In this document: in pieces, positions 1 through 61,935 of the stretch
How positions within the stretch are numbered: position 1 is the stretch's first letter
Layout: the number at the start of each line of letters is the position of its first letter
Source of the DNA: a virus
Taxonomy: Duplodnaviria > Caudoviricetes
DNA: 61,935 bases
Reading direction: 5' to 3' (one strand)
IMG/VR virus record: IMGVR_UViG_3300021976_000013
Coordinates: 1-61,935 of that record
Position numbers and translations under genes: made by a program
Notes under the pieces: model-generated
Databases searched by the model: none
What the model was told of the DNA's origin: nothing
What the model saw: only the letters and a program-made list of their open reading frames with translations

Positions 1-156
1 TCTCTCCGAGTTTCTTCCTGCTGGCAGGGGGGGATTTTCGATCTTGGTCGAATCTGTTGGAATATGCGCGCTACCTGGGGATTCTTTGCGAATCCGTCAA
101 GTTCTTGGAACCCTGGTAGCTCATGCCTACCAGTCAAGTCGCGTATAATTTCATGT

Positions 157-771
157 ATGAGAAAGCTTGAGACAGTCGTCTGCCCGTGTGGGTACGTGTT
201 CGACTATGAAAGATCAACTCCGGGCCGACCGCGCCGGTGGTGTGACTACTGCCTGAAGCTCCCGACGAGCCGCAGACATCCGGCGCATCCGGTGGTGTGC
301 TCATGTGGCCAGAAGTTCTCTACCAGCACAGATCACCTGTCATGCCGTCAGTGCCGATACAACCGATTGTGCGAGGGTTGCGGAGTCATGTTCAAGCGGG
401 AGAAGTCGCAGCGGTTCTGCTCGTATGCGTGCGCTTACCACGCGGGCGCGAATCTCGGTGATCGCTTGCCGTACAGTGCCGCTCGGGAACGTGCCAGGCT
501 GCAAGAGAAGGGCCGACGACGCCGGGCGCAAATGGCCGGTAGTCGAACCGGACCGTACACAACGCAAGAGATCGCAGAGCTAGATCGTTTCATCTGTCAA
601 TGGTGGGAGTGCGGCAAACCCGTTGACATGACATTGTCAGGTAGGGACCCGTGGGGGCCTACAATTGATCACACGATCCCACTGGCATGGGGCGGTCCCG
701 ACGTGCGAGAGAATGTGACCTTGATGCACAGACGGTGCAATTCGATCAAGGGCTCAAGGATGCCTGTATGA
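157..771 (+). CDS. HNH endonuclease with N-terminal Cys-rich Zn motifs
   Basis: CQWWEC..TIDHTIP..GG..NV..H..CN.K HNH motif and several CxxC pairs. ATG at 157 lies just after TATAAT, so it is probably leaderless. Stop overlaps the next ATG (ATGA). Confidence 0.85.
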   Translation: MRKLETVVCPCGYVFDYERSTPGRPRRWCDYCLKLPTSRRHPAHPVVCSCGQKFSTSTDHLSCRQCRYNRLCEGCGVMFKREKSQRFCSYACAYHAGANLGDRLPYSAARERARLQEKGRRRRAQMAGSRTGPYTTQEIAELDRFICQWWECGKPVDMTLSGRDPWGPTIDHTIPLAWGGPDVRENVTLMHRRCNSIKGSRMPV

Positions 772-1136
772 GCAGGGAGCCGAGAACAACCCTTCCGGAT
801 GATCCGGTGCCGTCCGGCACGCAAGCGACGAACATCGTCGAACCGTCGGAAGGTGATCAAGCTGTCTGGATTCTTGACGACGGCAGCAAGAGCCCGTTCG
901 GGCCGGTCGAGCGGCAACTACGGGCCGACATCGGTGAACTGAAGCTGGCCGGGCAACTGTCCGGCACCGTGACCGCTACCGCTTTCAACCTGGCACGTAC
1001 TCTTGATCGTGGCGCTGGTATGGCGACGGCGGCCGTAGCTCGTGAGCTACGGGAGTACATCCGTCTCATTGAGGGGGCTGCGGGTGACGACGCTGATACA
1101 AGCTCACACAGGGCTGACCTGTCTACCCCGGTTTAG
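768..1136 (+). CDS. terminase small subunit (probable)
   Basis: Directly upstream of TerL; helical A..LAR.LD..A.V..ELR pattern typical of actinophage TerS. Confidence 0.65.
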   Translation: MSREPRTTLPDDPVPSGTQATNIVEPSEGDQAVWILDDGSKSPFGPVERQLRADIGELKLAGQLSGTVTATAFNLARTLDRGAGMATAAVARELREYIRLIEGAAGDDADTSSHRADLSTPV

Positions 1137-2571
1137 TACCCCGCGACGTTACGACCGGAAGACCTACGGGCCGCGCGTTGCTCAGGTGGCTGAGAATCTC
1201 GGATACGGATTCATGCCGTGGCAACAGTACGTCTCGGACATCGCGCTTGAGGTAGATCCTTTTACCGGCCTGCTGGCCTACCGCGAGATTTGCCTGACGG
1301 TTCCTCGCCAGTCGGGCAAGACGGTTCTCCTGCTCGCGGTGATGATCCACCGGGCACAAGCGATGATCTCCGCGCGCGAGCCAAGACAGCGGATCTTGTA
1401 TGCGGCTCAGACCCGAATCGCAGCACGTGGGAAGTGGGAAGACGAGCACATCCCGATCTTGAAAGCCAGCCGCTATTCCCGTGACTTCGTGACTCGACTG
1501 GCGATCGGTCAGGAAGCGATCAAGTGGCATAACGGATCGCTGCACGGGATCACGTCGAACAAAGAGACGTCTGCCCACGGCGAGACTCTCGATCTTGGCA
1601 TGATCGACGAAGCCTTCGCGCAAGAGGACGCTCGACTAGAACAGGCGTTCAATCCTGCGATGGCCACCCGTGATCAGCCGCAGATTTGGATCAACTCGAC
1701 GGCTGGCACGCGGAAGTCAGCGTTCCTTCGGGAGAAGGTCAAGACCGGCCGGGAGCTGGCTCTTGCTGAAGAGACTGACGGATCGTGCTATATCGAGTGG
1801 TCGGCACCGAACGAAGCCGATCCCGACGATCATGATGTGTGGGCGCAATGCATGCCTGCTCTCGGGTACACGATCAACATCGCTGCGATCAAGCACGCCA
1901 AGAAAACACTCAAGCTCTCTGAGTTCCGGCGCGCGTACCTGAATCAGTGGCAAGACGAATTCCCTGACGAGTGGTTGGTGATCAAGGAATTCACCTGGAA
2001 AGCCTTGATCGATCCTGGCTCACAGATCGCCGGTCGGATGACGTTCGCAATCGACGTGACTCCCGAGCGCGCTTGGACGTCGATCTCTGTTGCGGGTGCT
2101 CGGGAAGACGGCAGGATCCACGTAGAGACGATCAAACACGGGCCGGGTACGGCGTGGGCCGTGGCCGACATGGTCACGCTGGCAGAGCTTTGGGACGGCC
2201 GTGAGTGGACTGTGCGCGTCGTCATTGATACCGCGAGCGCGGCAGCGTCGCTGATCAGCGAAATCGAGACTCTCGCGGAATCCAAGCGGGTGCGGATAGA
2301 GATCATCAAGACGACGTCCCAAGAGTATGTGCAAGCCTGCGGCATGTTCTACGACAAGGTTGATCAGTCCCAACTGATCCACTTGGGTGAGGCTAGAATG
2401 AATGTCGCGGTAGCAGGGGCGGTTAAGCGTGATCTTGAGGCATCATGGGCATGGGCTCGAAAGGGTCTTTCGGTGGTCATATCCCCGCTGGTAGGGGCTA
2501 CTCTGGCGCTGTGGGGGTTTGTCACCACAGATCCAGGTAGTGATTACGATGTGCTCGATTCGGTTCGTTAG
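1084..2571 (+). CDS. terL: terminase large subunit
   Basis: PWQ Q-motif, Walker A VPRQSGKT, Walker B MIDEA, motif III NSTAG, nuclease AIDV; likely GTG start at 1084 after GAGGGG. Confidence 0.95.
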   Translation: MTTLIQAHTGLTCLPRFSTPRRYDRKTYGPRVAQVAENLGYGFMPWQQYVSDIALEVDPFTGLLAYREICLTVPRQSGKTVLLLAVMIHRAQAMISAREPRQRILYAAQTRIAARGKWEDEHIPILKASRYSRDFVTRLAIGQEAIKWHNGSLHGITSNKETSAHGETLDLGMIDEAFAQEDARLEQAFNPAMATRDQPQIWINSTAGTRKSAFLREKVKTGRELALAEETDGSCYIEWSAPNEADPDDHDVWAQCMPALGYTINIAAIKHAKKTLKLSEFRRAYLNQWQDEFPDEWLVIKEFTWKALIDPGSQIAGRMTFAIDVTPERAWTSISVAGAREDGRIHVETIKHGPGTAWAVADMVTLAELWDGREWTVRVVIDTASAAASLISEIETLAESKRVRIEIIKTTSQEYVQACGMFYDKVDQSQLIHLGEARMNVAVAGAVKRDLEASWAWARKGLSVVISPLVGATLALWGFVTTDPGSDYDVLDSVR

Positions 2572-2579
2572 GGGCTTGT

Positions 2580-3866
2580 GTGGGCATGTTCCGGGACTTC
2601 GGGAGAGATCTCTATCGAGCGATCTTCAACCGACCGGCCGAATCGCGAGCGATCACGTCGGTGCCGTGGCGACCGTTCAATGTTGGGCCTGATCGCGATT
2701 ACGGATCTTCCGGTGATGCTCTGTCCTTGATCTCCTACTTCGCATGTGTCCGGGTGCTGGCGGAACAGATCTCCGCGCTGCCTCTCCAGACCTTTCGCGA
2801 AGACGGAGACATCTCCAAACGGATCACCGATCCGCAACTGATCAAAAAGCCTGCGGCTGTGGTCGATAAGATCACGTGGACGCGGCAGATGGTTATCTCG
2901 CTGGCCATGCGCGGGAACGCCTACGGGATCATCACAGAGATCGATGGATTTGGGTTCGCGGTCAGTATCGAGTGGCTACATCCTGATCATGTGTGGGTTG
3001 ACGAGACTCACCCGACGCGACCGATTTATTATTGGACGAATCCAGATGGCGGTTACGGTGAGATCCCCCGTGACCGGGTGATCCACATCGGTTGGTTCGT
3101 TCCTCCGGGTGGCGTCGTCGGTCTCTCGCCGGTCAAGGCGTTCGCACGGTCCATCGGGTTCGGGCTGGACGCTCAGGAGTACGGCGCGAATTGGTTCGGC
3201 AATGGCGGCGTGCCACCGAGCACGTTCAAGAACAAAGAGAAAGTGATCTCTGACGAGCAAGCCGACGAGATCACCGAGCGGCTTGTAAGATCTCTTCGCT
3301 CCGGACGGCCGCTTACGTATGGTGCCGACTGGGATTTCTCTGCCGTGTCCATTGACCCTGAAGAGTCACAATTTATCCAGACCATGAAGATGAATGCGAC
3401 GCAGATCGCGGCGATCTTCGGCATTCCTCCCGAGTGGGTCGGTGGTGAGACGGGCGGATCGCTGACGTACAACTCCCCGGAGCAGAACGGGTTGCACGTC
3501 TACAAGATCGTTCTACTCCCGTGGACTACCTTGATCGAAGGCGCGATCTCCCGCATCTTGCCAGAGCGGCAGTTCGTTCGGTTCAACCCGGATGGGATCT
3601 TGCGCGGTGATCTCAAGACTCGTTACGACGCTCACGCGGTAGCGATCGACGCGGGTTTCCTGACGATCGATGAAGTTCGCGAGATCGAGAACCGACCACC
3701 GTTGCCCAAGCCCAAGGTCCAGAAGCAGCCGATCATTCCCATACTCGTTACTGACCCGAGCCAAAAGCCACCGGATCCGAACCCGGTTCCGGCGAAGCAA
3801 GATCCGAAGCTGACCGGAGGGTCTAACGGCCGTCGGGTACCGGCGATTCACACGATCCGGATCTAG
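2580..3866 (+). CDS. HK97-family portal protein
   Basis: RGNAY, GLSP, F.NGG.P, IAAIFGIPP and LT.DEVR..E..PP motifs; position after TerL. Confidence 0.95.
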   Translation: MGMFRDFGRDLYRAIFNRPAESRAITSVPWRPFNVGPDRDYGSSGDALSLISYFACVRVLAEQISALPLQTFREDGDISKRITDPQLIKKPAAVVDKITWTRQMVISLAMRGNAYGIITEIDGFGFAVSIEWLHPDHVWVDETHPTRPIYYWTNPDGGYGEIPRDRVIHIGWFVPPGGVVGLSPVKAFARSIGFGLDAQEYGANWFGNGGVPPSTFKNKEKVISDEQADEITERLVRSLRSGRPLTYGADWDFSAVSIDPEESQFIQTMKMNATQIAAIFGIPPEWVGGETGGSLTYNSPEQNGLHVYKIVLLPWTTLIEGAISRILPERQFVRFNPDGILRGDLKTRYDAHAVAIDAGFLTIDEVREIENRPPLPKPKVQKQPIIPILVTDPSQKPPDPNPVPAKQDPKLTGGSNGRRVPAIHTIRI

Positions 3867-3878
3867 GAAGGAAAGGCG

Positions 3879-4547
3879 ATGTCAGAGACGACGCCTGAAC
3901 GCCGGTACACCACATGGCCGGTCGAGTATCGCTCCAGGGGCGACGGTAACAAGATCGGTGGGTACGCGGCTGTCTTCAGCACGCTCTCACGCAATCTCGG
4001 CGGATTCGTCGAAGAGGTCAAGCCGGGATTCTTCAATAAGTCTCGCGGCGACGGTTGGCCAGGCGTGGTTGCTCGGTTCAATCACGATGACAACATGCTC
4101 CTAGGAACGGTCGCGGGCGGCTCTCTACGGCTCTCTGTGGACGAGACGGGCCTTGACTACGTGGTGGAACCCCCGGCAGCACGCGCGGACATCACAGAGC
4201 TTGTCCAGCGCGGCGACGTGCGGCAAAGCTCATTCGCCTTCATGACCTTTGAGGACGAATGGGGTGTCACAGAGCAGGGCTTCCCGATGCGGTCTCTCAT
4301 CTCGGGAAAGCTGGTGGACGTCGCACCGGTCGTCAGTCCGGCCTACCTCGATACGACCGCAGGAATGCGTTCGCTCGCGGCCAAGGTTGGTGCTGATCTT
4401 GAAGAGGTTCGGAAGCTCGCGGGAGAGAACGAGCTTCGGAAATTCTTCGTCAAGACTGGCGTTCCGTCCACTCCGGAAAAGCCAAGGGTCCGTGGCCACA
4501 GCGCCATTGCGGCATTGCTGGCCAAGAAAGACGGTCCGGCTGGCTAG
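3879..4547 (+). CDS. HK97-family prohead protease
   Basis: GYAAVF, FNHD, D..GL, SSFAF and DV.PV..PAY motifs. Confidence 0.95.
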   Translation: MSETTPERRYTTWPVEYRSRGDGNKIGGYAAVFSTLSRNLGGFVEEVKPGFFNKSRGDGWPGVVARFNHDDNMLLGTVAGGSLRLSVDETGLDYVVEPPAARADITELVQRGDVRQSSFAFMTFEDEWGVTEQGFPMRSLISGKLVDVAPVVSPAYLDTTAGMRSLAAKVGADLEEVRKLAGENELRKFFVKTGVPSTPEKPRVRGHSAIAALLAKKDGPAG

Positions 4548-4558
4548 GTGATACCTTG

Positions 4559-4740
4559 GGTCCGGCAGGTAGGCAGACCGAAAGTCACCGACTGCCGGAC
4601 CGACAACTACATGATCAATCCAGAAGGGCAGCCTGCTCGGCACCCTCTGACACGTAAGAGACAACCGTGATCACTACCGGTTGAGACACGGTGGGCAGAC
4701 CGACAGTCACCCCCAATCCATGATCAATCTGGAGAGGGTG
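4559..4740 (+). promoter_or_regulatory. structured capsid leader with three repeated stem-loops
   Basis: GGCAG-(AC/CC)-N5-(GT/GG)-CACC three times (4572, 4627, 4694); CATGATCAATC twice. Confidence 0.55.
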
Positions 4741-4747
4741 GGCGGCT

Positions 4748-6010
4748 ATGGCTGGCACCATCGTTGAACGGCTTCGCGAACGACGCATGCGCGTCTGGGA
4801 CGAAGCTAAGGGCCTGGCAGACGTGGCGGCTGACGAGAACCGCGCTTTCTCTGCCGAAGAGCAAGGCAAATGGGACTCTCTGAACGAAGAGATCGATGCC
4901 CTAGACACGCGCATGACGTCCGCTCTGGAGACGGAGAAGCGCGCCAAGGACACTGACGAGCTGTTCGACTCGATTCGCGGGCCGGTCAAGAACGCCAAGA
5001 CTCCCGAGAGCAAGCAGGCTGAAGATCGTTCAACCGAACTTCGCAAGTTCCTGCTCGGACAGTCCGGCCGGACGTACGACGTCAAGCCCGACAAGCCTGT
5101 TGACTTCCGTGTCCTCGGTAAGGTCGTCGCGGGCAACATCACCACTGCGGCAGCAGTCACGGTCCCGACGTCGTTCTATGACCGGCTGGTCGCTCACTTG
5201 ATCGAGGTCAGCGCGGTCATGCAAGCTGGCGCGACGGTGCTCTCTACCAGCTCGGGTGAAGTGATCCAGGTCCCCAAGACGACCGCTCACGGCTCGGCGG
5301 CACTGGTCGCGGAAGGTGCGGCTATCGGTGCGGGTGACCCGGCATTCGGGCAGATCTCTCTTGGCGCGTTCAAGTACGGCACGCTGATTCAGATCTCCCG
5401 CGAACTGATCGAAGACACGGGCGTCGATCTTGAGGGGTACCTCTCGATGCAGGCGGGCCGCGCGATCGGTAACCTCTTCGGCTCGCACGTGATCACCGGC
5501 ACCGGTACGACTCAGCCACGCGGAATCACGCTGGACTCGACTCTTGGCGTCACGTCAGCAACGACGGTCGCGGGTGTTCCCAACGGAGACAACCTGATCG
5601 ATCTCTTCTACTCGGTGATCGCTCCCTACCGGGCATCGTCGGCCACGAAGTGGATCGTCAAGGACTCGACCGTTGCGGCGCTCCGGAAGATCAAAGACAA
5701 CAGCGGCGGCGCTGGCATCGGAAACTACCTCTGGCAGCCTGGCCTCACGGCCGGTGCTCCTGACACGATCCTGGGCAAGCAGGTACTCACGGATCCGGGT
5801 GTCGCGGCCACCGGGCTCAACGCAAAGTCGATCATCTTCGGCGACATCTCGCAGTACTTCATTCGGATCGCGGGCGGAATCCGGTTCGAGCGGTCTGACG
5901 ATTTCGCGTTTAACACGGACATGGTCACCTTCCGGTGCCTCTTCCGTGCAGACGGCGCACTGGTGGACCTCACCGGCGCGGTTAAGCACTTCGTCGGTGC
6001 TGCCACGTAA
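4748..6010 (+). CDS. HK97-fold major capsid protein with N-terminal delta domain
   Basis: Coiled-coil N-terminus; V.EG, ISRELIED, LRKIKD..G.YLWQP, FGD and R.DG motifs. Confidence 0.95.
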   Translation: MAGTIVERLRERRMRVWDEAKGLADVAADENRAFSAEEQGKWDSLNEEIDALDTRMTSALETEKRAKDTDELFDSIRGPVKNAKTPESKQAEDRSTELRKFLLGQSGRTYDVKPDKPVDFRVLGKVVAGNITTAAAVTVPTSFYDRLVAHLIEVSAVMQAGATVLSTSSGEVIQVPKTTAHGSAALVAEGAAIGAGDPAFGQISLGAFKYGTLIQISRELIEDTGVDLEGYLSMQAGRAIGNLFGSHVITGTGTTQPRGITLDSTLGVTSATTVAGVPNGDNLIDLFYSVIAPYRASSATKWIVKDSTVAALRKIKDNSGGAGIGNYLWQPGLTAGAPDTILGKQVLTDPGVAATGLNAKSIIFGDISQYFIRIAGGIRFERSDDFAFNTDMVTFRCLFRADGALVDLTGAVKHFVGAAT

Positions 6011-6023
6011 TCGGATCAAGAAC

Positions 6024-6067
6024 TACCGGCCGGAAGCGTGTTCTCGGGTCATTCTTTCCGGCCGGTA
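6024..6067 (+). terminator. hairpin after the capsid gene
   Basis: TACCGGCCGGAA...TTCCGGCCGGTA inverted repeat. Confidence 0.6.
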
Positions 6068-6096
6068 CCCGATCAAGAGAGAGAGGGTGAAAGATC

Positions 6097-6501
6097 ATGA
6101 AGGTTACGCTTCTAACGGATGTCACGGGAACGCGCGACGGCGTTGACTGGCCGCCGCGTTACTCCGTCGTAGATCTCCCAGAAAACGAAGCGAAGGACAT
6201 GATCCGCTCGGGCATGGTTCGAGAGGCTACGTCCGAAGATCAAGAACGAGCCGACAAGCTGGACGAAGTCCACAGCGATCTGGCCAAGGCCAATGATGAG
6301 GCGTTCGAGGCGCAGCAGGATGCCGATCTCAAGGCTTGGGAAGCTCAAGACGAAGCGGACGCCAAGGCTCGGGAAGCTCTCGCGGCGGCTGAGACGGCGC
6401 GTCAGGCCAAGTCCGGCAGGGTTGAGACGGCAACCACGCGGAAGCCTTCCAGCACCAAGAGCGGGCTCACGACCAAGAACGCACCGACGGGCGGCAAGTA
6501 G
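6097..6501 (+). CDS. hypothetical virion-associated protein
   Basis: RBS and position after capsid; A..M...G.V head-accessory-like N-terminus. Confidence 0.7.
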   Translation: MKVTLLTDVTGTRDGVDWPPRYSVVDLPENEAKDMIRSGMVREATSEDQERADKLDEVHSDLAKANDEAFEAQQDADLKAWEAQDEADAKAREALAAAETARQAKSGRVETATTRKPSSTKSGLTTKNAPTGGK

Positions 6502-6504
6502 TCA

Positions 6505-7134
6505 GTGACGATCACCAACGGATACGCAACCGTGGCCGATGTGCGCGGGCACATCGACGATGAGTCATCCGTGGTGTCCGACGTTCTGATAGAGCGGGCG
6601 ATCAACGCGGCGAGCAGGGCTATCGACAACTTTTGCGGGTTCCCTAAGCGAAAGTTCTGGAAAGATCCGGTAGCCACTGCCCATACGTACGTGATCTATG
6701 ACTACCAGTGCGTTTACATTGACGATCTCGCGTCCACCGTGGGCCTGGTCGTGGCCACCGACGACGGCACGGGCACCTTCCCGACGACGTGGGCAGCGAG
6801 CGACTACCGCCTAGGGCCGATGAACGCGGCCGTCAACAATCTGGCGTATGCGTACACCAAGATCGATGTCAGCGGATCAAGATTCTTCCCGACGCTCGAC
6901 TACGGCCGACCAGGGTTGAGGATCACCGGCTTGCACGGCTGGTCGGCTGTTCCTGACGAAGTCAATGAAGCGTGCATTCTCAAGGCAACGTCTCTGCTCA
7001 AGCGGAAGGATGCTCCCTTCGGCGTCGCAGGCTTCGGAGAGTTCGGCACGGCGGTCCGGATCCGCGCTGAAGATCCTGATGTGGTCGAGCTACTCAAGAG
7101 CAAGATTCGATATGGGGCGGGGACCACCGGATGA
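6505..7134 (+). CDS. head-to-tail adaptor
   Basis: YAT..DVR, I.AASR.ID.FC and GW..VP..V..A motifs. Confidence 0.85.
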   Translation: MTITNGYATVADVRGHIDDESSVVSDVLIERAINAASRAIDNFCGFPKRKFWKDPVATAHTYVIYDYQCVYIDDLASTVGLVVATDDGTGTFPTTWAASDYRLGPMNAAVNNLAYAYTKIDVSGSRFFPTLDYGRPGLRITGLHGWSAVPDEVNEACILKATSLLKRKDAPFGVAGFGEFGTAVRIRAEDPDVVELLKSKIRYGAGTTG

Positions 7135-7550
7135 CGGACGTACAAGGGGTCATGACGGCTCTGAGAGCGCGTCTCAGCCTGGTAGACGGGCTGTCCGTCC
7201 AGATGGCTCAGACCGGCAATATCAACCCGCCATACGCGTTCCTAGGGCCGCCCGTGGTGGACTCCTACCGCAAGTCGTTCGCCGGTAACAAGATGAACAT
7301 CTCGCCGACGATCACGATCCTGACATCATCGGCGTTCGATGAGATCGGCGTCCGTCGGCTGATCGAGTACATGGCACCGACCGGCGACAAGTCGATCGTG
7401 GCGATCATCGAAGCTGACCGAACCTTGGGTGGCGTGGTCGAGGACACGAGAGTGATCGACTTCCAGCCGTACGGGCCGCAGGAATACGGCGCGGTGGGGT
7501 TCTACGGCGGGACGTTCAATCTGGAGATCATGGCCAGGGGTGACGGCTGA
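7131..7550 (+). CDS. tail terminator / head-tail joining protein
   Basis: Position; SI..IEADRTLGGVV motif. Confidence 0.7.
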   Translation: MTDVQGVMTALRARLSLVDGLSVQMAQTGNINPPYAFLGPPVVDSYRKSFAGNKMNISPTITILTSSAFDEIGVRRLIEYMAPTGDKSIVAIIEADRTLGGVVEDTRVIDFQPYGPQEYGAVGFYGGTFNLEIMARGDG

Positions 7551-7996
7551 TGGCGGTCTTCAAGCGGACGTCCGGGACAGAGGAACTTCGGAAGTTCGTT
7601 CGACAGTTTCCGAAATTCCCGGCAGAGATCAGGCGCGAGATCCGGCCGATGCTCCGGAAGATCGGGCAACCTGCTTTGACGGCCGCGCGTCAAAACGCTT
7701 CGTATTCGACTCGAATTCCCAAAGCGACAAAGCTCTCTGTCCTGCTCTCGAAAAAGGGGGCTGGACTTCGGCTGACTACCAGCATCGCGGCGGCCGACGA
7801 CTCCCGAGCGCTTGAGCACAGAGGACAACCGGGCATGTTCCGGCACCCCGTCAATCCGAGTAAGACGGTTTGGGTCAATCAGAAAGCGCGTCCGTTCCTT
7901 TGGCCTGCGGTCGAACCGATCACCAAATCAGTCGATAACGAGATCGGGACGATCGTAGATCAGGTTGCCCGCGCTCACGGATTCAGAGGGAGATGA
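7550..7996 (+). CDS. HK97 gp10-like neck protein
   Basis: Basic protein with LEHRG and Q.ARPFL.PA motifs. Confidence 0.7.
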   Translation: MAVFKRTSGTEELRKFVRQFPKFPAEIRREIRPMLRKIGQPALTAARQNASYSTRIPKATKLSVLLSKKGAGLRLTTSIAAADDSRALEHRGQPGMFRHPVNPSKTVWVNQKARPFLWPAVEPITKSVDNEIGTIVDQVARAHGFRGR

Positions 7997-8000
7997 CGGG

Positions 8001-8510
8001 ATGCCACTAAGCACGCAAACACTGATCCAAGTGAATGCGTTCCTGTCGAACACGGGAGCGGATCTTACGGTCCCGTCGGCAAACATCGTGTTCGCGCAAC
8101 AGCTCAATCTCGACACGGGAACGGGCGCTGGCCAGGCGGACAAGGTCTATGTGGACACGAACACGCTCGGCGCGTCAGGCACGGTGGATATCGACTTGGC
8201 GGGCTCGCTGACCGATGCTCTCGGCGCGGCGTTGACCTTCGTCCGGGTGAAAGGGATCTTCATTCGCGCGGCGGTTGGCAACACTAACAACGTCGTACTA
8301 GGTGGCGCGGCGGCGACTCAGTTCGTCGGCCCGTTCGGTGCGGCAGCGCACACGATCGCAGTCCGGCCGGGCGGATTCTTCGGGATCATGTCGCAGGATG
8401 CTACCGGTTGGACGGTCGGCGCTGGCGCGTCGGACTTCCTTCGGGTGGCGAACAGTGCCGCAGGTACGTCAGTGACCTACGACATCCTGATCATCGGCGC
8501 GAGCGCGTAG
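8001..8510 (+). CDS. virion structural protein, paralog 1 of a tandem pair
   Basis: G/A/T-rich, beta-strand-like protein; shares long motifs with 8521-9036. Confidence 0.7.
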   Translation: MPLSTQTLIQVNAFLSNTGADLTVPSANIVFAQQLNLDTGTGAGQADKVYVDTNTLGASGTVDIDLAGSLTDALGAALTFVRVKGIFIRAAVGNTNNVVLGGAAATQFVGPFGAAAHTIAVRPGGFFGIMSQDATGWTVGAGASDFLRVANSAAGTSVTYDILIIGASA

Positions 8511-8520
8511 GGGGGAAACG

Positions 8521-9036
8521 ATGCCACTCGATACACAGTTCGTTACCTCGCTGGCAGCGAATCAGACGGCTACTCCGCTTGACATGTCAGTGTCACCCGT
8601 AGCAGCGCTGGCGTACACCAAGACGATCTCGCTAACCACCGGTACCGGGTTGAACCAAGCCGATCAGATTTTCTTTGATCAGCGAACGATCGCGATCTCC
8701 GGTACGGATGATCTCGATCTGGCAGGCGGCGTCACGCACTCGATCACCGGTGCCGCATTCTCGTTCGCGAGGATCAAAGGGATCCTGATCTATGCGGCCA
8801 TCGCGAACACGAACAATGTGGTCGTCGGTGGCGCGGCGGCGACTCAGTTCGCTACGTGGGTCGGTGCGGCAGCACATACGGTCACGGTCCGTCCGGGCGG
8901 GATGTTCATGCTCTTCGCCCCCGATGCCACGGCGTACGCGGTCACGGCCGCAACGGCTGATCTGCTCCGGATCGCCAACTCTGGCGCGGTCTCGACTGTC
9001 CTGTACGACATCATCCTTATCGGCGCGAGCGCATAG
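8521..9036 (+). CDS. virion structural protein, paralog 2 of a tandem pair
   Basis: Shares NTNNVV.GGAAATQF, GAAAHT..VRPGG, LR.ANS and YDI..IGASA with the previous gene. Confidence 0.7.
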   Translation: MPLDTQFVTSLAANQTATPLDMSVSPVAALAYTKTISLTTGTGLNQADQIFFDQRTIAISGTDDLDLAGGVTHSITGAAFSFARIKGILIYAAIANTNNVVVGGAAATQFATWVGAAAHTVTVRPGGMFMLFAPDATAYAVTAATADLLRIANSGAVSTVLYDIILIGASA

Positions 9037-9047
9037 GAAGGTTGATC

Positions 9048-9350
9048 ATGGAAATGGTGTGGATGTGCCATCCGAACCTTCCTGGTCAGGAGACGGAAGT
9101 ACCGGCATCGGCGATGCCCACTTACGGCATGTCCGGCTGGCTACTCATGGACGGGCCGCCAGAGCCGAAGCCGGATCCGGAAGTCGCTCGCGCGAGTGTG
9201 CACAGCGAGCCACGCGAAGAGCCGAGCGACTCCGAGAGCATGAAGCCGAAGGATCGCAAACCGGCCGACAAATCCACTGACACTAAAGAGTCAACCGGCG
9301 CTAAGGGATCTTCCAAGAGCGCTTCTAGCGCGAAAGGAAGTGATCACTAA
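9048..9350 (+). CDS. hypothetical protein
   Basis: RBS AGGAAGG; translationally coupled to the major tail gene. Confidence 0.65.
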   Translation: MEMVWMCHPNLPGQETEVPASAMPTYGMSGWLLMDGPPEPKPDPEVARASVHSEPREEPSDSESMKPKDRKPADKSTDTKESTGAKGSSKSASSAKGSDH

Positions 9351-9838
9351 TGGTCGCGACTCCGATCACTGCCGTCAACCGGTATTGGCCGGTCGGCACG
9401 ACGAAATGGCTATGGGTTCCAGCGGTAGCGAACTACACCGTTGCGATCACCCGAGCCGAGATCAACGCGGGTACCGATCTATCCGGCGAAATCAATGACA
9501 TCGCAGGCTGGACGGTCACGTCCAATCAGATCGACACGCCCGACGTCAACAGCCGATTCCGCTCCAAGATCCCTGGCCCGATCGAGGCGGAAGACAGTTC
9601 ACTCACTCTGTACGCGGACCCGAGCACGACCGACGTCCGGCAACTCTTGCCCCGTGACACGGCGGGCTATGTGGTCCGGCTCGACGGTGGCGACGTGGCC
9701 GGTCGGCGTTGTTCGATCTTCCCCGTGAAGGTCGCGAGCCAGAACAAGATGATGGGGACCGACGAAGAGGCGGGCCGCATCGAGATCAGCTTCACCATCA
9801 CGCGTGTGCCTGCGGAAGACCTGGTCATTCCTGCGTAA
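9350..9838 (+). CDS. major tail (tube) protein
   Basis: P.VA....T.AEINAG.DLS..I..GW....IDTPD..KIPG pattern of actinophage tail tube proteins; position. Confidence 0.85.
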   Translation: MVATPITAVNRYWPVGTTKWLWVPAVANYTVAITRAEINAGTDLSGEINDIAGWTVTSNQIDTPDVNSRFRSKIPGPIEAEDSSLTLYADPSTTDVRQLLPRDTAGYVVRLDGGDVAGRRCSIFPVKVASQNKMMGTDEEAGRIEISFTITRVPAEDLVIPA

Positions 9839-9927
9839 GCGTGAGTGCATGGGCGTTCATGATCGGGACATTGCTCCCGATCATGTGCGTCATACCCGAG
9901 GGACGACGAGTTAGGAAGATCAACATC

Positions 9928-10344
9928 ATGGGAAGTCTGCTCAAAAAAGAAGACCTTTGGCAGATCACGGCCGACCTTCCGGCCGAAGAGGTCGAGGTGT
10001 TCGACTCTAACGGCAAGCTCGCAGGCGTGATCAAGGTTCGCGGACTCACCGGATCGGAGCTGACCAAGTATCAGGAGTCTCTGACGATCCGGCTGTCGAG
10101 CGGGCAGACCAGGCCAAACGTGAGATTCGCGATGGCCAAACTGATCGTCCTGACGGCGATCAACGACGACGGATCTCCGTATTTCGAGGTCAGCGACACA
10201 AAGCATCTCGACGACGCACCGGCCAAGATCCTGGTCCCGCTGTTCGAGTCGGCGCAGAGACTCTGCGGACTCACCGAGGACACGTTCAAGGAGATGACCG
10301 AGGGTTTCGAGCCAATGCCGAGCGAAGGTTCCGATTCCGACTAG
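9928..10344 (+). CDS. tail assembly chaperone (G)
   Basis: Between the major tail and tape measure genes; V.VRGLTG.E and LF..A..L.GL motifs. Confidence 0.85.
   Translation: MGSLLKKEDLWQITADLPAEEVEVFDSNGKLAGVIKVRGLTGSELTKYQESLTIRLSSGQTRPNVRFAMAKLIVLTAINDDGSPYFEVSDTKHLDDAPAKILVPLFESAQRLCGLTEDTFKEMTEGFEPMPSEGSDSD
10302..10308 (+). other. -1 programmed ribosomal frameshift site G GGT TTC
   Basis: In-frame X XXY YYZ heptamer; the -1 frame reads GFRANAERRFRFRLAMALGK... into ORF 10347-10592. Confidence 0.85.
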
Positions 10345-10592
10345 CCATGGCGCTCGGCAAGTCCATCTCCGAAGTCAACCAAATGTCCGCGTGGGAGATC
10401 AAGGAATGGGAAGCGTACGAGCGGGTAACCGGGCAGTTCGGACAGGAACGTAACGATCAGCTCGCGGCGATGCTGGCAAAAACGATCGTGAACCTCTTCC
10501 GGAGCAAGGGCAGCAAGACGGCAGTGACAACGGACTTCATACCGAAGTGGGGTTTCGAGGAGGTGAACGGGGATGGCCGGGAGCATCCGTAA
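10302..10592 (+). CDS. tail assembly chaperone frameshift extension (GT)
   Basis: R.LA..LG.S..E...MS..E..EW.AY pattern; reached by the -1 shift. Confidence 0.8.
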   Translation, partial: GFRANAERRFRFRLAMALGKSISEVNQMSAWEIKEWEAYERVTGQFGQERNDQLAAMLAKTIVNLFRSKGSKTAVTTDFIPKWGFEEVNGDGREHP

Positions 10593-13500
10593 TCTCATGG
10601 TCCGGCTCGGCGTTGAAGTGGACGACCGGGGAGCCAAGAAATTTGGATCTTCGATGGACCGGCTGACCGGGCAGGCCAAAAGCTTCGGTATCGCTATGGG
10701 TCTGGCGTTCGGCGCGTCCACGGTGATCGACTTCGCTCGCGACTCGATCAGGGCAGCGAGTGATCTTTCTGAATCGATGTCCAAGACGAACGTGGTGTTT
10801 GGATCTTCGTCTAAGGCGGTGACGGATTTCTCTCGGAATGCGGCCACGGCCATGGGTCAGAGCCAGCAAACGGCTTTGGAAGCCACAGCCACATTCGGAA
10901 ACTTGTTCGTATCTATGAAGATCGGTCAGCCTGCGGCGGCCGGTATGTCCATGAAGATGGTTCAGCTCGCGTCCGATCTTGCGTCGTTCAACAACGTCAA
11001 GCCGGAAGAGGCGCTCTTGGCCCTTCGCTCTGGTTTGGTCGGCGAGACGGAGCCTCTTCGGAAGTTCGGGATCAACCTGAACGAATCGACGCTCAAGGCC
11101 GAAGCGATGCGGCTCGGACTCGGCAAGATCGGGCCGACCCTGACGCCACTGCAAAAGGCTCAAGCGTCCTATTCGCTGATCTTGCAGCAGAGCAAGACAG
11201 CTCAGGGCGACTTCGCACGCACGTCCGGAGGGCTGGCCAACCAACAGCGGATCTTGAACGCACAGTTCATGGACGCCAAGGCGGCCATTGGGGAGGCGCT
11301 GCTTCCTGCGGCGCTGGCGCTCACGAAATGGGCGACCGGTTCATTCATCCCTGCTCTCAAGTCGTCGGTGCAATGGGCTAAGGAGAATTCCGGCACGATC
11401 AAGACGCTGGCTATCGCGGTCGGCGTGCTGGTCGGCGCGTATGCATTGATCAAGGGGACCATGCTTGCGGTCAATGGGATCATGATCGTTAGCAAGGGAG
11501 TCATGCTTGCGTGGGCCGCCGCGACGAAGATCGCTCAAATGATCTCTACCGGGTTCGGATCCAAGATCAGCGCGCTGTCCGGAATCTGGGACAGTGTACG
11601 GCTAAAGACCATGTACGCGACGGAAGCGGTCAGCAAGGCCGGTGGGCCTATGAAGGCTCTCAACAGCTCGATCGGTGGCATGAGCGGTGCTGCCAGTAAG
11701 GCCAAGGGTGCACTGTCGAGCGTCGGCGGGATGCTCGCTTCGGGCGGTCCGTGGGGGATCGCTATTGGTGCGGCTATCGCGGCCGTCGGTTGGTTCGCCA
11801 CCCGGAACGACGAAGCGGAAGCGCGGGTGTCGGCGCTCTCGGACGCGATCAAGGAAGACTCGGGAGTGCTCGGCACCAACACCCGAGCCAAGATCGCTAG
11901 CACGCTCCAGACTCAGGGCATGCTCGACGCAGCGAACAAGCTCGGGCTCAGTTCAAAGGTCGTTACTGACGCGGTGCTCGGCGAGGGCAACGCTATGAAG
12001 ATCGTTGACGCGCGGCTGAATTCGCTGGCTACCGCGACGGTCGTTTACGGCGGTCGAGCTGGCCAGGGTACGACCGCGACGAAGCAACTGACCGGCGCGG
12101 CCGACGAGCTTTTCAACATGATCCATGGTGGTAACTCCGAACTGACCGAAGCGCAGCGCAAGCAGAAGCAACTGAACGACGCTTTGGGGATCACTACGAC
12201 CACCGGCAAGGATGCGACCAAGACGATCGGCGGGCTCGGTGACGAAGCGGTCACGACGGCCGGTGGGGTGGGCAAGCTCAATGACAAGCTGTCCAAGTTC
12301 AACAGCTTGACCGGAGATGCTGATCAAGCCGGGATCGACTTCCGGAACACGATCGATGACATGACGTCCGCGTTCAAGAAAAACGGGCTGGCGATCGACA
12401 AGCGAACCGGCTCGTTCAACCTGAACACCCGGAAGGGCCGCGACAACAACTCGATGTTGATCGACGCTATCCGCAAGGCGGGCGATCACGCGGATAAGGT
12501 CTTTAAGGAAACTAACTCTGTCAAGCTGGCTAACAAGACCTTTGACGCAGAGATCAAGATGATCCGTGGAGTGATCACCAAGCACGGCGAGTCGTCGCGA
12601 TCTGTACAGAAGTTGATCGACAAGTACGTTGACGCCAAAAACAAGATCAATAGCGCTACCAACGGGATCAAGAACAAGACGGTGCGGATCGAGGTCAAGG
12701 CCGGTGGGACTCTGATCGGCTACCACGTGCAGGGTGGAACCCTGCTCAAGGCGTCCGGTGGCGTGCTGCCTGGTTACTCGCCTGGCCGAGATGTGCATAT
12801 GTTCCAGAGCCCTACTGGCGGCACGCTTGGGCTGTCTGGTGGCGAAGCTGTCATGCGTCCGGAGTGGACGCGCGCGGTCGGCGAGCAGAACGTCAACCTG
12901 ATGAACGCGGCAGCACAGACAGGCGGACCGAATGCGGTTCGACGCATGCTCGCTGGCGGGGTGGGCCGGTACGGGCTCGGTGGCGAAGGTGCGTACTTCG
13001 CTCAGGGCGGGATCATCTCAAAGGGGTCGGTCACCGGAGTCTCGTCTGTCCAGAACATGGCCACGAAAGCGAGCGCGCTCTACTCCATGTGGGCCAAGAA
13101 CATCGGTACGAGCCTTTCTAAGGCGCTTAGCAAGCTCTTGGGTGTCGGTGGTCCCAAGGTGCAAAAGGCGCTCGCATGGGCCAAGTCACAGAGCGGCAAG
13201 CCCTACATCTGGGGAGGTGTCGGACCGCGCGGTTACGACTGCTCCGGATTCATGAGTGCGATCACCAACGTGATCCACGGGAAGTCTCCGTACTCCCGGC
13301 TTTTCAGCACACACAGTTTCGGATCAAGTGGTCCGTCCGGGTTCGTCAAGAATCTCCAGAGTGGTTTCAAGGTTGGTGTCACCAACGCGGGTGTCGGGCA
13401 CATGGCCGGAACACTTGGGAAGACCAATGTGGAGTCAAACGGATCACAAGGCGTCCACTACGGGAGCGGCGCTCGCGGATGGAACAACGGCCTGTTCGGA

Positions 13501-13788
13501 TCTCACTACGGACTCAAGATGTCTCGCGGTGGCGTTCTACAGCCGTTCACGATGGACAACGGTGGGATCTTGACGCCGGGATCGTCGGCCGTCAACGGCA
13601 CGCGCGAACCGGAAGCGGTCTTCACCCGTAAGCAATGGGACGGGCAGGGACGCGGCGGCGGTGATACGTACAACATCACCGTGCTTGCGACTCCCGGCAC
13701 CGACAAGGCAGCGCTCGGCAAGGAAGTGTACGAGCTACTCAAGGAATACAAGCGGCGCTCTAAGAACGGCGGGAGTCTAGATCTATGA
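10573..13788 (+). CDS. tape measure protein with C-terminal NlpC/P60-like peptidoglycan hydrolase
   Basis: 1071 aa, Ala-rich helical; DLASF.N and GE.EPLR.FG motifs; GKPYIWGG...YDCSG...GH. Confidence 0.95.
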   Translation: MAGSIRNLMVRLGVEVDDRGAKKFGSSMDRLTGQAKSFGIAMGLAFGASTVIDFARDSIRAASDLSESMSKTNVVFGSSSKAVTDFSRNAATAMGQSQQTALEATATFGNLFVSMKIGQPAAAGMSMKMVQLASDLASFNNVKPEEALLALRSGLVGETEPLRKFGINLNESTLKAEAMRLGLGKIGPTLTPLQKAQASYSLILQQSKTAQGDFARTSGGLANQQRILNAQFMDAKAAIGEALLPAALALTKWATGSFIPALKSSVQWAKENSGTIKTLAIAVGVLVGAYALIKGTMLAVNGIMIVSKGVMLAWAAATKIAQMISTGFGSKISALSGIWDSVRLKTMYATEAVSKAGGPMKALNSSIGGMSGAASKAKGALSSVGGMLASGGPWGIAIGAAIAAVGWFATRNDEAEARVSALSDAIKEDSGVLGTNTRAKIASTLQTQGMLDAANKLGLSSKVVTDAVLGEGNAMKIVDARLNSLATATVVYGGRAGQGTTATKQLTGAADELFNMIHGGNSELTEAQRKQKQLNDALGITTTTGKDATKTIGGLGDEAVTTAGGVGKLNDKLSKFNSLTGDADQAGIDFRNTIDDMTSAFKKNGLAIDKRTGSFNLNTRKGRDNNSMLIDAIRKAGDHADKVFKETNSVKLANKTFDAEIKMIRGVITKHGESSRSVQKLIDKYVDAKNKINSATNGIKNKTVRIEVKAGGTLIGYHVQGGTLLKASGGVLPGYSPGRDVHMFQSPTGGTLGLSGGEAVMRPEWTRAVGEQNVNLMNAAAQTGGPNAVRRMLAGGVGRYGLGGEGAYFAQGGIISKGSVTGVSSVQNMATKASALYSMWAKNIGTSLSKALSKLLGVGGPKVQKALAWAKSQSGKPYIWGGVGPRGYDCSGFMSAITNVIHGKSPYSRLFSTHSFGSSGPSGFVKNLQSGFKVGVTNAGVGHMAGTLGKTNVESNGSQGVHYGSGARGWNNGLFGSHYGLKMSRGGVLQPFTMDNGGILTPGSSAVNGTREPEAVFTRKQWDGQGRGGGDTYNITVLATPGTDKAALGKEVYELLKEYKRRSKNGGSLDL

Positions 13789-16226
13789 GCGTCCCTGTGC
13801 TGATCGCTGAGATCATGTTCGATGATCCAACGTGGACCGACGTGAGCGCGTACGTACGCTCTGCCAGCGTCCACAGAGGGTCAAGCCGGGTGGACTCCCC
13901 CACCCTTCGCTATGAGGCCGGTACGGCCACTCTCAAGCTCGACAACAGGGACCGTAGGTTTGACCCGACGAATCTCGCGGGACCGTACGTCTCGGGCGGC
14001 GGTGGCGCTGGCACGTCCGGCTTGATCTATTTCGACAACACGCTGAATCAGGTGTTCGGCGTAGGGCTCACGGTTGACATTAAGAGCGTGAGTTCTTCGG
14101 TCGCGGCGTCGGTGGTCAACGTGACCAGCAAAGCGACCGGTACGACCGGATCTTTTTCGGTGAACAAACCGACGGGCACCGTGAGCGGCCACCGGGTGAT
14201 GATCATTCACTTCTGTGACATCGGCGATCTCTCGGATATGGGCACGCCCACGGGCGGCGCATCGTGGGGAACTGTGCTGGCGTCCGACTCCCAAGGCAGC
14301 GATGCTTTCCAGTGCAAGATATGGATCAAGACGGCTGGTGGATCCGAGCCGAGCACGTACGCCATGACGCAAAACTCCGGATCGGACGGAGTGGTGTTCG
14401 TGATCACTATCCGGGATGCGGACAATGCAGCTACTCCGGTGTTCGCGTTCACCGACAACAACGAATCGAGTACGTTCGAGACTCCGAGCACAACGCCGGT
14501 CGGCACCAACGCGCTGGAGATCCGCGCGTGTGGCGGATCGACCTACGGAGACAGTCCATCATCGTGGACAGCGGATCCGGCCGACGGGTTTTCAGAGCTT
14601 GGCGACAAGCAATCCAACAGCTTCACGTGCGGTGGTCTGTTCTCGAAATCGCTCAGCGGAGTGTCGTCCGGTGTTGGTACCGGCACGCGAGTGCTTCCCA
14701 TGCGACCAATCCGGTTGCGTGCCACATGGCCCTTCACCGCGACAACCAACCTGATCCAAAATCCGTCGTTCGAGGTGGACACCACCGGCTGGACCAACAT
14801 CACCAACAGCGGGATTGCGCGTGTCACAAGCGTCTCGTGGATCGGTGGCGCTGCCCTAGAAGTCCGACGTACGGCGTCGGCTACGAACTTCGCTTACGCC
14901 GGTCGAGCTACCAGCGTAGCCGCTGGCGGCGCGACCGTGGGAGTCACGGTCAGTCTGTCGGCCTACGTCTATGTTCCGGCAGCGAGCTTTTCCAAGGTCA
15001 CCGGGATCAAGGTCGGAGCTGTTGGGATGGCTCAGGCGTTCGTAGACATCTCCGGACTGGTCGCTGACCAGTGGTACCGGGTGACCCGCTCGGCGGCGCT
15101 CTCGACGACTCTGGACGACGTAGAGGTACAGTTCTGGACCGACGACACGCACGCGGATGGCCAGGTAGTCGGCTACGTTGACGCGGTCCAAGCGGAAGTC
15201 AAGCCAGCGCCTACCGGATACTGCGACGGCGATCAACCGGCCTGCTCGTGGACGGGCACCGCACACAACAGCTCGACGACGCGGCCAAGCACGTTCACGT
15301 TCCCGATCTTCCGAGGGTTCATCGATCAGTGGGACATCTCGTGGACGGCCGATGTTGACTCTGAAGTGTCAGTGCCGTGCACCGACGGTTTCAAGGTCAT
15401 GGGCTCGATCGATCGCGTTGCGCTTGGCGCGCCGGTCGGAGTCGGTGAGCTGTCCGGCGCACGTATCACACGGATCTTGAATTCCATCGGCTGGCCAATC
15501 GGCGAACGAGTGATCGGCACTGGTGGATCAACAGTCCAAGGAACCACGCTCGCGGACAACGGACTGACGGAGCTGTTCCTAGTTTCTGACTCCGAGCTTG
15601 GTGAGTTCTACATGGACGCGTCAGGACTCGCCACCTTCCGAAGTCGATCGGCGCTCTTCAGTGACACGCGATCGGTCAATGTGCAAGCTGACTTCGGAGA
15701 CGGAGGAACCGGAGCAGGAGAACTTCCGTACCATGACGTCGTGATCAGCTATGACGACGTGCAGCTCTACAACGATGCGCACATAGCTCGGACCGGTGGC
15801 ACGTCGCAGACCTGGCAAGATGCTGATTCGATCACTGAATACCTGACACACACGTTCGAGCGTACGGATCTTGTACTTCAATCTGATGCGGAGTCTCTCA
15901 GCTACGCACAGTGGATCGTCTACATCTCGAAAGATCCAGAACTGCGGTTCGATCAGCTCGTGATTCGTCCGCAGAAGCAAGAGGATGATCTTTTCCCACA
16001 GGTCTTGGATCGCGAGATTGGGGATCGGGTAAAGATCACCCGACGGCCACCGGGCGGCGGATCTCCCGTGGTCCGAGAGGTATTCGTCCGTGGGCTGGAG
16101 CTGAATATCGAACAATACTTCTGGGAGATCACTTACAATCTTCAGTCAGCGACCAAGGTCGGATCCTTCCTGACTCTTGGTCATCCGATCCTTGGCAAGA
16201 TCGGGCTCAACGGATTGAGGTTCTGA
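13785..16226 (+). CDS. minor tail / tail-tip protein with inserted beta-rich and carbohydrate-binding-like domains
   Basis: WTDVSAYV and AGTATL.LDN.D.RF.P motifs; internal NLIQNPSFE..TGW CBM-like segment. Confidence 0.85.
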   Translation: MSVPVLIAEIMFDDPTWTDVSAYVRSASVHRGSSRVDSPTLRYEAGTATLKLDNRDRRFDPTNLAGPYVSGGGGAGTSGLIYFDNTLNQVFGVGLTVDIKSVSSSVAASVVNVTSKATGTTGSFSVNKPTGTVSGHRVMIIHFCDIGDLSDMGTPTGGASWGTVLASDSQGSDAFQCKIWIKTAGGSEPSTYAMTQNSGSDGVVFVITIRDADNAATPVFAFTDNNESSTFETPSTTPVGTNALEIRACGGSTYGDSPSSWTADPADGFSELGDKQSNSFTCGGLFSKSLSGVSSGVGTGTRVLPMRPIRLRATWPFTATTNLIQNPSFEVDTTGWTNITNSGIARVTSVSWIGGAALEVRRTASATNFAYAGRATSVAAGGATVGVTVSLSAYVYVPAASFSKVTGIKVGAVGMAQAFVDISGLVADQWYRVTRSAALSTTLDDVEVQFWTDDTHADGQVVGYVDAVQAEVKPAPTGYCDGDQPACSWTGTAHNSSTTRPSTFTFPIFRGFIDQWDISWTADVDSEVSVPCTDGFKVMGSIDRVALGAPVGVGELSGARITRILNSIGWPIGERVIGTGGSTVQGTTLADNGLTELFLVSDSELGEFYMDASGLATFRSRSALFSDTRSVNVQADFGDGGTGAGELPYHDVVISYDDVQLYNDAHIARTGGTSQTWQDADSITEYLTHTFERTDLVLQSDAESLSYAQWIVYISKDPELRFDQLVIRPQKQEDDLFPQVLDREIGDRVKITRRPPGGGSPVVREVFVRGLELNIEQYFWEITYNLQSATKVGSFLTLGHPILGKIGLNGLRF

Positions 16227-16228
16227 TC

Positions 16229-16750
16229 ATGCCCTTCAAAACGTTCGTTGACGGGCAGGTACTCACGGGCGCTGACGTCATGAAGTACTGGATTCAGCAG
16301 TACTCGATCGTCAAGCAAGCAGACGAAGTCTTGATCAGCTCCGCGACGGTCCAGAATGATAACGAGTTGATCGCTCCCTTGCTGGCTAACTCCGTCTACT
16401 GGATCGAGATCTTCGTGATCTACGAAACGATCCAAGCGGCTGATCTCAAAGTGGGCTGGTCGGTGCCCGCTGGCGCGGCGATCCATTGGTGTCCGAACGG
16501 TCAGGATGCCGCTTCAACATCGACAGTGTGGGACATTCTCAAGCGGGAGCGATCGGAAGCTAATACCGAAATCATTGGAGGTCCGGGCGCGGCGCTCGGT
16601 ACTGACGCGATCATGCCGGGCGAAGGATACGTGACGACGGCAGGAACCGCAGGAAACCTGACGTTTCAGTGGGCGCAAGGAACATTGACCGCGACCAACA
16701 CAACCGTCATGGCTAACTCTTGCTTGATCGTTCAAAGGTTGACGACCTGA
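16229..16750 (+). CDS. minor tail protein, paralog 1 of 3
   Basis: MPFKTFVDG...DN.L...G...FQWAQ...T.V.A.S shared with the next two genes. Confidence 0.75.
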   Translation: MPFKTFVDGQVLTGADVMKYWIQQYSIVKQADEVLISSATVQNDNELIAPLLANSVYWIEIFVIYETIQAADLKVGWSVPAGAAIHWCPNGQDAASTSTVWDILKRERSEANTEIIGGPGAALGTDAIMPGEGYVTTAGTAGNLTFQWAQGTLTATNTTVMANSCLIVQRLTT

Positions 16751-17268
16751 TGCCACTTCGTACGTTCGTAGACGGCGAGTCACCGAGTGCGGCTGACTTC
16801 AACCGCTACTTCATGCAACAGATCATGATCCGCAAACTGGTTACGGAGTCGGTGAGCCTTAACGCTACGGCACAACCGGATAACGAGCTGTTCTGTACGG
16901 TTAACGCTGGAGAGACGTACTTTGTCAACATGTTCTTGCTGTACGACGGGCTGGCGGCGGCTGACATTGAAGTGTCATTCACTGGTCCGGCTGGTGCAAC
17001 GTTCGATTATGTCTCTGACGGAGTGATCCAATCAGCGGCGGCAACTATAGATCGTTTGAGTCGAACGCATCAAGTCCTGACAACCAGCTTTCCGACTGGC
17101 GGCTGCTTTGGAGTCGGCACTAGCGTTGCCATGCTGCTTAAAGGGATCTTGATAGTGGACACGACCCCCGGAACCTTCCAATTCAATTGGTCACAGTTCG
17201 TATCGAACGCGACAGCTACCCGAGTGCTGGCCGACTCGGTAATGATGTTGAGGAGGTTGACGGACTAG
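16750..17268 (+). CDS. minor tail protein, paralog 2 of 3
   Basis: MPLRTFVDG...PDNEL...GTFQFNWSQ; TGATG coupling. Confidence 0.75.
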   Translation: MPLRTFVDGESPSAADFNRYFMQQIMIRKLVTESVSLNATAQPDNELFCTVNAGETYFVNMFLLYDGLAAADIEVSFTGPAGATFDYVSDGVIQSAAATIDRLSRTHQVLTTSFPTGGCFGVGTSVAMLLKGILIVDTTPGTFQFNWSQFVSNATATRVLADSVMMLRRLTD

Positions 17269-17786
17269 TGGCGACAACGATCAAGACATTCGCGGTCGGT
17301 GCTCCTCCGACTGCGGCAGATCTCAACACATACTTGATCCAAGGTTCGTACATCATCAAACCGTCTGACGAGTCACGGATCACTACCACGCTGTCCAACG
17401 ATTCAGCGTTGGTGCTTCCGGTGCAAGCCAACACGCGTTACTGGCTTCAATGTCTCTTCATTACGAGTGGAGTCGCAGCATCGGACATGTCATTCAAGTT
17501 CATCGCACCAACCGGAACGACCATGCAATGGGTGTCTGATGCGCTCGGCTCAGCGGCTACGACATTCTTTGGGATCATCTCCCGGTCAGTCCAGCCGATC
17601 AGTGGAAACCCATCGTTCGGCCTAGCTACGGCCGCCGCGTTTTGTATCGCATCGTCCAAGGGGTTCATTAATGTCGGAAGCACCGGGGGGAACCTTCGGC
17701 CACAATGGGCACAAGCTGTTGTGGACGCGGGTAATCCTACGTTCATGCGAGCAGGCTCAATGATGGCAATCCGAAGGATCATGTAA
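17268..17786 (+). CDS. minor tail protein, paralog 3 of 3
   Basis: KTFAVG..AADLN.Y...GNL..QWAQ; TAGTG coupling. Confidence 0.75.
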   Translation: MATTIKTFAVGAPPTAADLNTYLIQGSYIIKPSDESRITTTLSNDSALVLPVQANTRYWLQCLFITSGVAASDMSFKFIAPTGTTMQWVSDALGSAATTFFGIISRSVQPISGNPSFGLATAAAFCIASSKGFINVGSTGGNLRPQWAQAVVDAGNPTFMRAGSMMAIRRIM

Positions 17787-18016
17787 TGGGTAGTGGCGGT
17801 GAGCCGCAAGAGCCAGGCGCGACCCTGATATGGAAGCAAGGGTTCCCGACGGCAACGGACTTCAGCGAAGCGTGTGACACTGCACTGTCAACGGCGCGTG
17901 GGCAGGGGGTCACTGATCCACTCATGCACCCTGGCACCAAGATCGAAACTCAGGCGCATATCGACGCGGGAGAGTACTTGGTCCGGCTCGTGTTCGGGAA
18001 CGCTCCGGAAGAGTAG
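17786..18016 (+). CDS. hypothetical protein
   Basis: TAATG coupling; last gene of the tail operon. Confidence 0.6.
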   Translation: MGSGGEPQEPGATLIWKQGFPTATDFSEACDTALSTARGQGVTDPLMHPGTKIETQAHIDAGEYLVRLVFGNAPEE

Positions 18017-18094
18017 CGTAAAGTAGCGATAGAAACAGCCCTACATGGATCTTGACGAGAGGCTCATGATCGGGCTGACAAGATCAATATACCC

Positions 18095-18192
18095 TCTGAC
18101 CTGGGGAAATCCCTATCTCGGGTAGGGTGGCATACGGGTACCCAACCTAGGGTTGAAGCCCTTAGCGTGGCTCTCAGGGCCGTCTAGGGGCA
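18095..18192 (+). repeat. dispersed ~100-bp element, copy A
   Basis: TCTGACCTGGGGAAATCCCTATCTC...TAGCGTGGCTCTCAGGGCCGTCTAGGGGCA. Confidence 0.8.
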
Positions 18193-18220
18193 ATCGCCTT
18201 TTCACTACGGAGCGTGACTT

Positions 18221-18574
18221 ATGAGTGAGTCTCCCGAGACGAATCGGGATGCGTACGCGCGTGGGAAGATCGCGGGGGAGATCGCGGGGGAGATCAGCGC
18301 TCGGCTGGCCGATCATGACCGGCATTTCGCAGCGATCAACGGGCACCTAGGAGATCTTGCGGGAGAATTTCGCGAACTGCGGCTGTTGGTCCAGCAGCTA
18401 AAGGATCAAGCAATCGCTCGGGATGCGATGACGGAGAAATCGCTCTCGAACACAGAAGCGATTCGCTGGCAAGCTGCTAATGATCGCTGGTTTCCGTGGG
18501 CGCGGCTCTTCGCGGTGATCTCGGCTCTTGCGCTGGCTGTTTCGATCATCCTCGCTGTGCAGGGGTTGAACTAG
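18221..18574 (+). CDS. coiled-coil protein with C-terminal TM helix (lysis cassette)
   Basis: RL.DHD.HF..ING motif, C-terminal hydrophobic helix. Confidence 0.7.
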   Translation: MSESPETNRDAYARGKIAGEIAGEISARLADHDRHFAAINGHLGDLAGEFRELRLLVQQLKDQAIARDAMTEKSLSNTEAIRWQAANDRWFPWARLFAVISALALAVSIILAVQGLN

Positions 18575-18870
18575 TGGAGTGGGTCGGTCTTCCTTTTGTC
18601 CAAGGCGGCTTCATGCTGGTCGTGATCGCCTTCGTTCTCGCGATGTTAAGTGGCCGACTCCTGCCACGGTCCTACGTCCAAGCGCTCCGGAAAGGTGATG
18701 AACTGACAGTTGAGCGTCAACGGGAAGAGATCAAGGAGTGGCGCACCGCTTGGATAGCGGCTGATCTTGCCAAGCGGGAGCTTGCCAACCAAGTCGGGGA
18801 GCTGGCCGAAACCGGCAAGATCACTGTCCAACTCCTCCGGGCGGTAACGGAGGATGGACGTCGATCATGA
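18574..18870 (+). CDS. holin-like membrane protein
   Basis: N-terminal TM followed by GRLLPR and a coiled coil; in the lysis cluster. Confidence 0.6.
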   Translation: MEWVGLPFVQGGFMLVVIAFVLAMLSGRLLPRSYVQALRKGDELTVERQREEIKEWRTAWIAADLAKRELANQVGELAETGKITVQLLRAVTEDGRRS

Positions 18871-19097
18871 AGTTCTGGCCCTGGTCGAAGTCAGACGATC
18901 TTCATAAGATCATTCCCGAAGACATGGACGAAGCTCGGGAAGCGCGTAAGAAATCAGAACGAGATCTCCATGAGGTCCGAGGACAGCGACACGAAGTAGA
19001 TCGAATCGCTAGCAAGCTTCGCGAGATCCGACAAGAGAATCATCTGGCCGAAATTCTTGAACGCTCGATCAAGCCAAAGGAAGATCCGGATGAGTGA
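18867..19097 (+). CDS. hypothetical protein (lysis cassette)
   Basis: MKFWPW...L.....NH.A pattern; ATGA coupling. Confidence 0.65.
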   Translation: MKFWPWSKSDDLHKIIPEDMDEAREARKKSERDLHEVRGQRHEVDRIASKLREIRQENHLAEILERSIKPKEDPDE

Positions 19098-19407
19098 CGC
19101 GCTCCTACGAACCGTCGGCGATGTGCTGGTCATCTGGACCTTCGTAGCTTCGCTCGCGTTCGTAGTCTCCTACCACATCACGGCGCGTTGGTGGGAATCA
19201 GCTTTCGGCAAGTCCCTGATGATCTACCAGATCGCGATGACGCTCGTGCTCGGGCTGACCATTCCCCGGATCATCATCGGAGTTGATCACATCGCATTCG
19301 CGACCTTGAGATTCATCGTCTTCGCGGTGGTTCCGCTGGCTCTGACGTGGCGGATCTCTGTGCTGATCAGGGTCCAGCACAAGAGCCGGAAGGACAAGCA
19401 GCCGTAG
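19090..19407 (+). CDS. 3-TM holin-like protein
   Basis: FV..Y....WW.S..G..LM motif; three hydrophobic helices. Confidence 0.65.
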   Translation: MSDALLRTVGDVLVIWTFVASLAFVVSYHITARWWESAFGKSLMIYQIAMTLVLGLTIPRIIIGVDHIAFATLRFIVFAVVPLALTWRISVLIRVQHKSRKDKQP

Positions 19408-19452
19408 GCGTACTCTGGACTTGACAACACGACAGACAGGAACAAGATCTCT

Positions 19453-20286
19453 ATGACGGTCCAGTGGATCACTAGAGCCGATCTTGGGTGGCCGTCCGAG
19501 CCGCGCGGCGGCTGGACGAACACCAACACGAACCTAGGCATGATCGCCCACTATGACGGCTCACGCGGCCTGCTCAGTCGGCACGCGGCGTCGGGGCACG
19601 CGGCGTGTGTGAGTTATTGGGAGGGCGCTCGGAACGCCCACATCAACGGCAACGGCTGGTCCGACATCGGGTATGCCTACTTCGTCTGTCCAGACCGGAA
19701 AGTCTTCGTCGGCCGGGGCTACGGTCACCAGCAGGCGGCCGAGCTTCCGACGTCGGGCAAGCTCCAGAACGGCAACGTCCGCTACATCTCGGTAACCTTC
19801 GGTACCGGGCCGGGCGAACGGCCGACCGATGACCAGCTCAAGGCATGGGCGGATCTTCGCGAGTGGTACCTGACGGAGAAGAACGGGCTACAGACCGTCT
19901 ACGGTCACCGAGACTTCACGTCCACCGACTGTCCGGGCGATGTGATCTTCCACATGACCCGAGATGGAACGCTCAAGGCGACGGCCATTCCGGACGTCAC
20001 GCCTACCCCGGAAGGTGATCTCTTGTCCAGCATGCCCATGCTCAAGGTCGGCGACCGAAGCACGGCCGTGCTCTCGCTTCGCGCTCTGCTCTTTGAGCGC
20101 TGGCTTTCCGCTCGGTGGGCCAACGATTCCACCGGGCTCTACACGTGGCTACGCGAGCAGGCGTTCACTCCGGATCTCCGGGTAGACGTGATCGCATACC
20201 AGAAAGATCGGTTCCCTGACGACTCCTCCCAATGGGATGGAATCGTGGGACCTCTCACATGGGGCAAGTTGCTCCAGGTGGTCTAG
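19453..20286 (+). CDS. endolysin: N-acetylmuramoyl-L-alanine amidase plus peptidoglycan-binding domain
   Basis: AHY, H...NGWSDIGY, GRG and GHRD..T.CPG amidase_2 motifs; DGIVGP.TW..L. Confidence 0.9.
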   Translation: MTVQWITRADLGWPSEPRGGWTNTNTNLGMIAHYDGSRGLLSRHAASGHAACVSYWEGARNAHINGNGWSDIGYAYFVCPDRKVFVGRGYGHQQAAELPTSGKLQNGNVRYISVTFGTGPGERPTDDQLKAWADLREWYLTEKNGLQTVYGHRDFTSTDCPGDVIFHMTRDGTLKATAIPDVTPTPEGDLLSSMPMLKVGDRSTAVLSLRALLFERWLSARWANDSTGLYTWLREQAFTPDLRVDVIAYQKDRFPDDSSQWDGIVGPLTWGKLLQVV

Positions 20287-20300
20287 GAAGGATCATCCTC

Positions 20301-20498
20301 ATGTGGCTTGCCACAGTCAAAAAGGCTCTCGCGGGCGCAATCGCGGCCGGGCTCGCTGCGCTCGGCACGTCGGTAGCTGACGGAGTCGTCACCGGTGCTG
20401 AGTGGGGCATCGTGTTCGCGGCCGTAGTCGGCGGATTCGCGGTCGTCTATCTCACCCCGAAGAACACGAACGACTCGACGGCGGGCCGACGGCTCTAG
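20301..20498 (+). CDS. holin (2 TM)
   Basis: KA..GA...DG.VT..EW...VY.TP.N pattern directly after the endolysin. Confidence 0.75.
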   Translation: MWLATVKKALAGAIAAGLAALGTSVADGVVTGAEWGIVFAAVVGGFAVVYLTPKNTNDSTAGRRL

Positions 20499-20501
20499 GG
20501 G

Positions 20502-20537
20502 TTTGTCAGTAGGTCAAGGTCGTGAGATGATCGGTAC
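20502..20537 (+). promoter_or_regulatory. leaderless promoter with overlapping 17-bp operator
   Basis: TTGTCA-17-GATGAT-6-ATG; operator TTTGTC-AGTAG-GTCAAG. Confidence 0.65.
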
Positions 20538-20777
20538 ATGACTATGACCCGCATGACTAACGATGAGTTCGGCGACAAGGTGGGTTGCGACTTCACCATG
20601 GCGTCTCGACTCAAGAACGGTCAGCGGCTACCGTCTCGGGAACTTCTGGAGCGGATCGTGGAAGCGTACGATCTTGACGCGAACGAAGCTCTTGCGGCCA
20701 CCCGAGCCGGTAGAGCCGCATTCAAGGAATACCTTCGGGCGAACGTGTTCGAGGCTTCCACACGAACGGACCCCTGA
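20538..20777 (+). CDS. XRE-family HTH regulator (candidate repressor/Cro)
   Basis: EFGDKVGC....SRL.NGQR.PS...L..I HTH; operator on its own promoter. Confidence 0.85.
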   Translation: MTMTRMTNDEFGDKVGCDFTMASRLKNGQRLPSRELLERIVEAYDLDANEALAATRAGRAAFKEYLRANVFEASTRTDP

Positions 20778-20789
20778 TCCCTTCTAGCT

Positions 20790-20828
20790 GAAACCCCTTC
20801 CGGTTACATGGGGACCGGGAGGGGTTTC
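20790..20828 (+). terminator. intrinsic terminator
   Basis: GAAACCCCTTCCGGT...ACCGGGAGGGGTTTC. Confidence 0.7.
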
Positions 20829-20890
20829 TTGACGTCTGGTCAAGGCAGTGAGATCATATGAGGAGGTCAACACGAAGGGAGGGTGATCAT

Positions 20891-21439
20891 ATGTCACGCG
20901 CGTTGGTCTTCTATCTCGATCTTCCGAAGGACGACAAGCGGATGCCCGCTTGCCGTGATATGGATCCGGGGATCTTCGTGGGTCCGGACGGCGAGGCCAA
21001 CTCCGATCGCGAATTTCGCGAGACGGAAGCCAAGCTCGTTTGCGTTGGGTGTCCGTTGCGCGAAGAGTGTCTATCGTGGGCTGTAGATCTTAAAGAGGTT
21101 GGGATCTGGGGCGGCACGAACGACGAAGAGCGGAAGGTGATCCGCGACTCGGATCCGAATCGTCCGCTCAGAACGCAGTCTCGCGTTCGACTTGAACGCG
21201 AGCGGACAGCTTGGGTGCTCGCGACCGAAGAGGGACTCACCCGGATCGAGATCGCGAAGCGGCTCGGCGTCACCGAACCGACTGTGTCCGAGTACATGAG
21301 GTCTCAGAAGCGGAAAGTGGATCAGAATGTCCAAGCAGACCAAGATCCAGATCAGGCATCGGCCGACGAAGCGGGACACGAGTCTAGATCTTCGGACTCC
21401 GTCCGGGAGTCGGCGACTGCCGTACTAGGGGCAGCATGA
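20891..21439 (+). CDS. whiB: WhiB-family Fe-S transcription factor fused to a C-terminal HTH
   Basis: C-x(n)-CxxC-x5-C with GIWGG turn; GLT..EIA.RLGV...TV HTH. Confidence 0.9.
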   Translation: MSRALVFYLDLPKDDKRMPACRDMDPGIFVGPDGEANSDREFRETEAKLVCVGCPLREECLSWAVDLKEVGIWGGTNDEERKVIRDSDPNRPLRTQSRVRLERERTAWVLATEEGLTRIEIAKRLGVTEPTVSEYMRSQKRKVDQNVQADQDPDQASADEAGHESRSSDSVRESATAVLGAA

Positions 21440-21678
21440 GCAACTTCCATGGGAACGGGAGTGACATCTCGCACGATGAGATCATTCCTCCCAGCAGAGC
21501 CGGTACCAAGATCGGAACTTCTGGTGAGTCGGATTACCCGTTCCTCACCGAAGAAGAGATCATCGAGCGCATGCTTGCTTGGATAGATCATCTCAAGCGG
21601 CACGCGGGTACTATGCGGCTCGGCGTGATCACCGACAAGGAAGAGCAAGATCTCTTGAGCATGCTCTTGGATCTCTGA
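21436..21678 (+). CDS. hypothetical protein
   Basis: ATGA coupling. Confidence 0.55.
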   Translation: MSNFHGNGSDISHDEIIPPSRAGTKIGTSGESDYPFLTEEEIIERMLAWIDHLKRHAGTMRLGVITDKEEQDLLSMLLDL

Positions 21679-21810
21679 CTCTTAAGAGCCAAGCGTCCTC
21701 TTGCCTTAGGCGGGGGGACGCTTGCTATTTGACAGGGTGGCAAGCTGTCGAGTACCGTTCGGAGTAAGAAGATCGACTAGCGAAATACCAGGTCAGGTAG
21801 GATAAACCCC

Positions 21811-22185
21811 ATGAAGATCACCCTCACTCTCGCAACGGTCCTGACGGCTCTGGCACTTGCCGGATGTGGCGCTTCCGAGCCCGTCAACGCGGCGCAGACA
21901 AGATCAGTGACCCCCGTCGGTGCCGTGGTCCCGAATGCGTGTCTTCAGGCACTCAACCACGCGGACGACGTCAAGTCGCTGTCCAGTGGTTTCGCTGATC
22001 AAGTCGTCAAAGAGAACACAGCTCTGCACGCGTGGCTGACCGGACAGATCACCGAGACGGAGCTAGCCGACACGCTCGACGGCTACACGACCACCGTTGA
22101 TCAGATAGCCAGCGACATGGGTCCGGCAGTGACTCAGTACAACGCGACCAGCGCGGAATGCCGCAAGCTGTCCAACGCGCGATAG
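21811..22185 (+). CDS. lipoprotein
   Basis: Signal peptide with LAGC lipobox; upstream promoter TTGACA-18-TACCGT. Confidence 0.8.
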   Translation: MKITLTLATVLTALALAGCGASEPVNAAQTRSVTPVGAVVPNACLQALNHADDVKSLSSGFADQVVKENTALHAWLTGQITETELADTLDGYTTTVDQIASDMGPAVTQYNATSAECRKLSNAR

Positions 22186-22198
22186 TTCAAGATCTAAC

Positions 22199-22226
22199 AG
22201 CCCTGGTCGGCCGACCAGGGCTTTTT
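22199..22226 (+). terminator. intrinsic terminator
   Basis: AGCCCTGGTC-GGCC-GACCAGGGCT plus TTTT; a related hairpin lies near 35758. Confidence 0.8.
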
Positions 22227-22233
22227 CATGGGC

Positions 22234-22345
22234 AGGGTCGGACCCCACATGCCCCTGGACGGCTCTGAGAGCCACGCTAACAAGATCCACCCCCGTCTGG
22301 TCACCCGGCTATCAACCCTGTCGAGATAGAGCCCTGACGACCCCT
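22234..22345 (-). repeat. dispersed ~100-bp element, copy B
   Basis: Reverse complement closely matches 42134-42245. Confidence 0.85.
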
Positions 22346-22445
22346 TGCAGCGCGATCGTTTTCAGGATGATCAGCTCTTAGCCGCTTTGACGTACCGGCA
22401 AGCAGGGTAGAGACTGGACAAGAGGGCCGAGAGTCGGAGAAGATC

Positions 22446-22685
22446 ATGAAATCAGCCACAGAGGTGTTTGTGTGGGCCTGGTCGGCAGACAAGGGGAACG
22501 AGCGGATAGCCTTCCCCAACGCGACCGAAGCATGGGGGTTCTGCGCGGATCATCCGAACGATTGGATTCGGATCGAGCAGGTCGAAACCACCGTGATCTT
22601 CGACAAGCAAGATCCTCTCGGACTCGATCTAGGTCAGCCAGAACCGATCATCAAGAAAGGGAATCATGGATCAGAACGATCATGA
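22446..22685 (+). CDS. hypothetical protein
   Basis: RBS GGAG; promoter/operator at 22386. Confidence 0.6.
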   Translation: MKSATEVFVWAWSADKGNERIAFPNATEAWGFCADHPNDWIRIEQVETTVIFDKQDPLGLDLGQPEPIIKKGNHGSERS

Positions 22686-23037
22686 GCCGACCGAGCCGGA
22701 GATCGCAGAGTACGACGCGATGGATCCGCACCGAAGGATCTGCTATCACGGGCTGTCCCTCTTCGGCGTCGTCGCAGGCAACGGCCAACACCTGATGGCC
22801 ATGCGGCTCTTCGGCCACCCGTGGGAGCGCGACGAAGATGATCCGGACGTCGGACCAGCCGACGATATCAGCGAATACGTGATGGACGCTCGGGACTGTG
22901 CGGAGCTGATCAACGGGCTCACTCACGGGTACCGGCAGATGGCTGCAGAAGATCGGGCTCGGATCGGCGAGGACAACCCGGAAGCGGCCAAGCTGCTAGA
23001 GATGATCTCCGAGAGCCAGCAAGGCACGCTCAACTGA
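22666..23037 (+). CDS. hypothetical protein
   Basis: RBS AAAGGG; acidic protein. Confidence 0.65.
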   Translation: MDQNDHEPTEPEIAEYDAMDPHRRICYHGLSLFGVVAGNGQHLMAMRLFGHPWERDEDDPDVGPADDISEYVMDARDCAELINGLTHGYRQMAAEDRARIGEDNPEAAKLLEMISESQQGTLN

Positions 23038-23058
23038 TCTAGAAAGGCGACAACAGCC

Positions 23059-23406
23059 ATGGATCCCATCAAATTGGATCTCATGGACTACCTCAATCAG
23101 CGATCCGTATGGATCAAGGTTGACGGTAATCCGGAAAAGATCTCAGGCATGGAACCGTTGCACCGACGGAACGCGGCGCGATGGATGATCAAGAACGCGA
23201 CCCTACTCTTGATCAACTACCAGTTGGTAGAGATGCGGCGTACGGCGCAATGGGCAGAGTCGGCAGGCAACGGAACGGACCTTCGTCGAACGCTGGCCAA
23301 CATCAGTCGGCCGGAGCAGTGGATCAAGGGCACGACGCTGTTCCTCGCACTCACCGACGGAGATGATCTCGCTTCCGGGTACGCGCTCCCACGAGCGCAC
23401 CAATGA
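23059..23406 (+). CDS. hypothetical protein
   Basis: RBS; L.Q...W....G....I..M...H..N...W pattern. Confidence 0.7.
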   Translation: MDPIKLDLMDYLNQRSVWIKVDGNPEKISGMEPLHRRNAARWMIKNATLLLINYQLVEMRRTAQWAESAGNGTDLRRTLANISRPEQWIKGTTLFLALTDGDDLASGYALPRAHQ

Positions 23407-23452
23407 TCAGGTAGGGTTGATCCCGAGGGTGTGATCCCACGGGAGGGAACAC

Positions 23453-23493
23453 GAAAGAGCCGATGGAACCGTTTGGGTTCCATCGGCTCTTTC
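23453..23493. terminator. bidirectional terminator between convergent operons
   Basis: Perfect 18-bp stem GAAAGAGCCGATGGAACC / GGTTCCATCGGCTCTTTC. Confidence 0.7.
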
Positions 23494-23631
23494 CGTTGTA
23501 GTCGGGGCTGTTGCTCAAGTCCCCGCTTGACCCGATGCCACGTCCACCTGACGGAAGCACCGGCGCTTGGTCCCGGTCTGATCACCGGCAGTGTCCGCGC
23601 TACGGATACCAGTGATCAGACCGGCTCTTTA

Positions 23632-24216
23632 TCACTCGAAAGGATTGTCATCCTCTTCGGGAGCGTTGTCGTCGGCGGAAGTGTCGGCCGGAAGCTCCGA
23701 TGCCCACGTGGGCGGCTTGTCGGCCGGGTACCAAACCGCTTCGTACACCTTGGGCGCGGTCATGTTCTTGTTCGCTTTCTTGCCGTCCGAGACGTACTTG
23801 ATCGAACCGAACTGGTCGGCGTCGATCTTTCGGATACCAGCGGCTTTGCACGCATCCTTGACAGCGTCCATGAGCGAACCGGGGGCCTTGCGTCCCCTGA
23901 TGAAGATCCGACGCAAGCCGTCATCCTCACCGAATGCACGCTCAGCGTTGCTGACTCCCTCCCACTTGCGGAAGGTGGTCTGAACGGTGAGCACGGGGTC
24001 TAGCGCGGGCTGTGCTGACTTGGTCGTGGTGACCTTGCCATCGTTCCAGTACAGAAGATCCCCCTGCACGTATTTGTTGGCGGTCGCGTCGTACTTGACC
24101 TCTCGCCGATGCTGCGCGGTATGGGTCACGAGCCGGAACCGGACTTCAGTCCCCTTGGTGTCGAAGGACATCGCGGCGGCAGCGGATCCGAAAAGCAGGG
24201 AGTTGGCATCAGCCAT
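23632..24216 (-). CDS. ssDNA-binding protein (probable)
   Basis: Acidic C-terminal tail ending EEDDNPFE; next to exonuclease and helicase. Confidence 0.65.
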   Translation of the reverse strand: MADANSLLFGSAAAAMSFDTKGTEVRFRLVTHTAQHRREVKYDATANKYVQGDLLYWNDGKVTTTKSAQPALDPVLTVQTTFRKWEGVSNAERAFGEDDGLRRIFIRGRKAPGSLMDAVKDACKAAGIRKIDADQFGSIKYVSDGKKANKNMTAPKVYEAVWYPADKPPTWASELPADTSADDNAPEEDDNPFE

Positions 24217-24419
24217 GATCACTCCTAGTGATCTAGTTGTGGCGTGTTGTGGGTCCGGAGAGTGTCGTAACGCTGCGAAACGGTTGGATCACTCTCCGGA
24301 CGATCGAGCCGTCCGATCTTGCATGCCCCGTGGGGTCGGATCGAGCCCTGAATCAAGACCCGCCTACCGGAAGATCTCTAGGTTCCTCCGGGCAACTGCT
24401 TGACCTACAGGCAATGCTA

Positions 24420-25382
24420 TCACCTTGACCGGGGTCGGCGGGTGACGATTCCTTGATCCTTTCTCCATTCCCGGATCTTTACGCTGGCTTTGGCGTACTG
24501 CCAGCCCTTCCGTAGATCTACGTCGATGATCTCGGCCACGCCGGGCTGTGTGGCCGGGGTCCAGATCACCACACCAAGATCCTTGTCTACTTCCGGCATC
24601 TTGATCCATGTCCATGGTTCGGTGGATTGGTCGAGCATGTATTCAGCGTTCGCGTAGCACGCGAGCTGAACAGCAAGCGAGATGTGGCCGAAGTCCATGG
24701 ATGCCTGCGACTTGACGTCACCGATGCGCGGCACGCCATGATCCGTAACGATCCGGTCGAGCCGACCGGCGAGACCGAGCGACGGAATCGCGATCACCCG
24801 CTCGATCATGTTCGGGATCATCTTGATCTGTTCGGCTTTGATCAGCTCAGCGTACGCGTCGATCATGAGGGCGTCATCTTCGGTGATCGTATCCCTGTCG
24901 ATCATGTCTCCGGCGTCGATCACTTCCATCAGGGTGTGGAAGGCAGTGCCGACAGCCGCACCCTCATAACTCCCTGCTCCGTCCATGGCTTGATCAGCGA
25001 TGGCATTGATCAGGTCCTTGGTGCGCTTGGGCATGGGCGTTACCCGATGCTGATCAACGTGCTTGAGCATGCGCTCGGTGATCCCGTCCAGCAGTTCAGG
25101 CTTTCGCTTGATCCCGATCACTACCTGACGTCGCTTCCAAAGATCCAGGAAGTACGTATCGTCAAGCACCTTTCCGACCGTGGTTACCCGTGTCCAAGGC
25201 TGTACGCCACATACGCCGGGTATCGCGGGCAGGTTGGCATACCGTCCCCACCGGTCGTAATGGATCGCCTTAGGGTCCTCTTCAGGGACGTCGTACGCGT
25301 CTCCAAAGGGATTGTCGGACTCGGGAGACTCGGACGGCTTACCGGCCGGACCTAGCGCGGCCGACCCTGTGACTTCGCTCAT
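24420..25382 (-). CDS. PD-(D/E)XK exonuclease (RecB/Cas4-like)
   Basis: RVTT, GT..H, E......AGRLD......GDVK and QLA.Y motifs. Confidence 0.88.
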   Translation of the reverse strand: MSEVTGSAALGPAGKPSESPESDNPFGDAYDVPEEDPKAIHYDRWGRYANLPAIPGVCGVQPWTRVTTVGKVLDDTYFLDLWKRRQVVIGIKRKPELLDGITERMLKHVDQHRVTPMPKRTKDLINAIADQAMDGAGSYEGAAVGTAFHTLMEVIDAGDMIDRDTITEDDALMIDAYAELIKAEQIKMIPNMIERVIAIPSLGLAGRLDRIVTDHGVPRIGDVKSQASMDFGHISLAVQLACYANAEYMLDQSTEPWTWIKMPEVDKDLGVVIWTPATQPGVAEIIDVDLRKGWQYAKASVKIREWRKDQGIVTRRPRSR

Positions 25383-25621
25383 GTGATCTCCTGACTCGCG
25401 GCCGTTGACTCTTCAGTGTCAGTCCAGCATCCCGCGTTAGCGATCTCTTTCTCAACACAAGATCGGCATTCCCACCCGCCCATCCCGTCAGCGCGAATAG
25501 GATCACCGGAGTCGAACCGCTCACGGCCGCGAGCGCATTCACCGGACGCGCTGGCCGGTAGATACGGGCTCGGCAGGACCCACGAATTTCGTGGATCACC
25601 GGGCGCGAAATGGTTACTCAT
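25379..25621 (-). CDS. small Zn-finger protein, paralog of the next ORF
   Basis: A...ECA.G.E....G..IRADG.G..ECR.CVE; start uncertain (25621-25636). Confidence 0.6.
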   Translation of the reverse strand: MSNHFAPGDPRNSWVLPSPYLPASASGECARGRERFDSGDPIRADGMGGWECRSCVEKEIANAGCWTDTEESTAASQEIT

Positions 25622-25623
25622 GA

Positions 25624-25839
25624 TCATCCTCTCCACATGTGATCGTTATGCTGGCCAGGGTCGAGATCAAAGAGATCGCCATCGTCCTCCAAGATCGATT
25701 CGATCTGCTCTTCTACGCACTCCCGGCACTCGAATGATCCGTCTCCGTCGGCGCGAATCTCCGCACCTTCAGTGATCGTCTCACCACCGGCCGAGCACTC
25801 GCTCTCGAAACCGGCAGGGAACCATGGGCCGACACTCAT
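25624..25839 (-). CDS. small Zn-finger protein
   Basis: ECSAGGE...G.EIRADG.GSFECRECVE; RBS AAAGGA. Confidence 0.65.
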   Translation of the reverse strand: MSVGPWFPAGFESECSAGGETITEGAEIRADGDGSFECRECVEEQIESILEDDGDLFDLDPGQHNDHMWRG

Positions 25840-25897
25840 GATCGTTTCCTTTCGTGACGAAACCGGCTCGGGATCTTCCGAGCCGGTCTGTGATCTA

Positions 25898-27487
25898 TTA
25901 CGCGTTCTTCGGCAACTTGTGGTCCAGCCGACGAGACGCCACCCGCACCGTGATCAGATCCGAGAGCACTGCCTTGGTTGTATCAGTCGGCACCGGGATC
26001 CGCAGACGTTCGGCGTAGTCGAGCTGTGCGGGGCTCGGCGGCTGCTTGCGCTTGCGCCACGTCGCGCGGCGGTTGGTCAGCGTCTTCTGATCAAGAGCCT
26101 TGACCTCTTGCTCTGCCCATGCCATCGCGTCCGAGAGCTGAAGATCCTTCCGGATCCATGATCCGCCAGAGTCGCGAGTCGGGCAGATTCCGATGTGGAA
26201 CAGACCGGCATCACTGCCAGGCCAGAGGAACACGAGCCTGTCGGCGAGTGCCACGAACCACAGTCCGGCATCCGTCCGAAGCCACATGCTGACCGACTGG
26301 TGGAAGAGATCGACTTGGGTGTGATCCACGTAACCAGTGAGCGCGGGGTGTCCGGCTTTCTTGAGCCGACGGGCCGCACCGGTCAGCGTCTCGCCGGGCT
26401 CGACCTTGTCAACCCTCTTGCTGGACAGGTCGGCGAGGGTAGCAAGATCATGCTCTTCACTGGCACCAAGCACGTCCAGCACCAAGCAGTCGGTCTTACC
26501 AGGGAAGATCCGCAAGCCACGGCCAACCATCTGGACGTACAGAGCCGCTGACGTCGTCGGCCGGGCGATCACGACGCAGGAAGCGAAGGGAGCGTCATAG
26601 CCTTCGGTCAAGATCATGCAATTGGCGAGGACCTGAAGATCACCTTTCTCGAACCGCTTGAGGGTAAGTCGGCGATCTTCGTCGCTCATGCCATCCCATA
26701 CCGCGCCGGTCGAGATGCCTGCGGCGTTGAACGCATCGGCGAACGCGCGAGCGGCGGCCTTGGTCGGCGCGAACAAGATCCCCTGACGATCGCTGGCGTG
26801 CTTCACGTACGCGTCCGCGACGATCTTCTGTGCGTCAGCGTCCAGCATGAGATCGCTAAGGCTGGTAGCCGAGAGGTCGCCGCGCGTCCGCTTGACGTCC
26901 GCGAGGGACAGACCGTCCACCGTGACCTTGATCCCTTTGGGATCCACGAGCCATTCGGGGATCATGTCGAGAATGTCGATGTGCTGAACAACCTTCTGCC
27001 AGACGTCGCCAAGCGATAGCTTGTCCCCACGAACGAGAGTGGCCGAGAAACCGACGGCGGGAGTGCCGTGATCGTCGTAGCAGCCGAGCCCAGTCATGAT
27101 CTCTACGTACGACTTGGCGGCGGCGTGGTGCGCTTCGTCAACGATCACCAGGTTGATCTTCGGGAGCATGGCCAGGCGCATCGGGTTCCGGAGGGTCTGC
27201 ACGGATCCCACGATCACGTCATGCCCGACGTCGTTCCGGGCGGCCTTGACGATGCCGATCGAGAGGGCAGGCTTGATCGCGGTCAGCTTCGCGACTGCCT
27301 GGTTAACCAGCTCGTCACGGTGGACCAAGATCAAGGTTCCAGCGGTCGCCATGTGAGCAAAGATCACAGTCTTTCCGCCACCCGTGGGGATCACGACGGC
27401 CGGGCGCTGAACACCGGACAGGAGTGCGGCATGCACTCGCGTGATCGTCTCTTGCTGGTAGTCCCGGAGGGGAAGGCTGGAGATCAT
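25898..27487 (-). CDS. SF2 DEAD/DEAH-box helicase
   Basis: LRDYQ, PTGGGKT, DEAHH, SAT, LTEGYD and QMVGRGLR motifs. Confidence 0.95.
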   Translation of the reverse strand: MISSLPLRDYQQETITRVHAALLSGVQRPAVVIPTGGGKTVIFAHMATAGTLILVHRDELVNQAVAKLTAIKPALSIGIVKAARNDVGHDVIVGSVQTLRNPMRLAMLPKINLVIVDEAHHAAAKSYVEIMTGLGCYDDHGTPAVGFSATLVRGDKLSLGDVWQKVVQHIDILDMIPEWLVDPKGIKVTVDGLSLADVKRTRGDLSATSLSDLMLDADAQKIVADAYVKHASDRQGILFAPTKAAARAFADAFNAAGISTGAVWDGMSDEDRRLTLKRFEKGDLQVLANCMILTEGYDAPFASCVVIARPTTSAALYVQMVGRGLRIFPGKTDCLVLDVLGASEEHDLATLADLSSKRVDKVEPGETLTGAARRLKKAGHPALTGYVDHTQVDLFHQSVSMWLRTDAGLWFVALADRLVFLWPGSDAGLFHIGICPTRDSGGSWIRKDLQLSDAMAWAEQEVKALDQKTLTNRRATWRKRKQPPSPAQLDYAERLRIPVPTDTTKAVLSDLITVRVASRRLDHKLPKNA

Positions 27488-27620
27488 TTCTTGACCCTTT
27501 CGATTGGTTCTTGCTCCGATCCTATCACCCCTTGCCTAGTGGTCAAGGGTGTCCGCGAGGGTGTATGGTGGTATTCACCCCTAAGAACGGGGCTACCGAT
27601 CATCACCCCAACCCGAGAGG

Positions 27621-28601
27621 ATGATCATGTACGGAACGCTCAAGGTTCACCCGTTCGCGGACAAGTTTCCGCTGATCGAAGGCACCGAGCTGGACGAGCT
27701 GGCCGAAGACATCAAGGTCAACGGGCTCCGCGAGGCGATCTTGGTTTCCAACGACGGAACCACGATCATCGACGGCCGGAACCGCTACCGCGCTTGCGAG
27801 GTTGCCGGGGTCGAGCCCAAGATCAAGCCGCTCGCCAAGACGGTCAAAGAGTCTGACGTCATCGAGCTGATCATGTCGGTCAACGTCCAGCGGCGTCACC
27901 TTTCGCAGTCTCAGCGGGCCGTGCTCGGCACCGAGTACCTGGAGTTCACCGCGAAGATCGCGGCGGAAGCCAAGCTCGCTGGCCAGAAGAAAGGAGCGGC
28001 TACCACCAACGCCAAGGCGAACGGCAACGGCGACGGTGACGAGTCGGATGGCACGCAAGCGGACGGCGACAAGCCCAAGCGCAAGCGTGGCGTTCGCGCC
28101 ACCGACCAGGCGGGCAAGCTGGTCGGCACGTCGGGTCGTTCGGTCGCTCGCGCGGCTCGGGTGAAGGCAGTGGATCCCGATCTTGCCGACGACGTTCTCA
28201 AGGGCACCGTGACTCTCGCGGGCGCAGAGGACAAGGTCCGTCGGGCGACCGGTGGTGGCGCGAAGCGCAAGCCGCGCGTGGCCACCGACCGCAGCGAGAA
28301 GCCGCTTGAGGCTCGGGCTCTGTACGAGCTGAACGCGCGCATCGGCGGTCTTGCTCGGTTCATCGAAGACCACAACGGGCTCGGCGCGTCGGTCACTTCG
28401 GCAATCGCTGGAGAGGCCGTGTTCGGTCAGAACATGCGCGCTCTGCGAGTGGCGCTTCGGGATTTCCAGCAGGAGATCAGCGAGCGCGCGGCCGAAGGTA
28501 GCGAGAGCAAGACGGACGACGGTCAGCCGACCGGCACCGACGACCAGCCGACCGGCACCGAGCCGACCGGCGACGAGAACCCGGAGATCACGACCGCATG
28601 A
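27621..28601 (+). CDS. ParB/Srx N-terminal domain protein with HTH
   Basis: L.EDIK.NGL.E.I, IDGRNRYRAC (Arg patch), N.QRRHL and A...GTS...V.RA HTH. Confidence 0.85.
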   Translation: MIMYGTLKVHPFADKFPLIEGTELDELAEDIKVNGLREAILVSNDGTTIIDGRNRYRACEVAGVEPKIKPLAKTVKESDVIELIMSVNVQRRHLSQSQRAVLGTEYLEFTAKIAAEAKLAGQKKGAATTNAKANGNGDGDESDGTQADGDKPKRKRGVRATDQAGKLVGTSGRSVARAARVKAVDPDLADDVLKGTVTLAGAEDKVRRATGGGAKRKPRVATDRSEKPLEARALYELNARIGGLARFIEDHNGLGASVTSAIAGEAVFGQNMRALRVALRDFQQEISERAAEGSESKTDDGQPTGTDDQPTGTEPTGDENPEITTA

Positions 28602-29437
28602 CCGACGTGGGAATCACCCTCAAAGGAACCGAGCCGACATGGATCGCGCTCGGCAAGCTGATCGTAGATCAGCGCGTTCAACGGCAGGCGCTGAACATGG
28701 CGCACGTGTACAAGATCGCCGAAAGCTTCGATCCGGAAGCGTTCAAGCTGGTCGCGGTCAACTACCGGCCGAAGGATGAGATCTACGGCGACGGTTCGTA
28801 CGCGATCATGGACGGGGCTCACCGATGTGAGGCTCTCCGAGAGATCGGGTTCGGACCTGACCAGCTCGTGCCGTGCGACCTTCACAGCGGGCTCACGCTG
28901 GCCGAAGAGGCGGCGATGTTCGACGAGCTGAACCATGTCAAGGTCGTCGGTGCGGCCGACCGGTTCCGGGTGTCTGTGATGGCGGGCGACCCGCTGGCGA
29001 ACGAGATCGACAAGATCGTAACGGCGCTCGGCTGGAAGATCGGCCGGGCACACACCAAGGATCCGATGATCTCCTGTGTCACAGCTCTCAAGGCTGTGTA
29101 CAGCGGACCGACCGGCGACGAGCCGATGCCGGGTGTCCTGTACGACACGCTGAACACGATCACCCGAGCGTGGGGGCATGATCCTCGCGCTGTGCGGGGC
29201 TCGCTGGTATTGGGGCTCGGCAACCTGATCAGGCGGGATGCCACGAACAAGAACCTTGATCTTAAGGGGCTCGTCCCACGGCTGGCCGCTTACAAGGGCG
29301 GTTACGACGGGATCATAGGCACCGCTCGCGCGGTCGCTTCGGGATCGAAGAAGATCAACGACGCGGTTTCATTCGTGATCGCGGACGTCCACAACAAGGG
29401 CCGCCAGACCAGAAAGCTTGATCGCTGGCTGGTCTGA
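28598..29437 (+). CDS. ParB-like domain protein (DUF6551-like)
   Basis: L.VD..VQR, V..R, Y.IMDG.HR and EA..F..LN motifs; ATGA coupling. Confidence 0.75.
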   Translation: MTDVGITLKGTEPTWIALGKLIVDQRVQRQALNMAHVYKIAESFDPEAFKLVAVNYRPKDEIYGDGSYAIMDGAHRCEALREIGFGPDQLVPCDLHSGLTLAEEAAMFDELNHVKVVGAADRFRVSVMAGDPLANEIDKIVTALGWKIGRAHTKDPMISCVTALKAVYSGPTGDEPMPGVLYDTLNTITRAWGHDPRAVRGSLVLGLGNLIRRDATNKNLDLKGLVPRLAAYKGGYDGIIGTARAVASGSKKINDAVSFVIADVHNKGRQTRKLDRWLV

Positions 29438-29455
29438 TCATAGATCAAACTCATA

Positions 29456-29483
29456 CCGGGCTGACTCTTCGGAGTCAGCCCGG
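29456..29483 (+). terminator. UUCG-capped hairpin
   Basis: CCGGGCTGACTC-TTCG-GAGTCAGCCCGG. Confidence 0.6.
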
Positions 29484-29504
29484 ATCGGTATCGAAGGAAA
29501 AGAC

Positions 29505-29729
29505 ATGACCATGACTGCCGTGAAAGTCAAGAAATTCGATCACCGAAAGATCGGTGATCTTCGCCGCGCGCGTGGCTGGACTCAGGTTCAGCTCGCGGAT
29601 GAGTCGGGCATTCATATCGATTCGATCAGGGAGTACGAGCGCGGTCGGTCGTATCCGAGCGTGCCCCGGCTGCTGATCTTGGTTGAGGCTCTCGGCTGTC
29701 AAGTCGAAGATCTCACTACGGTGGCCTGA
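29505..29729 (+). CDS. XRE-family HTH protein
   Basis: LR..RGWTQ.QLA..SGI....I..YERG...P....L...LG. Confidence 0.9.
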   Translation: MTMTAVKVKKFDHRKIGDLRRARGWTQVQLADESGIHIDSIREYERGRSYPSVPRLLILVEALGCQVEDLTTVA

Positions 29730-29731
29730 TC

Positions 29732-32215
29732 ATGGGCGACGCCACTCTAGATCGCGATGCCGTGCGTGCGTGGTTCGTGCGGCTATACGGAGACATGGAC
29801 GGTGGTGAGCTGATCAACATCGTCCCCGTGGGTGACGATTGGTCCGGCAACACCGGATCGTGTTGGGATCTTGACGGCGTCGTGGACTTGATCACTCGGC
29901 TGGACGCTGGCAAGCCCGTAGGGATCTACCACCGGATCACCACTGTGATCAATCCTCCGGAACCGTACAAGAGGGGGGTAGCCAGAGATTCCCACATGCT
30001 CCCTGGTCTGTGGGCTGACATCGATATTGCCGGGCCTGGCCACAAGAGCAAGAAAGGAACCCTACCGGCCGACGAAGCGGCAGCTAGGAAGATCGTCGAA
30101 AACTCCTGCCTGCCTGCTCCGACGCTGTGGGTTCACTCGGGTGGCGGACTCTACCCGTGGTGGCTCTTCGATCACGCGGCCGAAGTCACCGATGACTCTT
30201 ACGAGTCAATCGCCAAGCTGTCCGTAGATCTTCATGCGGAGCTGAAGCGGTCGGCCGAAGAATTGGGCATGGCGTGCGAGCCCATGGCCGATCTTGCTCG
30301 GGTGCTTCGGGTGCCTGGCACAGTCAACCGAAAGGATGGACTGGCGCGGCCGTGTCGAGTGATCGACGATCACGGGCACACGTACGCGATCGAGGACATC
30401 CGCGAGGCAGTACCGGGCGGGGGTCAGATACCCATCGTGCTGGCCCCACAGGACATCTATGAGGACCTACCGGCTGGTCCCCCTTGCCGGGCTATGGATC
30501 GGAAGCTAGCGGCCGTTACAGGGGCTCTCAGGGACGCTGAGACGGGGTCCAGACATCGGACCGCGTTGTCTGCGGTCGGTTCGCTGGTCTGGCTCGGCAA
30601 CGTCGGGCACGCCGGTGCTCGGGAAGCGCTCGATCAGCTCGGTGAAGTGTTCGAGGAGATCAAGCCGTCGGTAGAGCAGGGCTCGAAAGGTAGTTCCTGG
30701 CAAGGGATGATCAGTTACGTCATCTCGCGGATCGAGGTCAAGGAAGATCGCCACTGCTGTGGAGAGTGGGCGTTCACCGAATCGCACATGGCCAACCGAG
30801 CGGCCGAAGAGATCTTGATCGGAACCTTCCGTTGGTCTGGCGGAATGAATTGGGTTCGGTGGACGGGCAAGATCTGGCGTCGGGTAGAAGATGCCGAGCT
30901 GTTCGAGGTGCTCAAACAATGGTTGCTTGACGGTTTCAAACGATCAAACCTCGCGTGGGCATCGAACCCTGCCGACAAGGCACTAGAAGGGGTCATGAAG
31001 GGGTGGCGTTCGATGTTGAGTCAGAACGCTATCGCGCACATCCTCAAGCTGGCTCAAGGTGTGCCAGGGGTGATCTTTGACGCGGCCGACATGGACGCTG
31101 ATCCGGATCTTCTGAACGCTCAGAACGGGGTAGTCGATCTCCGTACCGGTGAGCTGCTTGAGCACGATCACGGGCGGCTCATGTCCAAGATCGCTACATG
31201 TGCTTACGTGCCAGGCGCAACGCATGAGGACATGATCAAGGTCTTGTCCGCACTGCCGGAAGACGTTCGCGGTTGGATGCAAGATCGCATCGGGCAGAGC
31301 GCGACCGGGCACATGACGCCAGACGACCTCTTGTGCATCTTGCAGGGCTCAGGCCAGAACGCGAAATCGACGCTGTTGGAAGGGATCAGTACGGCGCTCG
31401 GCAGCTATCACACGATCGTCTCGGACCGCGTGGTCATGGGCGATATCACCCGAGACGAGATCATGGCTCTGCAAGGCGCGCGGTCGGTCTGGCTAGAGGA
31501 GACTCCCGAAGCTGCACACCTTGACATCGCCAAGCTGAAAAAGATCATCGGAACGTCGGACATCACCGGTCACCACCTGTACAAGTCTTCAGTCACATGG
31601 AAAGCGACACACTCTCTGTTCATCACCACCAACTATGTCCCCATGGTCAGCGAGACGGATCATGGAACATGGCGACGGCTGGCGCTGATCCGGTTCCCGT
31701 ACACCTTCACCAAAGATCCCGTAGGGGAATTCGAGCGGCTCTCGGATCCGACCCTTCGGCTAAGAGTCACCCGCGACGTCAAGATCCATGAAGCGTTCCT
31801 CGCATGGATCATCGAAGGCGCTCGGGAGTTCTACATGCGAGACATGGTCACGATGGACTGGCCGACCACTGTCCGGCGAGACACAGACGACTGGCGGGCC
31901 GATGTCGATCTAGTGATGGGCTACTGGCGTGATCGGCTCACTCATGATCCGACTCGTTACATCCTTTCAACGGACCTTCGTGCGGACTTCAACGAATGGA
32001 CCGAGCGGAAGGGTCATAAGGGCCTGTCCGAGAAAGTGTTCAACGCGAGATTTGCTGATCATACGGAGACGACTCGGGCGCACGTCCGGAAGGAGAGGAT
32101 CCGGACTAACGCTCCCGGACTGTCTAGGCCACACGAAAATGGGCCGAAAGCTCCCGAAAAGGCCATGACGTGGCAGGGTGTCCGTTTCCAAGACGACGAA
32201 GATCCGTTCAAATGA
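29732..32215 (+). CDS. DNA primase (RepB-type AEP) fused to a D5/SF3 helicase
   Basis: WADIDI..H, HSGGG, D.ARVLRVPGT.N.K; LN..NGVVDLRTG, GSGQNAKST, TN..P, D.G.WRR. Confidence 0.92.
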   Translation: MGDATLDRDAVRAWFVRLYGDMDGGELINIVPVGDDWSGNTGSCWDLDGVVDLITRLDAGKPVGIYHRITTVINPPEPYKRGVARDSHMLPGLWADIDIAGPGHKSKKGTLPADEAAARKIVENSCLPAPTLWVHSGGGLYPWWLFDHAAEVTDDSYESIAKLSVDLHAELKRSAEELGMACEPMADLARVLRVPGTVNRKDGLARPCRVIDDHGHTYAIEDIREAVPGGGQIPIVLAPQDIYEDLPAGPPCRAMDRKLAAVTGALRDAETGSRHRTALSAVGSLVWLGNVGHAGAREALDQLGEVFEEIKPSVEQGSKGSSWQGMISYVISRIEVKEDRHCCGEWAFTESHMANRAAEEILIGTFRWSGGMNWVRWTGKIWRRVEDAELFEVLKQWLLDGFKRSNLAWASNPADKALEGVMKGWRSMLSQNAIAHILKLAQGVPGVIFDAADMDADPDLLNAQNGVVDLRTGELLEHDHGRLMSKIATCAYVPGATHEDMIKVLSALPEDVRGWMQDRIGQSATGHMTPDDLLCILQGSGQNAKSTLLEGISTALGSYHTIVSDRVVMGDITRDEIMALQGARSVWLEETPEAAHLDIAKLKKIIGTSDITGHHLYKSSVTWKATHSLFITTNYVPMVSETDHGTWRRLALIRFPYTFTKDPVGEFERLSDPTLRLRVTRDVKIHEAFLAWIIEGAREFYMRDMVTMDWPTTVRRDTDDWRADVDLVMGYWRDRLTHDPTRYILSTDLRADFNEWTERKGHKGLSEKVFNARFADHTETTRAHVRKERIRTNAPGLSRPHENGPKAPEKAMTWQGVRFQDDEDPFK

Positions 32216-32220
32216 TCTTC

Positions 32221-32304
32221 TGGGCAGGGTGGGCAGGGTCTATCAGAACTTATTCATACGCCCGCGCGTGAGCAAGTCTGTGTAGACCCTGCCCACCCTG
32301 CCCA
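32221..32304. repeat. perfect 22-bp inverted repeat with G-quadruplex arms (candidate origin)
   Basis: TGGGCAGGGTGGGCAGGGTCTA / TAGACCCTGCCCACCCTGCCCA. Confidence 0.85.
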
Positions 32305-32406
32305 CGGATAGCCTAACTCGACCTATTTGGACAGGCTCATCTTACCCGTTGGTTACTATGGATCCATGACATGATGGCAAGGTAATCCCTCCCGAGAGGA
32401 ACGATC

Positions 32407-34152
32407 ATGCGACACTTGGCATTCGACCTTGAGACGTGGCAGGCCGACGAGATCTTTCGTCAGCCTGACTTCGTCCGGCTCGGTGCGTACGGCACCGCTA
32501 AGTGGCATCGCATGTCCACCGACGGCAACGTGATCGTAGACGCACTACACAAGGGCATCGCGGACGGCCGCGTTCTGACCGGTCACAACATCTGTGATTT
32601 CGATCTTGTGGCGCTGGCTCGCTGGCACGGGCTCAAGCTTCCAGAGCTTCGTGATCACATTGCCGATACCTACCTGCTCGCGTTGATCAACGATCCCCCG
32701 TTGTCTGGTGTGGAGGGCCGTTCGATGATGCCGCGTGGGTACTACGGGCTGAACGAGACGTGCGAGCACTACGGGATGCCGGGGAAGACCGACTCGGCTA
32801 AGCGGCTGGCCAAGCAATGGGGCGGGTTCGAGAAGATCCCTACCGATGATCCGGAGTTCCGGCATTACCTCGCGGGTGACATAAGCGCGTCAAGCCGCTT
32901 GATCCAGGCCATGCCACCGATGACCGACTACGCCAAACGGGATATGAACGTCGGGCTGATCATGTCTCAGATGAGACTGAACGGCTTTCGGGTGGACGTC
33001 GAAGAGTTGCATCACGCGCTGGCCGACCAGGTAATCCGTAAGACCGGACACATAGCCGAGCTTGCCGAGATCACCGGTATGCCTACCGGCCGGACGGTCG
33101 GCGTGCGCAACCCGCGTTACGAAGAGTTCGCCTCTCCGCTGGCCACTGACGTGGGCAAGCAGGCGATCATCAAGGCGTTCTTTATCGAGGGGATCAAGGA
33201 AGGTGCGCTTCCGACCACTCCAGGTACCGGCAAGCTGGCTACCGGCCGGGAGCCGATGCTTGAGCTGAAAGAGAAGATCATCAAGTACGGCGGCAACCCG
33301 AAGCTTGAGCGGATGATCGATCTGATCATCTCCGTCGTCGGTGAGCGGACCGTGTACGACACGATCAACAGCACGCGAGTGGACGATCGAGTGCATCCGT
33401 CGATCAAGCCGTCTCAGGCTTCCGGCCGGTGGTCCATCACCGGGCCTGGCCTGACGGTGCTCGGCAAGCGCGGCGGCCGTCATGTCGAACGTCGGGTGTT
33501 GCTTCCCGAGATCGGTCACTCGAATATGTCGGTTGACCTTCGTCAGGTGGACGCGCGAGCGGTGGCAGCACACAGCCAAGATCGCAACTATATGCGGATC
33601 TTCCAAGAGGGTAGAGATCTTCATACGGCTAACGCGATCACCGCTTTCGGAGACGGGAGCAGGCGAGAGGACGCCAAGCCGGTCGGTCACGGATGGAACT
33701 ACGGTCTGTCGATCCGGCGCATGATCGAGATGGGGCTCACCGAGTTAGCCGCTTGCGCGTTCGACGAGAACATGAGGGCGAATCATCCGGGTGTGATCCG
33801 CTGGCAGAACAACGTTCGGCAGATCGCTCGCGACGGCGGCTTGCTCGACAACGGGTGGGGACGGATGATGCGCCCCGATCCCCGCTTCGCCTACACGCAA
33901 GCTCCGGCTCTGGTCGGCCAAGGGTGTACGCGGGACATCTTGGCCGAAGGTCTGCTCAGGCTTCCGGTGGAGATCTGGCCGATGCTTCGGGTTGTCGTGC
34001 ATGACGAGATCGTTATGTCGGTGCCGACCGAGAGCTATCACGACGTCGCGGAAGTGGTTCGAGAGGCACTCTCGTTCGATTTCCGGGGGGTCCCGATCGA
34101 GTGTGACGTCTCAAAGCCGGGCTCGACGTGGGCAGCGGTATACGACAAGTGA
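32407..34152 (+). CDS. polA: family A DNA polymerase with 3'-5' exonuclease
   Basis: FDLET, GHN..FD, SGRWS; motif A D..QVD.R, motif B R..AK....G..YG, motif C VHDE. Confidence 0.93.
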   Translation: MRHLAFDLETWQADEIFRQPDFVRLGAYGTAKWHRMSTDGNVIVDALHKGIADGRVLTGHNICDFDLVALARWHGLKLPELRDHIADTYLLALINDPPLSGVEGRSMMPRGYYGLNETCEHYGMPGKTDSAKRLAKQWGGFEKIPTDDPEFRHYLAGDISASSRLIQAMPPMTDYAKRDMNVGLIMSQMRLNGFRVDVEELHHALADQVIRKTGHIAELAEITGMPTGRTVGVRNPRYEEFASPLATDVGKQAIIKAFFIEGIKEGALPTTPGTGKLATGREPMLELKEKIIKYGGNPKLERMIDLIISVVGERTVYDTINSTRVDDRVHPSIKPSQASGRWSITGPGLTVLGKRGGRHVERRVLLPEIGHSNMSVDLRQVDARAVAAHSQDRNYMRIFQEGRDLHTANAITAFGDGSRREDAKPVGHGWNYGLSIRRMIEMGLTELAACAFDENMRANHPGVIRWQNNVRQIARDGGLLDNGWGRMMRPDPRFAYTQAPALVGQGCTRDILAEGLLRLPVEIWPMLRVVVHDEIVMSVPTESYHDVAEVVREALSFDFRGVPIECDVSKPGSTWAAVYDK

Positions 34153-34232
34153 GCACGCAGCGTGCCTGACGGCACGTGACCGATCAAGAGGGCAAGTAAG
34201 ACACGCGTCTCGCTTGCCCTCTTCGCACCCCT

Positions 34233-34328
34233 TCTGACCTGCGGAAATCCCTATCTCCAAGGGGGCCATCCGGGTATACCTAACTAGGGGTGTAACCCCA
34301 CACAGAGCATCTCAGGGCCGTCTAGGGC
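34233..34328 (+). repeat. dispersed ~100-bp element, copy C
   Basis: TCTGACCTGCGGAAATCCCTATCTC...TCTCAGGGCCGTCTAGGG. Confidence 0.8.
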
Positions 34329-34509
34329 TAAATCACGGAGAGTGACAAAGTGGAGATCGTCCAACTGCTAGAGATCATTCTGGTCATGCTCTGCACGTTG
34401 GAGGTGATCATCCTGATCAAGATCCTAATTCTCCTGATCAAGATGGAGAAACCGATAGAGATCATTCAGACCCCGTTCAAGATCCACACCACCGAAGATC
34501 GGACAGAAA

Positions 34510-34833
34510 ATGATCTGTGAAGTGTGCGCGTCAGCGGCTGACTTGATCAGCAACGTCGCCCATCCCGAGGTGCCGATGATCGTCATGCTGGCGGAAGATC
34601 TCCACTCGAAATGTAAAGGTGGATCATGGTGCGACTGCCAGCACCAACTGACACGTAAGAGTCAGCCGACGGTGCGAGTCCTGACGGTTCCGGAATATCG
34701 GGTGATCTCTGAAGAGGTCCTCGACGAAGCTGTTGCGCTCGGCGTCAAGGTCCGGAAGTTTCTCGACGGCGAACGCGACCGGATGATACTGGACAACCGA
34801 GTAGATCAACTCAAGCTGGACGGAGGAATCTGA
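34510..34833 (+). CDS. hypothetical Zn-binding protein
   Basis: MIC..C....H..C.G..WCDCQH. Confidence 0.65.
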   Translation: MICEVCASAADLISNVAHPEVPMIVMLAEDLHSKCKGGSWCDCQHQLTRKSQPTVRVLTVPEYRVISEEVLDEAVALGVKVRKFLDGERDRMILDNRVDQLKLDGGI

Positions 34834-34835
34834 TC

Positions 34836-35357
34836 ATGGGAGCACGCGGTGAGCGGTCACCGGATCTCAACCGATACGCGAAGGGAGCGCGGTTCGAGCA
34901 CAAGATCATGGATCACCTGGTGGGTCTCGGCTACTCCTGCATTCGAGCCGCAGGATCGAAGGGCGACACAAAGATCGACATCGTCGCCTTCAAAGAGGGC
35001 TTCCCGATCATGCTGATCCAGGCCAAGACCGACGGCAAGATCAGTAAGGCTGAGTGGGATCGGGTGTTCGAGGTTTCGCAGTGGTACGGACACGGCGTGT
35101 GCGTCCCTGTGCTGGCCGCTAACGGGCCGAAGGGCGTGGGGGTCACCTATACCCGCATCCTTGGCCAGAGGGTCCTGTACGCACGCTCACAGCCGTGCAG
35201 ACCCTATAGGCCGGGGGTCGTCGAAGTGCCACGGGTGCGTATCGGGTGGGTACCGAACATCAGGGCAGCAGCAGGGGATCCGGAAGTCGTCGATATAACG
35301 TCGCTGGTATCGAGCGTTGATCTCGGGACGGCTGATCTCCCGGAGATCGAATCATAA
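34836..35357 (+). CDS. Holliday junction resolvase (Hjc-type PD-(D/E)XK)
   Basis: G..FE.....L...GY...RAAGS....DIVA......IQ.K. Confidence 0.8.
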   Translation: MGARGERSPDLNRYAKGARFEHKIMDHLVGLGYSCIRAAGSKGDTKIDIVAFKEGFPIMLIQAKTDGKISKAEWDRVFEVSQWYGHGVCVPVLAANGPKGVGVTYTRILGQRVLYARSQPCRPYRPGVVEVPRVRIGWVPNIRAAAGDPEVVDITSLVSSVDLGTADLPEIES

Positions 35358-35393
35358 CTTGACCAGTCGTCAAGGTAGAGGCATGCTGGCGGT

Positions 35394-35627
35394 ATGCCTC
35401 TACCAGAGATCGAATACCACGAGAACAACGGCACCACCGAAGAGCCGGATGGGTATCTGTACTTCACCGACGGCGCTCGGTTGATCTTTGAGCCGGGTAC
35501 GTCCGGCATGGGGAACCCGTTCGGGCTGTTTCCGGGCGGATGGATGTTCGAGACAGATGATCATTACCGAGCCGCTGGCGAATACTTGATCGCTAACGGT
35601 CTGACCGGATGGCAGGCGAGATCATGA
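35394..35627 (+). CDS. hypothetical protein (leaderless)
   Basis: TTGACC-17-CATGCT-6-ATG promoter with operator. Confidence 0.65.
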   Translation: MPLPEIEYHENNGTTEEPDGYLYFTDGARLIFEPGTSGMGNPFGLFPGGWMFETDDHYRAAGEYLIANGLTGWQARS

Positions 35628-35842
35628 GTTGCCACTGCAAGCCAGGCAAGATCTGTACATGCCCACCGTGCGCTGACACGCACGCGAGCAAGCATTGGAA
35701 GACGGTCGAGAAAGCAGACAAGAAAGCGATCAAGCGCAAGCGTAAGTGATCTACACAGAGCCCTGGCCGACCGGCCAGGGCTCTTGTCATGGGTACAAGA
35801 ATGTGCCTTGACCAGGGGGCAAGGATAGGAGAGGATACGGGT

Positions 35843-36139
35843 ATGGACGAAGAGTTGCTCAAGATCCCGTCCGGGATGTGTCCGGCTCACCACATGGTGG
35901 CGCTTTCGTGGCGGAACAACTTCTACGACCCTCGCCACCCGTGCGAGTGGCCGGGTAAAGCGATCATCATGGACGCGCGGACCGATCATGCGGACCGTGA
36001 CAAGAGCTGGACCAAGCGCAACCACGAACAGATCATGATCGTCGCGAACATCTGCAACAACGGCAAGGGCCTGGCTTGTCCGGCCGAGTCGGAATGGGCT
36101 TCCATCCGGCAAGAGATCAACAGGAGGTATCTCGGATGA
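35843..36139 (+). CDS. hypothetical Cys/His protein (leaderless)
   Basis: TTGACC-17-GAGGAT-6-ATG promoter with operator. Confidence 0.65.
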   Translation: MDEELLKIPSGMCPAHHMVALSWRNNFYDPRHPCEWPGKAIIMDARTDHADRDKSWTKRNHEQIMIVANICNNGKGLACPAESEWASIRQEINRRYLG

Positions 36140-36233
36140 CGACTCAGACTCGCGTTCTCATGATCGTGGTGATTGTCCTGCTCATGATCAATCTCGGCAT
36201 CTCGATCTACAACGTAGTTGTGACGGTCACGTC

Positions 36234-36470
36234 ATGAGCGCCCACATCACCGGCCGGGAGTGCTCGGCGGCGTGTTGCGCCGGTAGAGATCCTTACGTCG
36301 ATTTCGAGATCATCGTCAAGGTCCGGGTTCATGAAGATCTTGCTGACTCCGGTCGTCCGATCACGCCGAATTCGGTGGTCAATTCGATCTTGGAAGAGAT
36401 CAGCGAGCTGGCTACCGGTGACTTGGTGATCATCACTCCTTCGCTCAAGATCGAGGAGAACGAATCATGA
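36234..36470 (+). CDS. hypothetical protein
   Basis: Coupled ORF in the rightward accessory operon. Confidence 0.55.
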   Translation: MSAHITGRECSAACCAGRDPYVDFEIIVKVRVHEDLADSGRPITPNSVVNSILEEISELATGDLVIITPSLKIEENES

Positions 36471-36609
36471 TCACGGATTCTGACGGTATCCGCATGCTGA
36501 ACGCGATCAGGGGACTCACGTCCGCTCTTGAGCTTCACACCACACAGATCAACAGCCTGACCGCTCGGATCGAGCGGCTCGAAAACAAGATTGAAGATTT
36601 GGAGGGATC

Positions 36610-37284
36610 GTGAGCAACCTGCCTGCTCTGCCGGATCCGGACGATGCTCGGGAGATCGACTCTCCGCATGGTCCGGATCTGTCTCGGCTCGATGACGGAT
36701 ACGGCGGCTACTCGGACTTCGTCGATGAGTTCCATTTCTGGGACAACGACGGTAGTGACTTCGTCCGGGACTTTCCGACCCGTCGGCGCGAAAGGTGGAT
36801 CACCGATCGGCTGATCGATTGGGCCGACGACGATGATCCGGATCCGGGCGATGCCGAGCCGATCGAGCCGAGCAGCGATCTTGAGATCACCGTGATCCGG
36901 ATCATGCCGAGCGGTGGCCACATGATCAACAACGGTCCGGACGAGATCGAGCTACGTGGGCCGACCAAGCGTGTCGTAGTGATCTACGGCCGGTGGTCGC
37001 TGCCGGTGGTCGGCCGGAAGGGCTACACGTACGAGACGGATCTTGGTCTTCAGGTCGGAGACATCGTGATGGTCCCTCCGACGGCCATCTGTCGGGAACC
37101 GCAGGAAGCGACTGTGGTCCGGCTTGGCTCGGACTACTCCGGTTACGTCCACAAGATCACGGAGCTGGTGGCCCGTAAGCCGATGCATGATCAGGATCGA
37201 GCCATGATCCATGGGGAGCCTAGCGATCACCCGTGGTACTGCCAATGCCGCGTGTGCGACGACGAAGGGGAAGGCGTTCGATGA
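36610..37284 (+). CDS. hypothetical protein (acidic N-terminal half; true start could be ATG 36922)
   Basis: RBS GGAGG; YTY....L.VGD.V.VP motif. Confidence 0.55.
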   Translation: MSNLPALPDPDDAREIDSPHGPDLSRLDDGYGGYSDFVDEFHFWDNDGSDFVRDFPTRRRERWITDRLIDWADDDDPDPGDAEPIEPSSDLEITVIRIMPSGGHMINNGPDEIELRGPTKRVVVIYGRWSLPVVGRKGYTYETDLGLQVGDIVMVPPTAICREPQEATVVRLGSDYSGYVHKITELVARKPMHDQDRAMIHGEPSDHPWYCQCRVCDDEGEGVR

Positions 37285-37435
37285 GCACCAAAGATCCACT
37301 GCTCGACCGACTCGATCGGGTAAACGTGCTGGGTCGCAATGCCGATGCTCAGGTGGTGGGCGCGCTGGCTGTGCTTCACCCCCAGATCTTGGAAGAGATC
37401 ATCGGTCTCCTCCTGAAAGAGCAGGAAAAAGGGTC

Positions 37436-37768
37436 ATGATCCTCGATACCGAAGTTGATCAGATGTTCCGAGTGGTCGTCACGCTGGACGTGACAGAGAC
37501 TCCCCCGACGTCTGCGAACGGCGTCCACTACCTGATCAAGCCGGATCGGCTGGTCGCGACGTGGGTGAAGGTCAACAACGATCCGAAGTGGCACGTGGAC
37601 ATGATCCGGGTTCGAGGGCCGAGGATCTTGAAAGGTGACCTGCTCTCGGACGCGGTCAGCGGTTCCAAGCATTGGACGATCACGGGGGATCACAAGACGG
37701 ATCCTCCGTCGTGGGTCCTCTCGATCATCGGAGAGATCAAGCCGAACGGATGGGAGCTGACCACGTGA
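37436..37768 (+). CDS. hypothetical protein
   Basis: ATGA coupling; V.GPRI.K and PP.W pattern. Confidence 0.6.
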   Translation: MILDTEVDQMFRVVVTLDVTETPPTSANGVHYLIKPDRLVATWVKVNNDPKWHVDMIRVRGPRILKGDLLSDAVSGSKHWTITGDHKTDPPSWVLSIIGEIKPNGWELTT

Positions 37769-37989
37769 ACCGCATGGGTGGCAAGGCGATGCGCCAGATG
37801 TACGAGTCTGGCTACGGCATAGAAGCGATCATCGGCTACACGAACATGACCTACATGGAAGTGATCGAGAGGCTTCGTACGGCTGGCACCAACTTGATCA
37901 CTGGTGGCCCTCACGACACAGAGACGTGCCGACACAACCATTTCGAGATCATGGATCTTCAGGGATCTGGGGAGCTGGAAAGTGCCTAG
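37765..37989 (+). CDS. small HTH-like protein
   Basis: MYESG..IE.I........V..RLR.AG. Confidence 0.55.
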   Translation: MNRMGGKAMRQMYESGYGIEAIIGYTNMTYMEVIERLRTAGTNLITGGPHDTETCRHNHFEIMDLQGSGELESA

Positions 37990-38126
37990 AAAAGATCGCG
38001 CGTTCGGAGTGCATCACAGCTCAGCGCACAAGGGTGGAAGCCAGCGGCGCAAGATCAAGGTCCGTAAGCCGGGTAAGCAGAAGATCGTCAGCTCGTACAA
38101 ATCCAAGGTGAGCAGGCGGCGCGACG

Positions 38127-38447
38127 ATGAGTAGGCCGACGGAAGATCTCTTCCGGCAGGCTCTCCGGGAAGCGCTCGGCGTCAAGAGGGTCAAGTATCC
38201 GGGGATCAAGCTGGTCGTGCTGTCAGTGATGGTGCTCTTCGTCGTCGCTGGTATGGTCGTGATCTTTACGATCTTGCTTCACCGGTGGTGGCCGCTCGTT
38301 CCAGTGATCGACTACTGGACGGCGTTCCTGCTCACCGCGCTTTACCGAATCGATATGGCGCTACTCAAGCTGATCGCCAAGTCCGCGAATACGTACGCGG
38401 AAGCGGGCAAGCGGCAAGCGGATATGAGGAGAGGCGGGAGTAAGTGA
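38127..38447 (+). CDS. membrane protein
   Basis: Two hydrophobic segments. Confidence 0.6.
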   Translation: MSRPTEDLFRQALREALGVKRVKYPGIKLVVLSVMVLFVVAGMVVIFTILLHRWWPLVPVIDYWTAFLLTALYRIDMALLKLIAKSANTYAEAGKRQADMRRGGSK

Positions 38448-38831
38448 AGAAGATCATCAGGAAGCTGATCGTTCCGGTTTGTCCGGGATGCAAGCGCGTC
38501 AGGTGCATCTGCACCTAGAAAGGTGATCATGGCCAGGACGAACAAGCCTAAGATCAAGCCCCAACGGCCGAAGCCTAAGGGCAAGTAAGAAAGATCAGGG
38601 TCCGGGTGTCGAGCCCGGACCTTGACTCTTAAGAAACAATCGAAAGCAGGGAATCATGCCCGGACCTCTGGCCACGAACCGGCTCACCAAGGCACCGGCT
38701 CAGGCCAAGCACACGAGCAAGCACATGCGCCGACTGGCGAAGCGGATCAAGCTCCGTCTTGAGAGCTTCAACATGATCAAGGACCGTTCGGGCTACCACC
38801 GGCCGGGCTCAGAGAACCGCAAGAAGTGATC

Positions 38832-39203
38832 ATGAGCCTCCTTAGCCTGCTCGAATCGTTCGCCTTACTCGCGCTGGCGCTGATCGTCGGATTCGTCTAC
38901 GCCTGCATCCGGATCAAGCGTCGTGATCGTCGGACGGCGGCTGAGATCAAGGCGGGTCACGGGATCATCCCTCCCGAGATCTTGGCTGACGCGCACAGAG
39001 AGATCCGCAGGGAAGAGAGTTGGCAACGTGACCTTCGGTCCGACCGGCTCGCGCGGATCTCCCGAAGTGCCGTAGCGGCAAGCTCGCGAGATAATGAATC
39101 TTCCGAGCCGGAAGACACGCAACCGATACCGGCTCATGACGAGATCGAAGCACATGGGGAAGCACGAAAGATCGAAGCGACGGCCGGACTCTCCGAAGAG
39201 TGA
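38832..39203 (+). CDS. membrane-anchored hypothetical protein
   Basis: N-terminal TM. Confidence 0.55.
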   Translation: MSLLSLLESFALLALALIVGFVYACIRIKRRDRRTAAEIKAGHGIIPPEILADAHREIRREESWQRDLRSDRLARISRSAVAASSRDNESSEPEDTQPIPAHDEIEAHGEARKIEATAGLSEE

Positions 39204-39783
39204 TCCACCCGAGCTGACAGCGTTCCACGTGGGTACCCCACCGGATCCAGAGGAGGAGGATTTCCCGAGTGAGCCGACCACTGGTGACCTCTGGGAAGAT
39301 GATCCTTTTTACGAGCCGGATCATAAGGGCGGCCGACTACGGGCAACCGTGGCGGTCGCTCTTTGTCTTGTGGTCGTGGCGCTGGTCGGTTCACTCGGAT
39401 GGATGTTCGGCACCGGGAACGCGGAAGAGCGTCGGCCCAAGATCGTGAAGACGGTCACGGAGACGAACGGGCCGACCGAGCGGATCACGGAGTACCTGGC
39501 ACAGCAAGGGGATCACATAACGATCACTAAGAAAGGCGGTAAGGTCACTGCGGTCAAGACGATCAAAGCCACCGTGACACCACCGGCTCGGACGGTCACA
39601 GCTCCCGTGTTGGTGCCGACGGTCCGAGTAACGATCACGGAGGATGCGGAGATCATCACCAAGAAAATCTCGGTACCGGGACCGACAAAAACGATCACTG
39701 TAACATCGATCGAGACGGTTACAAATGATCTCTGTTTCCGGGTGAATCGAGCCGGAGATAAGATCGAAATCGGATGCCCCTAG
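39154..39783 (+). CDS. single-TM protein with Thr/Val-rich extracytoplasmic region
   Basis: Central TM; TVT repeats; C-terminal Cys pair. Confidence 0.6.
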   Translation: MGKHERSKRRPDSPKSDPPELTAFHVGTPPDPEEEDFPSEPTTGDLWEDDPFYEPDHKGGRLRATVAVALCLVVVALVGSLGWMFGTGNAEERRPKIVKTVTETNGPTERITEYLAQQGDHITITKKGGKVTAVKTIKATVTPPARTVTAPVLVPTVRVTITEDAEIITKKISVPGPTKTITVTSIETVTNDLCFRVNRAGDKIEIGCP

Positions 39784-39892
39784 AAGGGCCGCCAAGGCGG
39801 TTCTAACGAGATCGTTTAGGGGTGCATAGACTGAGTCGTGGCCGAGCTACGGGAGCGCTACGGCTCACCTGTAAGTCCCGGAAGGGGGGATT

Positions 39893-40132
39893 ATGACCGG
39901 CCGACGTTCGGACGTATGGCATCCGGGCTGTTGCCCTGATCTTCACTTCCGGGGTTTGCGCATCGCGCACTGTTCAGCGTGTCACGCTACGTTCGCGGGA
40001 CCTCACGGATTCGATGCACACAAGTTACTCGATGGATGCCGGGAGCCGTCGGCATGCGGGATGATATGCCGTGACGGGATATGGCACTGGCCACCGAGGG
40101 AATCCCTGATCAAGTGGCTCGCCAAGATCTGA
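39893..40132 (+). CDS. FDXHR-type Zn-binding protein
   Basis: HC..CH.TF.....FDAH....C..P. Confidence 0.7.
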   Translation: MTGRRSDVWHPGCCPDLHFRGLRIAHCSACHATFAGPHGFDAHKLLDGCREPSACGMICRDGIWHWPPRESLIKWLAKI

Positions 40133-40142
40133 AAGGATCATT

Positions 40143-40706
40143 GTGAGGAAGATCGCATCCATCACAGCCGCGTTGATCGTCGCGTTCTCGACGATCTTCC
40201 TGGCTCTACCGGCCGGGGCTGACGTCATTCAGACGTTCCCGACGACCGGCACAGTCAAGATCGTTGAGCTGGGCACCGACGCCATGGGCGCGGACACGTT
40301 CCTGAATCGGAACCGTGAGTTCATCGATCTTCAGAACACATCGCCCACCGAGGACGTCAACATCACTGGCTGGCGCACCGAGGACGCATGGGCTTTCGGT
40401 GACAACTCACTGTCAAGCTGCAACACGTTCAAGTTCTCGACAGCCAACACGAATGGGCTCGCGGTCGGTAGTGACGTGATCCTTCCGGCCGGTCACACGG
40501 TCCGGGTGTACACCGGTAGCGGCGTGCCGAGCACGTCGGGCACCTTCCACCGATCGTTCCAGAACAGCCCGGATCACTGCGGCGCTCATGGTCACTACTG
40601 GACCAACAACGCGGATGACGCCTACCTTCGGGACAACACCCCTGATCACAACGTGGTCGCGCACGTCCGTTACAACCGGCTCGGTGGATACGAAGTGGAG
40701 TACTGA
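40143..40706 (+). CDS. secreted lamin-tail-domain protein
   Basis: Signal peptide AGA|D; EFI.L.N....VNITGW..ED, LPAG.TVRVYTGSG, W.N..D.A.L.D. Confidence 0.8.
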   Translation: MRKIASITAALIVAFSTIFLALPAGADVIQTFPTTGTVKIVELGTDAMGADTFLNRNREFIDLQNTSPTEDVNITGWRTEDAWAFGDNSLSSCNTFKFSTANTNGLAVGSDVILPAGHTVRVYTGSGVPSTSGTFHRSFQNSPDHCGAHGHYWTNNADDAYLRDNTPDHNVVAHVRYNRLGGYEVEY

Positions 40707-40951
40707 TCATGGGCATCGCGTCGCTGATCGCTCTGATTCTGTTCATCGTCGCGGCCATCCTTGCGGGTATGCAGCGAGCATGGGTTCTCTGTTTCATCGC
40801 GGGCGGGCTCGCGGTCCTGCTTGTCCCCGCTGTGCTTGGTCTGCTTAACTGACCAGCGGGTAGGGGAGTGCAGACAGTTCGGGATCTGTCCGGCACAGGT
40901 ACGGCCGCTCACGGGGGCTAGCGCACCGGGGGCGGCCGTATCCTTGTCTGT

Positions 40952-41767
40952 ATGTCACATCCATACCCCCATGCTCTGGGTCGGCGTGTCGAGCACGACC
41001 CACGATCCCTCTCGTTCGCGGTCGGCGTGCTGCCGAGATCCGCGATCCAATCTGTCTGGTGGACGCGACGGATCCCGATTCTCGATCAAGGTAATCTCGG
41101 CTCGTGCGTAGGCAACGCGATCACCGGCATTCTCGGCACCGACGCGGCTGGTCGAACCGGGTACACCAACGTGACGATCACGCAAGAGTTCTCGATCAAG
41201 ACGAACGGGATCTTCGTCGCCGGTACGTACAAGATCGATGAGCAGTTCGCGATCAAGCTCTACAGCCTGGCTACGGCCGTCGATGAATTCGCCGGTGCTT
41301 ATCCTCCGACCGATACCGGATCAAGCGGCGTAGGCGGTTCCAAGGCTCTTCAGACCCTAGGTCTGTGCCCGACGTATCAGTGGGCGTTCAGCATGGCCGC
41401 TCTACAGTCGGCGCTCATGCTCGGGCCGGTTGCGATCGGGATCCCGTGGTACGAATCGATGTTCTCTCCGTCGGCCGACGGGCGAGTGCGGATAGATCGT
41501 TCCTCTCCTCCCGTCGGCGGCCACGAGCTGGAGATCACCAAAATGGATCTCACGGCTGATCAGTATTGGTTCGCCAATTCATGGGGCGAGTCGTGGGGAA
41601 GATCAGGATGGGGCTACTTCACGTACACGGATCTTTCCACCCTGCTCGCGGAAGAGGGCGACGTCGTCTCTCCGAAGATCGTTACTCCCGCTCCAGTGCC
41701 AGCGGTCACTGATGCGCAGCTCTGGAATACGGCCAAGCTCTGGGCAGCAGGGAAGGGGCTCACGTGA
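40952..41767 (+). CDS. papain-like (C1) cysteine peptidase
   Basis: DQG..GSC.G, GGH and NSWG..WG..G catalytic motifs. Confidence 0.88.
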   Translation: MSHPYPHALGRRVEHDPRSLSFAVGVLPRSAIQSVWWTRRIPILDQGNLGSCVGNAITGILGTDAAGRTGYTNVTITQEFSIKTNGIFVAGTYKIDEQFAIKLYSLATAVDEFAGAYPPTDTGSSGVGGSKALQTLGLCPTYQWAFSMAALQSALMLGPVAIGIPWYESMFSPSADGRVRIDRSSPPVGGHELEITKMDLTADQYWFANSWGESWGRSGWGYFTYTDLSTLLAEEGDVVSPKIVTPAPVPAVTDAQLWNTAKLWAAGKGLT

Positions 41768-42132
41768 CACACCACATCACCGACCGACGGCTAGAGCTGG
41801 CAGGCATCGTCCATCGGGCGTTGCTGCGCGCGGCGCTCGGCGAGTCGTACACGTACGAGATCATCCCCATGGTCCTGCCGAATCAGGCGGGTGGCGTAGC
41901 CGAGATCGGTTACGTGCTAGCCATCGCGACGAAGTCACCCTTGATCGGGCAGGGCTACATCACGATCATCAGTCAGCCGTTCACCTGGATGGCCGGTGAG
42001 GATCTCGTCACGAACATGATCTCGATCATGCTCACCGAAATCCGCTCGCACGTGAGCAAGATTCTCTCAGAAGCCAACGGCAAGCCAGCTTCCCCGCTGA
42101 TTCCTAGATCACCCGGAAATCCGAGGGGCTGA
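41764..42132 (+). CDS. hypothetical protein
   Basis: GTGA coupling; last gene of the operon. Confidence 0.6.
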   Translation: MTHHITDRRLELAGIVHRALLRAALGESYTYEIIPMVLPNQAGGVAEIGYVLAIATKSPLIGQGYITIISQPFTWMAGEDLVTNMISIMLTEIRSHVSKILSEANGKPASPLIPRSPGNPRG

Positions 42133-42133
42133 G

Positions 42134-42245
42134 AGGGGTCGCCAAGGCTCTATCTCGAAAGGGTTGATAGGGATGGGTGCAGACGGGGGGTAAGGCCGGG
42201 AGCGTGGCTCTCAGGGCCGTCCAGGGGCATCAGGGGTCCGACCCT
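42134..42245 (+). repeat. dispersed ~100-bp element, copy D
   Basis: AGGGGTCGCCAAGGCTCTATCTCGA.AGGGTTGATAG...AGCGTGGCTCTCAGGGCCGTCCAGGGGCAT..GGGGTCCGACCCT. Confidence 0.85.
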
Positions 42246-42290
42246 CCCGTGCGTATCCGAGGGTGAATCAGACAAAACGGATTTGGACAC

Positions 42291-42329
42291 AAAAATGCCC
42301 CGTTCCTCCGAAGAGGGACGGGGCATCTT
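42291..42329 (-). terminator. intrinsic terminator at a convergent junction
   Basis: ATGCCCCGTTCCTC-CGAA-GAGGGACGGGGCAT with an adjacent A-run. Confidence 0.8.
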
Positions 42330-42334
42330 CATGA

Positions 42335-42697
42335 TCAGTCCTTGGCGCATGCGGTCCAGCGGGCACCGGGATTGCAGTCGGTGAATCGATCTTCGTCATA
42401 CGCGAAGAACGTCTGTTGCCAGCAACCACCGTTCGGGTAGTTCTTGATCGCTACCCACCGGAGAATGGCGATCATGTCTTGTCCGTTGTGCTGCACCACG
42501 AACTGATCTTCCACAGTTCCTTGGTTGGCTGGACAGCCCGGCAGGCTGAAAGCCGTCTCGGACGGCTTGGCCGGTCGGCCGGTGCTCTTGTGCTTGCTCG
42601 GCTGATTGGTCGGCGTGGCCTGCTCGGCGCATGCGCTGGCGAACGCGATCGGTGGGAGCAGGGCGAGGGAGAGGGAGAGAACGATCTTTGTGATCAT
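42335..42697 (-). CDS. putative lipoprotein / secreted protein
   Basis: Signal peptide ending ASAC; four Cys in the mature part. Confidence 0.6.
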   Translation of the reverse strand: MITKIVLSLSLALLPPIAFASACAEQATPTNQPSKHKSTGRPAKPSETAFSLPGCPANQGTVEDQFVVQHNGQDMIAILRWVAIKNYPNGGCWQQTFFAYDEDRFTDCNPGARWTACAKD

Positions 42698-42912
42698 CTG
42701 TGGATCCCGTTCCAGAACGTGATCAGGGGGTCGGCGAACGCATCCCATCCTTGGGAGCAGACGAAGATCCCCGCGAAGATCAGCAGGGCAAGCAGGAAAA
42801 GAATGATCTTACCGATCACGGTCCCACCTTTCCAGGAAGCCTAGGAAGATCAGGTAGAGCACGATCGTGCCGATGATCGCGGCTACCCACAGAACGTCAG
42901 ACATGATCACTC

Positions 42913-43209
42913 CTATCCGAAGCAATCGCAGTCGTCCGCGTGGCCGGGCTGTTCGGTCGAGCCGTTGATCAGCGAGTCCACGAACGCGAATGCGTTCTCG
43001 GGAGAGTCGTCGTCCGGCCAACACTCGGGAGCCTGGTTAAGGATCTTCTGGAGCGCGTCGTCGTGCCGAGCCTGAAGATCGCTCAGGAGGTCGTACTTGA
43101 TCGCGAGGGTGTTGAGCCGGAACTGAAGATCGAGATTCTCGCTGGCAAGCTCTCGGATCTTGTCGGCAGCGAGAGTCTTGTAAGCCACGTAATCACTGTC
43201 AGAGATCAT
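42913..43209 (-). CDS. hypothetical coiled-coil protein
   Basis: ORF in the leftward operon. Confidence 0.55.
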   Translation of the reverse strand: MISDSDYVAYKTLAADKIRELASENLDLQFRLNTLAIKYDLLSDLQARHDDALQKILNQAPECWPDDDSPENAFAFVDSLINGSTEQPGHADDCDCFG

Positions 43210-43281
43210 GGGGTGTGAGCCTTCCCGACTGCCCCTGACGATCAGGGGCAGTCTGTTGGTTGACGCTTATGTGTCAGTAGG

Positions 43282-43629
43282 TCATGAAGCTTTTTTGATC
43301 TTCCGGTGCCGCTCGATGCGCTCGCGGCGGTTCTCTTCTTTGGTATCCGGCTGGATACATGCCGGGTTGAGGCAGATCGATATCCCACAGCGGTGGGACC
43401 ATTCGCAGCCCTCCGGAAGCGGGCCGTGGAAAGCCTCGCCGACGACCACATGGCCGCGACGGGTGCGCTTGATCTCTTCGACCCATACCGACGGGTAGCC
43501 AGGGTTGCACTGGTTTTGCTTACCGCCACCCCGTGACGTGCCACCTGTCCAGATCCAACAGCCGTCCGGGTTGATCACGCACTTCGCGAAGATCTTTCGC
43601 ATGGTCGGACCTTCGGTTGAGATGATCAT
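43282..43629 (-). CDS. HNH (His-Cys box-like) endonuclease
   Basis: GCWIWTG, GYP, H....E...GP.P.G...H.C....C.NP...T..EN. Confidence 0.8.
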   Translation of the reverse strand: MIISTEGPTMRKIFAKCVINPDGCWIWTGGTSRGGGKQNQCNPGYPSVWVEEIKRTRRGHVVVGEAFHGPLPEGCEWSHRCGISICLNPACIQPDTKEENRRERIERHRKIKKAS

Positions 43630-44018
43630 CACTCGTCCCTGTCGTTGATCCCGTTGGCGTTGTTGTCGGTGACTCCGAACCATGCCAGCGGCGGACCGTC
43701 AGAGCATGGCCCCAGGTCTTCCCACGGGCACGCTGGCGGCCGTTCGGCCGGTGCTTGGTGTCCGAGTAGCCGCTTGAGAACGTGGTCCGTCTTGGGCGTA
43801 CTCAGGGCTTCGGACGCGGCACGGCCGACCTTGGAACCGGCCTTGCCTGCCTCGCGACCGATCGTCTGGTGACCCTCTACCAGAGTGCCGAGATCGTTCG
43901 AGGTCTTGCAGCCTGCGATGAACGCGCCGACGATCAGCATGACCACCGAGAGCCGCTTGAGCTTGCGAGTGATCTTGACCCGGTGGGACTTCGTGATCTT
44001 GGGGAGCTTGATCTTCAT
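43629..44018 (-). CDS. putative lipoprotein
   Basis: Basic N-terminus, hydrophobic core, IAGC lipobox. Confidence 0.6.
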   Translation of the reverse strand: MKIKLPKITKSHRVKITRKLKRLSVVMLIVGAFIAGCKTSNDLGTLVEGHQTIGREAGKAGSKVGRAASEALSTPKTDHVLKRLLGHQAPAERPPACPWEDLGPCSDGPPLAWFGVTDNNANGINDRDE

Positions 44019-44020
44019 GA

Positions 44021-44281
44021 TCAGTTCCACCCCTCGAATCGGAAGCCAAGGTAACCGTTCGCGCGGGTCATCTGCTTGCAGTCGTCGCACGTGAAGATCC
44101 GGAGTTCGGAGCCGGGCCGACCGGTGAAGACCTGCCGACCGAAGCACACAGGGTTGCCACACCTAGCGCTGGCGGTGGCCACGTAGGGAGTCAGCGAGAG
44201 CACGGGGGAGTGCGGGATGCTGGTCGGCGCGTCGGGAAGGTCGGCCGAGTAGCCGTCATGTCCTTGCGGGTGTACATCCAT
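44021..44281 (-). CDS. small Zn-ribbon protein
   Basis: C....C and C..C motifs; RBS GGAG. Confidence 0.55.
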   Translation of the reverse strand: MDVHPQGHDGYSADLPDAPTSIPHSPVLSLTPYVATASARCGNPVCFGRQVFTGRPGSELRIFTCDDCKQMTRANGYLGFRFEGWN

Positions 44282-44307
44282 TCTTGATCTCCAGTTCTGG
44301 GAGTCTT

Positions 44308-44624
44308 GATCAATTGGACGTTAGTAGGGGCACCCTCGCGGGTGCCCGATGATCACTTTCCCTTACGCTCGCGGCGCTTCTGTTCTCTTTCTGCGGCAGC
44401 AGCTCCCCAACGACCGCTACGAAGATCACTTATGCGATCTTGCATTCTCTGGTGATCTCGTCTGAGTTCGGCATCCCAACGGAAGAACATGGTGGCGATG
44501 GCGATGAACGGAACGGAGACGGCGATCAAGACGGAGATAAAAACGATGGTGTCCGACATGCTGTGATCCTTTCTGTCGGCTGTAGATCAATTGGACGTTA
44601 GTAGGGGCACCCTCGCGGGTGCCC
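44308..44624. repeat. identical 40-bp direct repeats (44308-44347, 44585-44624) flanking one gene
   Basis: GATCAATTGGACGTTAGTAGGGGCACCCTCGCGGGTGCCC twice. Confidence 0.95.
44353..44559 (-). CDS. small membrane protein
   Basis: N-terminal TM; RBS AAAGGA. Confidence 0.65.
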   Translation of the reverse strand: MSDTIVFISVLIAVSVPFIAIATMFFRWDAELRRDHQRMQDRISDLRSGRWGAAAAEREQKRRERKGK

Positions 44625-44640
44625 CTTTGTCGGCCGTAGA

Positions 44641-45303
44641 TCACTTCAAGGTGATCTTGGGGGCCTTGGCGTAGGTCCATCCGTACTTGTTCGCGCACCA
44701 CTTGCCGAACCCGTTGAAGATCGAGTTCTCATCGGTCAGCGTCTTCGCGCATGCACAGCAGGTGCCGTACAGACAACCGAAAGCCTTGGCTTGCTCAGTG
44801 GTCATCTTGTGCTCGGGACGAAGCCGGGCGACGATGCCGGGAGCGTAGTCGAAATGTGCTTCGGCCGGACGGACGACCTTGCCGTCCTCGAAGATCGCCG
44901 GGACGTCGGTGACCAGGACCTTGGCGTACATCTTGCCGGATCCGTGGACGGCTTTCTGAACCTTGTAGATCTTCATCTCCGGGCCGTTGTCGAGACTGAC
45001 CATGTACATACCAGCCTCAAGATCGGCAGCGGGCGCGGGAGTGGCCGGGTTGCTCGGGAGATTGACCTTGGGCGTGTCGAGCAGGAGCTTGATCATGCGA
45101 CTGGCGTCACGCTTGCTCAGCGTGCTGATCTCGACGACGCTGCCGGACGTGGGGTCTTCCATCTTGTTCCATGCCAGGTCAAGCATCTTCCATCCGCGCT
45201 CGGTGCAGAGCTTGACGATGAAGTTGATCTGCTTGTCGCTGGCGTCCATCGTGTTCGGGCCGAAGGGGTCACTCTCGCGAAGCTGGCGGGTGGCAGTCCT
45301 CAT
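44641..45303 (-). CDS. DUF6011-like Zn-finger protein
   Basis: AS.KQ..FI; A..FG....C..C...LTD..S...G.G..CA. Confidence 0.75.
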   Translation of the reverse strand: MRTATRQLRESDPFGPNTMDASDKQINFIVKLCTERGWKMLDLAWNKMEDPTSGSVVEISTLSKRDASRMIKLLLDTPKVNLPSNPATPAPAADLEAGMYMVSLDNGPEMKIYKVQKAVHGSGKMYAKVLVTDVPAIFEDGKVVRPAEAHFDYAPGIVARLRPEHKMTTEQAKAFGCLYGTCCACAKTLTDENSIFNGFGKWCANKYGWTYAKAPKITLK

Positions 45304-45369
45304 GATCTTGTCCCTTTCTGGGAATTTTTGGCCGACCGACCGGGGGCAGATCCCCCGGTCGGCTGAAGC

Positions 45370-45552
45370 TTAAGAGTCAGAGACGGGCGGGTTGATGATC
45401 AGGTTGAATTCTTGATCACGCTCGGCGTCGATCGTGTCGAGGTAGAGATCGTGCTCACAGCGTGCGGTGCACTTGGTGCACCACTGTGTGATCAACACGT
45501 CCCCGTAGTCGGGCAGGTCTTTGATCAGCTCACGAAGCTCGCCGATCTTCAT
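45370..45552 (-). CDS. hypothetical protein
   Basis: MKIGELRE.I.DLP start after an RBS. Confidence 0.6.
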   Translation of the reverse strand: MKIGELRELIKDLPDYGDVLITQWCTKCTARCEHDLYLDTIDAERDQEFNLIINPPVSDS

Positions 45553-45556
45553 GTGA

Positions 45557-45709
45557 TCACCTTCCGTCGCAGCCGTGGCAAGCACAGCTTGTGCAGTTCT
45601 CGCAGTGCTCGCTGAACGGGAAGGTGCATCCCTCGCAGCAGTCACAGAGGAAAGGACCTTGGCCACAGTGCTCGCAGACGGTCCCGATGATGTTCACGCG
45701 CTCTTTCAT
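45557..45709 (-). CDS. 50-aa Cys-rich, metallothionein-like peptide (below the ORF-track cutoff)
   Basis: MKERVNIIGTVCEHCGQGPFLCDCCEGCTFPFSEHCENCTSCACHGCDGR; RBS GGAAGAG. Confidence 0.65.
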   Translation of the reverse strand: MKERVNIIGTVCEHCGQGPFLCDCCEGCTFPFSEHCENCTSCACHGCDGR

Positions 45710-45762
45710 GATCTCTTCCGATCGTTAGTGAGCCGGGAGCCAAACGCTCCCGGCTGATCTTG

Positions 45763-45969
45763 CTAGTTCTTGATCGAGTAGTAGGACTGCTGATCTTCGT
45801 CATTGAAGATCCGCTCGACGAGCCCTTTGCGAAGCAGGGCTTCGGCCGGGCCGATCTTGAATCCGGGGAGCGCGGTCCGAGCGAAGGCGAGGTTGCCACC
45901 GGGGAACGGCTTGCCGTAGCTCCGGAGAGCCTCAAGGCATTTGGTCTGTGCGGGAGTCAGTTCGACCAT
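45763..45969 (-). CDS. small wHTH-like protein
   Basis: LT.AQ..L..L...AL..KGLV. Confidence 0.55.
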   Translation of the reverse strand: MVELTPAQTKCLEALRSYGKPFPGGNLAFARTALPGFKIGPAEALLRKGLVERIFNDEDQQSYYSIKN

Positions 45970-46008
45970 GGTGATCACTCTCTCTGTTTGGATCTTTAGG
46001 GTCTTTCT

Positions 46009-46135
46009 GGTCGAGCAATTCAGTTAGCCCTGAAAGGGGATCCTTATCGAGTATCCGAGCGGGAGGATCATTCCCGGCTTTCGCTCCGCGTGGCCGGGTG
46101 ATCCGGCCCTTCGGGGCTACTAGCTGTTCTCTTGT
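46009..46135 (-). ncRNA. structured leader RNA, copy 1
   Basis: Follows promoter TTGACA-17-TAGATT; homologous to 47097-47227 with a compensatory change. Confidence 0.7.
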
Positions 46136-46253
46136 AAGACCCAATCTAGTCAGAGCTTGCCAAGGTGTCAAGGAGATATGTCCGGTTCAAAAGTCACGGT
46201 CATGTAACGCTTTTAGGGTGAAGCTGGGGAGTCCCGAAGGACTCCCCACAAGA

Positions 46254-47042
46254 TCACACTTCCTCGAAGCTCTTGTCGCATGCTCCGCAAGTAACTTCGG
46301 CCGTCTCGAATGCGGTCCGGCTCATGCGCAAGATCCGAGGCTTGTCGCAGCCGCAGACGGCTTTGATGTTGTTCCGGCTCACGGTGGTCGTGGGGGTCTT
46401 GGCGCGCGGGATCCGGATCGTCGTCCCACCGGTGGTCGTTCCGCCGGTCGTACTGGAGTCTCCGAAGCCGGGGAGGTAGGTCTTGATCGCGGCGTCAAGA
46501 GCCTTGATCTCTGCGGCGTACCGAGCCTTGCCAGCTTCGGTGAAGGTGACCGCGCTGAAACCGTGCGTCGTGTCGGGGTCGAGCACTTCCTTGCCCTTGG
46601 CGTTGACCTTGGTGTGCTGGTAGTCAAGGCCAAGCTCGCGGCAGATCTCGACGAAGATCATGTTGTGGTAGCGGTTGCCCCTGCTCGTGTCCTGCTCTTC
46701 GCGGACAGCGGCGATTGCGTGCGCGGCTTCGTGCAGGAGGCTCTGCATGGTCAGCTCAGCGCCACATGCGAGACGCTCACCGGAGATGAACAGCTCGGCT
46801 CGCTTGCTCTTGTCGTTCTTGTCTTCCCAACGCTCGCGCCAGAAGTGCGCCCACTTCGCGCCCATCAGGTCGAGCCCGGATCCGGTGATCATAAGGACTT
46901 CGGGAACGTCCAGGTTCTTTGCGATGATCGCTTTCCAAGCGGCTTCCAGAGCCTTGATCAGTTCCGATCCGGTCTGCGGGCGGGTCTTACGAACGCGCGG
47001 CTTGCGGGTGGCGGGCTTGCGGGCGGTAGTAGCAGTAGCCAT
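46254..47042 (-). CDS. SprT-like Zn metalloprotease with C-terminal Zn ribbon
   Basis: LLHEAAH, YH...F and C.C...C..C motifs. Confidence 0.8.
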   Translation of the reverse strand: MATATTARKPATRKPRVRKTRPQTGSELIKALEAAWKAIIAKNLDVPEVLMITGSGLDLMGAKWAHFWRERWEDKNDKSKRAELFISGERLACGAELTMQSLLHEAAHAIAAVREEQDTSRGNRYHNMIFVEICRELGLDYQHTKVNAKGKEVLDPDTTHGFSAVTFTEAGKARYAAEIKALDAAIKTYLPGFGDSSTTGGTTTGGTTIRIPRAKTPTTTVSRNNIKAVCGCDKPRILRMSRTAFETAEVTCGACDKSFEEV

Positions 47043-47096
47043 GATCAGTCCCTTTCTGGGATCTTGCTCGGGTCAGTCTGTCGGTTGATCTTTAGT

Positions 47097-47227
47097 GGTC
47101 GAGCGATTCAGTTAGCCCTGAAGAAGGGGTTCCTTGTCCTTGAATCCGAGAGGGAGGAACGGTCCCCGCTTTGGCTCTGCGCGACCGGGTGATCCGGCCC
47201 TTCGGAGCTACTCACTTGTTCTCTTGT
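47097..47227 (-). ncRNA. structured leader RNA, copy 2
   Basis: Homologous to 46009-46135; operators at 47248 and 47281 upstream. Confidence 0.7.
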
Positions 47228-47337
47228 CTCTTAAGAGTCGCTCATAGCTTGACCCATGGACAATAGCGCCAAGGCTATAGCTTGCTTACCTGTCAAAGTT
47301 CCCTGATCAGGGCATGCGAAGAGCCGCACAGCGACAA

Positions 47338-47445
47338 TGCCCCTGTACGGCTCTGTAGTCCACGCTAAGGGGTTCTACCCCTAGTCAGGTATACCCGGAC
47401 CAGTCTTCGACGATCAAGGTGTCCGAGTCTTTGACCTGCGGAAAC
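47338..47445 (-). repeat. dispersed ~100-bp element, copy E
   Basis: Reverse complement matches 52868-52975. Confidence 0.85.
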
Positions 47446-47454
47446 GTCCGGTTC

Positions 47455-48057
47455 CTAGATCTCTCGTCGGCCGAGCGGACCCATGCCATCAAGTCGGCCG
47501 GACCAGCGGTAGAACGATGATCCTTCATGCGGGTCCGAGCTTCCGCGCCATTCGATGTTGGTCCGATTGATCATTCCGACTCCGAACAGTTCCGTGTGCT
47601 GGTAGCCACCCCGGAACATGACCTTCTGCCGGTGAAGATCGTTGATCTCGACGGCACCCGGACCGACGGCGATGATCTCCACTCGCCACGATGCTTGACC
47701 GGGGATCTTGGCGTACATGCCAGCATGATCGGGAACGTATTGCGGCTTGATCTTGTGTTGACAGATCTTGCATCGGTACGTGATCTTCTGGCGGTCCCAC
47801 GGTCCGTCGTCCGGATCGTTCTCGTGAATGATCTTGACGTGCTTGTCGAGCGTCGGCAGCGTGTATTGATCATCTCCGAACGGGTCGTAGCCGAACGCGT
47901 GGAAGTGGCCGGAAGGATCTACGGCCGACCAGTCGGGATCCGGCTTGACTGAACCCATGCTCGGGACGTCGATCATCGGCTGTTCGTAGATCATGGTGAC
48001 GTCGGTCATAAGATCTTTCTCATTGATCAGCGCGTAGTCCATCGAAGCGACTTGCAT
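47455..48057 (-). CDS. hypothetical protein
   Basis: ORF with CxxC and D..GH.H. Confidence 0.6.
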   Translation of the reverse strand: MQVASMDYALINEKDLMTDVTMIYEQPMIDVPSMGSVKPDPDWSAVDPSGHFHAFGYDPFGDDQYTLPTLDKHVKIIHENDPDDGPWDRQKITYRCKICQHKIKPQYVPDHAGMYAKIPGQASWRVEIIAVGPGAVEINDLHRQKVMFRGGYQHTELFGVGMINRTNIEWRGSSDPHEGSSFYRWSGRLDGMGPLGRREI

Positions 48058-48059
48058 GA

Positions 48060-48728
48060 TCAGAATCCTCTCGCGAATTGGATGATCTGGTAAGCCAGCG
48101 TGACCAAGATCCCGATCACGACGGCTACGAAAAAGATCTTCTCTCCTGTCTTGCCGGTGGTGAAGAGATCGAGCGTGTACCGGCGCTTGGACAGTGGCCA
48201 GAAGATCGGGCACCCTCGATCGGTGAGGCAGTCACCGGCGATGTGCACGAACGCGCCAAGCATGAGTGCGGCTGGCACGATCCGGAGATCGATATCCGTG
48301 AGCCACACCACCAAGATCACTATGACTGCGGCGGCTATGTCGTCGATCCATCCGGGGATCTTGGCGAGTCGGACCACTGCGGCCACCGAGAGGACCATGA
48401 GCCAGCACAACGCGATCAAGCCAGCGGGTGAATGCCGGTAGATCAAGGCCATTTGCGCGCCGATGCCGAGCACGACCACGAACAAGATCGAATGTGTGCC
48501 ATGCCGGTGCGGGCCGAACACGAAAATGATCAATCTGCTGGATACCCACGAGAGCGGTCCGAGTGATCGCGTCATCGTCGCCTTGTGATGATCAAGGTCG
48601 TTGATCATCGCTGCCCCGGTAGTGATCAGTAGGCCGACCAGAACGCTGGTCATGCCAAGATCCCAAAGCAACGTGGCACCCCCGAATGCGAGGGTGCCAG
48701 TAGCCGCGTGCGTTCGACCAAGAGCCAC
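48060..48728 (-). CDS. membrane-bound metal-dependent hydrolase (YdjM-like)
   Basis: TH, D.DH, HR..THS and H..GD.LT..G.P.FWP motifs; multiple TMs. Confidence 0.85.
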   Translation of the reverse strand: MALGRTHAATGTLAFGGATLLWDLGMTSVLVGLLITTGAAMINDLDHHKATMTRSLGPLSWVSSRLIIFVFGPHRHGTHSILFVVVLGIGAQMALIYRHSPAGLIALCWLMVLSVAAVVRLAKIPGWIDDIAAAVIVILVVWLTDIDLRIVPAALMLGAFVHIAGDCLTDRGCPIFWPLSKRRYTLDLFTTGKTGEKIFFVAVVIGILVTLAYQIIQFARGF

Positions 48729-49157
48729 TTACGTGGTCTTCAGGATCGTTGGGCCTTCAGAAGCCGGGTTGTGCTCCAGATCCGGGTACGCGCCCGAATC
48801 GAACGAGTCTACGAAGCGCACCACGCTGCGCGGGTAGTCTATGATCACTCCGGCACCGTGGTAGTCGAGATCCAGCCACGCATGACCGGCGAGCACGGTC
48901 CAGTCGGCACCGAGGATGGATCTTGCGAGCCGGGCGATCGGGCACTCTGCGGAGCTGCCCACAAGCCCCTTGATTCCCCTCGCTGCGAGACACCCGGCGA
49001 CGATGTCAGCCGTTTCACCGAGTGAGCCGAGCACTTCGCGAAGGGTCTGGAGCTGGGCGGTCTGAACGTCGGTGAGCATGGTGATACTCCTGTCCGGGAT
49101 GTGGATCATTGCGGGTGGGTTGAATCTTGGGCCGACACGGAGTGGTGTGATCTTCAT
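48729..49157 (-). CDS. hypothetical protein
   Basis: L...GI.G.....CPIA...FV..FD.G.YP.L motif. Confidence 0.65.
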   Translation of the reverse strand: MKITPLRVGPRFNPPAMIHIPDRSITMLTDVQTAQLQTLREVLGSLGETADIVAGCLAARGIKGLVGSSAECPIARLARSILGADWTVLAGHAWLDLDYHGAGVIIDYPRSVVRFVDSFDSGAYPDLEHNPASEGPTILKTT

Positions 49158-49444
49158 CAGTTCTTAGAAGATCGTCCGGTCACGCCGTTGATGTGATCGC
49201 GAAGCTCGTCATGGGACAGCTTGCGCATTTCTGTCGCTTCCTTGATCTTGTCGGCGATCAGCGCAGCCATCTCGGCACGTACCAAGTCGGCACCGTGATG
49301 CTGACCGTAGTGGTACGTGCCAAGTCCCCACGTACCAAGCGCGGCCATCGTCAGGACCACAGTCCAGACCGGGCCGGTTTGGTACGTGGCGGCGGTCGCG
49401 AGCGCGAGACCGATAGCTAGGAGGATCTTGGACATCCTGCACAT
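49157..49444 (-). CDS. 2-TM membrane protein
   Basis: RBS GGAAGG; two hydrophobic helices. Confidence 0.6.
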   Translation of the reverse strand: MCRMSKILLAIGLALATAATYQTGPVWTVVLTMAALGTWGLGTYHYGQHHGADLVRAEMAALIADKIKEATEMRKLSHDELRDHINGVTGRSSKN

Positions 49445-49494
49445 GATCGAACTTCCTTCCGTTTGAAGACGTACAGTGCCCACTGTTTCACACC

Positions 49495-49591
49495 CTTGCC
49501 ATCCGGGCAAGGTACCTATCAGGTACGCTTGACTACAGGGCAAGGGTGATCCATACTGGAGGCTTACGTACCTGATTGACACACAGACAAG
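49495..49591. promoter_or_regulatory. divergent promoter region with three 17-bp operators
   Basis: Operators at 49495, 49528 and 49575; TTGACT-17-CATACT promoter for the tra/spd operon. Confidence 0.75.
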
Positions 49592-49601
49592 GCGGTGAGC
49601 A

Positions 49602-49898
49602 ATGGCTAAGGATCTTGAGCAGCGGGGGCGTGGCACGGTGGCACCGATCGCTACCGGTGGCGACCAGCTCATGCCCTTCGTACCGGCACCGCGTTCCAGT
49701 GGCTCGGGTGCCACTGATAAGGACTACCTAGCGGTCCGTCCCCCAGCAAACGGGCGTATCCAGGCAAAATGGTCGGCGATCATCACGCCGTACCGGGCTA
49801 CGCTGCACTTCCGGTTGTGGATCACGTTCACCTGGTGGCGAGTGATGCTCTTGGTATCCGTGATCATCGGAGTGATCGTCCTGATCAAGATCGCATAA
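49602..49898 (+). CDS. small membrane protein (Spd-like by context)
   Basis: C-terminal TM; first gene of the tra/spd operon. Confidence 0.55.
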   Translation: MAKDLEQRGRGTVAPIATGGDQLMPFVPAPRSSGSGATDKDYLAVRPPANGRIQAKWSAIITPYRATLHFRLWITFTWWRVMLLVSVIIGVIVLIKIA

Positions 49899-49923
49899 AC
49901 GTTCCAGAAAGGAACACAAGATC

Positions 49924-51060
49924 ATGAGCATTCTCAGCAAGCCGAAGCCCAAGCCGCTATCGGTTAAGATCAAGGAAGCTGCGCAGCTTGCCGAGCTTGA
50001 CGCGGTCGAGCGGGCCGCACAGTTCAAGCGCGAGCAGGAAGAGGCCGAGCGGAACGTCTGGCGTGCGGAGCAGGCCAAAGCGGCACGTACCGAAACGGCC
50101 GAGCTGACCAAGTCGGCACGTGCCGCGCGGCTGGCCGAGATGGTTCCGTACATTCCACTGATCTTGGTGAACGTTGCGGCGATCACCGGTCAGTACGGGT
50201 GGGCGATCGACAACCTGACGGAGATCGGCAGCGACACGCATGATCCCGTTCGGTGGCTGGCCGCCGCTCTGTTCGCCTTCACGGCTGAATCGATCGCTCT
50301 GTTCCTTCAGTACTACGCGAACCGAGCGTTGCGGAACCGGGACAGCGCGTTGACCTTGTACCTGTCGGCCTTCCTGGTCGCCGGTCTGGTCGCGACGGTC
50401 AACTACTCGCACTGGTCAACGCACAGTTCGGACAAAGATCTCTTGGGATCTCCGACTCCGACGGCCGTGATCTTCGCCCTCTGTTCGCTGGCTTCCCCGT
50501 GGCTCTGGCGGATCCACAACCGGGCTGAGTACCGGGAGGTTCTGAAGAAAGCCGGGGAGATCGACACTCGCGCGGTCAAGCTCTCGCTAGCTCGCAAGAT
50601 CATGCACCCGTACCGGTCTTTCATGGTCATCTGGAATTCGTCGTGGAAGGGTGACCAGACTCCGGCCGAAGCGGTCGCGGCATGGGACAAGATCCATGAC
50701 GAGAGGGTCGCTCGCAAGATCGAGCGGAAGCGTCAGGCGCGGGCCGACAAGGCGGCTGAGAGGGCCGCTAAGGCAGAGCCGGTACCGGCAGACCAGGAAG
50801 CCGTGATCAAGCCGCAGGCACCGGCTCAGCGCGCTCCCAAGGCACCTGCGGGCGTAGGCGTGGGACCGAGCCATCCGAAGTGGGCGGAAGGCGTTCGGAT
50901 CTACGAAGCGAGCAAGGCAGGTCCGGGACGTTCGCTCAGTCAGCGTGATCTAGCAGGGCATCTCAACATGAGCAATAGAGATCTTGCTACCGCGATCAAG
51001 AAATTCGTAGACGAAAGAGATCAAAATGCGATCAACAACGTTGCGCCTTCGTCCCCCTGA
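49924..51060 (+). CDS. SpdB2/DUF2637-like spread protein
   Basis: N-terminal coiled coil, four TM helices, Pro/Ala linker, C-terminal HTH (SQRDLA..L.MS). Confidence 0.65.
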   Translation: MSILSKPKPKPLSVKIKEAAQLAELDAVERAAQFKREQEEAERNVWRAEQAKAARTETAELTKSARAARLAEMVPYIPLILVNVAAITGQYGWAIDNLTEIGSDTHDPVRWLAAALFAFTAESIALFLQYYANRALRNRDSALTLYLSAFLVAGLVATVNYSHWSTHSSDKDLLGSPTPTAVIFALCSLASPWLWRIHNRAEYREVLKKAGEIDTRAVKLSLARKIMHPYRSFMVIWNSSWKGDQTPAEAVAAWDKIHDERVARKIERKRQARADKAAERAAKAEPVPADQEAVIKPQAPAQRAPKAPAGVGVGPSHPKWAEGVRIYEASKAGPGRSLSQRDLAGHLNMSNRDLATAIKKFVDERDQNAINNVAPSSP

Positions 51061-52867
51061 TCGGACGACGAAGCGGCAACCGAAGGGCGCTTGGGACGAA
51101 CTGTCCCGAGCGCTGTTTCGCTATCGAGTCGAGTTCTTTCCGATCTTGCTGGCCTTTTGGCTCTATGTGATCACTGCGGTCATGGGACCTCGCCTGCCTT
51201 GGGTAGTACCTGGCACGCTGGCGCTAGGTGCCATCCTGACGTACCAATTCGGTGGCCGGTGGAACCTGCCAAGGTTCCATCTGGCACGCCGGGAGCGTGC
51301 CTATGCGGCGGCCGTGATGGCATGCCTTGGCACGTGGGCATGGTTCGCAGTGGCACTCTCCGAGAGTGCCAAACCGAGCCTGCGATGGACCCTGATCTTG
51401 CTTGGCATGTGCGTGCCACTCTCGATTCCGTGGCTTTGGCACCGACGGATCCAAGGTTCCGTATTGGTCACGTTCGAGCCGATGCGCTCGGGTGCCAGTC
51501 GGCGCGAAAGTCGGGACTGGAATCGCTGGCACCGGGAGATGACCCACCGTGCGCGCGAAGTGGTCGCGTCGTGGGATGGCATGATCCATGGCACGTCCGC
51601 GCTAGGTTCCAAGCTGGTCGCGATCCATTTCGACGCATGGTCTGTGGAGTGCTCCGTCCGTCTGGCACATGCCAGGGTGGCGGAAGACTTCACCGAGCTA
51701 CGGCTACGGCGGCTTGAGTCTGCCTTCATGGCCAAGCGGGACAGCGCTCGGACTGACTACGCGACCGGTAAGGGTGCCAGCGCTCGGGACGCCAAGATCA
51801 AGTTCATGTTCCAGGATCCGCATGCCGAACCGATCATCCCGACGGATGATGATCTCACTCCGGACATGGATCTGACCGTGGACATCGGGCGGTTCGAGAA
51901 CAACATTCACGTGATCATCGACTTGATCCATACGCTGGTGGCCGGTGCTTCCGGAGCTGGCAAGTCGGCGATCATCAACGCGATCATGCGTGGCTTGATC
52001 CGTAAGCCGCACGTGGCGATCGTAGGGATCGATCTCAAGCCGGGCGGCCTTGAGCTTGGCAAATGGGAAGAGGCGATGTACGCGCTCGCGACGACCGGGC
52101 CGCAGGCCAAGACCCTGCTCACGGGGATCTTGAACGGCATCGGCCGACGCGGCGAGATCATGAAAGCTCGCGGGATCCGGAAGTGGGTCGCGACCGAGGC
52201 AGAGCCGTTCGTGGTCTTGATCATTGACGAAGTCCAAGCGCTGAAAGAGTTCCGGCTGTTCGCCACGCTGACAAAGATCAGTGAGCTGAGCAGGGCATAC
52301 GGCTTCGCGATGATCGTCGCTACTCAACACCCGAAAGATTCCAGCGTGCCGACGGGAGCAATCGCGAACTGCACGCAGCGGATCGGACTTCAGTGCAACG
52401 CGAGCACGGCCGAGCGGCTGATCTTCGATGACAACGCGACTCGGGAGGGCTGGCGGTTGACCAAGCTTCCGGGTGATCGAGAGGGAACCTTCCTGGTCAA
52501 GAGCAAGCGGCACCGTAGGCCGATGCGCGCTCGCTGCCACTGGCTTGACGATCACCATGTCGAGCGGGAAGCAAGATCGTTCGCAGCGACGACGACAGCG
52601 ATCGATCCGGGCACGTGGGGGGATGATCTCTTGGCGATCGATCCGCCCGACGAAGGGACGGAGATCATCGATGTTCAGGTGATCGTCGAGAACGGGCCGG
52701 AAGATGTGATCATGACATTGATCGGTTCCGGCCGGGCTCGGACGCCTTCCAAGATCAGTGAGCTGTCTCAGATCCCTGTACGCACAGTGAATGTCCTGCT
52801 CAAAAAGCTGGCGTCCGAGGGAAAGGTGATCCAAGACGGAGCACGGAAACCATGGTCGCTAACGTGA
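51026..52867 (+). CDS. TraB-like FtsK/SpoIIIE DNA translocase
   Basis: N-terminal TMs; H.LVAGASGAGKS, IDLK.G.EL, LIIDE, RA.G...VATQ.P; C-terminal winged HTH. Confidence 0.9.
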   Translation: MRSTTLRLRPPDRTTKRQPKGAWDELSRALFRYRVEFFPILLAFWLYVITAVMGPRLPWVVPGTLALGAILTYQFGGRWNLPRFHLARRERAYAAAVMACLGTWAWFAVALSESAKPSLRWTLILLGMCVPLSIPWLWHRRIQGSVLVTFEPMRSGASRRESRDWNRWHREMTHRAREVVASWDGMIHGTSALGSKLVAIHFDAWSVECSVRLAHARVAEDFTELRLRRLESAFMAKRDSARTDYATGKGASARDAKIKFMFQDPHAEPIIPTDDDLTPDMDLTVDIGRFENNIHVIIDLIHTLVAGASGAGKSAIINAIMRGLIRKPHVAIVGIDLKPGGLELGKWEEAMYALATTGPQAKTLLTGILNGIGRRGEIMKARGIRKWVATEAEPFVVLIIDEVQALKEFRLFATLTKISELSRAYGFAMIVATQHPKDSSVPTGAIANCTQRIGLQCNASTAERLIFDDNATREGWRLTKLPGDREGTFLVKSKRHRRPMRARCHWLDDHHVEREARSFAATTTAIDPGTWGDDLLAIDPPDEGTEIIDVQVIVENGPEDVIMTLIGSGRARTPSKISELSQIPVRTVNVLLKKLASEGKVIQDGARKPWSLT

Positions 52868-52975
52868 GTTTCCGCAGGTCAGAGACCCGGACCCCTTGAT
52901 CGTCATGAGGTGGTCCGGGTGTACCCAACTAGGGGTGTAGCCCCTTAGAATGCAGCTCAGGGCCGTACAGAGCCA
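52868..52975 (+). repeat. dispersed ~100-bp element, copy F
   Basis: GTTTCCGCAGGTCAGAGAC...CTCAGGGCCGTACAGAGCCA starting right after the traB stop. Confidence 0.85.
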
Positions 52976-53059
52976 TGTGACAGGCTGTAGCGCTTGCCAG
53001 CACGGCAAGATGTGAGATGATGAGATCACACGTTCCGATCCCGAGGGAAAGAGTCGATC

Positions 53060-53569
53060 ATGGGCATAACAAAGATCGTTCTGGACATCCGCAACCTGGC
53101 TGACCGGTGGTCGTACGATTCCCAGAATCACGCGGAGACCAAGATCTCCGTAGTCAAGGCGGTCGGCGAGCTTCGTCAGCTCGCGTATGACATCGAGTAC
53201 GGCATCAAGATCGATTCGGTGGACTGGGACGGGTCCATCCCCGAGCCGGTCAAGATCGCGTGGTGGCAGCGCCAGCTCGTCTCAAAGGATCTTGGCCTTA
53301 GCGTGGGGTCGGCCATCGGATTCACGATCTTCACAGTCTTCGTGATCATGGGCTTTAAGATCGACACTGCCTTCCTGGCCTTCGCGATCATTGCTCTGAT
53401 CATGGCCGAGAAAATGTTCGGGATCTGGGAGCCGGAGAACGACGAGATCGATTCAGGTCCGATCTTGAGCCGAGAGCAAGTGATCATGCTCGGTGGCTGG
53501 CTCAACGACAAGATCAGCCAGGCCAAGAGCAAGATCAAGCCTAAGAAATCCGATCTTGAGGAGGAGTAA
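53060..53569 (+). CDS. 2-TM membrane protein
   Basis: Operator at 52993; two TMs. Confidence 0.65.
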   Translation: MGITKIVLDIRNLADRWSYDSQNHAETKISVVKAVGELRQLAYDIEYGIKIDSVDWDGSIPEPVKIAWWQRQLVSKDLGLSVGSAIGFTIFTVFVIMGFKIDTAFLAFAIIALIMAEKMFGIWEPENDEIDSGPILSREQVIMLGGWLNDKISQAKSKIKPKKSDLEEE

Positions 53570-54322
53570 TCGATCATGAGTTCTGTTGCCTCGCGCGGGC
53601 GTGCGCACACGCACGCTCGTGCAGGCGCAAGCGCAAGCGCACGCAATATGTGACGCGCGCATGACGTGGGAAAATGACCGGAAATAAGCGCAAATGATCT
53701 TGAAACAACTGATCGCTTGCGCTTATTTTGATCAAGAAAATCGGGGCTGGAGGATCAAGATGATCTTAAAGAACAGGAGTCAGCAGCCCGAGCACCAACA
53801 TTTTGTGATCACGTGCGGACCCTGCGGCTATCAGTTCCCATCGTGCGGGATACCGTGTTTCGCGATCTGTCCGGCATGTGTGACGATCTTGACTCTCTGG
53901 GAGGATTCGTGATCGAAACGATCTTGAGTAGGCTGGCTCGGCGAATCCACATCTGGTGGATCTTCCGGAAGCGGCAACGGACCAACATCGAAGGACCTGG
54001 CCAAATGATGTGGATCATGGGCCGATGGTATGTGATCACGATGATCGAATCTGATCGTCGGCTCGGTGAAGCAAGCTTGGTGACCGTAAGAGGTCAAGAT
54101 CCTATGAGTTACTACGACCGGCATTGGATCAAGAGGAGTGATCTTCGTGGGTGAACACAGCCGCATGCCCGACAGTCGGTGGGATCTGCTCTGGCAGATC
54201 ACGCAGAATCCGATGAAGGCTCAGACAGCACGTACCAAGATCGAATATTGGTGCCGTCTCGGTACGCTGGTGGCACTGATCGTTATCACTCTGGCACTCG
54301 GTACCTACGGAGTGGTACAGAC

Positions 54323-54544
54323 ATGGCTGTGATCGGCGAGCGGGCCAAGCTGGCACGTGCCATCAGAGAGCTAGACACGTTCCTCCGTATGTGCCTCGCG
54401 GAACGTACCAAGACGGAGGATCCGGTACGTAGAGCCGAAGTGGTACGGCAGATAGATGCCGCTTTGGATCGCCGGTCACGTGCCATGTGGGCACTCAAGT
54501 GGGACCAATTCAAAGTGGCACACGAGACGGACGTACCAAAATGA
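54323..54544 (+). CDS. hypothetical protein
   Basis: Coupled to 54541; RBS GGAG. Confidence 0.5.
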   Translation: MAVIGERAKLARAIRELDTFLRMCLAERTKTEDPVRRAEVVRQIDAALDRRSRAMWALKWDQFKVAHETDVPK

Positions 54545-55368
54545 CCCTCTATCCAGAATGGTTCATCGGCGGGCCGTGGCACGGCAAGGACAAGCGAACG
54601 GTCTGCCCGAATCTTCAGGGCATGGTCACGGTGGCTGTGTCGCCAAGTCTTCAGGAGATCTTCAGTCAGCCTGACCCGAACATGGAAATGGGCGTTGATC
54701 ATATCCACTACGTACCGAGATCGTTCGCGGTCTTCGGTCAGCGGCTCATAGTCTGGCTCACCGAAGAGGACGCATCTTCGATCATTGGCACGGCCGGAAC
54801 CGGCGCGCTGGTCAATCCGATAGATCGCGGCCAAGAGCTGATGCGGATGATCGGAGAATTGATCATGGCCCCGCATGCCGTCGTCGGTGGACATGCCGGG
54901 TACGACGTGAGCGCCATAGCCGAGCAACGTTCCAGCGAGTGGCAAGAGCAGATAGATCGGGAACGGTGGGCCGATCAACGGTACGCGGGCACGATCGACG
55001 AGTACCGGCGCACGATCTCTCAGCAGCGGGCTCAGATCGATCAACTCTCCCGGCAGGTTCGGCGGGAGTCCATGGGTGATCAGTGGCGCTACTTCCAAGA
55101 CACAGAGTCGGTACCGGCGATCAAAATGGAGCTGGCGGCCGACGGGTTGTGGTGGGGAGTTGATCAAGCCAACGTTACAACGTATCTCGATCAAGGTGAC
55201 GGTACCGAGGAGTCTCCCCCGGCATGGGTCGCCACGGCACAAACGGATCATGGGCCGATCACCGGCTACGGTACGAACGTGAAAGCGGCGCTGATCGCTA
55301 TGGCGGCCGACGCGTGTCAGGTGTACGCACGCATGATCGACATATCCGAGAAACCGAGGATGCGATGA
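54541..55368 (+). CDS. hypothetical protein
   Basis: FIGGP.HG start motif; coiled coil. Confidence 0.65.
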   Translation: MTLYPEWFIGGPWHGKDKRTVCPNLQGMVTVAVSPSLQEIFSQPDPNMEMGVDHIHYVPRSFAVFGQRLIVWLTEEDASSIIGTAGTGALVNPIDRGQELMRMIGELIMAPHAVVGGHAGYDVSAIAEQRSSEWQEQIDRERWADQRYAGTIDEYRRTISQQRAQIDQLSRQVRRESMGDQWRYFQDTESVPAIKMELAADGLWWGVDQANVTTYLDQGDGTEESPPAWVATAQTDHGPITGYGTNVKAALIAMAADACQVYARMIDISEKPRMR

Positions 55369-55778
55369 TCCAAGAGAAAGAGTGGGTGCTAGCCGAAGAG
55401 TGCATCGAGGTTCATGATCCACGTCTGTACGCTCGGGAGACGGACGGCGGATGGATGGACGACCCACGGAGCATGCATCACCACTGGATGATCTTGCGCC
55501 GACGGAACCCCCACTGCTCGAAATGTGGAGGGCGCGGCGGCGGGCCGTTCGGTCATGAAGCCAGCGAGTGCACATGGACGCATCCGGCCGAGAAGATCGA
55601 AGTAGTTCCGTCCGAAGAGCTGGAGATCAAGTTCCCGATCTTCGTCGCCAATCTCGTGATCGTGGACGCGGGCAGCGAAGAGGTCTTGCTTGACCTTAAG
55701 ATGTCAGGTCGGCATCGGGTAGTTCTCGATCTTCTGACTCTCGCGGCCGACACGGTGAAAGAGGACATCGAAAGATGA
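55365..55778 (+). CDS. hypothetical protein with Zn-finger
   Basis: C..CGG.G......C; ATGA coupling. Confidence 0.55.
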   Translation: MIQEKEWVLAEECIEVHDPRLYARETDGGWMDDPRSMHHHWMILRRRNPHCSKCGGRGGGPFGHEASECTWTHPAEKIEVVPSEELEIKFPIFVANLVIVDAGSEEVLLDLKMSGRHRVVLDLLTLAADTVKEDIER

Positions 55779-56143
55779 TCGTTACCAAGGCGCTGATCAA
55801 GAAAGCCATCTGGGAATTCGACTTCGGAGACTTCGGGCTCGACGAAGCTGAAATGACCAAGGAAGATCCAGGCGCTACCGAGTGGATCGACAAGCTGGCC
55901 GAGAAGATCCACAACAAAATGGCTGGAGCGGAAGAATGATCACATTCAGGATTCGTGAATTGGGCTTCTGGTGTCAGCCATGATCGTTACCCTCAAGATC
56001 GATGTCAAGCGGCAACCGGACGTGAAACCGGCTGATCTTGCCGAGATAGTGATCTCTAACGTAGTCAACTTCGTTCGGGATCGGCACGCGGCGGATGTGG
56101 TCGAGGTTCATTGGACGGCCGACACAAGCGCTCGGGACATCCG

Positions 56144-56404
56144 GTGAGCGGGTTCGACTACTGGACGTGGTTCGTGATCGCGTTCTGCGGCTTGTTCGGC
56201 GCATTCGCGTTCTGGGAGTACGCAGCGATCAAGAGCGGCCACCGGGAGTGGACGTTCACGTTCAAGATCAGAGGGTGGCTCGGTATCGAACCTCCCAAGC
56301 CATGGAAGGCAGTCGCGTCGATCATCTTCGCGTTGGTGCTCGGGATCTTTACCATCTGGTTTATCCCCCACATCACGCTCGGTTGGTGGGGCGGTTGCTG
56401 CTAG
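56144..56404 (+). CDS. membrane protein
   Basis: W..W....F...E..A.....T...IR.WLG...WF..H pattern. Confidence 0.55.
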   Translation: MSGFDYWTWFVIAFCGLFGAFAFWEYAAIKSGHREWTFTFKIRGWLGIEPPKPWKAVASIIFALVLGIFTIWFIPHITLGWWGGCC

Positions 56405-56453
56405 ACCACACAGCGTGTGACCCTTCCGGGGTCATGCGCTGTAGTCTTGCCCC

Positions 56454-56933
56454 GTGGCATGGAAACTGATCGTTTGCTCACTGATGACCAGCGCACCGCA
56501 GGCCATCCCTCCGAATACCTACACGATCTTGAAATTCCCGTTCGACAACGAATCGGCCGACGCACCGAGCTTGCATGATCCCAAGCAACCGGATACCGGC
56601 CTGACGACGACTGCCAGCAACCCGCGTTCCGGCCTGATCTGGCCTGCCCATGTCGGATGGGCACATCTGAACGGGCTGATCTACTGGCAAGGCGGCGACT
56701 ACACCGAGGTTCGAGATCGGTTCGTCAGAGATCCACTGGAGCTGACCACCGGATACGACTCGACGTGTACGGAAGATCACGCCAAGACTCCAGGCGGGCA
56801 GTACCTCGCGAAGAACTGGGATATGTTCGTTCATCCCCTGACGTCGGTCGGCCTGCTCGTCCAGCACAACGGCTCACGATCGGTCAAGGTGGATTTCGCG
56901 GAATTCAAGATGTCCTATTGGGTGGATCTCTGA
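56454..56933 (+). CDS. hypothetical protein, possibly a virion beta-sandwich protein
   Basis: Coupled to the glucosaminidase gene (TGATG). Confidence 0.65.
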   Translation: MAWKLIVCSLMTSAPQAIPPNTYTILKFPFDNESADAPSLHDPKQPDTGLTTTASNPRSGLIWPAHVGWAHLNGLIYWQGGDYTEVRDRFVRDPLELTTGYDSTCTEDHAKTPGGQYLAKNWDMFVHPLTSVGLLVQHNGSRSVKVDFAEFKMSYWVDL

Positions 56934-57451
56934 TGCTGCCGATCATGGCACCCCCGACGATCCCCCTGCTCACGATCAAGCGGAACGCGATCCGGCTCGA
57001 CGCGTCCGAGTGGTATCTCAAGGCTCTGGTGGCGCTCTGGGACGCTGGCCGCTGGTGGGGTGTGGATCCGCTCGTACTCGCGGCGCAATGCGCTAAGGAG
57101 ACTTCCTACGGCCGCTTCGGTGGCGCTGTGGTTCCCGGCATGGGCAACACATGCGGGCTGAAGATCCGGAACGCTACCGGCGATCTCAAGGATGATCACG
57201 CGGTGTTCCCGATGGCTGACGGCTTCCCGATAATCGGGGCTGTAGCGCACGCTCACCACTTGCGGCTGTATGCGGGCTTCCCGGTACCGATCGATTCCCC
57301 CGATCCGCGAGCGGTCTATCTGGGACCAGGTACGACCAATTTTGGGAGTGCTCCCCTGGTCGCTCTGCTCGGCGGTCGGTGGGCACCGGCACCGAGCTAC
57401 GGCGTGCAAGTTGAGGGGATCATGGCCAAGCTGGCGAGTACGAGTGTGTGA
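56933..57451 (+). CDS. GH73-like glucosaminidase (peptidoglycan hydrolase)
   Basis: GVDP....AQ...ET.YG.F, N.CGLK, F.....G..AH...L and L.GRWA....YG motifs. Confidence 0.8.
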   Translation: MLPIMAPPTIPLLTIKRNAIRLDASEWYLKALVALWDAGRWWGVDPLVLAAQCAKETSYGRFGGAVVPGMGNTCGLKIRNATGDLKDDHAVFPMADGFPIIGAVAHAHHLRLYAGFPVPIDSPDPRAVYLGPGTTNFGSAPLVALLGGRWAPAPSYGVQVEGIMAKLASTSV

Positions 57452-57506
57452 CGCTTAAGCGTCAGCCTGCTACCTTTGAGCAGGGCCGACGTCAGGAGTA
57501 GATCGT

Positions 57507-57893
57507 ATGGCTGACAACCTAACCGACATTGCCGAAGGTCTAGTGATCGACTGGCTGAATCCAGTGCTCACGGCACCGACGCGGCCGACATCCCCGCTCA
57601 AGGCTCGGCTCTATACGATCATCGGGACTGAATCTGCGGCTGGCACTGAAGTAACCGGTGGATCTTACGCGCAACAGACGGCTACGTTCCCTGCTCATAC
57701 CGGTGGCGTCGCGCTCAACACGAACTTGATCTCTTATACGCTCATGCCAGCGTGCACGGTGGTAGCGGTCGAGATCTGGGATAACGCGGGTGTGGGTCGG
57801 CTCTGGTGGGGACCACTCGCGGCTAACAAGGTCGTCAACCTAGGCGATACGTTCACCTTCCCTATCGGCTCACTCTCGATTGCGATCACCTGA
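57507..57893 (+). CDS. virion / tail-fibre-associated protein
   Basis: LYT......GTEV.GG.YA.Q...F and G.L...K.V..GD.F..P.G.L motifs; RBS AGGAG. Confidence 0.7.
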   Translation: MADNLTDIAEGLVIDWLNPVLTAPTRPTSPLKARLYTIIGTESAAGTEVTGGSYAQQTATFPAHTGGVALNTNLISYTLMPACTVVAVEIWDNAGVGRLWWGPLAANKVVNLGDTFTFPIGSLSIAIT

Positions 57894-58156
57894 TGGCAGT
57901 TCTCAGCACGGATCAAGTGGGGCTTTGCTTCGCTGACGGAACATGCGCGCGTACGGTCCTGCTCTCGGTGAAGAACACGACGGCTGGTGATACGGCCGAT
58001 CTCGCACAGTGGCTCAAGGTGATCAAGCGCTGTGGGCTGGTCAGCGATACCGGGACCACGATCGCATCATGCTCGATCGCCGGTACGGTGATTACCATTC
58101 CGGCTGGACCGTCTAGCGATGGCGTGTGGGTGCTCGCGGTCGGCGTCGCTGTCTAG
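57893..58156 (+). CDS. hypothetical virion protein
   Basis: TGATG coupling. Confidence 0.6.
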   Translation: MAVLSTDQVGLCFADGTCARTVLLSVKNTTAGDTADLAQWLKVIKRCGLVSDTGTTIASCSIAGTVITIPAGPSSDGVWVLAVGVAV

Positions 58157-58165
58157 GGAGAGATC

Positions 58166-58600
58166 ATGGCTCGATATTCTTCCGGTATGACTGCGGCCGG
58201 AGCTGGCACTACCGTCCGGCCGATCTTCGGGATCTTGGCGACTGCGGCCGTGACTCCGCTTCTGCGAGAGGTAGCGCTGTGGAATACCACAGCCGTGGCA
58301 TGCACGTATCGGCTGGTCACGTTTACCGGTGGAACCGCAGGCACCGGGCAGGCAGAGCACAAGTACCGGAATGAAGCGCCGACGGCGATCTGTACCACGT
58401 TCGGGCTGTGGACGGCCGACGCGACGGTGGTCGAGGACACGGGATATCGATTCGTGCTTGGTGCGGCAATCGGCTCGGCAGCGATCCTGACATTCGGTGA
58501 TCTTGGTATGGAATGTGCCCTGGGTGCTACATCCGGGCTCGGACTGGTGGCGGTCGGCACCGGTCAAGTTTGTGAGGTCAGCTTCACGTGGGATGAGTGA
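58166..58600 (+). CDS. hypothetical virion protein
   Basis: A/G/T-rich beta protein ending W.E. Confidence 0.65.
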   Translation: MARYSSGMTAAGAGTTVRPIFGILATAAVTPLLREVALWNTTAVACTYRLVTFTGGTAGTGQAEHKYRNEAPTAICTTFGLWTADATVVEDTGYRFVLGAAIGSAAILTFGDLGMECALGATSGLGLVAVGTGQVCEVSFTWDE

Positions 58601-58603
58601 TCT

Positions 58604-59305
58604 ATGCCTGCGGCTTTCGTCAGTTCGGTTAACACGGCTATGGCGGCGACGGCGTCCACTACAGTGGCTAAGCCTGCCAGCGTGGTATCCGGGACGCTCT
58701 TGGTCGCTATGCACAGTGCCACAACGTCTCTTGTGGCGGACATGCTGGTCACTGGTGGCGGGACATGGAACAGCACTCAAGCACTCTCGCTGACCACTAA
58801 TGCACTGTCTTGCCGAATCTCATGGCGGTTCGCTGGTGGATCTGAACCGGCCACATATACCGTGACGCATACGTCTACTAGCTCAAACGGCGTTATGACC
58901 ATGGTCGCTATCTCGGGTGCCAACCCTTCCATGATCAATCCGGTATACGGAACCGTAGCCAGCGCTACTAGCGCAGCGACGACGATCACCTGTCCGACAG
59001 CAACACCGGTTGCGGCGGACGATCTACAGCTCCGGTATGCCTGCGGATCCGGTGGCGCTTCCTGTACATGGTCATTCGCGGCTGAAAGTCCAGTGGCGAC
59101 GTCGCTGACCAATATCCAGGTCGCCACACTCCGGGCTAACCAGCTCGTCTCATGGCGTCAGCTTGCCAGCGGTGCGGCTGTCGGCACCAACGTGGCGACC
59201 AGCACATTCTCACAGACCAACCGGATCGCTCACACGATTTTGATCCCGTCTGCTCCCGCTGCGGCGGCTGTGATCCCGGAACTGATCATGGGCCGGTACT
59301 CATGA
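58604..59305 (+). CDS. virion beta-sandwich protein (domain shared with the tail-tip insertion)
   Basis: V.KP..V.SG and W..AGGSEP.TY motifs. Confidence 0.7.
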   Translation: MPAAFVSSVNTAMAATASTTVAKPASVVSGTLLVAMHSATTSLVADMLVTGGGTWNSTQALSLTTNALSCRISWRFAGGSEPATYTVTHTSTSSNGVMTMVAISGANPSMINPVYGTVASATSAATTITCPTATPVAADDLQLRYACGSGGASCTWSFAAESPVATSLTNIQVATLRANQLVSWRQLASGAAVGTNVATSTFSQTNRIAHTILIPSAPAAAAVIPELIMGRYS

Positions 59306-60375
59306 GCATCCGGTATACGCAGAGCCGACCAGCGGCGACGATCACTCCTCGATCTCGGATCATCACCCCACCAAGCACAGGACCGGCAACGATCTCCGGT
59401 GCGGCAACCTTGGTCGGCTCGGGTGCCCTGTCGGCGAGTGCGTTGGATGTTCAAGAGGGCGCGGCAACGATAGCGGGTAAAGGCACGCTCAGTGCCGCCC
59501 CTGTGGACGTCCAGCTAGGCTCTACGGCTCTGTCAGGCATGGGTACGCTCACCGGTACCGGGCTCAATGTTGATCTAGCTAGCGTGGCTCTCAGCGGCGC
59601 GGGAGCCATGATCTCTAGCGGTCTTAATGTTGACGTCGCAGCGTCAACGCTGGCGGGTAAGGGTACGCTCACCGGCTCGGCTCTCGATACGATTCCCGCG
59701 ACGGGTGCCTACTCTGGTGCGGGTACCTTGATCGCTAGTGCTTTGCCGATCATACAAGCCGGATCATCCTTCGCTTCTGCCGGTACCTTGATCGGCACGG
59801 CGCTCGATGTGGTCATCGCGTCCAGCTCCCTGGCCGGTATGGGCACGATGACCGCTTCAAGCTCCGGAGTCACGGGCGCGGCAACACTGGCCGGTGCTGG
59901 CACTCTGACGGCGAACGCTGTCATAATTCAGGTGTCGAGCGCTGACCTCTCTGGGCGTGGCTCGTTCACGTCGGCTGGCTTGATCTCCCAAATCGCAAGC
60001 GTGTTCCTCTCTGGGCGAGGGACACTGACCGGATCAGCGCTCGACACAATCCCGAGTACGGCAACCTTGCTCGGCATGGGCACGCTGGTAGCCAGCGGAT
60101 CCATACCAGGGGCGATCATCGCGGGTGCCGCTACCCTGGTAGGCACCGGGTATCTCACGGCATCGGGCAGTCTTCCGACTGACGCGGTAGCTTACGATCT
60201 GTCCGGCTCGGTAGTGATCACAAGCAGGGTGTCAGGTGTGGTCGTGATCGTCGGCGAGGTGAGCGGAACCCTACTGATCATGGGCAGGGTGAGCGGCTCG
60301 GAAGTGATCACATCTCGGCTGTCCTCTGCGACTCCGGTTGCTGCCTCTCGGATCACTGCGACTGTGGGAGCGTGA
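59302..60375 (+). CDS. fibre-like repeat protein
   Basis: About a dozen ~20-21 aa repeats of L.G.GTL.(A/G)S. Confidence 0.7.
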   Translation: MSIRYTQSRPAATITPRSRIITPPSTGPATISGAATLVGSGALSASALDVQEGAATIAGKGTLSAAPVDVQLGSTALSGMGTLTGTGLNVDLASVALSGAGAMISSGLNVDVAASTLAGKGTLTGSALDTIPATGAYSGAGTLIASALPIIQAGSSFASAGTLIGTALDVVIASSSLAGMGTMTASSSGVTGAATLAGAGTLTANAVIIQVSSADLSGRGSFTSAGLISQIASVFLSGRGTLTGSALDTIPSTATLLGMGTLVASGSIPGAIIAGAATLVGTGYLTASGSLPTDAVAYDLSGSVVITSRVSGVVVIVGEVSGTLLIMGRVSGSEVITSRLSSATPVAASRITATVGA

Positions 60376-60376
60376 C

Positions 60377-60721
60377 ATGCCGGTAGCGAGAGATCTCAAG
60401 TTGTACCAAGGGAACCAAGAGATCTTCACGGTCACCGTGACCAAGGATGATGACGGGCTACCGCAGAACCTCACTGGTCTGGTGGTGAACGTCTACCTGA
60501 AAGCCGCTCGGGAGACTGCCGATCTTGACGCGTCCACAGTCAAGCTCAGCACAAGCACGGGAGAGATCGTTCTTACTACCCCGCTGTCCGGACTGTGCAC
60601 GGTCACTGTGCCAGCGTCGGCGCTGGCTACGGCGGGCCGTCGGTGGTGGCGCTGTGATGTGATCATCGGTGGCCAGGCCAAGACTGCGGCGTTCGGCCCG
60701 TTGCTTGTGGTTGACACGTAA
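60377..60721 (+). CDS. BppU-like baseplate/adaptor protein
   Basis: QG....F.VTV..D.G.P.NLTG...G...VT....T...G.L.V pattern. Confidence 0.6.
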   Translation: MPVARDLKLYQGNQEIFTVTVTKDDDGLPQNLTGLVVNVYLKAARETADLDASTVKLSTSTGEIVLTTPLSGLCTVTVPASALATAGRRWWRCDVIIGGQAKTAAFGPLLVVDT

Positions 60722-60862
60722 GAGCCAATGATCCAGAAGTTTCGAGAGGCCAGGTAACAAGATGATCATGATACTCCAGATCATCGGATGCACCGTGGCA
60801 TGTGCGCTGATCATCGTCGGTGCTATCGCCACGCTGACCTTGATCGATGATTGGCTGAGACG

Positions 60863-61168
60863 GTGAGCGACGCTGGATTGCGGGGTCACGCTTATCGTGA
60901 AATCCGGGTATGGATGAAAGCCAACCTTCCTTGGCAGTGTCATCGATGCGGGCTACCGATCAGCCGAGAGATCACGGCACGCAACCCCCGGCATCGGATG
61001 GCCTGGTCTGCTGATCACTACCCCATCCCACGCAGTGCGGGCGGGCAGAGTACCAAGGACAATCTCATGCCAGCGCACAACGGATGTAACTCTGATGCGG
61101 GTAACGCACTCAAGGCAGAGCGCATCGAAGAGGTTGCTAACCCACGGTCCCGAGTGTGGGGGATCTAG
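60863..61168 (+). CDS. HNH endonuclease (packaging-associated type)
   Basis: C..CG..I, S.DH..P...GG...NL..AH..CN...G motifs; near the genome end. Confidence 0.85.
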   Translation: MSDAGLRGHAYREIRVWMKANLPWQCHRCGLPISREITARNPRHRMAWSADHYPIPRSAGGQSTKDNLMPAHNGCNSDAGNALKAERIEEVANPRSRVWGI

Positions 61169-61212
61169 GTGTATGCGATATCCCGAGAATTTCGAGAGGT
61201 CAGGATTCTAAG

Positions 61213-61596
61213 ATGATCTACGTTAATCATGATCTGGTGGTAGATCGGATCATGCGCAGCATGGAACGCATAGCCCAAGGTCACGAGATCTGCGGGCATC
61301 CGATCATGGTCATCAGTACTCGTGATCTAAGCTGGTCATATGATCCACTCATTGATGAGTGGGCACGTGGTGAAGGTATGGATACAGCCGAAGTGTGGAA
61401 GGTGGAGATCTACCAGACTGATCACCACCTTCACGCTGTGGTGTATCAGTGGGCTAGAGATGATCAGGACCATAGGATGTGGGATGCGGTAGGCAACGAG
61501 CCTGCTTACGTCACATACCACATGACCTTGGTATCCATGCCACCGATCAAGGGTGCGGTGGGATGGGTGAAGGACAGCGAGGTGATCACGTGCTGA
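61213..61596 (+). CDS. hypothetical protein
   Basis: ORF coupled to the next gene. Confidence 0.5.
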   Translation: MIYVNHDLVVDRIMRSMERIAQGHEICGHPIMVISTRDLSWSYDPLIDEWARGEGMDTAEVWKVEIYQTDHHLHAVVYQWARDDQDHRMWDAVGNEPAYVTYHMTLVSMPPIKGAVGWVKDSEVITC

Positions 61597-61826
61597 TGTG
61601 CGAGTGCTGTGCTCACATCAGTGGGCGTGTGCCTACCCCTGCTGAGTACCGATGGGTAGGACCACGCAGTGTGGTCACGTACCTCTGCCTCTCATGCTGC
61701 ACATGGTGGCGCATGCATGCGTGTGATGACCCATCGTTGATGCCGATCAAGGTGACTGGTATCCGCATGCCGATGTTGGAACGTGTGGGGTATCGGCACT
61801 ACCTGAACGAGTGGGTAACGGCATGA
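61596..61826 (+). CDS. small Cys-rich hypothetical protein
   Basis: MCECC...LC..CC. Confidence 0.45.
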   Translation: MCECCAHISGRVPTPAEYRWVGPRSVVTYLCLSCCTWWRMHACDDPSLMPIKVTGIRMPMLERVGYRHYLNEWVTA

Positions 61827-61935
61827 TCATAGGGGGTATCGGCATGCTGGGGGTATTCGATCAAGGGGGGTATTCGATCTTGCATACCCGCAGGTCAGAG
61901 GCGTGATTTTTTAGGGGGAGCTGCTGGCGTCCGAC

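Follow-up and report, generated by a model that had tools for sequence, protein, structure and literature searches.

A candidate structured leader RNA carried in two copies by one lineage of soil phages

The locus, its genes and the two leader copies

The window analysed here, meaning the whole stretch of DNA under study, is a complete IMG/VR virus record of 61,935 bp with a G+C content of 59.5%, and soil metagenomes carry contigs that are near-identical to it. Its gene content, which includes a terminase, structural genes, a D5-type primase/helicase, a DEAD-box helicase and an FtsK-like ATPase, is that of a tailed phage. The window's proteins give distant matches to Actinoplanes phage phiAsp2 and to Streptomyces phages, and homologues of its SprT-like gene lie in prophage-like regions of Jiangella, Nonomuraea, Amycolatopsis, Streptomyces and other Actinomycetota. 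On the strength of these matches, the host is probably an actinobacterium. The SprT-like gene also has a match in Streptomyces phage Samy that is annotated as 'putative DNA dependent metalloprotease'. This gene and a short gene further along the same strand are each preceded by a copy of one leader sequence, and the features of the region are the following:

47249..47263, minus strand: palindrome TTGTCCATGGGTCAA, 15 bp, over the -35 of the copy-2 promoter (regex scan and sequence)
47239-47234, minus strand: putative -10 of copy 2, GACTCT (hand-counted spacing to A47227)
47097..47227, minus strand: leader copy 2 (BLAST, alignment, covariance model at 166 bits, RNAalifold, strain variants)
47210-47205 / 47118-47113 and 47203-47200 / 47126-47123, minus strand: helices P1a and P1b of copy 2
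47199-47194 / 47188-47183 and 47160-47155 / 47134-47129, minus strand: helices P2 and P3 of copy 2
47167-47164 / 47154-47151, minus strand: pseudoknot of copy 2
46254..47042, minus strand: SprT-like (HEAAH) metalloprotease of 262 aa with a C-terminal CxxC...CxxC, phrog_6361, led by copy 2
46225..46248, minus strand: GC-rich 10-bp hairpin UGGGGAGUCCUUCGGGACUCCCCA, terminator-like, with no U-tract and with the copy-1 promoter directly after it
46143..46171, minus strand: copy-1 promoter TTGACA-17-TAGATT (promoter scan), with palindrome TTGACACCTTGGCAA at 46171-46157
46009..46135, minus strand: leader copy 1 (BLAST, alignment, covariance model at 160 bits, RNAalifold, strain variants)
46119-46114 / 46030-46025 and 46112-46109 / 46036-46033, minus strand: helices P1a and P1b of copy 1
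46108-46103 / 46097-46092 and 46069-46064 / 46044-46039, minus strand: helices P2 and P3 of copy 1
46076-46073 / 46063-46060, minus strand: pseudoknot of copy 1
45763..45978, minus strand: 71-aa gene led by copy 1, GC3 0.79, with no family match
43227..45755, minus strand: leftward genes with five strong hairpins
45755-45731, 45362-45336, 44626-44603, 44347-44328 and 43253-43227, minus strand: the five hairpins

An initial annotation, made from the sequence by eye, had placed two minus-strand copies of a leader here, and both the sequence and BLAST bear this out. Copy 1 occupies 46135-46009 and copy 2 47227-47097; they are 83% identical (E 6e-33, the second match of a copy-1 query spanning 47096-47227), and a BLAST search of the whole 61,935 bp returns exactly two matching places, copy 1 itself included. 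The covariance model built on them scores copy 1 at 160 bits and copy 2 at 166 bits, and the window is otherwise without matches. The conserved leader is about 115-130 nt long including its tails, of which the outermost paired bases enclose about 95 nt. Its edges are sharp: both copies open with ACAAGAGAACA and close at GCTCGACCA. Past the block, an 8-nt indel is followed by a weaker similar patch, CTAAAGATC, which reaches about 47075 in copy 2 and about 45990 in copy 1. Homology is gone before the ribosome-binding sites, and the ribosome-binding sites and genes downstream are unrelated between the copies. The spacers from the element to the AUG also differ (about 31 versus about 55 nt), are unlike in sequence and hold no terminator, which makes masking of the ribosome-binding site or attenuation an unlikely role for the element.

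Upstream of the block, the similarity of the two copies is limited to the -35 region, and the -10 regions have diverged. The copy-1 promoter (46171-46143, with 10 of 12 matches) is the sole minus-strand sigma-70-like site that the promoter scan returned between 41.5 and 50.5 kb, while the putative promoter of copy 2, TTGTCC-18-GACTCT at 47263-47234, was placed by hand count. The predicted +1/+2 of copy 1 is T46136/A46135 and, by hand count, the predicted +1 of copy 2 is A47227, the first A of ACAAGAG being predicted +1 or +2 at both copies. The copies do both begin with their shared opening just after promoter and operator sites, as had been described, and the scan recovered the TTGACA-17-TAGATT promoter noted at copy 1. 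Since the block starts at the predicted transcription start of each promoter, the repeated unit appears to be the transcribed leader.

A regex scan located the 15-bp palindrome TTGNCN5GNCAA at 14 sites of the window. The -35 hexamers of both copies each lie in one such site, and three of the 14 fall in a divergent region (49496-49590) in the fashion of operators. These palindromes are thus operator-like, and would serve as the operators of repressor-type early promoters. The conserved motif CTCTTAAGAG was also considered, as a general reading, for a transcribed boxA mimic; it lies 17-19 nt from the -35 in some promoters and 23-24 nt in others, and the reading was rejected because in half of the promoters the motif sits at the -10 itself.

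The copies had been placed at the head of the leftward early operon. They do head leftward units, but these are the second and third leftward transcription units, since three leftward genes (49157-47455) and a further repeat element precede them. Read leftward, this three-gene block and the copy of the other repeat family are followed by a promoter, copy 2, the SprT-like metalloprotease gene and the GC-rich hairpin, and then by the copy-1 promoter, copy 1, the 71-aa gene, a hairpin and about ten small genes extending to 42335, a stretch that holds four further strong hairpins. In total, five hairpins of at least 8 bp occur in the 3.8 kb downstream, each with the next ribosome-binding site within 20-45 nt and with no TTGNCN5GNCAA promoter in between.

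What these hairpins do can be read in two ways. In three relatives (L173, L013 and L018) a further promoter palindrome comes straight after the equivalent hairpin, which suggests that such hairpins end transcripts, and three hairpins elsewhere in the window (20790, 21690 and 35757) are also followed by a palindrome. Promoter-less hairpins are found as well, less densely, in element-free operons of the same phage (22199, 29456, 38595, 53593 and 56410). All of the hairpins are without a U-tract and may for this reason be stabilisers and not terminators. Terminators of high-GC Gram-positive bacteria often lack U-tracts, and their efficiency is debated.

Pairing in the two copies and in related strains

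In the two-copy alignment (A3), the fold model consists of P1a (columns 18-23/110-115), P1b (25-28/102-107), P2 (29-34/40-45), P3 (68-73/94-99) and a pseudoknot (61-64/74-77). P1 is formed by UAGC(C/U)C...GGGCUA together with GAAG/CUUU, P2 by GGCCGG/CCGG(C/U)C and P3 by G(A/U)UCCU/AGGA(U/A)C. About 16 unpaired nucleotides precede P1, and the conserved unpaired stretches are the AUCAC loop, CUCGGAU and AACUGAAU. All 26 modelled pairs are standard in both copies (52 of 52 cells) and no change disrupts the model, so that the outer stem, the GGCCGG hairpin and the compensated 6-bp helix of the initial annotation hold throughout. Two of the changes are double-sided, A-U to U-A at 69/98 in P3 and C-G to G-U at 61/77 in the pseudoknot, and two are one-sided, C-G to U-G at 22/111 in P1 and G-C to G-U at 30/44 in P2; in this way each of the six differing columns inside helices keeps its pairing. 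When the 3' partners were slid by 1-3 columns as a control, pairing was only 30-67%. A shuffle control gave 121/500, a figure that with two sequences has no power to discriminate, and covariation is nearly without statistical power here, as the sequences amount to two copies and one or two strains that are near-identical. RNAalifold, run without the supplied model, recovers P1a, P2 and P3.

The 4-bp pseudoknot, (C/G)GGG with CCC(G/U), lies beside P3 and is kept in both copies. It replaces the pseudoknot first suggested, GAGC/GCUC versus AGAG/CUCU, whose registers differ between the copies; in one register, copy 2 retains three of the five copy-1 pairs. Pairing of GAGC (51-54) with GCUC (124-127) in the 3' tail was also rejected: an X3 variant of copy 2, C127 to A, which has a depth of 4.3 and may be an error, would break it. 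The orientation of the fold is marked by copy 2, in which three G.U pairs are A/C mismatches on the plus strand. Such pairs fit the transcribed strand only, and the fold accordingly belongs to the gene-sense RNA.

Predicted stability gives a less uniform picture. Compared with shuffled sequences, copy 1 folds better (z -2.4) and copy 2 no better (z 0.17); with the pseudoknot uncounted, the nested model is less stable than the minimum free energy (MFE) structure of each copy by about 7 kcal/mol, and the MFE folds of the two full leaders are unlike each other. The MFE fold of copy 1 uses a competing 12-bp helix of GGAUCACCCGGC with GCCGGGAAUGAUCC. By hand count, this helix is broken at three positions in copy 2, while the same substitutions are compensated in the model with P3 and the pseudoknot.

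Contigs from four soil runs were compared over 45700-47500, and one full-length relative, X4, was obtained: a 98%-identical strain on a single 2,944-nt contig, with 37 substitutions and six gaps. In its copy 2, G to A at RNA position 30 turns a G.U pair of P2 into A-U, a pair that now occurs in three types across the sequences, while positions 106-108 are deleted and position 109 changes from A to G. In its copy 1, one C of the run 97-100 is deleted and position 105 changes from A to G; two other changes, 89 A to G in a loop and 119 U to C in the 3' tail (the base of copy 2), are both unpaired. The indel and the A-to-G change in both copies remove the internal loop of P1 and leave a continuous helix of 13 bp in copy 1 and 12 bp in copy 2. 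Each in-helix change in this strain thus preserves or lengthens pairing. A leader peptide was considered and rejected, for the 15-codon ORF that opens with ATG in copy 1 lacks a start codon in copy 2, and the 1-nt deletion in copy 1 of X4 excludes a coding function.

Distribution of the element

The comparison with Rfam that the initial annotation had called for was run and gave no credible family match. At gathering thresholds, the whole window returned 0 matches; at E up to 10, neither 2.1 kb of the region nor each copy alone returned anything credible, and the correct strand returned none even at E 0.5. The sole match on the element strand was to the S10-Clostridia leader, for copy 1 only, at 11 bits against a gathering threshold of 35.1 and with an E of 4.8. 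Judged by this Rfam comparison, which is the only measure of newness applied, the leader appears to belong to no known RNA family.

Searches for homologues were similarly negative within their scope. BLAST against 50,697 phage records of GenBank, in near and distant modes, gave no match. Exact-pattern scans of IMG/VR gave 0, 2 and 7 loci, all of them chance by eye, and a scan anchored on the promoter motif GACTCTTAAGNGACA gave 46 loci with one match each, none of which fits the covariance model. The proposed covariance model (R1) was built and finds both copies, but no homologue emerged from the 260 loci or 156 genomes to which it was applied. The loci comprised 80, 80 and 52 around SprT-like homologues (from metagenomes, genomes and IMG/VR, respectively), two loci from a terminase-based search for sister phages and the 46 promoter-motif loci. 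No credible homologue was present: a set of 99 loci gave one 10.9-bit match (E 5), a set of 100 gave one 12.9-bit match (E 1.8) aligning the tails only, and a set of 61 gave none. R1 also found nothing in the whole record of the closest IMG/VR relative; L013, L015, L017 and L018 were searched as loci and not as whole records. The Actinomycetota genomes numbered 156 (5 + 151, with G002 in both). The five gave no match, and the 151 sampled genomes gave three weak ones (E 0.14-0.79 per genome) with mismatched helices, which were taken as noise. These searches left out the contigs that encode P0002 and P0003, the nearest relatives of the SprT-like protein at 75-76% identity.

Relatives L013-L018, at 52-62% protein identity, have the same promoter type, with the palindrome and GACTCTTAAGAGACA. 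Their leaders open similarly (ACAACAGCAAGG...) but reach the start codon after 30-45 nt, and the element is absent from them. With these short leaders taken as ancestral, the element looks like a stretch of about 115 nt inserted in this lineage alone. Among the sequences compared, a single soil actinophage lineage, consisting of this phage and close strains, carries the element, on two promoter-leader cassettes.

Possible functions and known systems

The two copies are probably a lineage-specific, functional, structured cis-acting 5' leader RNA. The multi-helix cis-acting RNA first proposed gains in silico support from the start at +1, from compensatory and G.U changes in the copies and in a second strain, from the fit to one strand and from indels that are non-coding. 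Transcription of the leader is inferred, as is the whole of its function; none of the sequencing runs listed as containing the sequence is an RNA run, a result that speaks neither for nor against transcription.

It is unlikely, and deserves little weight, that the similarity is neutral or lies at the level of DNA. The block would then be a recently duplicated promoter-leader cassette evened out by gene conversion, a small inverted-repeat insertion of the MITE type or a DNA site for protein binding, and would have no function as RNA. Such an origin would accommodate the absence of the element from all relatives examined, with its look of a ~115-nt insertion, a P1 that can be read as 13-bp terminal inverted repeats, and the parallel X4 changes in both copies, which fit gene conversion. 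The element also changes between strains at about the rate of its surroundings, with three substitutions and one deletion in copy 1 and two substitutions and a 3-nt deletion in copy 2, against 37 and six gaps in 1,801 nt. However, the block starts at the transcription start while the adjoining -10 regions have diverged, pairing is kept at six of six differing helix columns, and the strand-specific G.U pairs are left unexplained by the symmetry of duplex DNA. The A-T to T-A swaps would spoil both half-sites for a dimeric DNA-binding protein. As for a MITE, no target-site duplication is seen, the conserved flanks run 16-17 nt past the inverted repeat, and there are only two copies, both in the same promoter-leader context, with none in the 260 loci or 156 genomes. 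The riboswitch and the small RNA that the initial annotation had listed as options are both disfavoured. A metabolite- or ion-sensing aptamer controlling the two downstream genes is very improbable: a 5' UTR domain of several helices, with a pseudoknot and with P1 as its closing stem, would suit one, and the conserved unpaired stretches could line a pocket, yet Rfam offers no match on the correct strand even at E 0.5, the two copies have no terminator/antiterminator or Shine-Dalgarno-sequestering platform in common, only one phage lineage has the element (0 credible homologues in 260 loci and 156 genomes), and a protease and a 71-aa gene without family match suggest no ligand. Hardly any credence can be given to a self-cleaving ribozyme or to a trans-acting small RNA processed from the leader, even if the compact pseudoknotted fold would be in keeping with either and phage leaders can yield processed regulatory RNAs, such as P4 CI and P1 C4. 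No Rfam ribozyme family matches; the hammerhead core requires CUGANGA and the element has CUGAAU(U/C), and hammerhead or HDV-like topologies were ruled out by hand. A small RNA is further opposed by the lack of a terminator after the element and of any same-strand complementary (antisense) target of at least 10 nt beyond scattered single 10-mers. A search for tRNA- or tmRNA-like structures found none.

Within a cis-acting leader RNA, the mechanism tentatively preferred, though less likely than not, is processive antitermination, analogous to put or nut but with no membership of either family. Each leader would be transcribed from the +1 of a repressor-type early promoter and would fold into a compact domain with a long closing stem P1, a hairpin P2 and an H-type pseudoknot beside P3. 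While still being transcribed, the leader would alter the elongating host RNA polymerase, either by itself, as HK022 put does through the beta' zinc-binding domain, or together with Nus factors or a phage factor, as in lambda nut; polymerase from both promoters could then read through the five terminator-like hairpins between the approximately ten small genes. This mechanism is favoured by the promoter-less hairpins downstream, by the hairpin-promoter pattern of the relatives and by the lack of ribosome-binding-site masking, and HK022 put and lambda nut are functional precedents for it. The put-like antiterminator of the initial annotation stands as far as context goes, with five hairpins and no promoter after them, and fails on size and on two-stem architecture, an unlikeness to put that counts against antitermination itself. 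In addition, Pfam and PHROG scans of the neighbouring genes returned no N-like factor, promoter-less hairpins occur in element-free operons too and are without a U-tract, and a long-range antiterminator would not need two tandem promoter-leader units 1.1 kb apart. Nearly as likely as antitermination, though still on the improbable side, is a 5' UTR element for mRNA stability or processing, or an operator for an RNA-binding protein, which would guard the two early mRNAs from 5'-end-dependent RNases, provide a site for RNase III/E/J or place translation or decay under joint control. The structural evidence for a leader RNA serves this explanation equally; a compact 5'-terminal domain with a long closing stem is typical of 5' stabilisers, one leader on two different genes gives co-regulation, and the U-tract-less hairpins downstream could be 3' stabilisers by the same logic. 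The relatives, moreover, express homologous genes with short leaders, which would make the element an accessory modulator. Against a stabiliser, the ~16 unpaired nucleotides before P1 are unfavourable for a 5'-end protector, and conserved single-stranded tails and a pseudoknot exceed what a simple stabiliser needs; against an operator, no candidate binding protein was identified.

A stricter form of the antitermination hypothesis is quite doubtful: a protein-independent put-like antiterminator, unrelated to HK022 put in sequence or fold, that would act on actinobacterial RNA polymerase through I-shaped (U-tract-less) terminators. Very few systems, HK022 put and EAR among them, are known to use a cis-acting RNA to reprogram the polymerase that transcribes it, and to our knowledge none is known from phages of high-GC Gram-positive bacteria. 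If true, the protein-independent form would mean that RNAs able to reprogram RNA polymerase had evolved independently a second time, as a separate class. Any antiterminator here would be useful as a compact genetic part and as a means to probe elongation control in actinobacteria, while a stabiliser or protein operator would be a new but ordinary phage leader motif. The one-lineage distribution limits both the evidence available and the breadth of impact.

Several known systems provide points of comparison. Among the RNase III processing signals and the structured 5' UTR stabilisers of phage early mRNAs, simple long hairpins make up the T7 R sites and the SP82 5' stabiliser. The element resembles them as a repeated structured element of early transcripts, with internal-loop stems 5' of genes, and differs from them in its multi-branch pseudoknotted core and its conserved unpaired tails. 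With lambda nutL/nutR (boxA-spacer-boxB) and the rrn leader antitermination sites it has in common the arrangement of duplicated, phage-specific leader signals after early promoters, and single-stranded tails that adjoin the structure. The bases YGCUC are common to the 3' tail, (U/C)GCUCGACC, and the E. coli boxA consensus UGCUCUUUAACA (PMC13753749), and the GAGAAC within the 5' tail also occurs in the boxA-like stretch GAUUCUUGAGAACUCAACAG of an actinobacterial rrn leader (L278), both likenesses being of 5-6 nt and possibly due to chance. The 5' tail is common to the short leaders of relatives and is therefore probably ancestral leader sequence. The boxB of nut is a 15-nt hairpin, whereas the element is a multi-helix domain with no 15-nt boxB-like hairpin.

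A further comparison is with phage HK022, whose two put RNAs resemble each other and follow closely on its early promoters; needing no protein factor, they suppress terminators that lie kilobases away (PMC9378689). The put RNA is about 70 nt long and consists of two stem-loops arranged as a V, stem I containing a triplex (PMC9378689). The element differs from it in its paired span of about 95 nt (115-130 nt with tails) and in its long P1, hairpin and pseudoknot, and is not an RNA of about 70 nt with two stem-loops; it has no sequence similarity to put, and its host is presumably an actinobacterium. The putL and putR sites lie on divergent operons, whereas both copies here are on the same strand, 1.1 kb apart. 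The likeness to putL/putR lies in two similar copies per phage (83% identical here), each after a repressor-type early promoter and with terminator-like hairpins downstream, and in a proposed cis action on RNA polymerase that, in this phage, is predicted from context only.

Neighbouring proteins and order of the early modules

Proteins encoded by the phage
45557-45709, minus strand: 50-aa cysteine-rich protein with several CxxC motifs
48060-48728, minus strand: YdjM-family membrane hydrolase (Pfam PF04307, E 4e-20)
51026-52867, plus strand: FtsK/SpoIIIE-like ATPase of 613 aa (PF01580; phrog_1358)

The cysteine-rich protein has a clear counterpart in L016, a locus from one of the closest relatives. 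Because this counterpart (about 1180-1330 in the L016 sequence) lies directly upstream of the SprT-like metalloprotease gene, the comparison suggests a shuffling of gene order in these early modules.

Additional repeats in the window

The window also harbors a second repeat family, a 60-90-nt element with the consensus ...GGTCCGGGTGTACCCAACTAGGGGTnnAACCCCTTAGCGTGGATCTCAGGGCCGTCCAGGGGCA, present in five copies, all of which sit directly 3' of a gene and share its orientation.

Copies of the second repeat family
18131-18192, plus strand
34269-34330, plus strand
42187-42229, plus strand
52914-52975, plus strand
about 47400-47340, minus strand

In two cases, the copies at 52914 and 47400, a palindrome promoter comes next, and contigs from the X4 and X7 soil sequencing runs have loose ends at 47409-47445 that bear other copies of the element. 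The element has no match in Rfam. This family may represent an operon-end signal or terminator, or else another structured RNA.

Direct repeats were also detected. An exact 40-nt repeat (44308-44347 and 44585-44624) flanks a 68-aa gene, with each copy comprising, on the minus strand, a GC-rich hairpin (GGGCACCCGCGAGGGTGCCC) plus CTACTAACGTCCAATTGATC. A 104-nt plus-strand repeat of 73% identity (8222-8325 and 8748-8851, copies 526 nt apart) is internal to two adjacent ORFs, 7965-8510 and 8521-9036, probably a pair of structural genes related as paralogues.

Palindromes at promoter-like sites and a partial likeness to boxA

A 15-bp palindrome, TTGNCN5GNCAA, occurs at 14 sites genome-wide, overlapping -35-like hexamers, and is common to the related phage loci L013-L018. 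The divergent intergenic region 49496-49590 holds a cluster of three. The set as a whole looks like repressor operators or a phage-wide promoter class.

Sites of TTGNCN5GNCAA
Sites 1-7: 20503, 20829, 21729, 22387, 24400, 27532, 35359
Sites 8-14: 35808, 46157, 47249, 49496, 49529, 49576, 52994

Another palindromic motif, GA(C/T)TCTTAAG(A/T)GACA, located at 47225-47239 on the minus strand, is also conserved in L013-L018, where it marks the early promoters that precede the SprT-like gene. The L016 version, taken together with the leader start (GATTCTTAAGAGACAACAGC), is identical at 16 of 22 positions to GATTCTTGAGAACTCAACAGCG, a boxA-like stretch of an actinobacterial rrn leader (L278 1253-1280). 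Since its distance from the -35 is variable, the motif may constitute an operator or -10 element, rather than a transcribed mimic of boxA, the antitermination signal of lambda nut and rrn leaders.

What the first reader, a model, noticed from the sequence alone, without database searches (positions are those of the whole stretch)
49495..53569. Intact virion-making phage carrying a Streptomyces-plasmid-type TraB/Spd transfer module and no integrase
Seen: one operon with its own promoter and operators. It encodes a small TM protein, a coiled-coil + 4-TM + HTH protein (49924-51060), and an FtsK-family ATPase with N-terminal TMs and a C-terminal winged HTH (51026-52867); a further membrane protein follows. 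Known: this matches the TraB and SpdB2 architecture that actinomycete plasmids and AICEs use to move dsDNA between hyphae and across septa. Also seen: complete head, tail and lysis genes, two ParB-like genes, two XRE proteins, and no recognisable integrase or ParA. Inference: this may be a phage or phage-plasmid that spreads its genome cell-to-cell through mycelium without virions, under the same operator as the other early genes. This is my best candidate for the undescribed system.
Basis: partly seen in the sequence, partly recalled or inferred. Interest (0 to 1): 0.9.

Follow-up and report, generated by a model that had tools for sequence, protein, structure and literature searches.

The report
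Phage-borne TraB/SpdB-like DNA transfer module
A soil actinobacterial phage carries a conserved gene pair resembling the machine that Streptomyces plasmids use to pump double-stranded DNA between cells, so it may move its genome from cell to cell without virions, which remains untested.

Summary
51026-52867 encodes a membrane-anchored FtsK-family ATPase with a C-terminal winged helix. It aligns with pIJ101 Tra through both the motor and the winged helix (hhalign 99.1%). 49924-51060, overlapping it by 35 nt, encodes a long-helix + 4-TM + HTH protein from a divergent branch of DUF2637. The pair (DUF2637-type gene, then TraB-like gene) recurs in 4 of 4 related viral records. It also recurs on an actinomycete plasmid. 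It sits behind a promoter/operator motif shared with the WhiB, ParB-like and PolA genes.

The record is a metagenomic contig (CheckV 85%), not an isolate. It has head, tail and lysis genes and no integrase or ParA. Two apparently complete relatives also lack integrases.

Limits:
- The ATPase is not inside the NF041214 TraB clade (47.8 bits against a cut-off of 800). It forms its own phage clade.
- The 98-aa and 169-aa genes are not conserved.
- The host is unknown.
- Thoma et al. 2015 already suggested that phage SpdB2 homologues might spread phage DNA.

Verdict: a real, conserved phage variant of a known kind. Virion-free spread is plausible but unproven.

The parts
48060..48728 (-). YdjM-family integral membrane hydrolase-like gene. 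It is a conserved neighbour of the module and is transcribed divergently from it.
   Evidence: PF04307 YdjM E 4.4e-20. Six hydrophobic segments. A homologue (32-41% identity) lies just upstream of the module in L001, L002, L003 and L004.
49157..49445 (-). Small minus-strand ORF, probably starting near 49445 and not at 49714, with a hydrophobic N-terminus. It holds the densest cluster of the TTGGTACGTG motif.
   Evidence: ORF listing, sequence read, hydropathy. No family match.
49276..49388 (.). Four copies of TTGGTACGTG (<=1 mismatch), arranged as two inverted pairs. This is a candidate cis site: either a clt/TRS-like target of the winged helix or a regulator's operator.
   Evidence: 13 matches in the window against 1.96 expected; 0 of 100 shuffles reached 13. 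11 of the 13 lie between 47773 and 54539, binomial P 1.7e-9. GGTACGTG-type copies also lie near the module in L001-L004.
49494..49557 (+). Two copies of the inverted-repeat promoter/operator motif (CCTTGCC-N5-GGCAAGG at 49494; GCTTGAC-N5-GGCAAGG at 49527). They overlap a TTGACT-17-CATACT promoter-like site.
   Evidence: The same motif lies upstream of the WhiB gene (20827), the ParB-like gene (27530) and the PolA gene (32364).
49602..49898 (+). 98-aa ORF with one C-terminal membrane helix. Coding status is uncertain and it is not conserved.
   Evidence: ORF, TM at 80-98. No family. No counterpart in L001-L004. The GC3 signal is shared with an antisense ORF.
49924..51060 (+). SpdB2-like protein from a divergent DUF2637 branch: N-terminal long helix, four membrane helices, a disordered linker and a C-terminal HTH.
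   Evidence: AF2 model with pLDDT 78.9. 78 relatives. 708 cluster representatives at E<=1e-3. DUF2637 is matched by 8 of 31 and 15 of 101 family members. The family HMM hits a plasmid DUF2637 protein at 3.6e-11. The window's own protein misses PF10935.
51026..52867 (+). TraB-like dsDNA translocase: four N-terminal membrane helices, an FtsK alpha/beta motor with invariant Walker A (G307..G312 K313 S314) and Walker B (D401 E402), a linker and a C-terminal winged helix. Its start overlaps the upstream gene by 35 nt.
52992..53021 (+). A further copy of the promoter/operator motif, with TTGCCA-16-GATGAT, ahead of the 169-aa gene.
53060..53569 (+). 169-aa protein with two membrane helices. It is strongly coding (GC3 0.81) but is not a conserved part of the module.
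   Evidence: No family. No counterpart in L001-L004.

Best explanation
The locus is a genuine, lineage-conserved phage version of the actinomycete Tra/Spd double-stranded-DNA transfer apparatus. It has two core parts. The first is a DUF2637-type membrane protein (long helix, 4 TM helices, HTH). The second is a translationally coupled TraB-like ATPase: a membrane-anchored FtsK motor that presumably forms a hexameric pore, plus a C-terminal winged helix that would select the DNA. A divergently transcribed YdjM-like membrane hydrolase accompanies them.

The pair is transcribed from the same promoter/operator class as the phage's WhiB, ParB-like and DNA polymerase genes, so it would be made while the genome replicates.

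Most likely mechanism (inferred, not shown): the winged helix binds a phage cis site, for which the TTGGTACGTG cluster next to the module is a candidate. The motor then pumps unprocessed phage dsDNA through the membrane or septal cross-wall, helped by the SpdB-like channel protein, into the adjoining compartment or a touching cell. One adsorption event would then seed several compartments before lysis.

Shown here: homology, architecture, conservation, gene pairing and shared regulation.
Inferred: the substrate, the direction of pumping and cell-to-cell spread.

My odds: about 0.85 that this is a TraB/Spd-type translocation module, and about 0.35-0.4 that its role is intercellular or intercompartment spread of the phage genome.
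For: ATPase:
- PF01580 and phrog_1358 match. Among NCBIfam models the best is plasmid_TraB (47.8 bits), ahead of FtsK (22.7) and EssC (21.1).
- hhalign of the 32-member family against pIJ101 Tra gives 99.1%, E 1e-18, over 412 columns. The match includes the wHTH (query 568-603 to Tra 597-631). That stretch of Tra is a MarR_2 match in Pfam.
- The AF2 model (pLDDT 85.3) shows 4 N-terminal helices, a motor and a wHTH. Foldseek finds the FtsK motor at 2e-17 and the conjugation coupling protein TcpA at 5e-16.
- Walker A and B residues are invariant in 32 of 32 sequences.
- In the ATPase-domain tree the chromosomal FtsK group (100*) and the EccC group are separate. The window sits in a 100* phage clade, on the same weakly supported (64) side as the NF041214 TraB group and the AICE-like proteins.
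- The family profile scores AICE-like chromosomal proteins at 233-285 bits, chromosomal FtsK at 62-95 and EccC at 24-52. One such relative lies in a low-GC island with a NUDIX gene and a large serine recombinase. NUDIX Pif is an AICE hallmark (PMC2440964, passages).
- In the Atlas structure search, TraB clusters give TM 0.55-0.59 and FtsK clusters 0.50-0.52.

Partner protein:
- The model matches the published SpdB2 layout of an N-terminal coiled coil, four TM helices and a C-terminal domain (PMC4447253, passages).
- DUF2637 is matched by 8 of 31 and 15 of 101 relatives.
- PF10935 hits the gene directly upstream of the TraB-like gene in 4 of 4 related viral records, 2 of them over the cut-off.
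- The same order, DUF2637 then FtsK-like, follows a GntR gene on a Saccharopolyspora plasmid.
- DUF2637 genes lie next to, or 2 kb from, NF041214-type TraB genes in G030 and G159.

Integration into the phage:
- Synteny with phage genes on both sides in L001-L004.
- Uniform GC content.
- A shared promoter motif.
- The same phage at 95-99+% identity in short contigs from three further soil samples.
- The cis-motif cluster next to the module.
Against: - The ATPase is far below the curated TraB cut-off (47.8 against 800 bits). A chromosomal FtsK scores 63.6 bits on the same model, so that hit alone is not specific.
- The phage family profile scores NF041214-type TraB proteins (30-77 bits) no better than chromosomal FtsK.
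- The branch that joins the phage clade with the TraB groups has only 64 SH-aLRT support in a quick tree. pIJ101 Tra falls elsewhere on a long branch.
- The 378-aa protein itself misses PF10935.
- Its family shows no significant profile match to pIJ101 SpdB, to phiC31 gp12 or gp25, or to the two DUF2637 proteins beside NF041214 TraB genes.
- No GntR-type TraR/KorA regulator appeared among the 48 ORFs scanned with Pfam.
- The host is unknown, so a mycelial lifestyle is assumed, not shown.
- FtsK-like genes are common in Streptomyces phages, including virulent ones, and no function has been shown for them.
- The TTGGTACGTG cluster could equally be an operator.
Confidence: 0.45

Rival explanations
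1. Intracellular DNA handling. The membrane-anchored FtsK-like motor, perhaps with the two ParB-like proteins, clears or positions replicating phage DNA at closing septa. Alternatively it drives phage genomes into developing spores, giving a carrier state or spore entrapment, with no movement between vegetative cells.
For: The motor is structurally an FtsK/SpoIIIE motor. Two ParB-like genes are present and ParA is absent. No integrase is present, so persistence would need another route. Published notes link phage FtsK-like and WhiB-like genes to host development without giving data (PMC13587820, passages). The phi29 spore-entrapment precedent is recalled from memory and was not checked here.
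Against: The protein lacks the FtsK alpha and gamma domains that the chromosomal hits carry (PF17854 and PF09397 are absent). It groups away from the FtsK clade (100*). Its conserved partner is an Spd/DUF2637-type membrane protein, and its nearest cellular relatives sit in AICE-like transfer elements. None of these is expected for a purely segregational role.
Confidence: 0.2
2. Exclusion or host takeover. The pair sits in the membrane to expel or block incoming DNA of competing phages or plasmids, or to interfere with host FtsK, cell division or envelope integrity. SpdB2 permeabilises membranes, so the pair may help lysis or takeover and not move the phage's own genome.
For: PHROGs files the matching family under 'moron, auxiliary metabolic gene and host takeover'. 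SpdB2 forms pores and promotes lysozyme access (PMC4447253, passages). The pair is expressed from an early-type promoter. It is flanked by small, poorly conserved membrane proteins.
Against: The winged helix is retained across the family and the Walker motifs are invariant. That points to sequence-directed DNA pumping. A motif is concentrated around the module. Conservation with 32-67% identity across about 40 full-length relatives suggests a core function, not a moron.
Confidence: 0.15
3. Phage-plasmid with conjugative transfer. The element persists as an extrachromosomal prophage and uses TraB/Spd to conjugate between hyphae.
For: No integrase is present in the record or in 4 of 4 relatives. 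One relative has terminal repeats and one is rated 100% complete. Two XRE regulators and two ParB-like genes are present. Streptomyces records of about 130 kb filed as plasmids carry a related FtsK-like gene, as does the 129-kb phage Gilgamesh.
Against: No ParA was found. No plasmid-type Rep or GntR repressor appeared among the 48 ORFs scanned with Pfam. The replication genes are phage-type: D5 primase-helicase, PolA and a helicase. The module carries the promoter motif of the replication genes, which suggests lytic-cycle expression.
Confidence: 0.1
4. Assembly chimera: a plasmid or AICE fragment was joined to a phage contig.
For: The record is a metagenome assembly with no terminal repeats. 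No single contig in the other runs spans the whole region.
Against: The same gene order, with phage genes on both sides, occurs in four other viral records. GC is even across the window at 0.556-0.628. The genome-wide promoter motif occurs inside the module region. GATC is enriched 5.6-fold in the window and 4.1-4.9-fold in relatives. Contigs from independent soil samples bridge 49167-49878, 49268-50058 and 52600-53637.
Confidence: 0.03

Closest known systems
TraB/Tra with Spd proteins of Streptomyces conjugative plasmids (pSVH1, pIJ101) and AICEs (pSAM2 type)
   Same: The ATPase is a membrane-anchored FtsK-family motor with a C-terminal winged helix. It aligns with pIJ101 Tra across both the motor and the winged helix. 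It is paired and translationally coupled with a multi-TM Spd-type protein (the operon with translational coupling is described in PMC4447253). Its nearest cellular relatives lie in an AICE-like island.
   Different: The module lies in a tailed-phage genome with no Rep, integrase or GntR repressor. It scores 47.8 bits against an 800-bit cut-off on NF041214 and forms a separate clade. The partner does not match pIJ101 SpdB. The classical 8-bp TRS/clt (recalled from memory, not checked here) was not identified; only a candidate 10-mer cluster was found.
'FtsK-like DNA translocase' of cultured Streptomyces phages (e.g. Gilgamesh gp10)
   Same: It is a phage-encoded protein of about 600-670 aa with an FtsK-like domain. 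It is 33% identical over residues 287-512, scores 181 bits on the family profile and is the sister group in the tree (84). Its function is unknown in the literature read.
   Different: Gilgamesh is a 129-kb phage with a tyrosine integrase. Its annotated neighbours show no DUF2637 gene upstream. The A2 and A4 profiles did not hit its locus. The window's lineage comprises 40-62-kb phages without integrases.
SpdB2 homologues noted on actinophages phiC31 and VWB (Thoma et al. 2015, refs 34 and 35)
   Same: This is the idea that an Spd-type membrane protein on a phage may help spread phage DNA (PMC4447253, passages). The window shares portal, protease, capsid, primase and polymerase genes with phiC31 at 27-36% identity.
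   Different: phiC31 gave no PF10935 match. Neither gp12 nor gp25 matched the family profile. phiC31 has no TraB-like gene in its annotation and does have an integrase. Here the Spd-like gene is coupled to a TraB-like motor.
TcpA, the FtsK-like coupling protein of Clostridium perfringens plasmid pCW3
   Same: It is the best solved-structure relative by sequence (E 2.4e-9) and close to FtsK by fold (5e-16). It is a conjugation ATPase with N-terminal membrane helices.
   Different: TcpA works within a multi-protein single-strand conjugation system with a relaxase (recalled from memory). No such genes were seen here.
Chromosomal FtsK/SpoIIIE
   Same: The same motor fold.
   Different: Those proteins are 700-1000 aa with FtsK_alpha, 4TM and gamma domains. 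They form a 100* separate clade.

Membership tests
TraB (actinomycete conjugative dsDNA translocase) | FtsK/SpoIIIE motor domain with intact Walker A and Walker B | tested here: met
   PF01580 E 3.1e-7. FtsK motor by Foldseek at 2e-17. G307, G312, K313, S314, D401 and E402 are invariant in 32 of 32 sequences.
TraB (actinomycete conjugative dsDNA translocase) | N-terminal membrane anchor | tested here: met
   Hydrophobic segments at 31-137. Four helices at 38-142 in the AF2 model. This is a prediction only.
TraB (actinomycete conjugative dsDNA translocase) | C-terminal winged helix-turn-helix (the clt/TRS recognition domain) | tested here: met
   Modelled as H-H-H-beta-beta at 558-612. It aligns with the MarR_2-type C-terminus of pIJ101 Tra. 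Relatives carry HTH Pfam domains.
TraB (actinomycete conjugative dsDNA translocase) | Score over the curated NCBIfam model NF041214 (plasmid_TraB) | tested here: not met
   47.8 bits against a cut-off of 800. A chromosomal FtsK reaches 63.6 bits on the same model. pIJ101-type Tra proteins are themselves too far from that family to be found by tblastn at 1e-10, so the functional class is broader than the model.
TraB (actinomycete conjugative dsDNA translocase) | Phylogenetic placement with plasmid/AICE TraB and away from FtsK or EccC | tested here: inconclusive
   The quick IQ-TREE used 67 rows that I chose. FtsK forms a 100* group and EccC an 81 group, both elsewhere. The window lies in a 100* phage clade next to the large-phage FtsK-like group (84). 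It shares a side with NF041214 TraB and the AICE-like proteins at only 64 support. pIJ101 Tra sits on a long branch on the other side.
TraB (actinomycete conjugative dsDNA translocase) | A cis-acting clt with short repeats bound by the winged helix | tested here: inconclusive
   TTGGTACGTG gives 13 matches against 1.96 expected, and 11 of the 13 lie within 6.8 kb around the module. Similar words lie near the module in relatives. Binding was not tested, and the site may be an operator.
TraB (actinomycete conjugative dsDNA translocase) | Carried on a plasmid or AICE with Rep, integrase and a GntR repressor (TraR/KorA) | tested here: not met
   The genome is a phage genome. No integrase was found. 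No GntR or plasmid Rep appeared among the 48 ORFs scanned with Pfam.
TraB (actinomycete conjugative dsDNA translocase) | Mediates transfer of dsDNA between cells | not testable with these tools
   This needs genetics in a host.
SpdB2 / DUF2637-type spread protein | Integral membrane protein with four transmembrane helices | tested here: met
   Helices at 70-97, 108-138, 142-164 and 179-202 in the AF2 model. Four hydrophobic segments.
SpdB2 / DUF2637-type spread protein | N-terminal coiled-coil region and a separate C-terminal (DNA-binding) domain | tested here: met
   A long helix at 12-97 and a three-helix HTH at 320-371. This matches the layout described for pSVH1 SpdB2 (PMC4447253, passages). 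Coiled-coil formation and DNA binding are not shown.
SpdB2 / DUF2637-type spread protein | Sequence match to Pfam DUF2637 (PF10935) | tested here: inconclusive
   The window's own protein has no match. 8 of 31 and 15 of 101 relatives match, best 4.2e-11. The counterpart gene matches in 4 of 4 related phages, 2 over the cut-off. Atlas clusters at 0.92 carry DUF2637 in 13-16% of members. Clusters with SpdB_N and HTH_SpdB_C score only 0.84, which is a lead only.
SpdB2 / DUF2637-type spread protein | Sequence similarity to a named Spd protein | tested here: not met
   hhalign against pIJ101 SpdB gives probability 0.2%. pSVH1 SpdB2 could not be fetched, so the namesake itself was not tested. That DUF2637 corresponds to SpdB2 rests on gene neighbourhood, not on a named sequence.
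SpdB2 / DUF2637-type spread protein | Encoded next to, and co-expressed with, the TraB-type translocase | tested here: met
   A 35-nt overlap with the TraB-like gene. The same pairing occurs in L001-L004 and on plasmid locus L045.
Chromosomal FtsK/SpoIIIE | FtsK_alpha and FtsK_gamma domains, length of about 700-1000 aa | tested here: not met
   PF17854 and PF09397 were not found, whereas the chromosomal hits carry them. The FtsK clade is separate.
Type VII secretion EccC/EssC | Two or three tandem FtsK-like ATPase domains within an ESX locus | tested here: not met
   There is a single ATPase domain. EccC models score 12-21 bits. The EccC group is separate in the tree.
Phage-plasmid | Plasmid maintenance genes (ParA/ParB partition, plasmid Rep) alongside virion genes | tested here: not met
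   No ParA was found. Only ParB_N/DUF6551-type genes are present. The replication genes are phage-type.

The most novel reading that the evidence does not exclude
A whole lineage of integrase-less soil actinophages carries its own conjugation-like 'movement' machine. While replicating, the phage would pump naked double-stranded genomes through septal cross-walls, or into touching hyphae, using a TraB-like motor and an SpdB-like channel. A single infection would then spread through a multicellular host without virions. That would be a bacterial counterpart of plant-virus movement proteins and a third route between infection and conjugation.
Probability: 0.3. Interest if true: 0.9.

Novelty: new variant of a known kind. 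Interest (0 to 1): 0.62.

Why it matters
Phages of mycelial bacteria face a host divided into compartments, and how an infection crosses cross-walls is an open question. If a phage-encoded TraB/SpdB pair moves phage DNA between compartments or cells, three things would follow. It would blur the line between viral infection and conjugation. It would explain why FtsK-like genes are so common in actinophages. It would also give a simple two-gene system for studying dsDNA passage through Gram-positive envelopes.

The finding makes this testable. The family is large: about 40 full-length ATPase relatives and 708 cluster representatives of the partner protein. Related FtsK-like genes exist in cultured Streptomyces phages. 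A candidate cis site lies next to the genes.

If the module instead serves exclusion or segregation, it is still a conserved early function of a poorly known phage lineage.

Tried and rejected
- DNA searches of the module and of 1-25000 against 50,697 phage records found nothing.
- The scan of species-representative genomes with the ATPase family returned only generic FtsK-domain hits at 24-32% identity among the 80 loci kept.
- The complex prediction (TraB-like residues 1-300 with the 378-aa protein) gave no answer, score 0.00. It counts neither for nor against binding.
- Foldseek of the 378-aa model against the PDB found no match at E<=0.001. Against BFVD there was one unnamed hit at 6e-6. 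DUF2637 phage proteins and phiC31 gp25 appeared only at E of 0.07-0.5.
- hhalign of the family against phiC31 gp12 and gp25, pIJ101 SpdB, and two DUF2637 proteins beside NF041214 TraB genes was not significant in any case. The last four templates were single sequences.
- pSVH1 could not be fetched by the accession I recalled, so SpdB2 itself was never compared.
- No RNA holder was listed among the public runs, so nothing can be said on expression.
- Contigs from the other soil runs are short, and none spans the module together with both flanks.
- No tRNA genes were found.
- Cluster look-up of seven relatives gave no informative names.
- Supplementary tables of Thoma et al. 2015 and Ghinet et al. 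2011 were not seen. They may list phage Spd/Tra homologues.
- Literature searches for a phage-borne TraB plus Spd pair found only the Thoma 2015 remark and passing notes on FtsK-like genes. The searches were: TraB+Streptomyces+bacteriophage+FtsK; FtsK-like+actinobacteriophage (28); DUF2637 (36); SpdB2+phage (46); Streptomyces phage+FtsK+mycelium (52); phage-plasmid+Streptomyces+conjugative (99); actinophage+TraB (126). Subscription journals are not covered.

Full report
WHAT THE RECORD IS

The window is the whole of one IMG/VR viral record: 61,935 bases, classed linear, CheckV completeness 85. It is therefore a metagenome-assembled phage genome and not an isolate.

It encodes:
- an HNH protein and a large terminase at the left end;
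- portal, S78 prohead protease, HK97-type capsid and tape measure;
- an endolysin at 19453-20286 and a second endolysin-like gene at 56657-57451;
- a WhiB-HTH protein, which points to an actinobacterial host;
- a PD-(D/E)XK nuclease, an SF2 helicase, two ParB-like genes, a D5-type primase-helicase and a family A DNA polymerase;
- two XRE-type genes over the Pfam cut-off.

No tyrosine integrase, resolvase or large serine recombinase domain and no ParA-type ATPase was found in six-frame family searches. No tRNA genes were found.

It has no nucleotide-level relative among 50,697 phage records. Its terminase is at most 33% identical to those of Gordonia, Rhodococcus, Nocardia and Mycobacterium phages. 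Its portal, protease, capsid, primase and polymerase are 27-36% identical to those of phiC31.

Near-identical DNA occurs in soil metagenomes from at least three samples other than the likely source.

THE OBSERVATION

The 613-aa protein (51026-52867) carries PF01580 and matches phrog_1358 'FtsK/SpoIIIE-like' at 2e-35. An AlphaFold model built on 32 relatives (pLDDT 85.3, pTM 0.70) shows:
- four N-terminal hydrophobic helices (38-142);
- an alpha/beta plus RecA-like motor (146-520);
- a disordered linker;
- a helix-helix-helix-hairpin winged helix (558-612).

Foldseek puts the FtsK motor first (2e-17, about 410 aligned columns). The pCW3 conjugation coupling protein TcpA follows at 5e-16 and EccC at 8e-13. 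Walker A and Walker B residues are invariant across the family.

The 378-aa protein (49924-51060) has no Pfam, NCBIfam or named PHROG match of its own. Its model (pLDDT 78.9) shows:
- one long helix at 12-97, running into the first of four membrane helices (up to residue 202);
- a disordered linker;
- a three-helix HTH at 320-371.

This is the layout published for pSVH1 SpdB2: a coiled coil at 1-99, four TM helices and a C-terminal domain at 206-409 (PMC4447253, passages read).

The two genes overlap by 35 nt, and the conserved N-terminus of the ATPase family confirms its start.

The 98-aa and 169-aa membrane ORFs are real open frames but have no counterpart in relatives. The 169-aa gene also has its own promoter-like site. 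'One operon of four genes' is therefore too strong. The conserved unit is the pair plus a divergently transcribed YdjM-family membrane hydrolase gene at 48060-48728.

IS IT PART OF THE PHAGE?

Yes.
- The ATPase has about 40 full-length relatives at 32-67% identity in metagenomes. The partner has 78 word-indexed relatives and 708 cluster representatives by profile search.
- Ten contig lengths are shared between the two hit lists, which suggests co-residence. This is indirect.
- Four IMG/VR records carry YdjM-like, 4-TM-HTH and TraB-like genes in the same order. They also hold homologues of the window's helicase, nuclease, tail and other genes.
- Three of those four records encode an HK97-type capsid.
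- GC content is even across the window.
- Short contigs from other soil samples bridge the edges of the module.

An assembly chimera is very unlikely.

None of the four relatives has a tyrosine or serine recombinase. One has direct terminal repeats and one is rated 100% complete. Lack of an integrase therefore looks like a trait of the lineage and not a gap in this contig.

WHAT THE ATPase IS RELATED TO

Named models rank plasmid_TraB (47.8 bits) above FtsK (22.7), EssC (21.1) and EccC (12-15). However, 47.8 bits is far below the 800-bit cut-off. As a control, a chromosomal FtsK scores 63.6 bits on the same model. That hit alone therefore proves little.

Stronger evidence:
- The family profile aligns with pIJ101 Tra at 99.1% probability over 412 columns, from the alpha/beta domain through the motor to the C-terminal winged helix. 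That stretch of Tra is a MarR_2 match in Pfam.
- A scan of 401 Actinomycetes genomes with NF041214 found 10 with a match at E<=1e-30 and 2 over the cut-off.
- Scored with the phage family profile, a subset of those proteins (about 530-660 aa) reaches 233-285 bits over almost the full length. FtsK-like proteins of large phages reach 130-200 bits, chromosomal FtsK 62-95, pIJ101 Tra 76, classical NF041214 TraB 30-77 and EccC 24-52.
- One of the closest chromosomal relatives lies in a 51-64% GC island beside 72-75% GC DNA. The island holds a NUDIX gene and ends at a 525-aa serine recombinase. That is an AICE-like element. NUDIX Pif is the pSAM2 immunity factor (PMC2440964, passages).

I built a quick maximum-likelihood tree of the ATPase domain with 67 rows that I chose: 14 from the phage family, 6 AICE-like, 11 of about 40 large-phage proteins, 8 other small actinomycete FtsK-like proteins, 8 NF041214 TraB, pIJ101 Tra, 1 plasmid protein, 12 FtsK and 6 EccC. 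In it:
- the window lies in a 100* phage clade;
- that clade is sister (84) to the large-phage group that includes Gilgamesh gp10;
- both share a side with the AICE-like and NF041214 TraB groups at only 64 support;
- chromosomal FtsK (100*) and EccC (81) lie on the other side;
- pIJ101 Tra also lies there, on a long branch.

The protein is outside FtsK and EccC. It is TraB-like in architecture and nearest kin. It is not a member of the curated TraB family.

WHAT THE PARTNER IS RELATED TO

The window's protein itself misses PF10935. The links to DUF2637 are these:
- 8 of 31 close relatives and 15 of 101 of the best profile hits match it, best 4.2e-11. It is the only recurrent family apart from C-terminal HTH domains.
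- The family HMM hits a 605-aa DUF2637 protein of a Saccharopolyspora plasmid at 3.6e-11. That protein is followed by a 657-aa FtsK-like gene and preceded by a GntR regulator.
- PF10935 hits the gene immediately upstream of the TraB-like gene in all four related viral records, two over the cut-off. In L001 and L003 that gene is a shorter 4-TM + HTH protein without the long N-terminal helix.
- In two genomes with bona fide TraB, a DUF2637 gene lies directly downstream of traB (G030:C20) or 2 kb upstream of it (G159:C4).
- The protein atlas gives DUF2637-bearing clusters at 0.92. At 0.84, which is a lead only, it gives clusters with the newer Pfam families SpdB_N and HTH_SpdB_C.

Against this:
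- Profile comparisons with pIJ101 SpdB, phiC31 gp12 and gp25, and the two TraB-adjacent DUF2637 proteins were not significant.
- phiC31 gave no PF10935 match.
- I could not obtain pSVH1 SpdB2.

I therefore call the protein SpdB2-like by architecture, family neighbourhood and gene context. I do not call it a demonstrated SpdB2 homologue.

REGULATION AND CIS SITES

A TTGACT-17-CATACT site lies at 49529-49557. It overlaps the second of two copies of an inverted repeat, CCTTGCC-N5-GGCAAGG (49494, 49527).
- With up to 2 mismatches the motif occurs 9 times against 0.18 expected.
- With up to 3 mismatches it occurs 18 times against about 3.
- Most copies lie just upstream of genes: WhiB (20827), 22385, the ParB-like gene (27530), PolA (32364), 35806 and the 169-aa gene (52992).

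Separately, TTGGTACGTG (<=1 mismatch) occurs 13 times against 1.96 expected.
- 11 of the 13 lie between 47773 and 54539, binomial P 1.7e-9.
- Four lie as two inverted pairs at 49276-49388, inside the small minus-strand gene next to the module.
- Related words occur near the module in the four relatives, most clearly in L003.

This is a candidate target for the winged helix, in the manner of a clt. It could equally be an operator. I cannot tell which.

MECHANISM AND RIVALS

The best-supported reading is that the pair forms a membrane DNA-translocation device of the Tra/Spd kind, made during replication, that moves phage dsDNA across a membrane or septum.
- Cell-to-cell or compartment-to-compartment spread is the function that fits the homologues best. 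It is inference. I put it at about 0.35-0.4 within an overall 0.85 that the module is of the TraB/Spd type.
- Rivals are: an intracellular segregation or spore-loading role (0.2); exclusion or host takeover (0.15); a conjugative phage-plasmid lifestyle (0.1, weakened by the absence of ParA, Rep and a repressor of the GntR type); and an assembly artefact (0.03).
- The host is unknown, so a mycelial host is an assumption.

WHAT IS KNOWN ALREADY

- Thoma et al. [quoted passage not shown]
- FtsK-like genes are repeatedly noted in Streptomyces phage genome papers without a tested function (bioRxiv 10.1101/2024.02.16.580700, PMC13587820, PMC11536984; passages).
- Ghinet et al. 2011 used PF01580 as the Tra marker of AICEs and noted that such hits may lie in prophages (PMC3218068, passages).
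- In seven full-text searches I found no description of a coupled TraB-like plus DUF2637/SpdB-like pair conserved in an integrase-less phage lineage. Subscription journals and supplements were not searched.

VERDICT

The feature is real and conserved. It is a phage-borne variant of a known kind of system. Interest 0.62.

Noticed in passing
whole window; also L001, L002, L003: GATC is 5.6-fold over-represented (1250 against 224 expected from base composition). It is 4.1-4.9-fold over-represented in three related viral loci. CTAG (0.41) and TGCA (0.48) are depleted. This might reflect methylation, a GATC-binding host protein or selection by restriction systems. It remains unexplained.
   Followed up: partly
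window 20827, 22385, 24398, 27530, 32364, 35357, 35806, 46155, 49494, 49527, 52992: A genome-wide promoter/operator motif, (C/G)CTTG(A/C)C-N5-GG(C/T)CAAGG, whose first half doubles as a -35 box. It lies ahead of the WhiB, ParB-like, PolA and other + strand genes. The regulator that reads it was not identified.
   Followed up: partly
window 32172-32305: Two tandem TGGGCAGGG units (32221-32239) face two ACCCTGCCC units (32286-32305), with a further copy at 32172. They lie in the gap between the primase-helicase and PolA genes. This is a candidate replication origin or ParB-type site.
   Followed up: no
window 56657-57451: A second endolysin-like gene (phrog_8124, 2.7e-10) lies far from the endolysin at 19453-20286, in the right arm near a Gp80-like gene at 57507-57893.
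   Followed up: no
PLSDB records CP108533.1, NZ_CP070374.1, NZ_CP108441.1, NZ_CP122459.1, NZ_CP107821.1: Five Streptomyces records of 129-133 kb, filed as non-mobilizable plasmids, carry an FtsK/SpoIIIE gene related to the window's. Their size is that of phage Gilgamesh (129 kb), which carries the same kind of gene and a tyrosine integrase. They may be phage-plasmids or episomal prophages.
   Followed up: no
L156 (G357:C321) 1-12000: A 51-64% GC island sits in a genome of about 73% GC. It holds an O-methyltransferase, a NUDIX gene, a full-length relative of the phage TraB-like gene and a 525-aa serine recombinase at its edge. It looks like an AICE of a type not covered by NF041214.
   Followed up: partly
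L023 7510-9183: In a 135-kb viral contig, the 557-aa protein directly upstream of the FtsK-like gene is weakly hit by the SpdB2-like family profile (E 3.6e-6). The pairing may therefore extend to some large phages.
   Followed up: no
window 50741: The 95-99% identical variant in two soil runs of one sample has a 12-nt in-frame insertion in the low-complexity linker of the 378-aa gene. This is consistent with the frame being under coding constraint.
   Followed up: no
window 44326-44617: GGGGCACCC and its complement occur as two close pairs (44327/44340 and 44604/44617) flanking a small minus-strand ORF. One variant contig replaces 44349-44650 with 57 other letters. This may be a small mobile or variable cassette.
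   Followed up: no

Follow-up and report, generated by a model that had tools for sequence, protein, structure and literature searches.

TGGYAC arrays within and beside an FtsK/TraB-like translocase gene of a soil phage are putative clt-like binding sites

The translocase locus and its TGGYAC arrays

The DNA analysed here, a soil phage record of 61,935 nucleotides (hereafter the window), encodes a terminase, a major head protein, a primase and a DNA polymerase; no integrase or resolvase was found in the record, which is estimated to be 85% complete. A gene for an FtsK/TraB-like DNA translocase of 613 amino acids lies at 51026-52867 on the plus strand, and dense TGGYAC arrays are found within this gene and on both of its flanks. 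The protein matches Pfam PF01580 (FtsK_SpoIIIE; 30.5 bits, cut-off 24) and phrog_1358 (E 2e-35), and G307, G312, K313 and S314 of the Walker A motif are invariant among 41 sequences. In its structural model (pLDDT 88), four long hydrophobic N-terminal helices (residues 38-53, 60-75, 88-110 and 119-142) precede an FtsK-type motor, which is joined through a disordered linker to a C-terminal winged helix, and the best Foldseek match to the model is the FtsK motor 6t8o_A (E 1.9e-17, TM 0.70 on the target). The winged-helix segment, encoded at 52697-52861 on the plus strand as judged from the secondary structure of the model and from family conservation, is predicted by AlphaFold to fold into three helices (558-567, 574-581 and 585-597) and a wing of two strands, at a pLDDT of about 90. 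It is the least conserved part of the protein, with a mean identity of 36% versus 60% for the motor. Most of the 41 family members share an 'RTV' at a helix start and, in the wing, an 'R.PW', and homologues of the translocase match Pfam HTH families. The predicted structure agrees with the TraB-like layout proposed earlier from the sequence, in which presumed membrane helices are followed by an FtsK motor and by a winged helix at the C-terminus. The best NCBIfam match, to the equivalog NF041214 (plasmid_TraB), covers only residues 301-510 and scores 47.8 bits, far under the cut-off of 800, placing the protein outside that family.

Directly upstream, with its end overlapping the translocase gene start, lies a partner gene (49924-51060, plus strand) for a 378-residue protein with a coiled-coil N-terminus, DUF2637-like membrane helices, a basic linker and a C-terminal HTH-like domain; 7 of 24 members of its family match PF10935 (best E 1.1e-6) and one matches HTH_23 (E 3.1e-5). 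This gene is syntenic with the translocase gene in six of seven lineages (L001, L002, L003, L005, L134 and L214). A YdjM-like membrane hydrolase gene on the minus strand (48060-48728; Pfam YdjM, E 4e-20) is a conserved divergent neighbour, with homologues upstream in L001, L002, L003, L004, L134 and L214. In the divergent intergenic region, a promoter-like element on the plus strand, TTGACT-17-CATACT at 49529-49557, is recognized by its consensus match only and is flanked by GGTAC sites. A sigma-54 promoter (TGGCAC-N5-TTGC) was considered and rejected, as the window has no exact match and five one-mismatch matches versus 3.25 expected, none of them in the arrays; no Rfam family was found across 48500-56000. 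In a near-identical strain, the HTH-coding end of the partner gene and the array region diverge as a single block, 50890-51702, where the divergence amounts to 13-17%.

Five arrays of a degenerate 9-10 bp site, tTGGYACGt with the core GGYAC and the consensus CTTGGYACGT, lie within 49.27-55.27 kb, a stretch that begins 1.8 kb before the translocase gene start and ends 4.2 kb beyond it; one array is intragenic, and none occurs elsewhere in the 61.9 kb. Together they hold 53 YGGYAC on both strands, and no TGGYAC occurs in the stretches between them. All six exact CTTGGYACGT copies of the window fall within the arrays, as do 15 of the 23 copies with at most one mismatch, versus 5.1 expected. Array c1a (49273-49385; 7 YGGYAC, including three exact CTTGGYACGT) lies inside a leftward small gene and c1b (49631-49795; 6 YGGYAC) at the start of the rightward operon. 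Downstream, c3a (54232-54791) comprises 18 YGGYAC (8 TGGCAC, 5 TGGTAC, 4 CGGTAC and 1 CGGCAC), holds the palindrome TGGCACGTGCCA at 54351 and is followed by c3b (54979-55274; 8 YGGYAC, 7 of them CGGTAC), which is located within an ORF at 54541-55368. A same-strand triple-site pattern has no match in the window.

The intragenic array, c2 (51211-51779), covers codons 62-252 of the translocase gene and consists of 14 TGGYAC, 13 of them TGGCAC and one TGGTAC, with 8 on the plus and 6 on the minus strand. All 14 copies reported by the sequence-only reading were recovered, at 51211, 51228, 51241, 51282, 51328, 51351, 51366, 51413, 51437, 51492, 51527, 51589, 51663 and 51774, and its further observations on this array were borne out: the copies fall in different codon frames (phases 0/1/2 = 3/7/4), variants are present in 51150-51800 (five TGGYA[AGT] and four TGG[AG]AC), and the array ends before the ATPase domain, since 51800-54200 contains no TGGYAC and the Walker A motif occupies residues 307-314. 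The whole window contains 84 TGGYAC, versus 43.4 ± 6.7 in 100 dinucleotide shuffles (largest 61), and the mean of 0.82 per 600-bp window rises to a maximum of 14 at 51201-51800. When all hexamers were scanned without bias, GTGCCA/TGGCAC proved to be the most clustered of the record, 13 of its 62 copies falling in 51211-51774 (Poisson p about 7e-15).

The count in c2 was compared with three kinds of protein-related shuffles of codons 58-254, each run for 5000 trials. Permuting synonymous codons gave a mean of 3.7 TGGYAC (largest 10), redrawing codons from the phage codon usage a mean of 2.7 (largest 8), and shuffling codon order a mean of 1.05 (largest 7). As 14 copies were reached in 0 of 5000 trials of each kind, the amino acid content is insufficient to account for the count, and the explanation that would have undone the earlier reading, that the Trp, His, Gly and Ala content of the region produces the copies, fails. 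Moreover, the residues beneath the c2 copies show a mean agreement of 0.23 among 40 homologues, versus 0.38 for the whole region. These data confirm that c2 is a real, DNA-level feature rather than a by-product of Trp/His/Gly/Ala content, and it is best explained as a putative binding-site array maintained by DNA-level selection.

The word in related and other loci

YGGYAC arrays adjoin the translocase gene in every relative compared at the DNA level, at protein identities of 30-48%. Among 184 FtsK/TraB-like loci of at least 5 kb each, the eight loci with a full-length relative take ranks 1-7 and 10 for YGGYAC per 600 bp, with peaks of 9-31 (median 5). Matches to the triple-site pattern lie at or near the gene in 4 of 4 cases in record G001, 9 of 9 in G005, 2 of 2 in G003, 11 of 20 in G002 and most of 38 in G004, and the reversed-pattern control gave 0-2 matches per whole record. 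The translocase is the only protein common to all these array loci. In G005, the record of locus L006, which is rated complete, the pump gene has 35 YGGYAC at its 5' end, grouped into two arrays, and the DUF2637 partner is not detectable. Closer protein homologues (P0002-P0032) share 45-67% identity with the translocase; a megablast of 49000-55000 against the phage collection gave no match, and single-protein locus searches for close relatives found nothing.

The word thus accompanies the orthologous gene across this range of identity, but its intragenic position is not conserved. The 5' half of the gene holds 17 TGGYAC in L005 and 21 in L006, with none in the 3' half of either, and 0 of 2000 shuffles reached either count, so that the intragenic array is significant in three deep lineages (the window, L005 and L006/L007); in L001, L002, L003 and L134 the intragenic excess is not significant. 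In L214, the closest relative compared at the DNA level, the first 680 bp of the translocase gene contain a single GGYAC (a count given without a shuffle test), indicating that the intragenic position is dispensable. Because the arrays of L002/L004, L134 and L214 lie outside the translocase gene, the earlier proposal that the gene carries its own recognition array holds for the window, L005 and L006/L007 and is limited to such lineages.

The same proposal anticipated that clustered words would change with helix 3 of the winged helix. Within the family such covariation was not seen, as the third helix differs among the window, L006, L001 and L003 while the core GGYAC is identical. In other phage TraB-like groups, most of the clustered words of other sequence proved to reflect peptide repeats encoded by an upstream gene: CGGACC (50 copies, L044), CGAAGC (24 copies, L018), CGAACA (L016) and GAGCGC (L034) were rejected as comparable arrays because they are same-strand peptide repeats in the low-complexity linker of that gene. 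A group of 23 mutually related loci (L023-L051) shows a weak GGTCC/GGACC signal: the 5' half is enriched no more than 1.5-2-fold, and in 13 of the 23 loci the observed count was reached by at most 8 of 500 shuffles. A reverse scan of viral contigs for CTTGGYACGT-N0-30-CTTGGYACGT yielded 40 loci, none with a TraB, DUF2637 or YdjM homologue; as this yield is about the rough chance estimate, the scan is uninformative.

Candidate readers of the arrays

In Streptomyces plasmids, the translocase binds the clt repeats through helix 3, and clt is needed in cis for transfer. By analogy, we propose, with a probability of about 50%, that the arrays are putative clt-like protein-binding sites of a phage transfer module and are read by the C-terminal winged helix of the translocase; both the protein that binds them and the effect of binding are what we infer. 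The module would comprise the DUF2637-like HTH membrane protein followed by a membrane-anchored hexameric FtsK/TraB-like pump, whose winged helices would recognize the arrays as TraB of Streptomyces plasmids does clt repeats. Rings of the pump would form on double-stranded DNA of the phage itself and drive this DNA through a membrane or septum, and the copies beside the operon promoter could, in addition, regulate expression by feedback. The conserved 'RTV' and 'R.PW' of the winged helix fit a conserved core site. The position of c2 may be due to weak constraint on the membrane and linker residues encoded in the 5' half of the gene, which would tolerate the word in any frame.

Several observations speak against the pump as the reader. 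Another HTH protein is encoded by the gene immediately before it, which is syntenic in 6 of 7 lineages; conservation within the pump is lowest in the winged helix, whose third helix varies while the core word stays; the sites flank a promoter-like element, and palindromes in L214 look like operators of a dimeric regulator; and the protein falls far below the plasmid_TraB cut-off, the element being a phage and not a plasmid.

In the main alternative, possible although somewhat unlikely, the arrays serve a regulator of the module as operator or nucleation sites, and the pump does not read them; the likeliest regulator is the C-terminal HTH of the partner. By repression at the promoter or a block to transcription, the HTH protein would keep a potentially toxic pump in check, similarly to plasmid kil-kor control. 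GGTAC sites straddling TTGACT-17-CATACT (49529-49557) are consistent with this, as are, in L214, two GTACC-N5-GGTAC palindromes that lie before the partner gene and adjoin a TTGACA; their spacing occurs 9 times over seven loci. The synteny of the partner in its six lineages, the HTH matches of its family members and the joint divergence of its HTH-coding end and the array region (50890-51702) point the same way. Precedents are found in the cited sections of two reports, in which pIJ101 SpdA2 binds palindromes in its own gene (PMC4170104) and unregulated traB is reported to be toxic (PMC4447253). However, the complete record G005 has its 35 YGGYAC in two arrays without a detectable partner homologue. 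Furthermore, 14-31 sites over 300-800 bp of coding sequence exceed typical operators, those arrays are several kb from any promoter-like site, and site orientation and spacing are heterogeneous.

It is improbable that the arrays serve another DNA transaction, such as centromere-like partition, replication iterons or host-protein sites, with the pump gene merely nearby. Centromeres and iterons typically consist of short repeats in many copies on both strands, iteron-like TGGTAC repeats occur without a TraB gene in unrelated AT-rich phage contigs, and G002 and G004 have a few extra arrays distant from the pump gene. The phage also encodes two ParB-like proteins, at 27627-28601 (weak ParB_N) and 28598-29437 (DUF6551), but a homologue of the former was found in 0 of 5 related records, two of which are rated complete. 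In addition, the arrays follow the pump gene though other neighbouring genes differ between lineages, coding sequence, rather than an AT-rich intergenic origin, holds most of the copies, and the cumulative GC skew climbs steadily, with no turning point at 49-55 kb.

That c2 is functionless, arising only from composition, from codon usage or from recent recombination within a hypervariable segment, is very unlikely: although near-identical strains have a hot spot of divergence at 50890-51702, where 121 bases are replaced by 136 others, and the Trp-rich region yields 3-4 copies already in protein-keeping shuffles, all three kinds of shuffle fell short of 14 copies in every trial, four further clusters of the word lie within the module, and lineages with 30-35% protein identity likewise have clusters of the word at the orthologous gene.

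FtsK-like genes occur in many actinobacteriophages, and the relevant part of a published account lists them as present and gives no function (10.1101/2024.02.16.580700). Our full-text literature search found no paper describing recognition-site arrays for these genes. A conserved, module-specific array would offer a testable cis-acting partner for them, pointing to a phage that treats its own DNA in a sequence-directed way rather than to a generic role in host takeover, and c1, c2 and c3, together with a synonymously recoded c2, are defined probes for binding and transfer assays. If the clt-like reading is true, the boundary between phages and conjugative elements would be blurred in filamentous actinobacteria. 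A broader and rather unlikely extension is that this phage lineage took over the Streptomyces-type apparatus for double-stranded DNA conjugation and spreading, including a clt of its own, as a second, particle-free route of spread. The pump, the DUF2637/HTH partner and the YGGYAC arrays would then move the phage genome without virions between hyphal compartments, between neighbouring cells or into spores, and the fast-diverging winged helix and the intragenic array would form a specificity pair keeping the pump of each phage loyal to its own DNA.

Comparison with known systems

In FtsK-KOPS and SpoIIIE-SRS, a C-terminal winged helix reads a short word and loads the pump on DNA, and KOPS are strongly polar and spread along the whole chromosome. 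The phage translocase is predicted by the Foldseek comparison to share the motor fold of FtsK and SpoIIIE. Different from KOPS, its sites form five tight clusters without strand polarity (8/6 in c2 and 11/7 in c3a).

The transfer/spread region of pIJ101 encodes SpdA2, for which the cited section describes binding sites in its own coding sequence, tested by synonymous recoding (PMC4170104). The phage sites, as candidates, similarly lie inside the coding sequence of a possible DNA-binding protein, and no SpdA homologue was identified. The SpdA2 site, sps, is a 12-bp palindrome in 1-3 copies tied to a conserved SRDD/E peptide (PMC4170104, same section), whereas c2 consists of 14 short sites in all frames on non-conserved residues.

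The closest likeness is to the TraB/clt systems of the Streptomyces plasmids pSVH1, pWTY27, pJV1 and pIJ101, in which TraB or TraA proteins bind repeated 7-9 bp clt words according to the cited parts of three reports (PMC3583192, PMC4447253, PMC4170104). With these the phage appears to share an FtsK-like pump, presumably membrane-associated, with a C-terminal winged helix, as modelled, an array of a repeated 7-10 bp word near or overlapping the pump gene, and an adjacent membrane partner reminiscent of Spd proteins as portrayed in part of one report (PMC4447253). As to placement, 16 bp of traA belong to the clt of pWTY27, and 7-bp repeats are footprinted by TraA; three clt loci covered in that section have 3-9 direct repeats, and pWTY27 carries four DC1 copies and further DC2 copies (PMC3583192). 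In contrast, the phage has 53 YGGYAC in five arrays on both strands, putative sites known from sequence, with c2 alone extending over about 570 bp within the gene's 5' half. The carrier also differs, being a phage with terminase, head, primase and polymerase genes and not a plasmid or AICE, and its translocase shares at most 31% identity with the plasmid proteins, in the motor only. Finally, helix 3 and the word covary in plasmid TraB as described in the cited parts of the three reports (PMC3583192, PMC4447253, PMC4170104), whereas the family of the window keeps its core word despite helix 3 variation.

A TGGYAC cluster inside the translocase gene

In the window, the pump gene, encoding an FtsK/TraB-like translocase (51026-52867, + strand; 613 aa; FtsK/SpoIIIE family by Pfam, phrog_1358), carries 14 copies of TGGYAC at 51211-51779, eight on the + strand and six on the - strand, and all 14 positions listed in the sequence-only reading were found to be correct. 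The word occurs 84 times in the whole window against 43 expected, with a peak of 14 per 600 bp (mean, 0.82), and an unbiased scan of all hexamers placed TGGCAC/GTGCCA at 51211-51774 first in the record for clustering (p ~7e-15). The copies do use different codon frames, as had been claimed (3, 7 and 4 copies in phases 0, 1 and 2), and only 2 of the 14 encode Trp-His. Three shuffles were applied, in which synonymous codons were permuted within the region, codons were redrawn from phage usage, or codon order was permuted, giving on average 3.7, 2.7 and 1.05 copies and at most 10, 8 and 7, respectively. Since 14 copies were reached by none of the 5000 shuffles of each kind, the Trp/His/Gly/Ala content of the encoded protein does not explain the counts. 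Moreover, the residues beneath the copies agree less with 40 homologues than the region as a whole (0.23 vs 0.38), indicating that TGGYAC is placed where the protein can vary freely.

Arrays in the window and in its relatives

The cluster was confirmed, and the pattern reaches well past 51211-51779. TGGYAC forms three discrete clusters, at 49.2-49.8 kb (8 copies), 51.15-51.8 kb (14) and 54.2-54.85 kb (13), and is absent from the stretches between them; up to 48 kb it averages 0.7 copies per kb. A pyrimidine precedes GG in ~80% of the array copies in the window and in 80-100% of those in relatives, and the relaxed word YGGYAC forms five arrays in the window and none elsewhere there: c1a (49273-49385, 7 sites), c1b (49631-49795, 6), c2 within the pump gene (51211-51779, 14), c3a (54232-54791, 18) and c3b (54979-55274, 8). 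The flanks of the sites are also informative, positions -1 and -2 favouring T and the two positions that follow the core G and T, in that order. All six exact copies of CTTGGYACGT lie in arrays, as do 15 of its 23 one-mismatch copies (5.1 expected in total). Some copies form palindromic pairs, for example TGGCACGTGCCA at 54351 and TGGTACGTGCCA at 49311. The first array pair, c1a and c1b, spans the stretch from which a leftward gene block and the rightward operon diverge; a promoter-like TTGACT-17-CATACT there has GGTAC sites on its flanks.

Protein searches found ~40 full-length pump homologues with 32-67% identity. DNA was compared for seven viral contigs (L001-L007), a metagenome locus (L134) and L214, a locus holding only the pump's first 241 residues (48.5% identical). 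Given that L002/L004 and L006/L007 are near-duplicates, that L001 and L003 share 68% identity and that L134 and L002 share 60%, these represent seven lineages, window included. YGGYAC arrays were found within ~3 kb of the pump gene in every lineage, TGGYAC being preferred in the window and L006 and CGGTAC in the others, often as CGGTACCG. Among 184 loci of at least 5 kb, out of 213 FtsK/TraB-like loci, the eight relatives with a full-length pump take places 1-7 and 10 by peak YGGYAC per 600 bp (9-31; median 5); 26 more distant DUF2637 loci (L217-L242) reach at most 11. When whole records of relatives were scanned for runs of three sites no more than 25 bp apart, the matches lay beside the pump gene in G001 (4/4), G005 (9/9) and G003 (2/2), and near it for 11 of 20 in G002 and most of 38 in G004, while a reversed-pattern control gave 0-2 per record. 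G005, the record of L006 (24,063 bases, direct terminal repeats, rated 100% complete), combines a TraB-like gene, which has two TGGYAC arrays, with genes for an XRE-type HTH protein and a 472-aa ATPase-like protein; a small phage, a satellite and a plasmid-like element are all possible identities for it.

The sequence-only reading proposed that the translocase gene carries its own array, which held for part of the family. In the 5' half of the gene, TGGYAC occurs 14 times in the window, 17 in L005, 21 in L006 and 14 in L007, against none in the 3' half of any of them, and these 5' counts were reached by 0 of 2000 protein-preserving shuffles. The proposal did not hold for L001 and L003, whose small intragenic arrays are not significant (reached by 182 and 227 of 2000 shuffles), or for L002/L004 and L134, which have no intragenic array; L214, the closest relative compared at the DNA level, has a single GGYAC in the first 680 bp of its pump gene. 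The arrays therefore move within the module, and the conserved property is their association with it, the position inside the gene being only partly conserved. In the long ORF of L006, the reading frame probably runs at first through an array that lies upstream of the gene proper, and the second array sits in the membrane-helix coding part, like that of the window.

Tight intergenic TGGTAC repeats were also seen in unrelated AT-rich viral contigs (L253, 4111-4190; L281, 9-90), with no TraB-like gene in the stretches examined; the bare hexamer therefore serves other systems too.

The pump, its partner and the candidate readers of the sites

An AlphaFold model of the pump, built with an alignment of 41 homologues (mean pLDDT 88), has four long hydrophobic helices at residues 38-142, then a linker domain and the motor, and ends in a disordered linker (534-555) and a winged helix (558-612). 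In Foldseek, FtsK motor domains rank highest (E 1.9e-17). Among named families, NCBIfam plasmid_TraB comes nearest, with a score of 47.8 bits where the cut-off is 800, and identity to plasmid and phage proteins is at most 31-33%, in the motor region only; the pump is therefore TraB-like in architecture and outside the plasmid TraB equivalog. The genes most like its motor are FtsK/SpoIIIE genes of the Streptomyces 'plasmids' H19-H23 of a plasmid collection (129-132 kb), which may be phage-plasmids because their size equals that of phage Gilgamesh (129 kb), which carries the best phage match. The partner gene (49924-51060, + strand; 378 aa) lies directly upstream and overlaps the pump start. Its product has a coiled-coil N-terminus, membrane helices, a basic linker and an HTH-like C-terminal end; DUF2637 is matched by 7 of 24 family members and HTH families by single members. 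A YdjM-like membrane hydrolase gene lies farther upstream on the opposite strand.

The record is linear (61,935 bases; CheckV completeness estimate, 85%) and encodes a large terminase, a major head protein only ~36% identical to Streptomyces phage head proteins, a primase/helicase and a DNA polymerase; the stretch is contained in soil metagenome runs. Neither a tyrosine nor a serine recombinase turned up in this record, estimated at 85% of the genome. A ParB-like gene pair (27627-29437; weak ParB_N, DUF6551) adjoins the primase and polymerase genes, and five related records contain no homologue of its 27627-28601 product. The phage also codes for a lamin-tail-domain protein (40143-40706) and a papain-like cysteine protease (41027-41767). 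GATC occurs 1250 times in the window against 224 expected from base composition (~1 per 50 bases), and CTAG is depleted (91 copies).

The arrays very probably (about 0.9) constitute a functional binding-site array of the transfer module. Our best guess, at roughly even odds, is a mechanism like that of clt, the Streptomyces plasmid repeat locus recognised by TraB, in which the pump would read the sites. No protein other than the pump is common to all loci, and G005, rated complete, has arrays and no DUF2637 partner homologue, both of which count for the pump as reader. In addition, most of 41 pump family members keep 'RTV' where the third helix starts and 'R.PW' in the wing, which fits the conserved core word. 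Counting against the pump, the winged helix is its least conserved domain (36% mean identity), and the expectation that the k-mer would change with helix 3 was not borne out within the family, because the third helix differs in L006, L001 and L003 with the core word unchanged. The main rival, which we consider unlikely, is that the arrays are operators read by the partner's HTH. The partner's possession of an HTH and operator-looking palindromes near promoters likewise count against the pump: upstream of the DUF2637-like gene of L214 (7850-7925), two GTACC-N5-GGTAC palindromes with the core word of the window arrays directly adjoin a TTGACA hexamer in an operator-like arrangement.

Contigs of a near-identical strain, from runs X4 and X6 of one sample, are otherwise 96-99% identical to the window, with differences of 1-4% in c1, in c3 and across the motor-coding part. 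The difference rises to 13-17% at 50890-51702, where 136 other letters replace 121 bases, and the winged-helix coding part (52675-52846) has at least 20 substitutions plus small indels. Divergence is thus concentrated in the HTH end of the partner, in the 5' part of the pump gene with its array and in the pump's winged helix, and not in c1 or c3.

Comparison with other TraB-like loci and plasmid clt

Different clustered k-mers had been anticipated in other TraB phages, and most of the striking ones beside their TraB-like genes were excluded as same-strand peptide repeats of the upstream gene. These extreme hexamer repeats, up to 50 CGGACC per 600 bases, encode low-complexity peptide linkers (L044, 3970-4569; L018, 3191-3740; L016, 4561-4801; L034, 4144-4509). 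A group of ~585-aa TraB-like proteins shows a weak 5'-half excess of GGTCC/GGACC.

Full-text literature searches turned up no account of site arrays like those of the window at FtsK-like genes of phages. In plasmids, according to the passages on clt in PMC3583192, PMC4447253 and PMC4170104, repeats of 7-9 bp words are bound by TraB/TraA via the C-terminal winged helix, with nine repeats in pJV1, three in pIJ101 and four DC1 copies in pWTY27. The same passages place 16 bp of traA within the pWTY27 clt (PMC3583192) and have SpdA2 binding palindromes within its own gene (PMC4170104). Different from plasmid TraB/clt, the present arrays are in a phage and accompany a distinct protein family; their 53 sites, on both strands, are divided among five arrays, and one array stretches across 570 bp within the 5' half of the translocase coding sequence.
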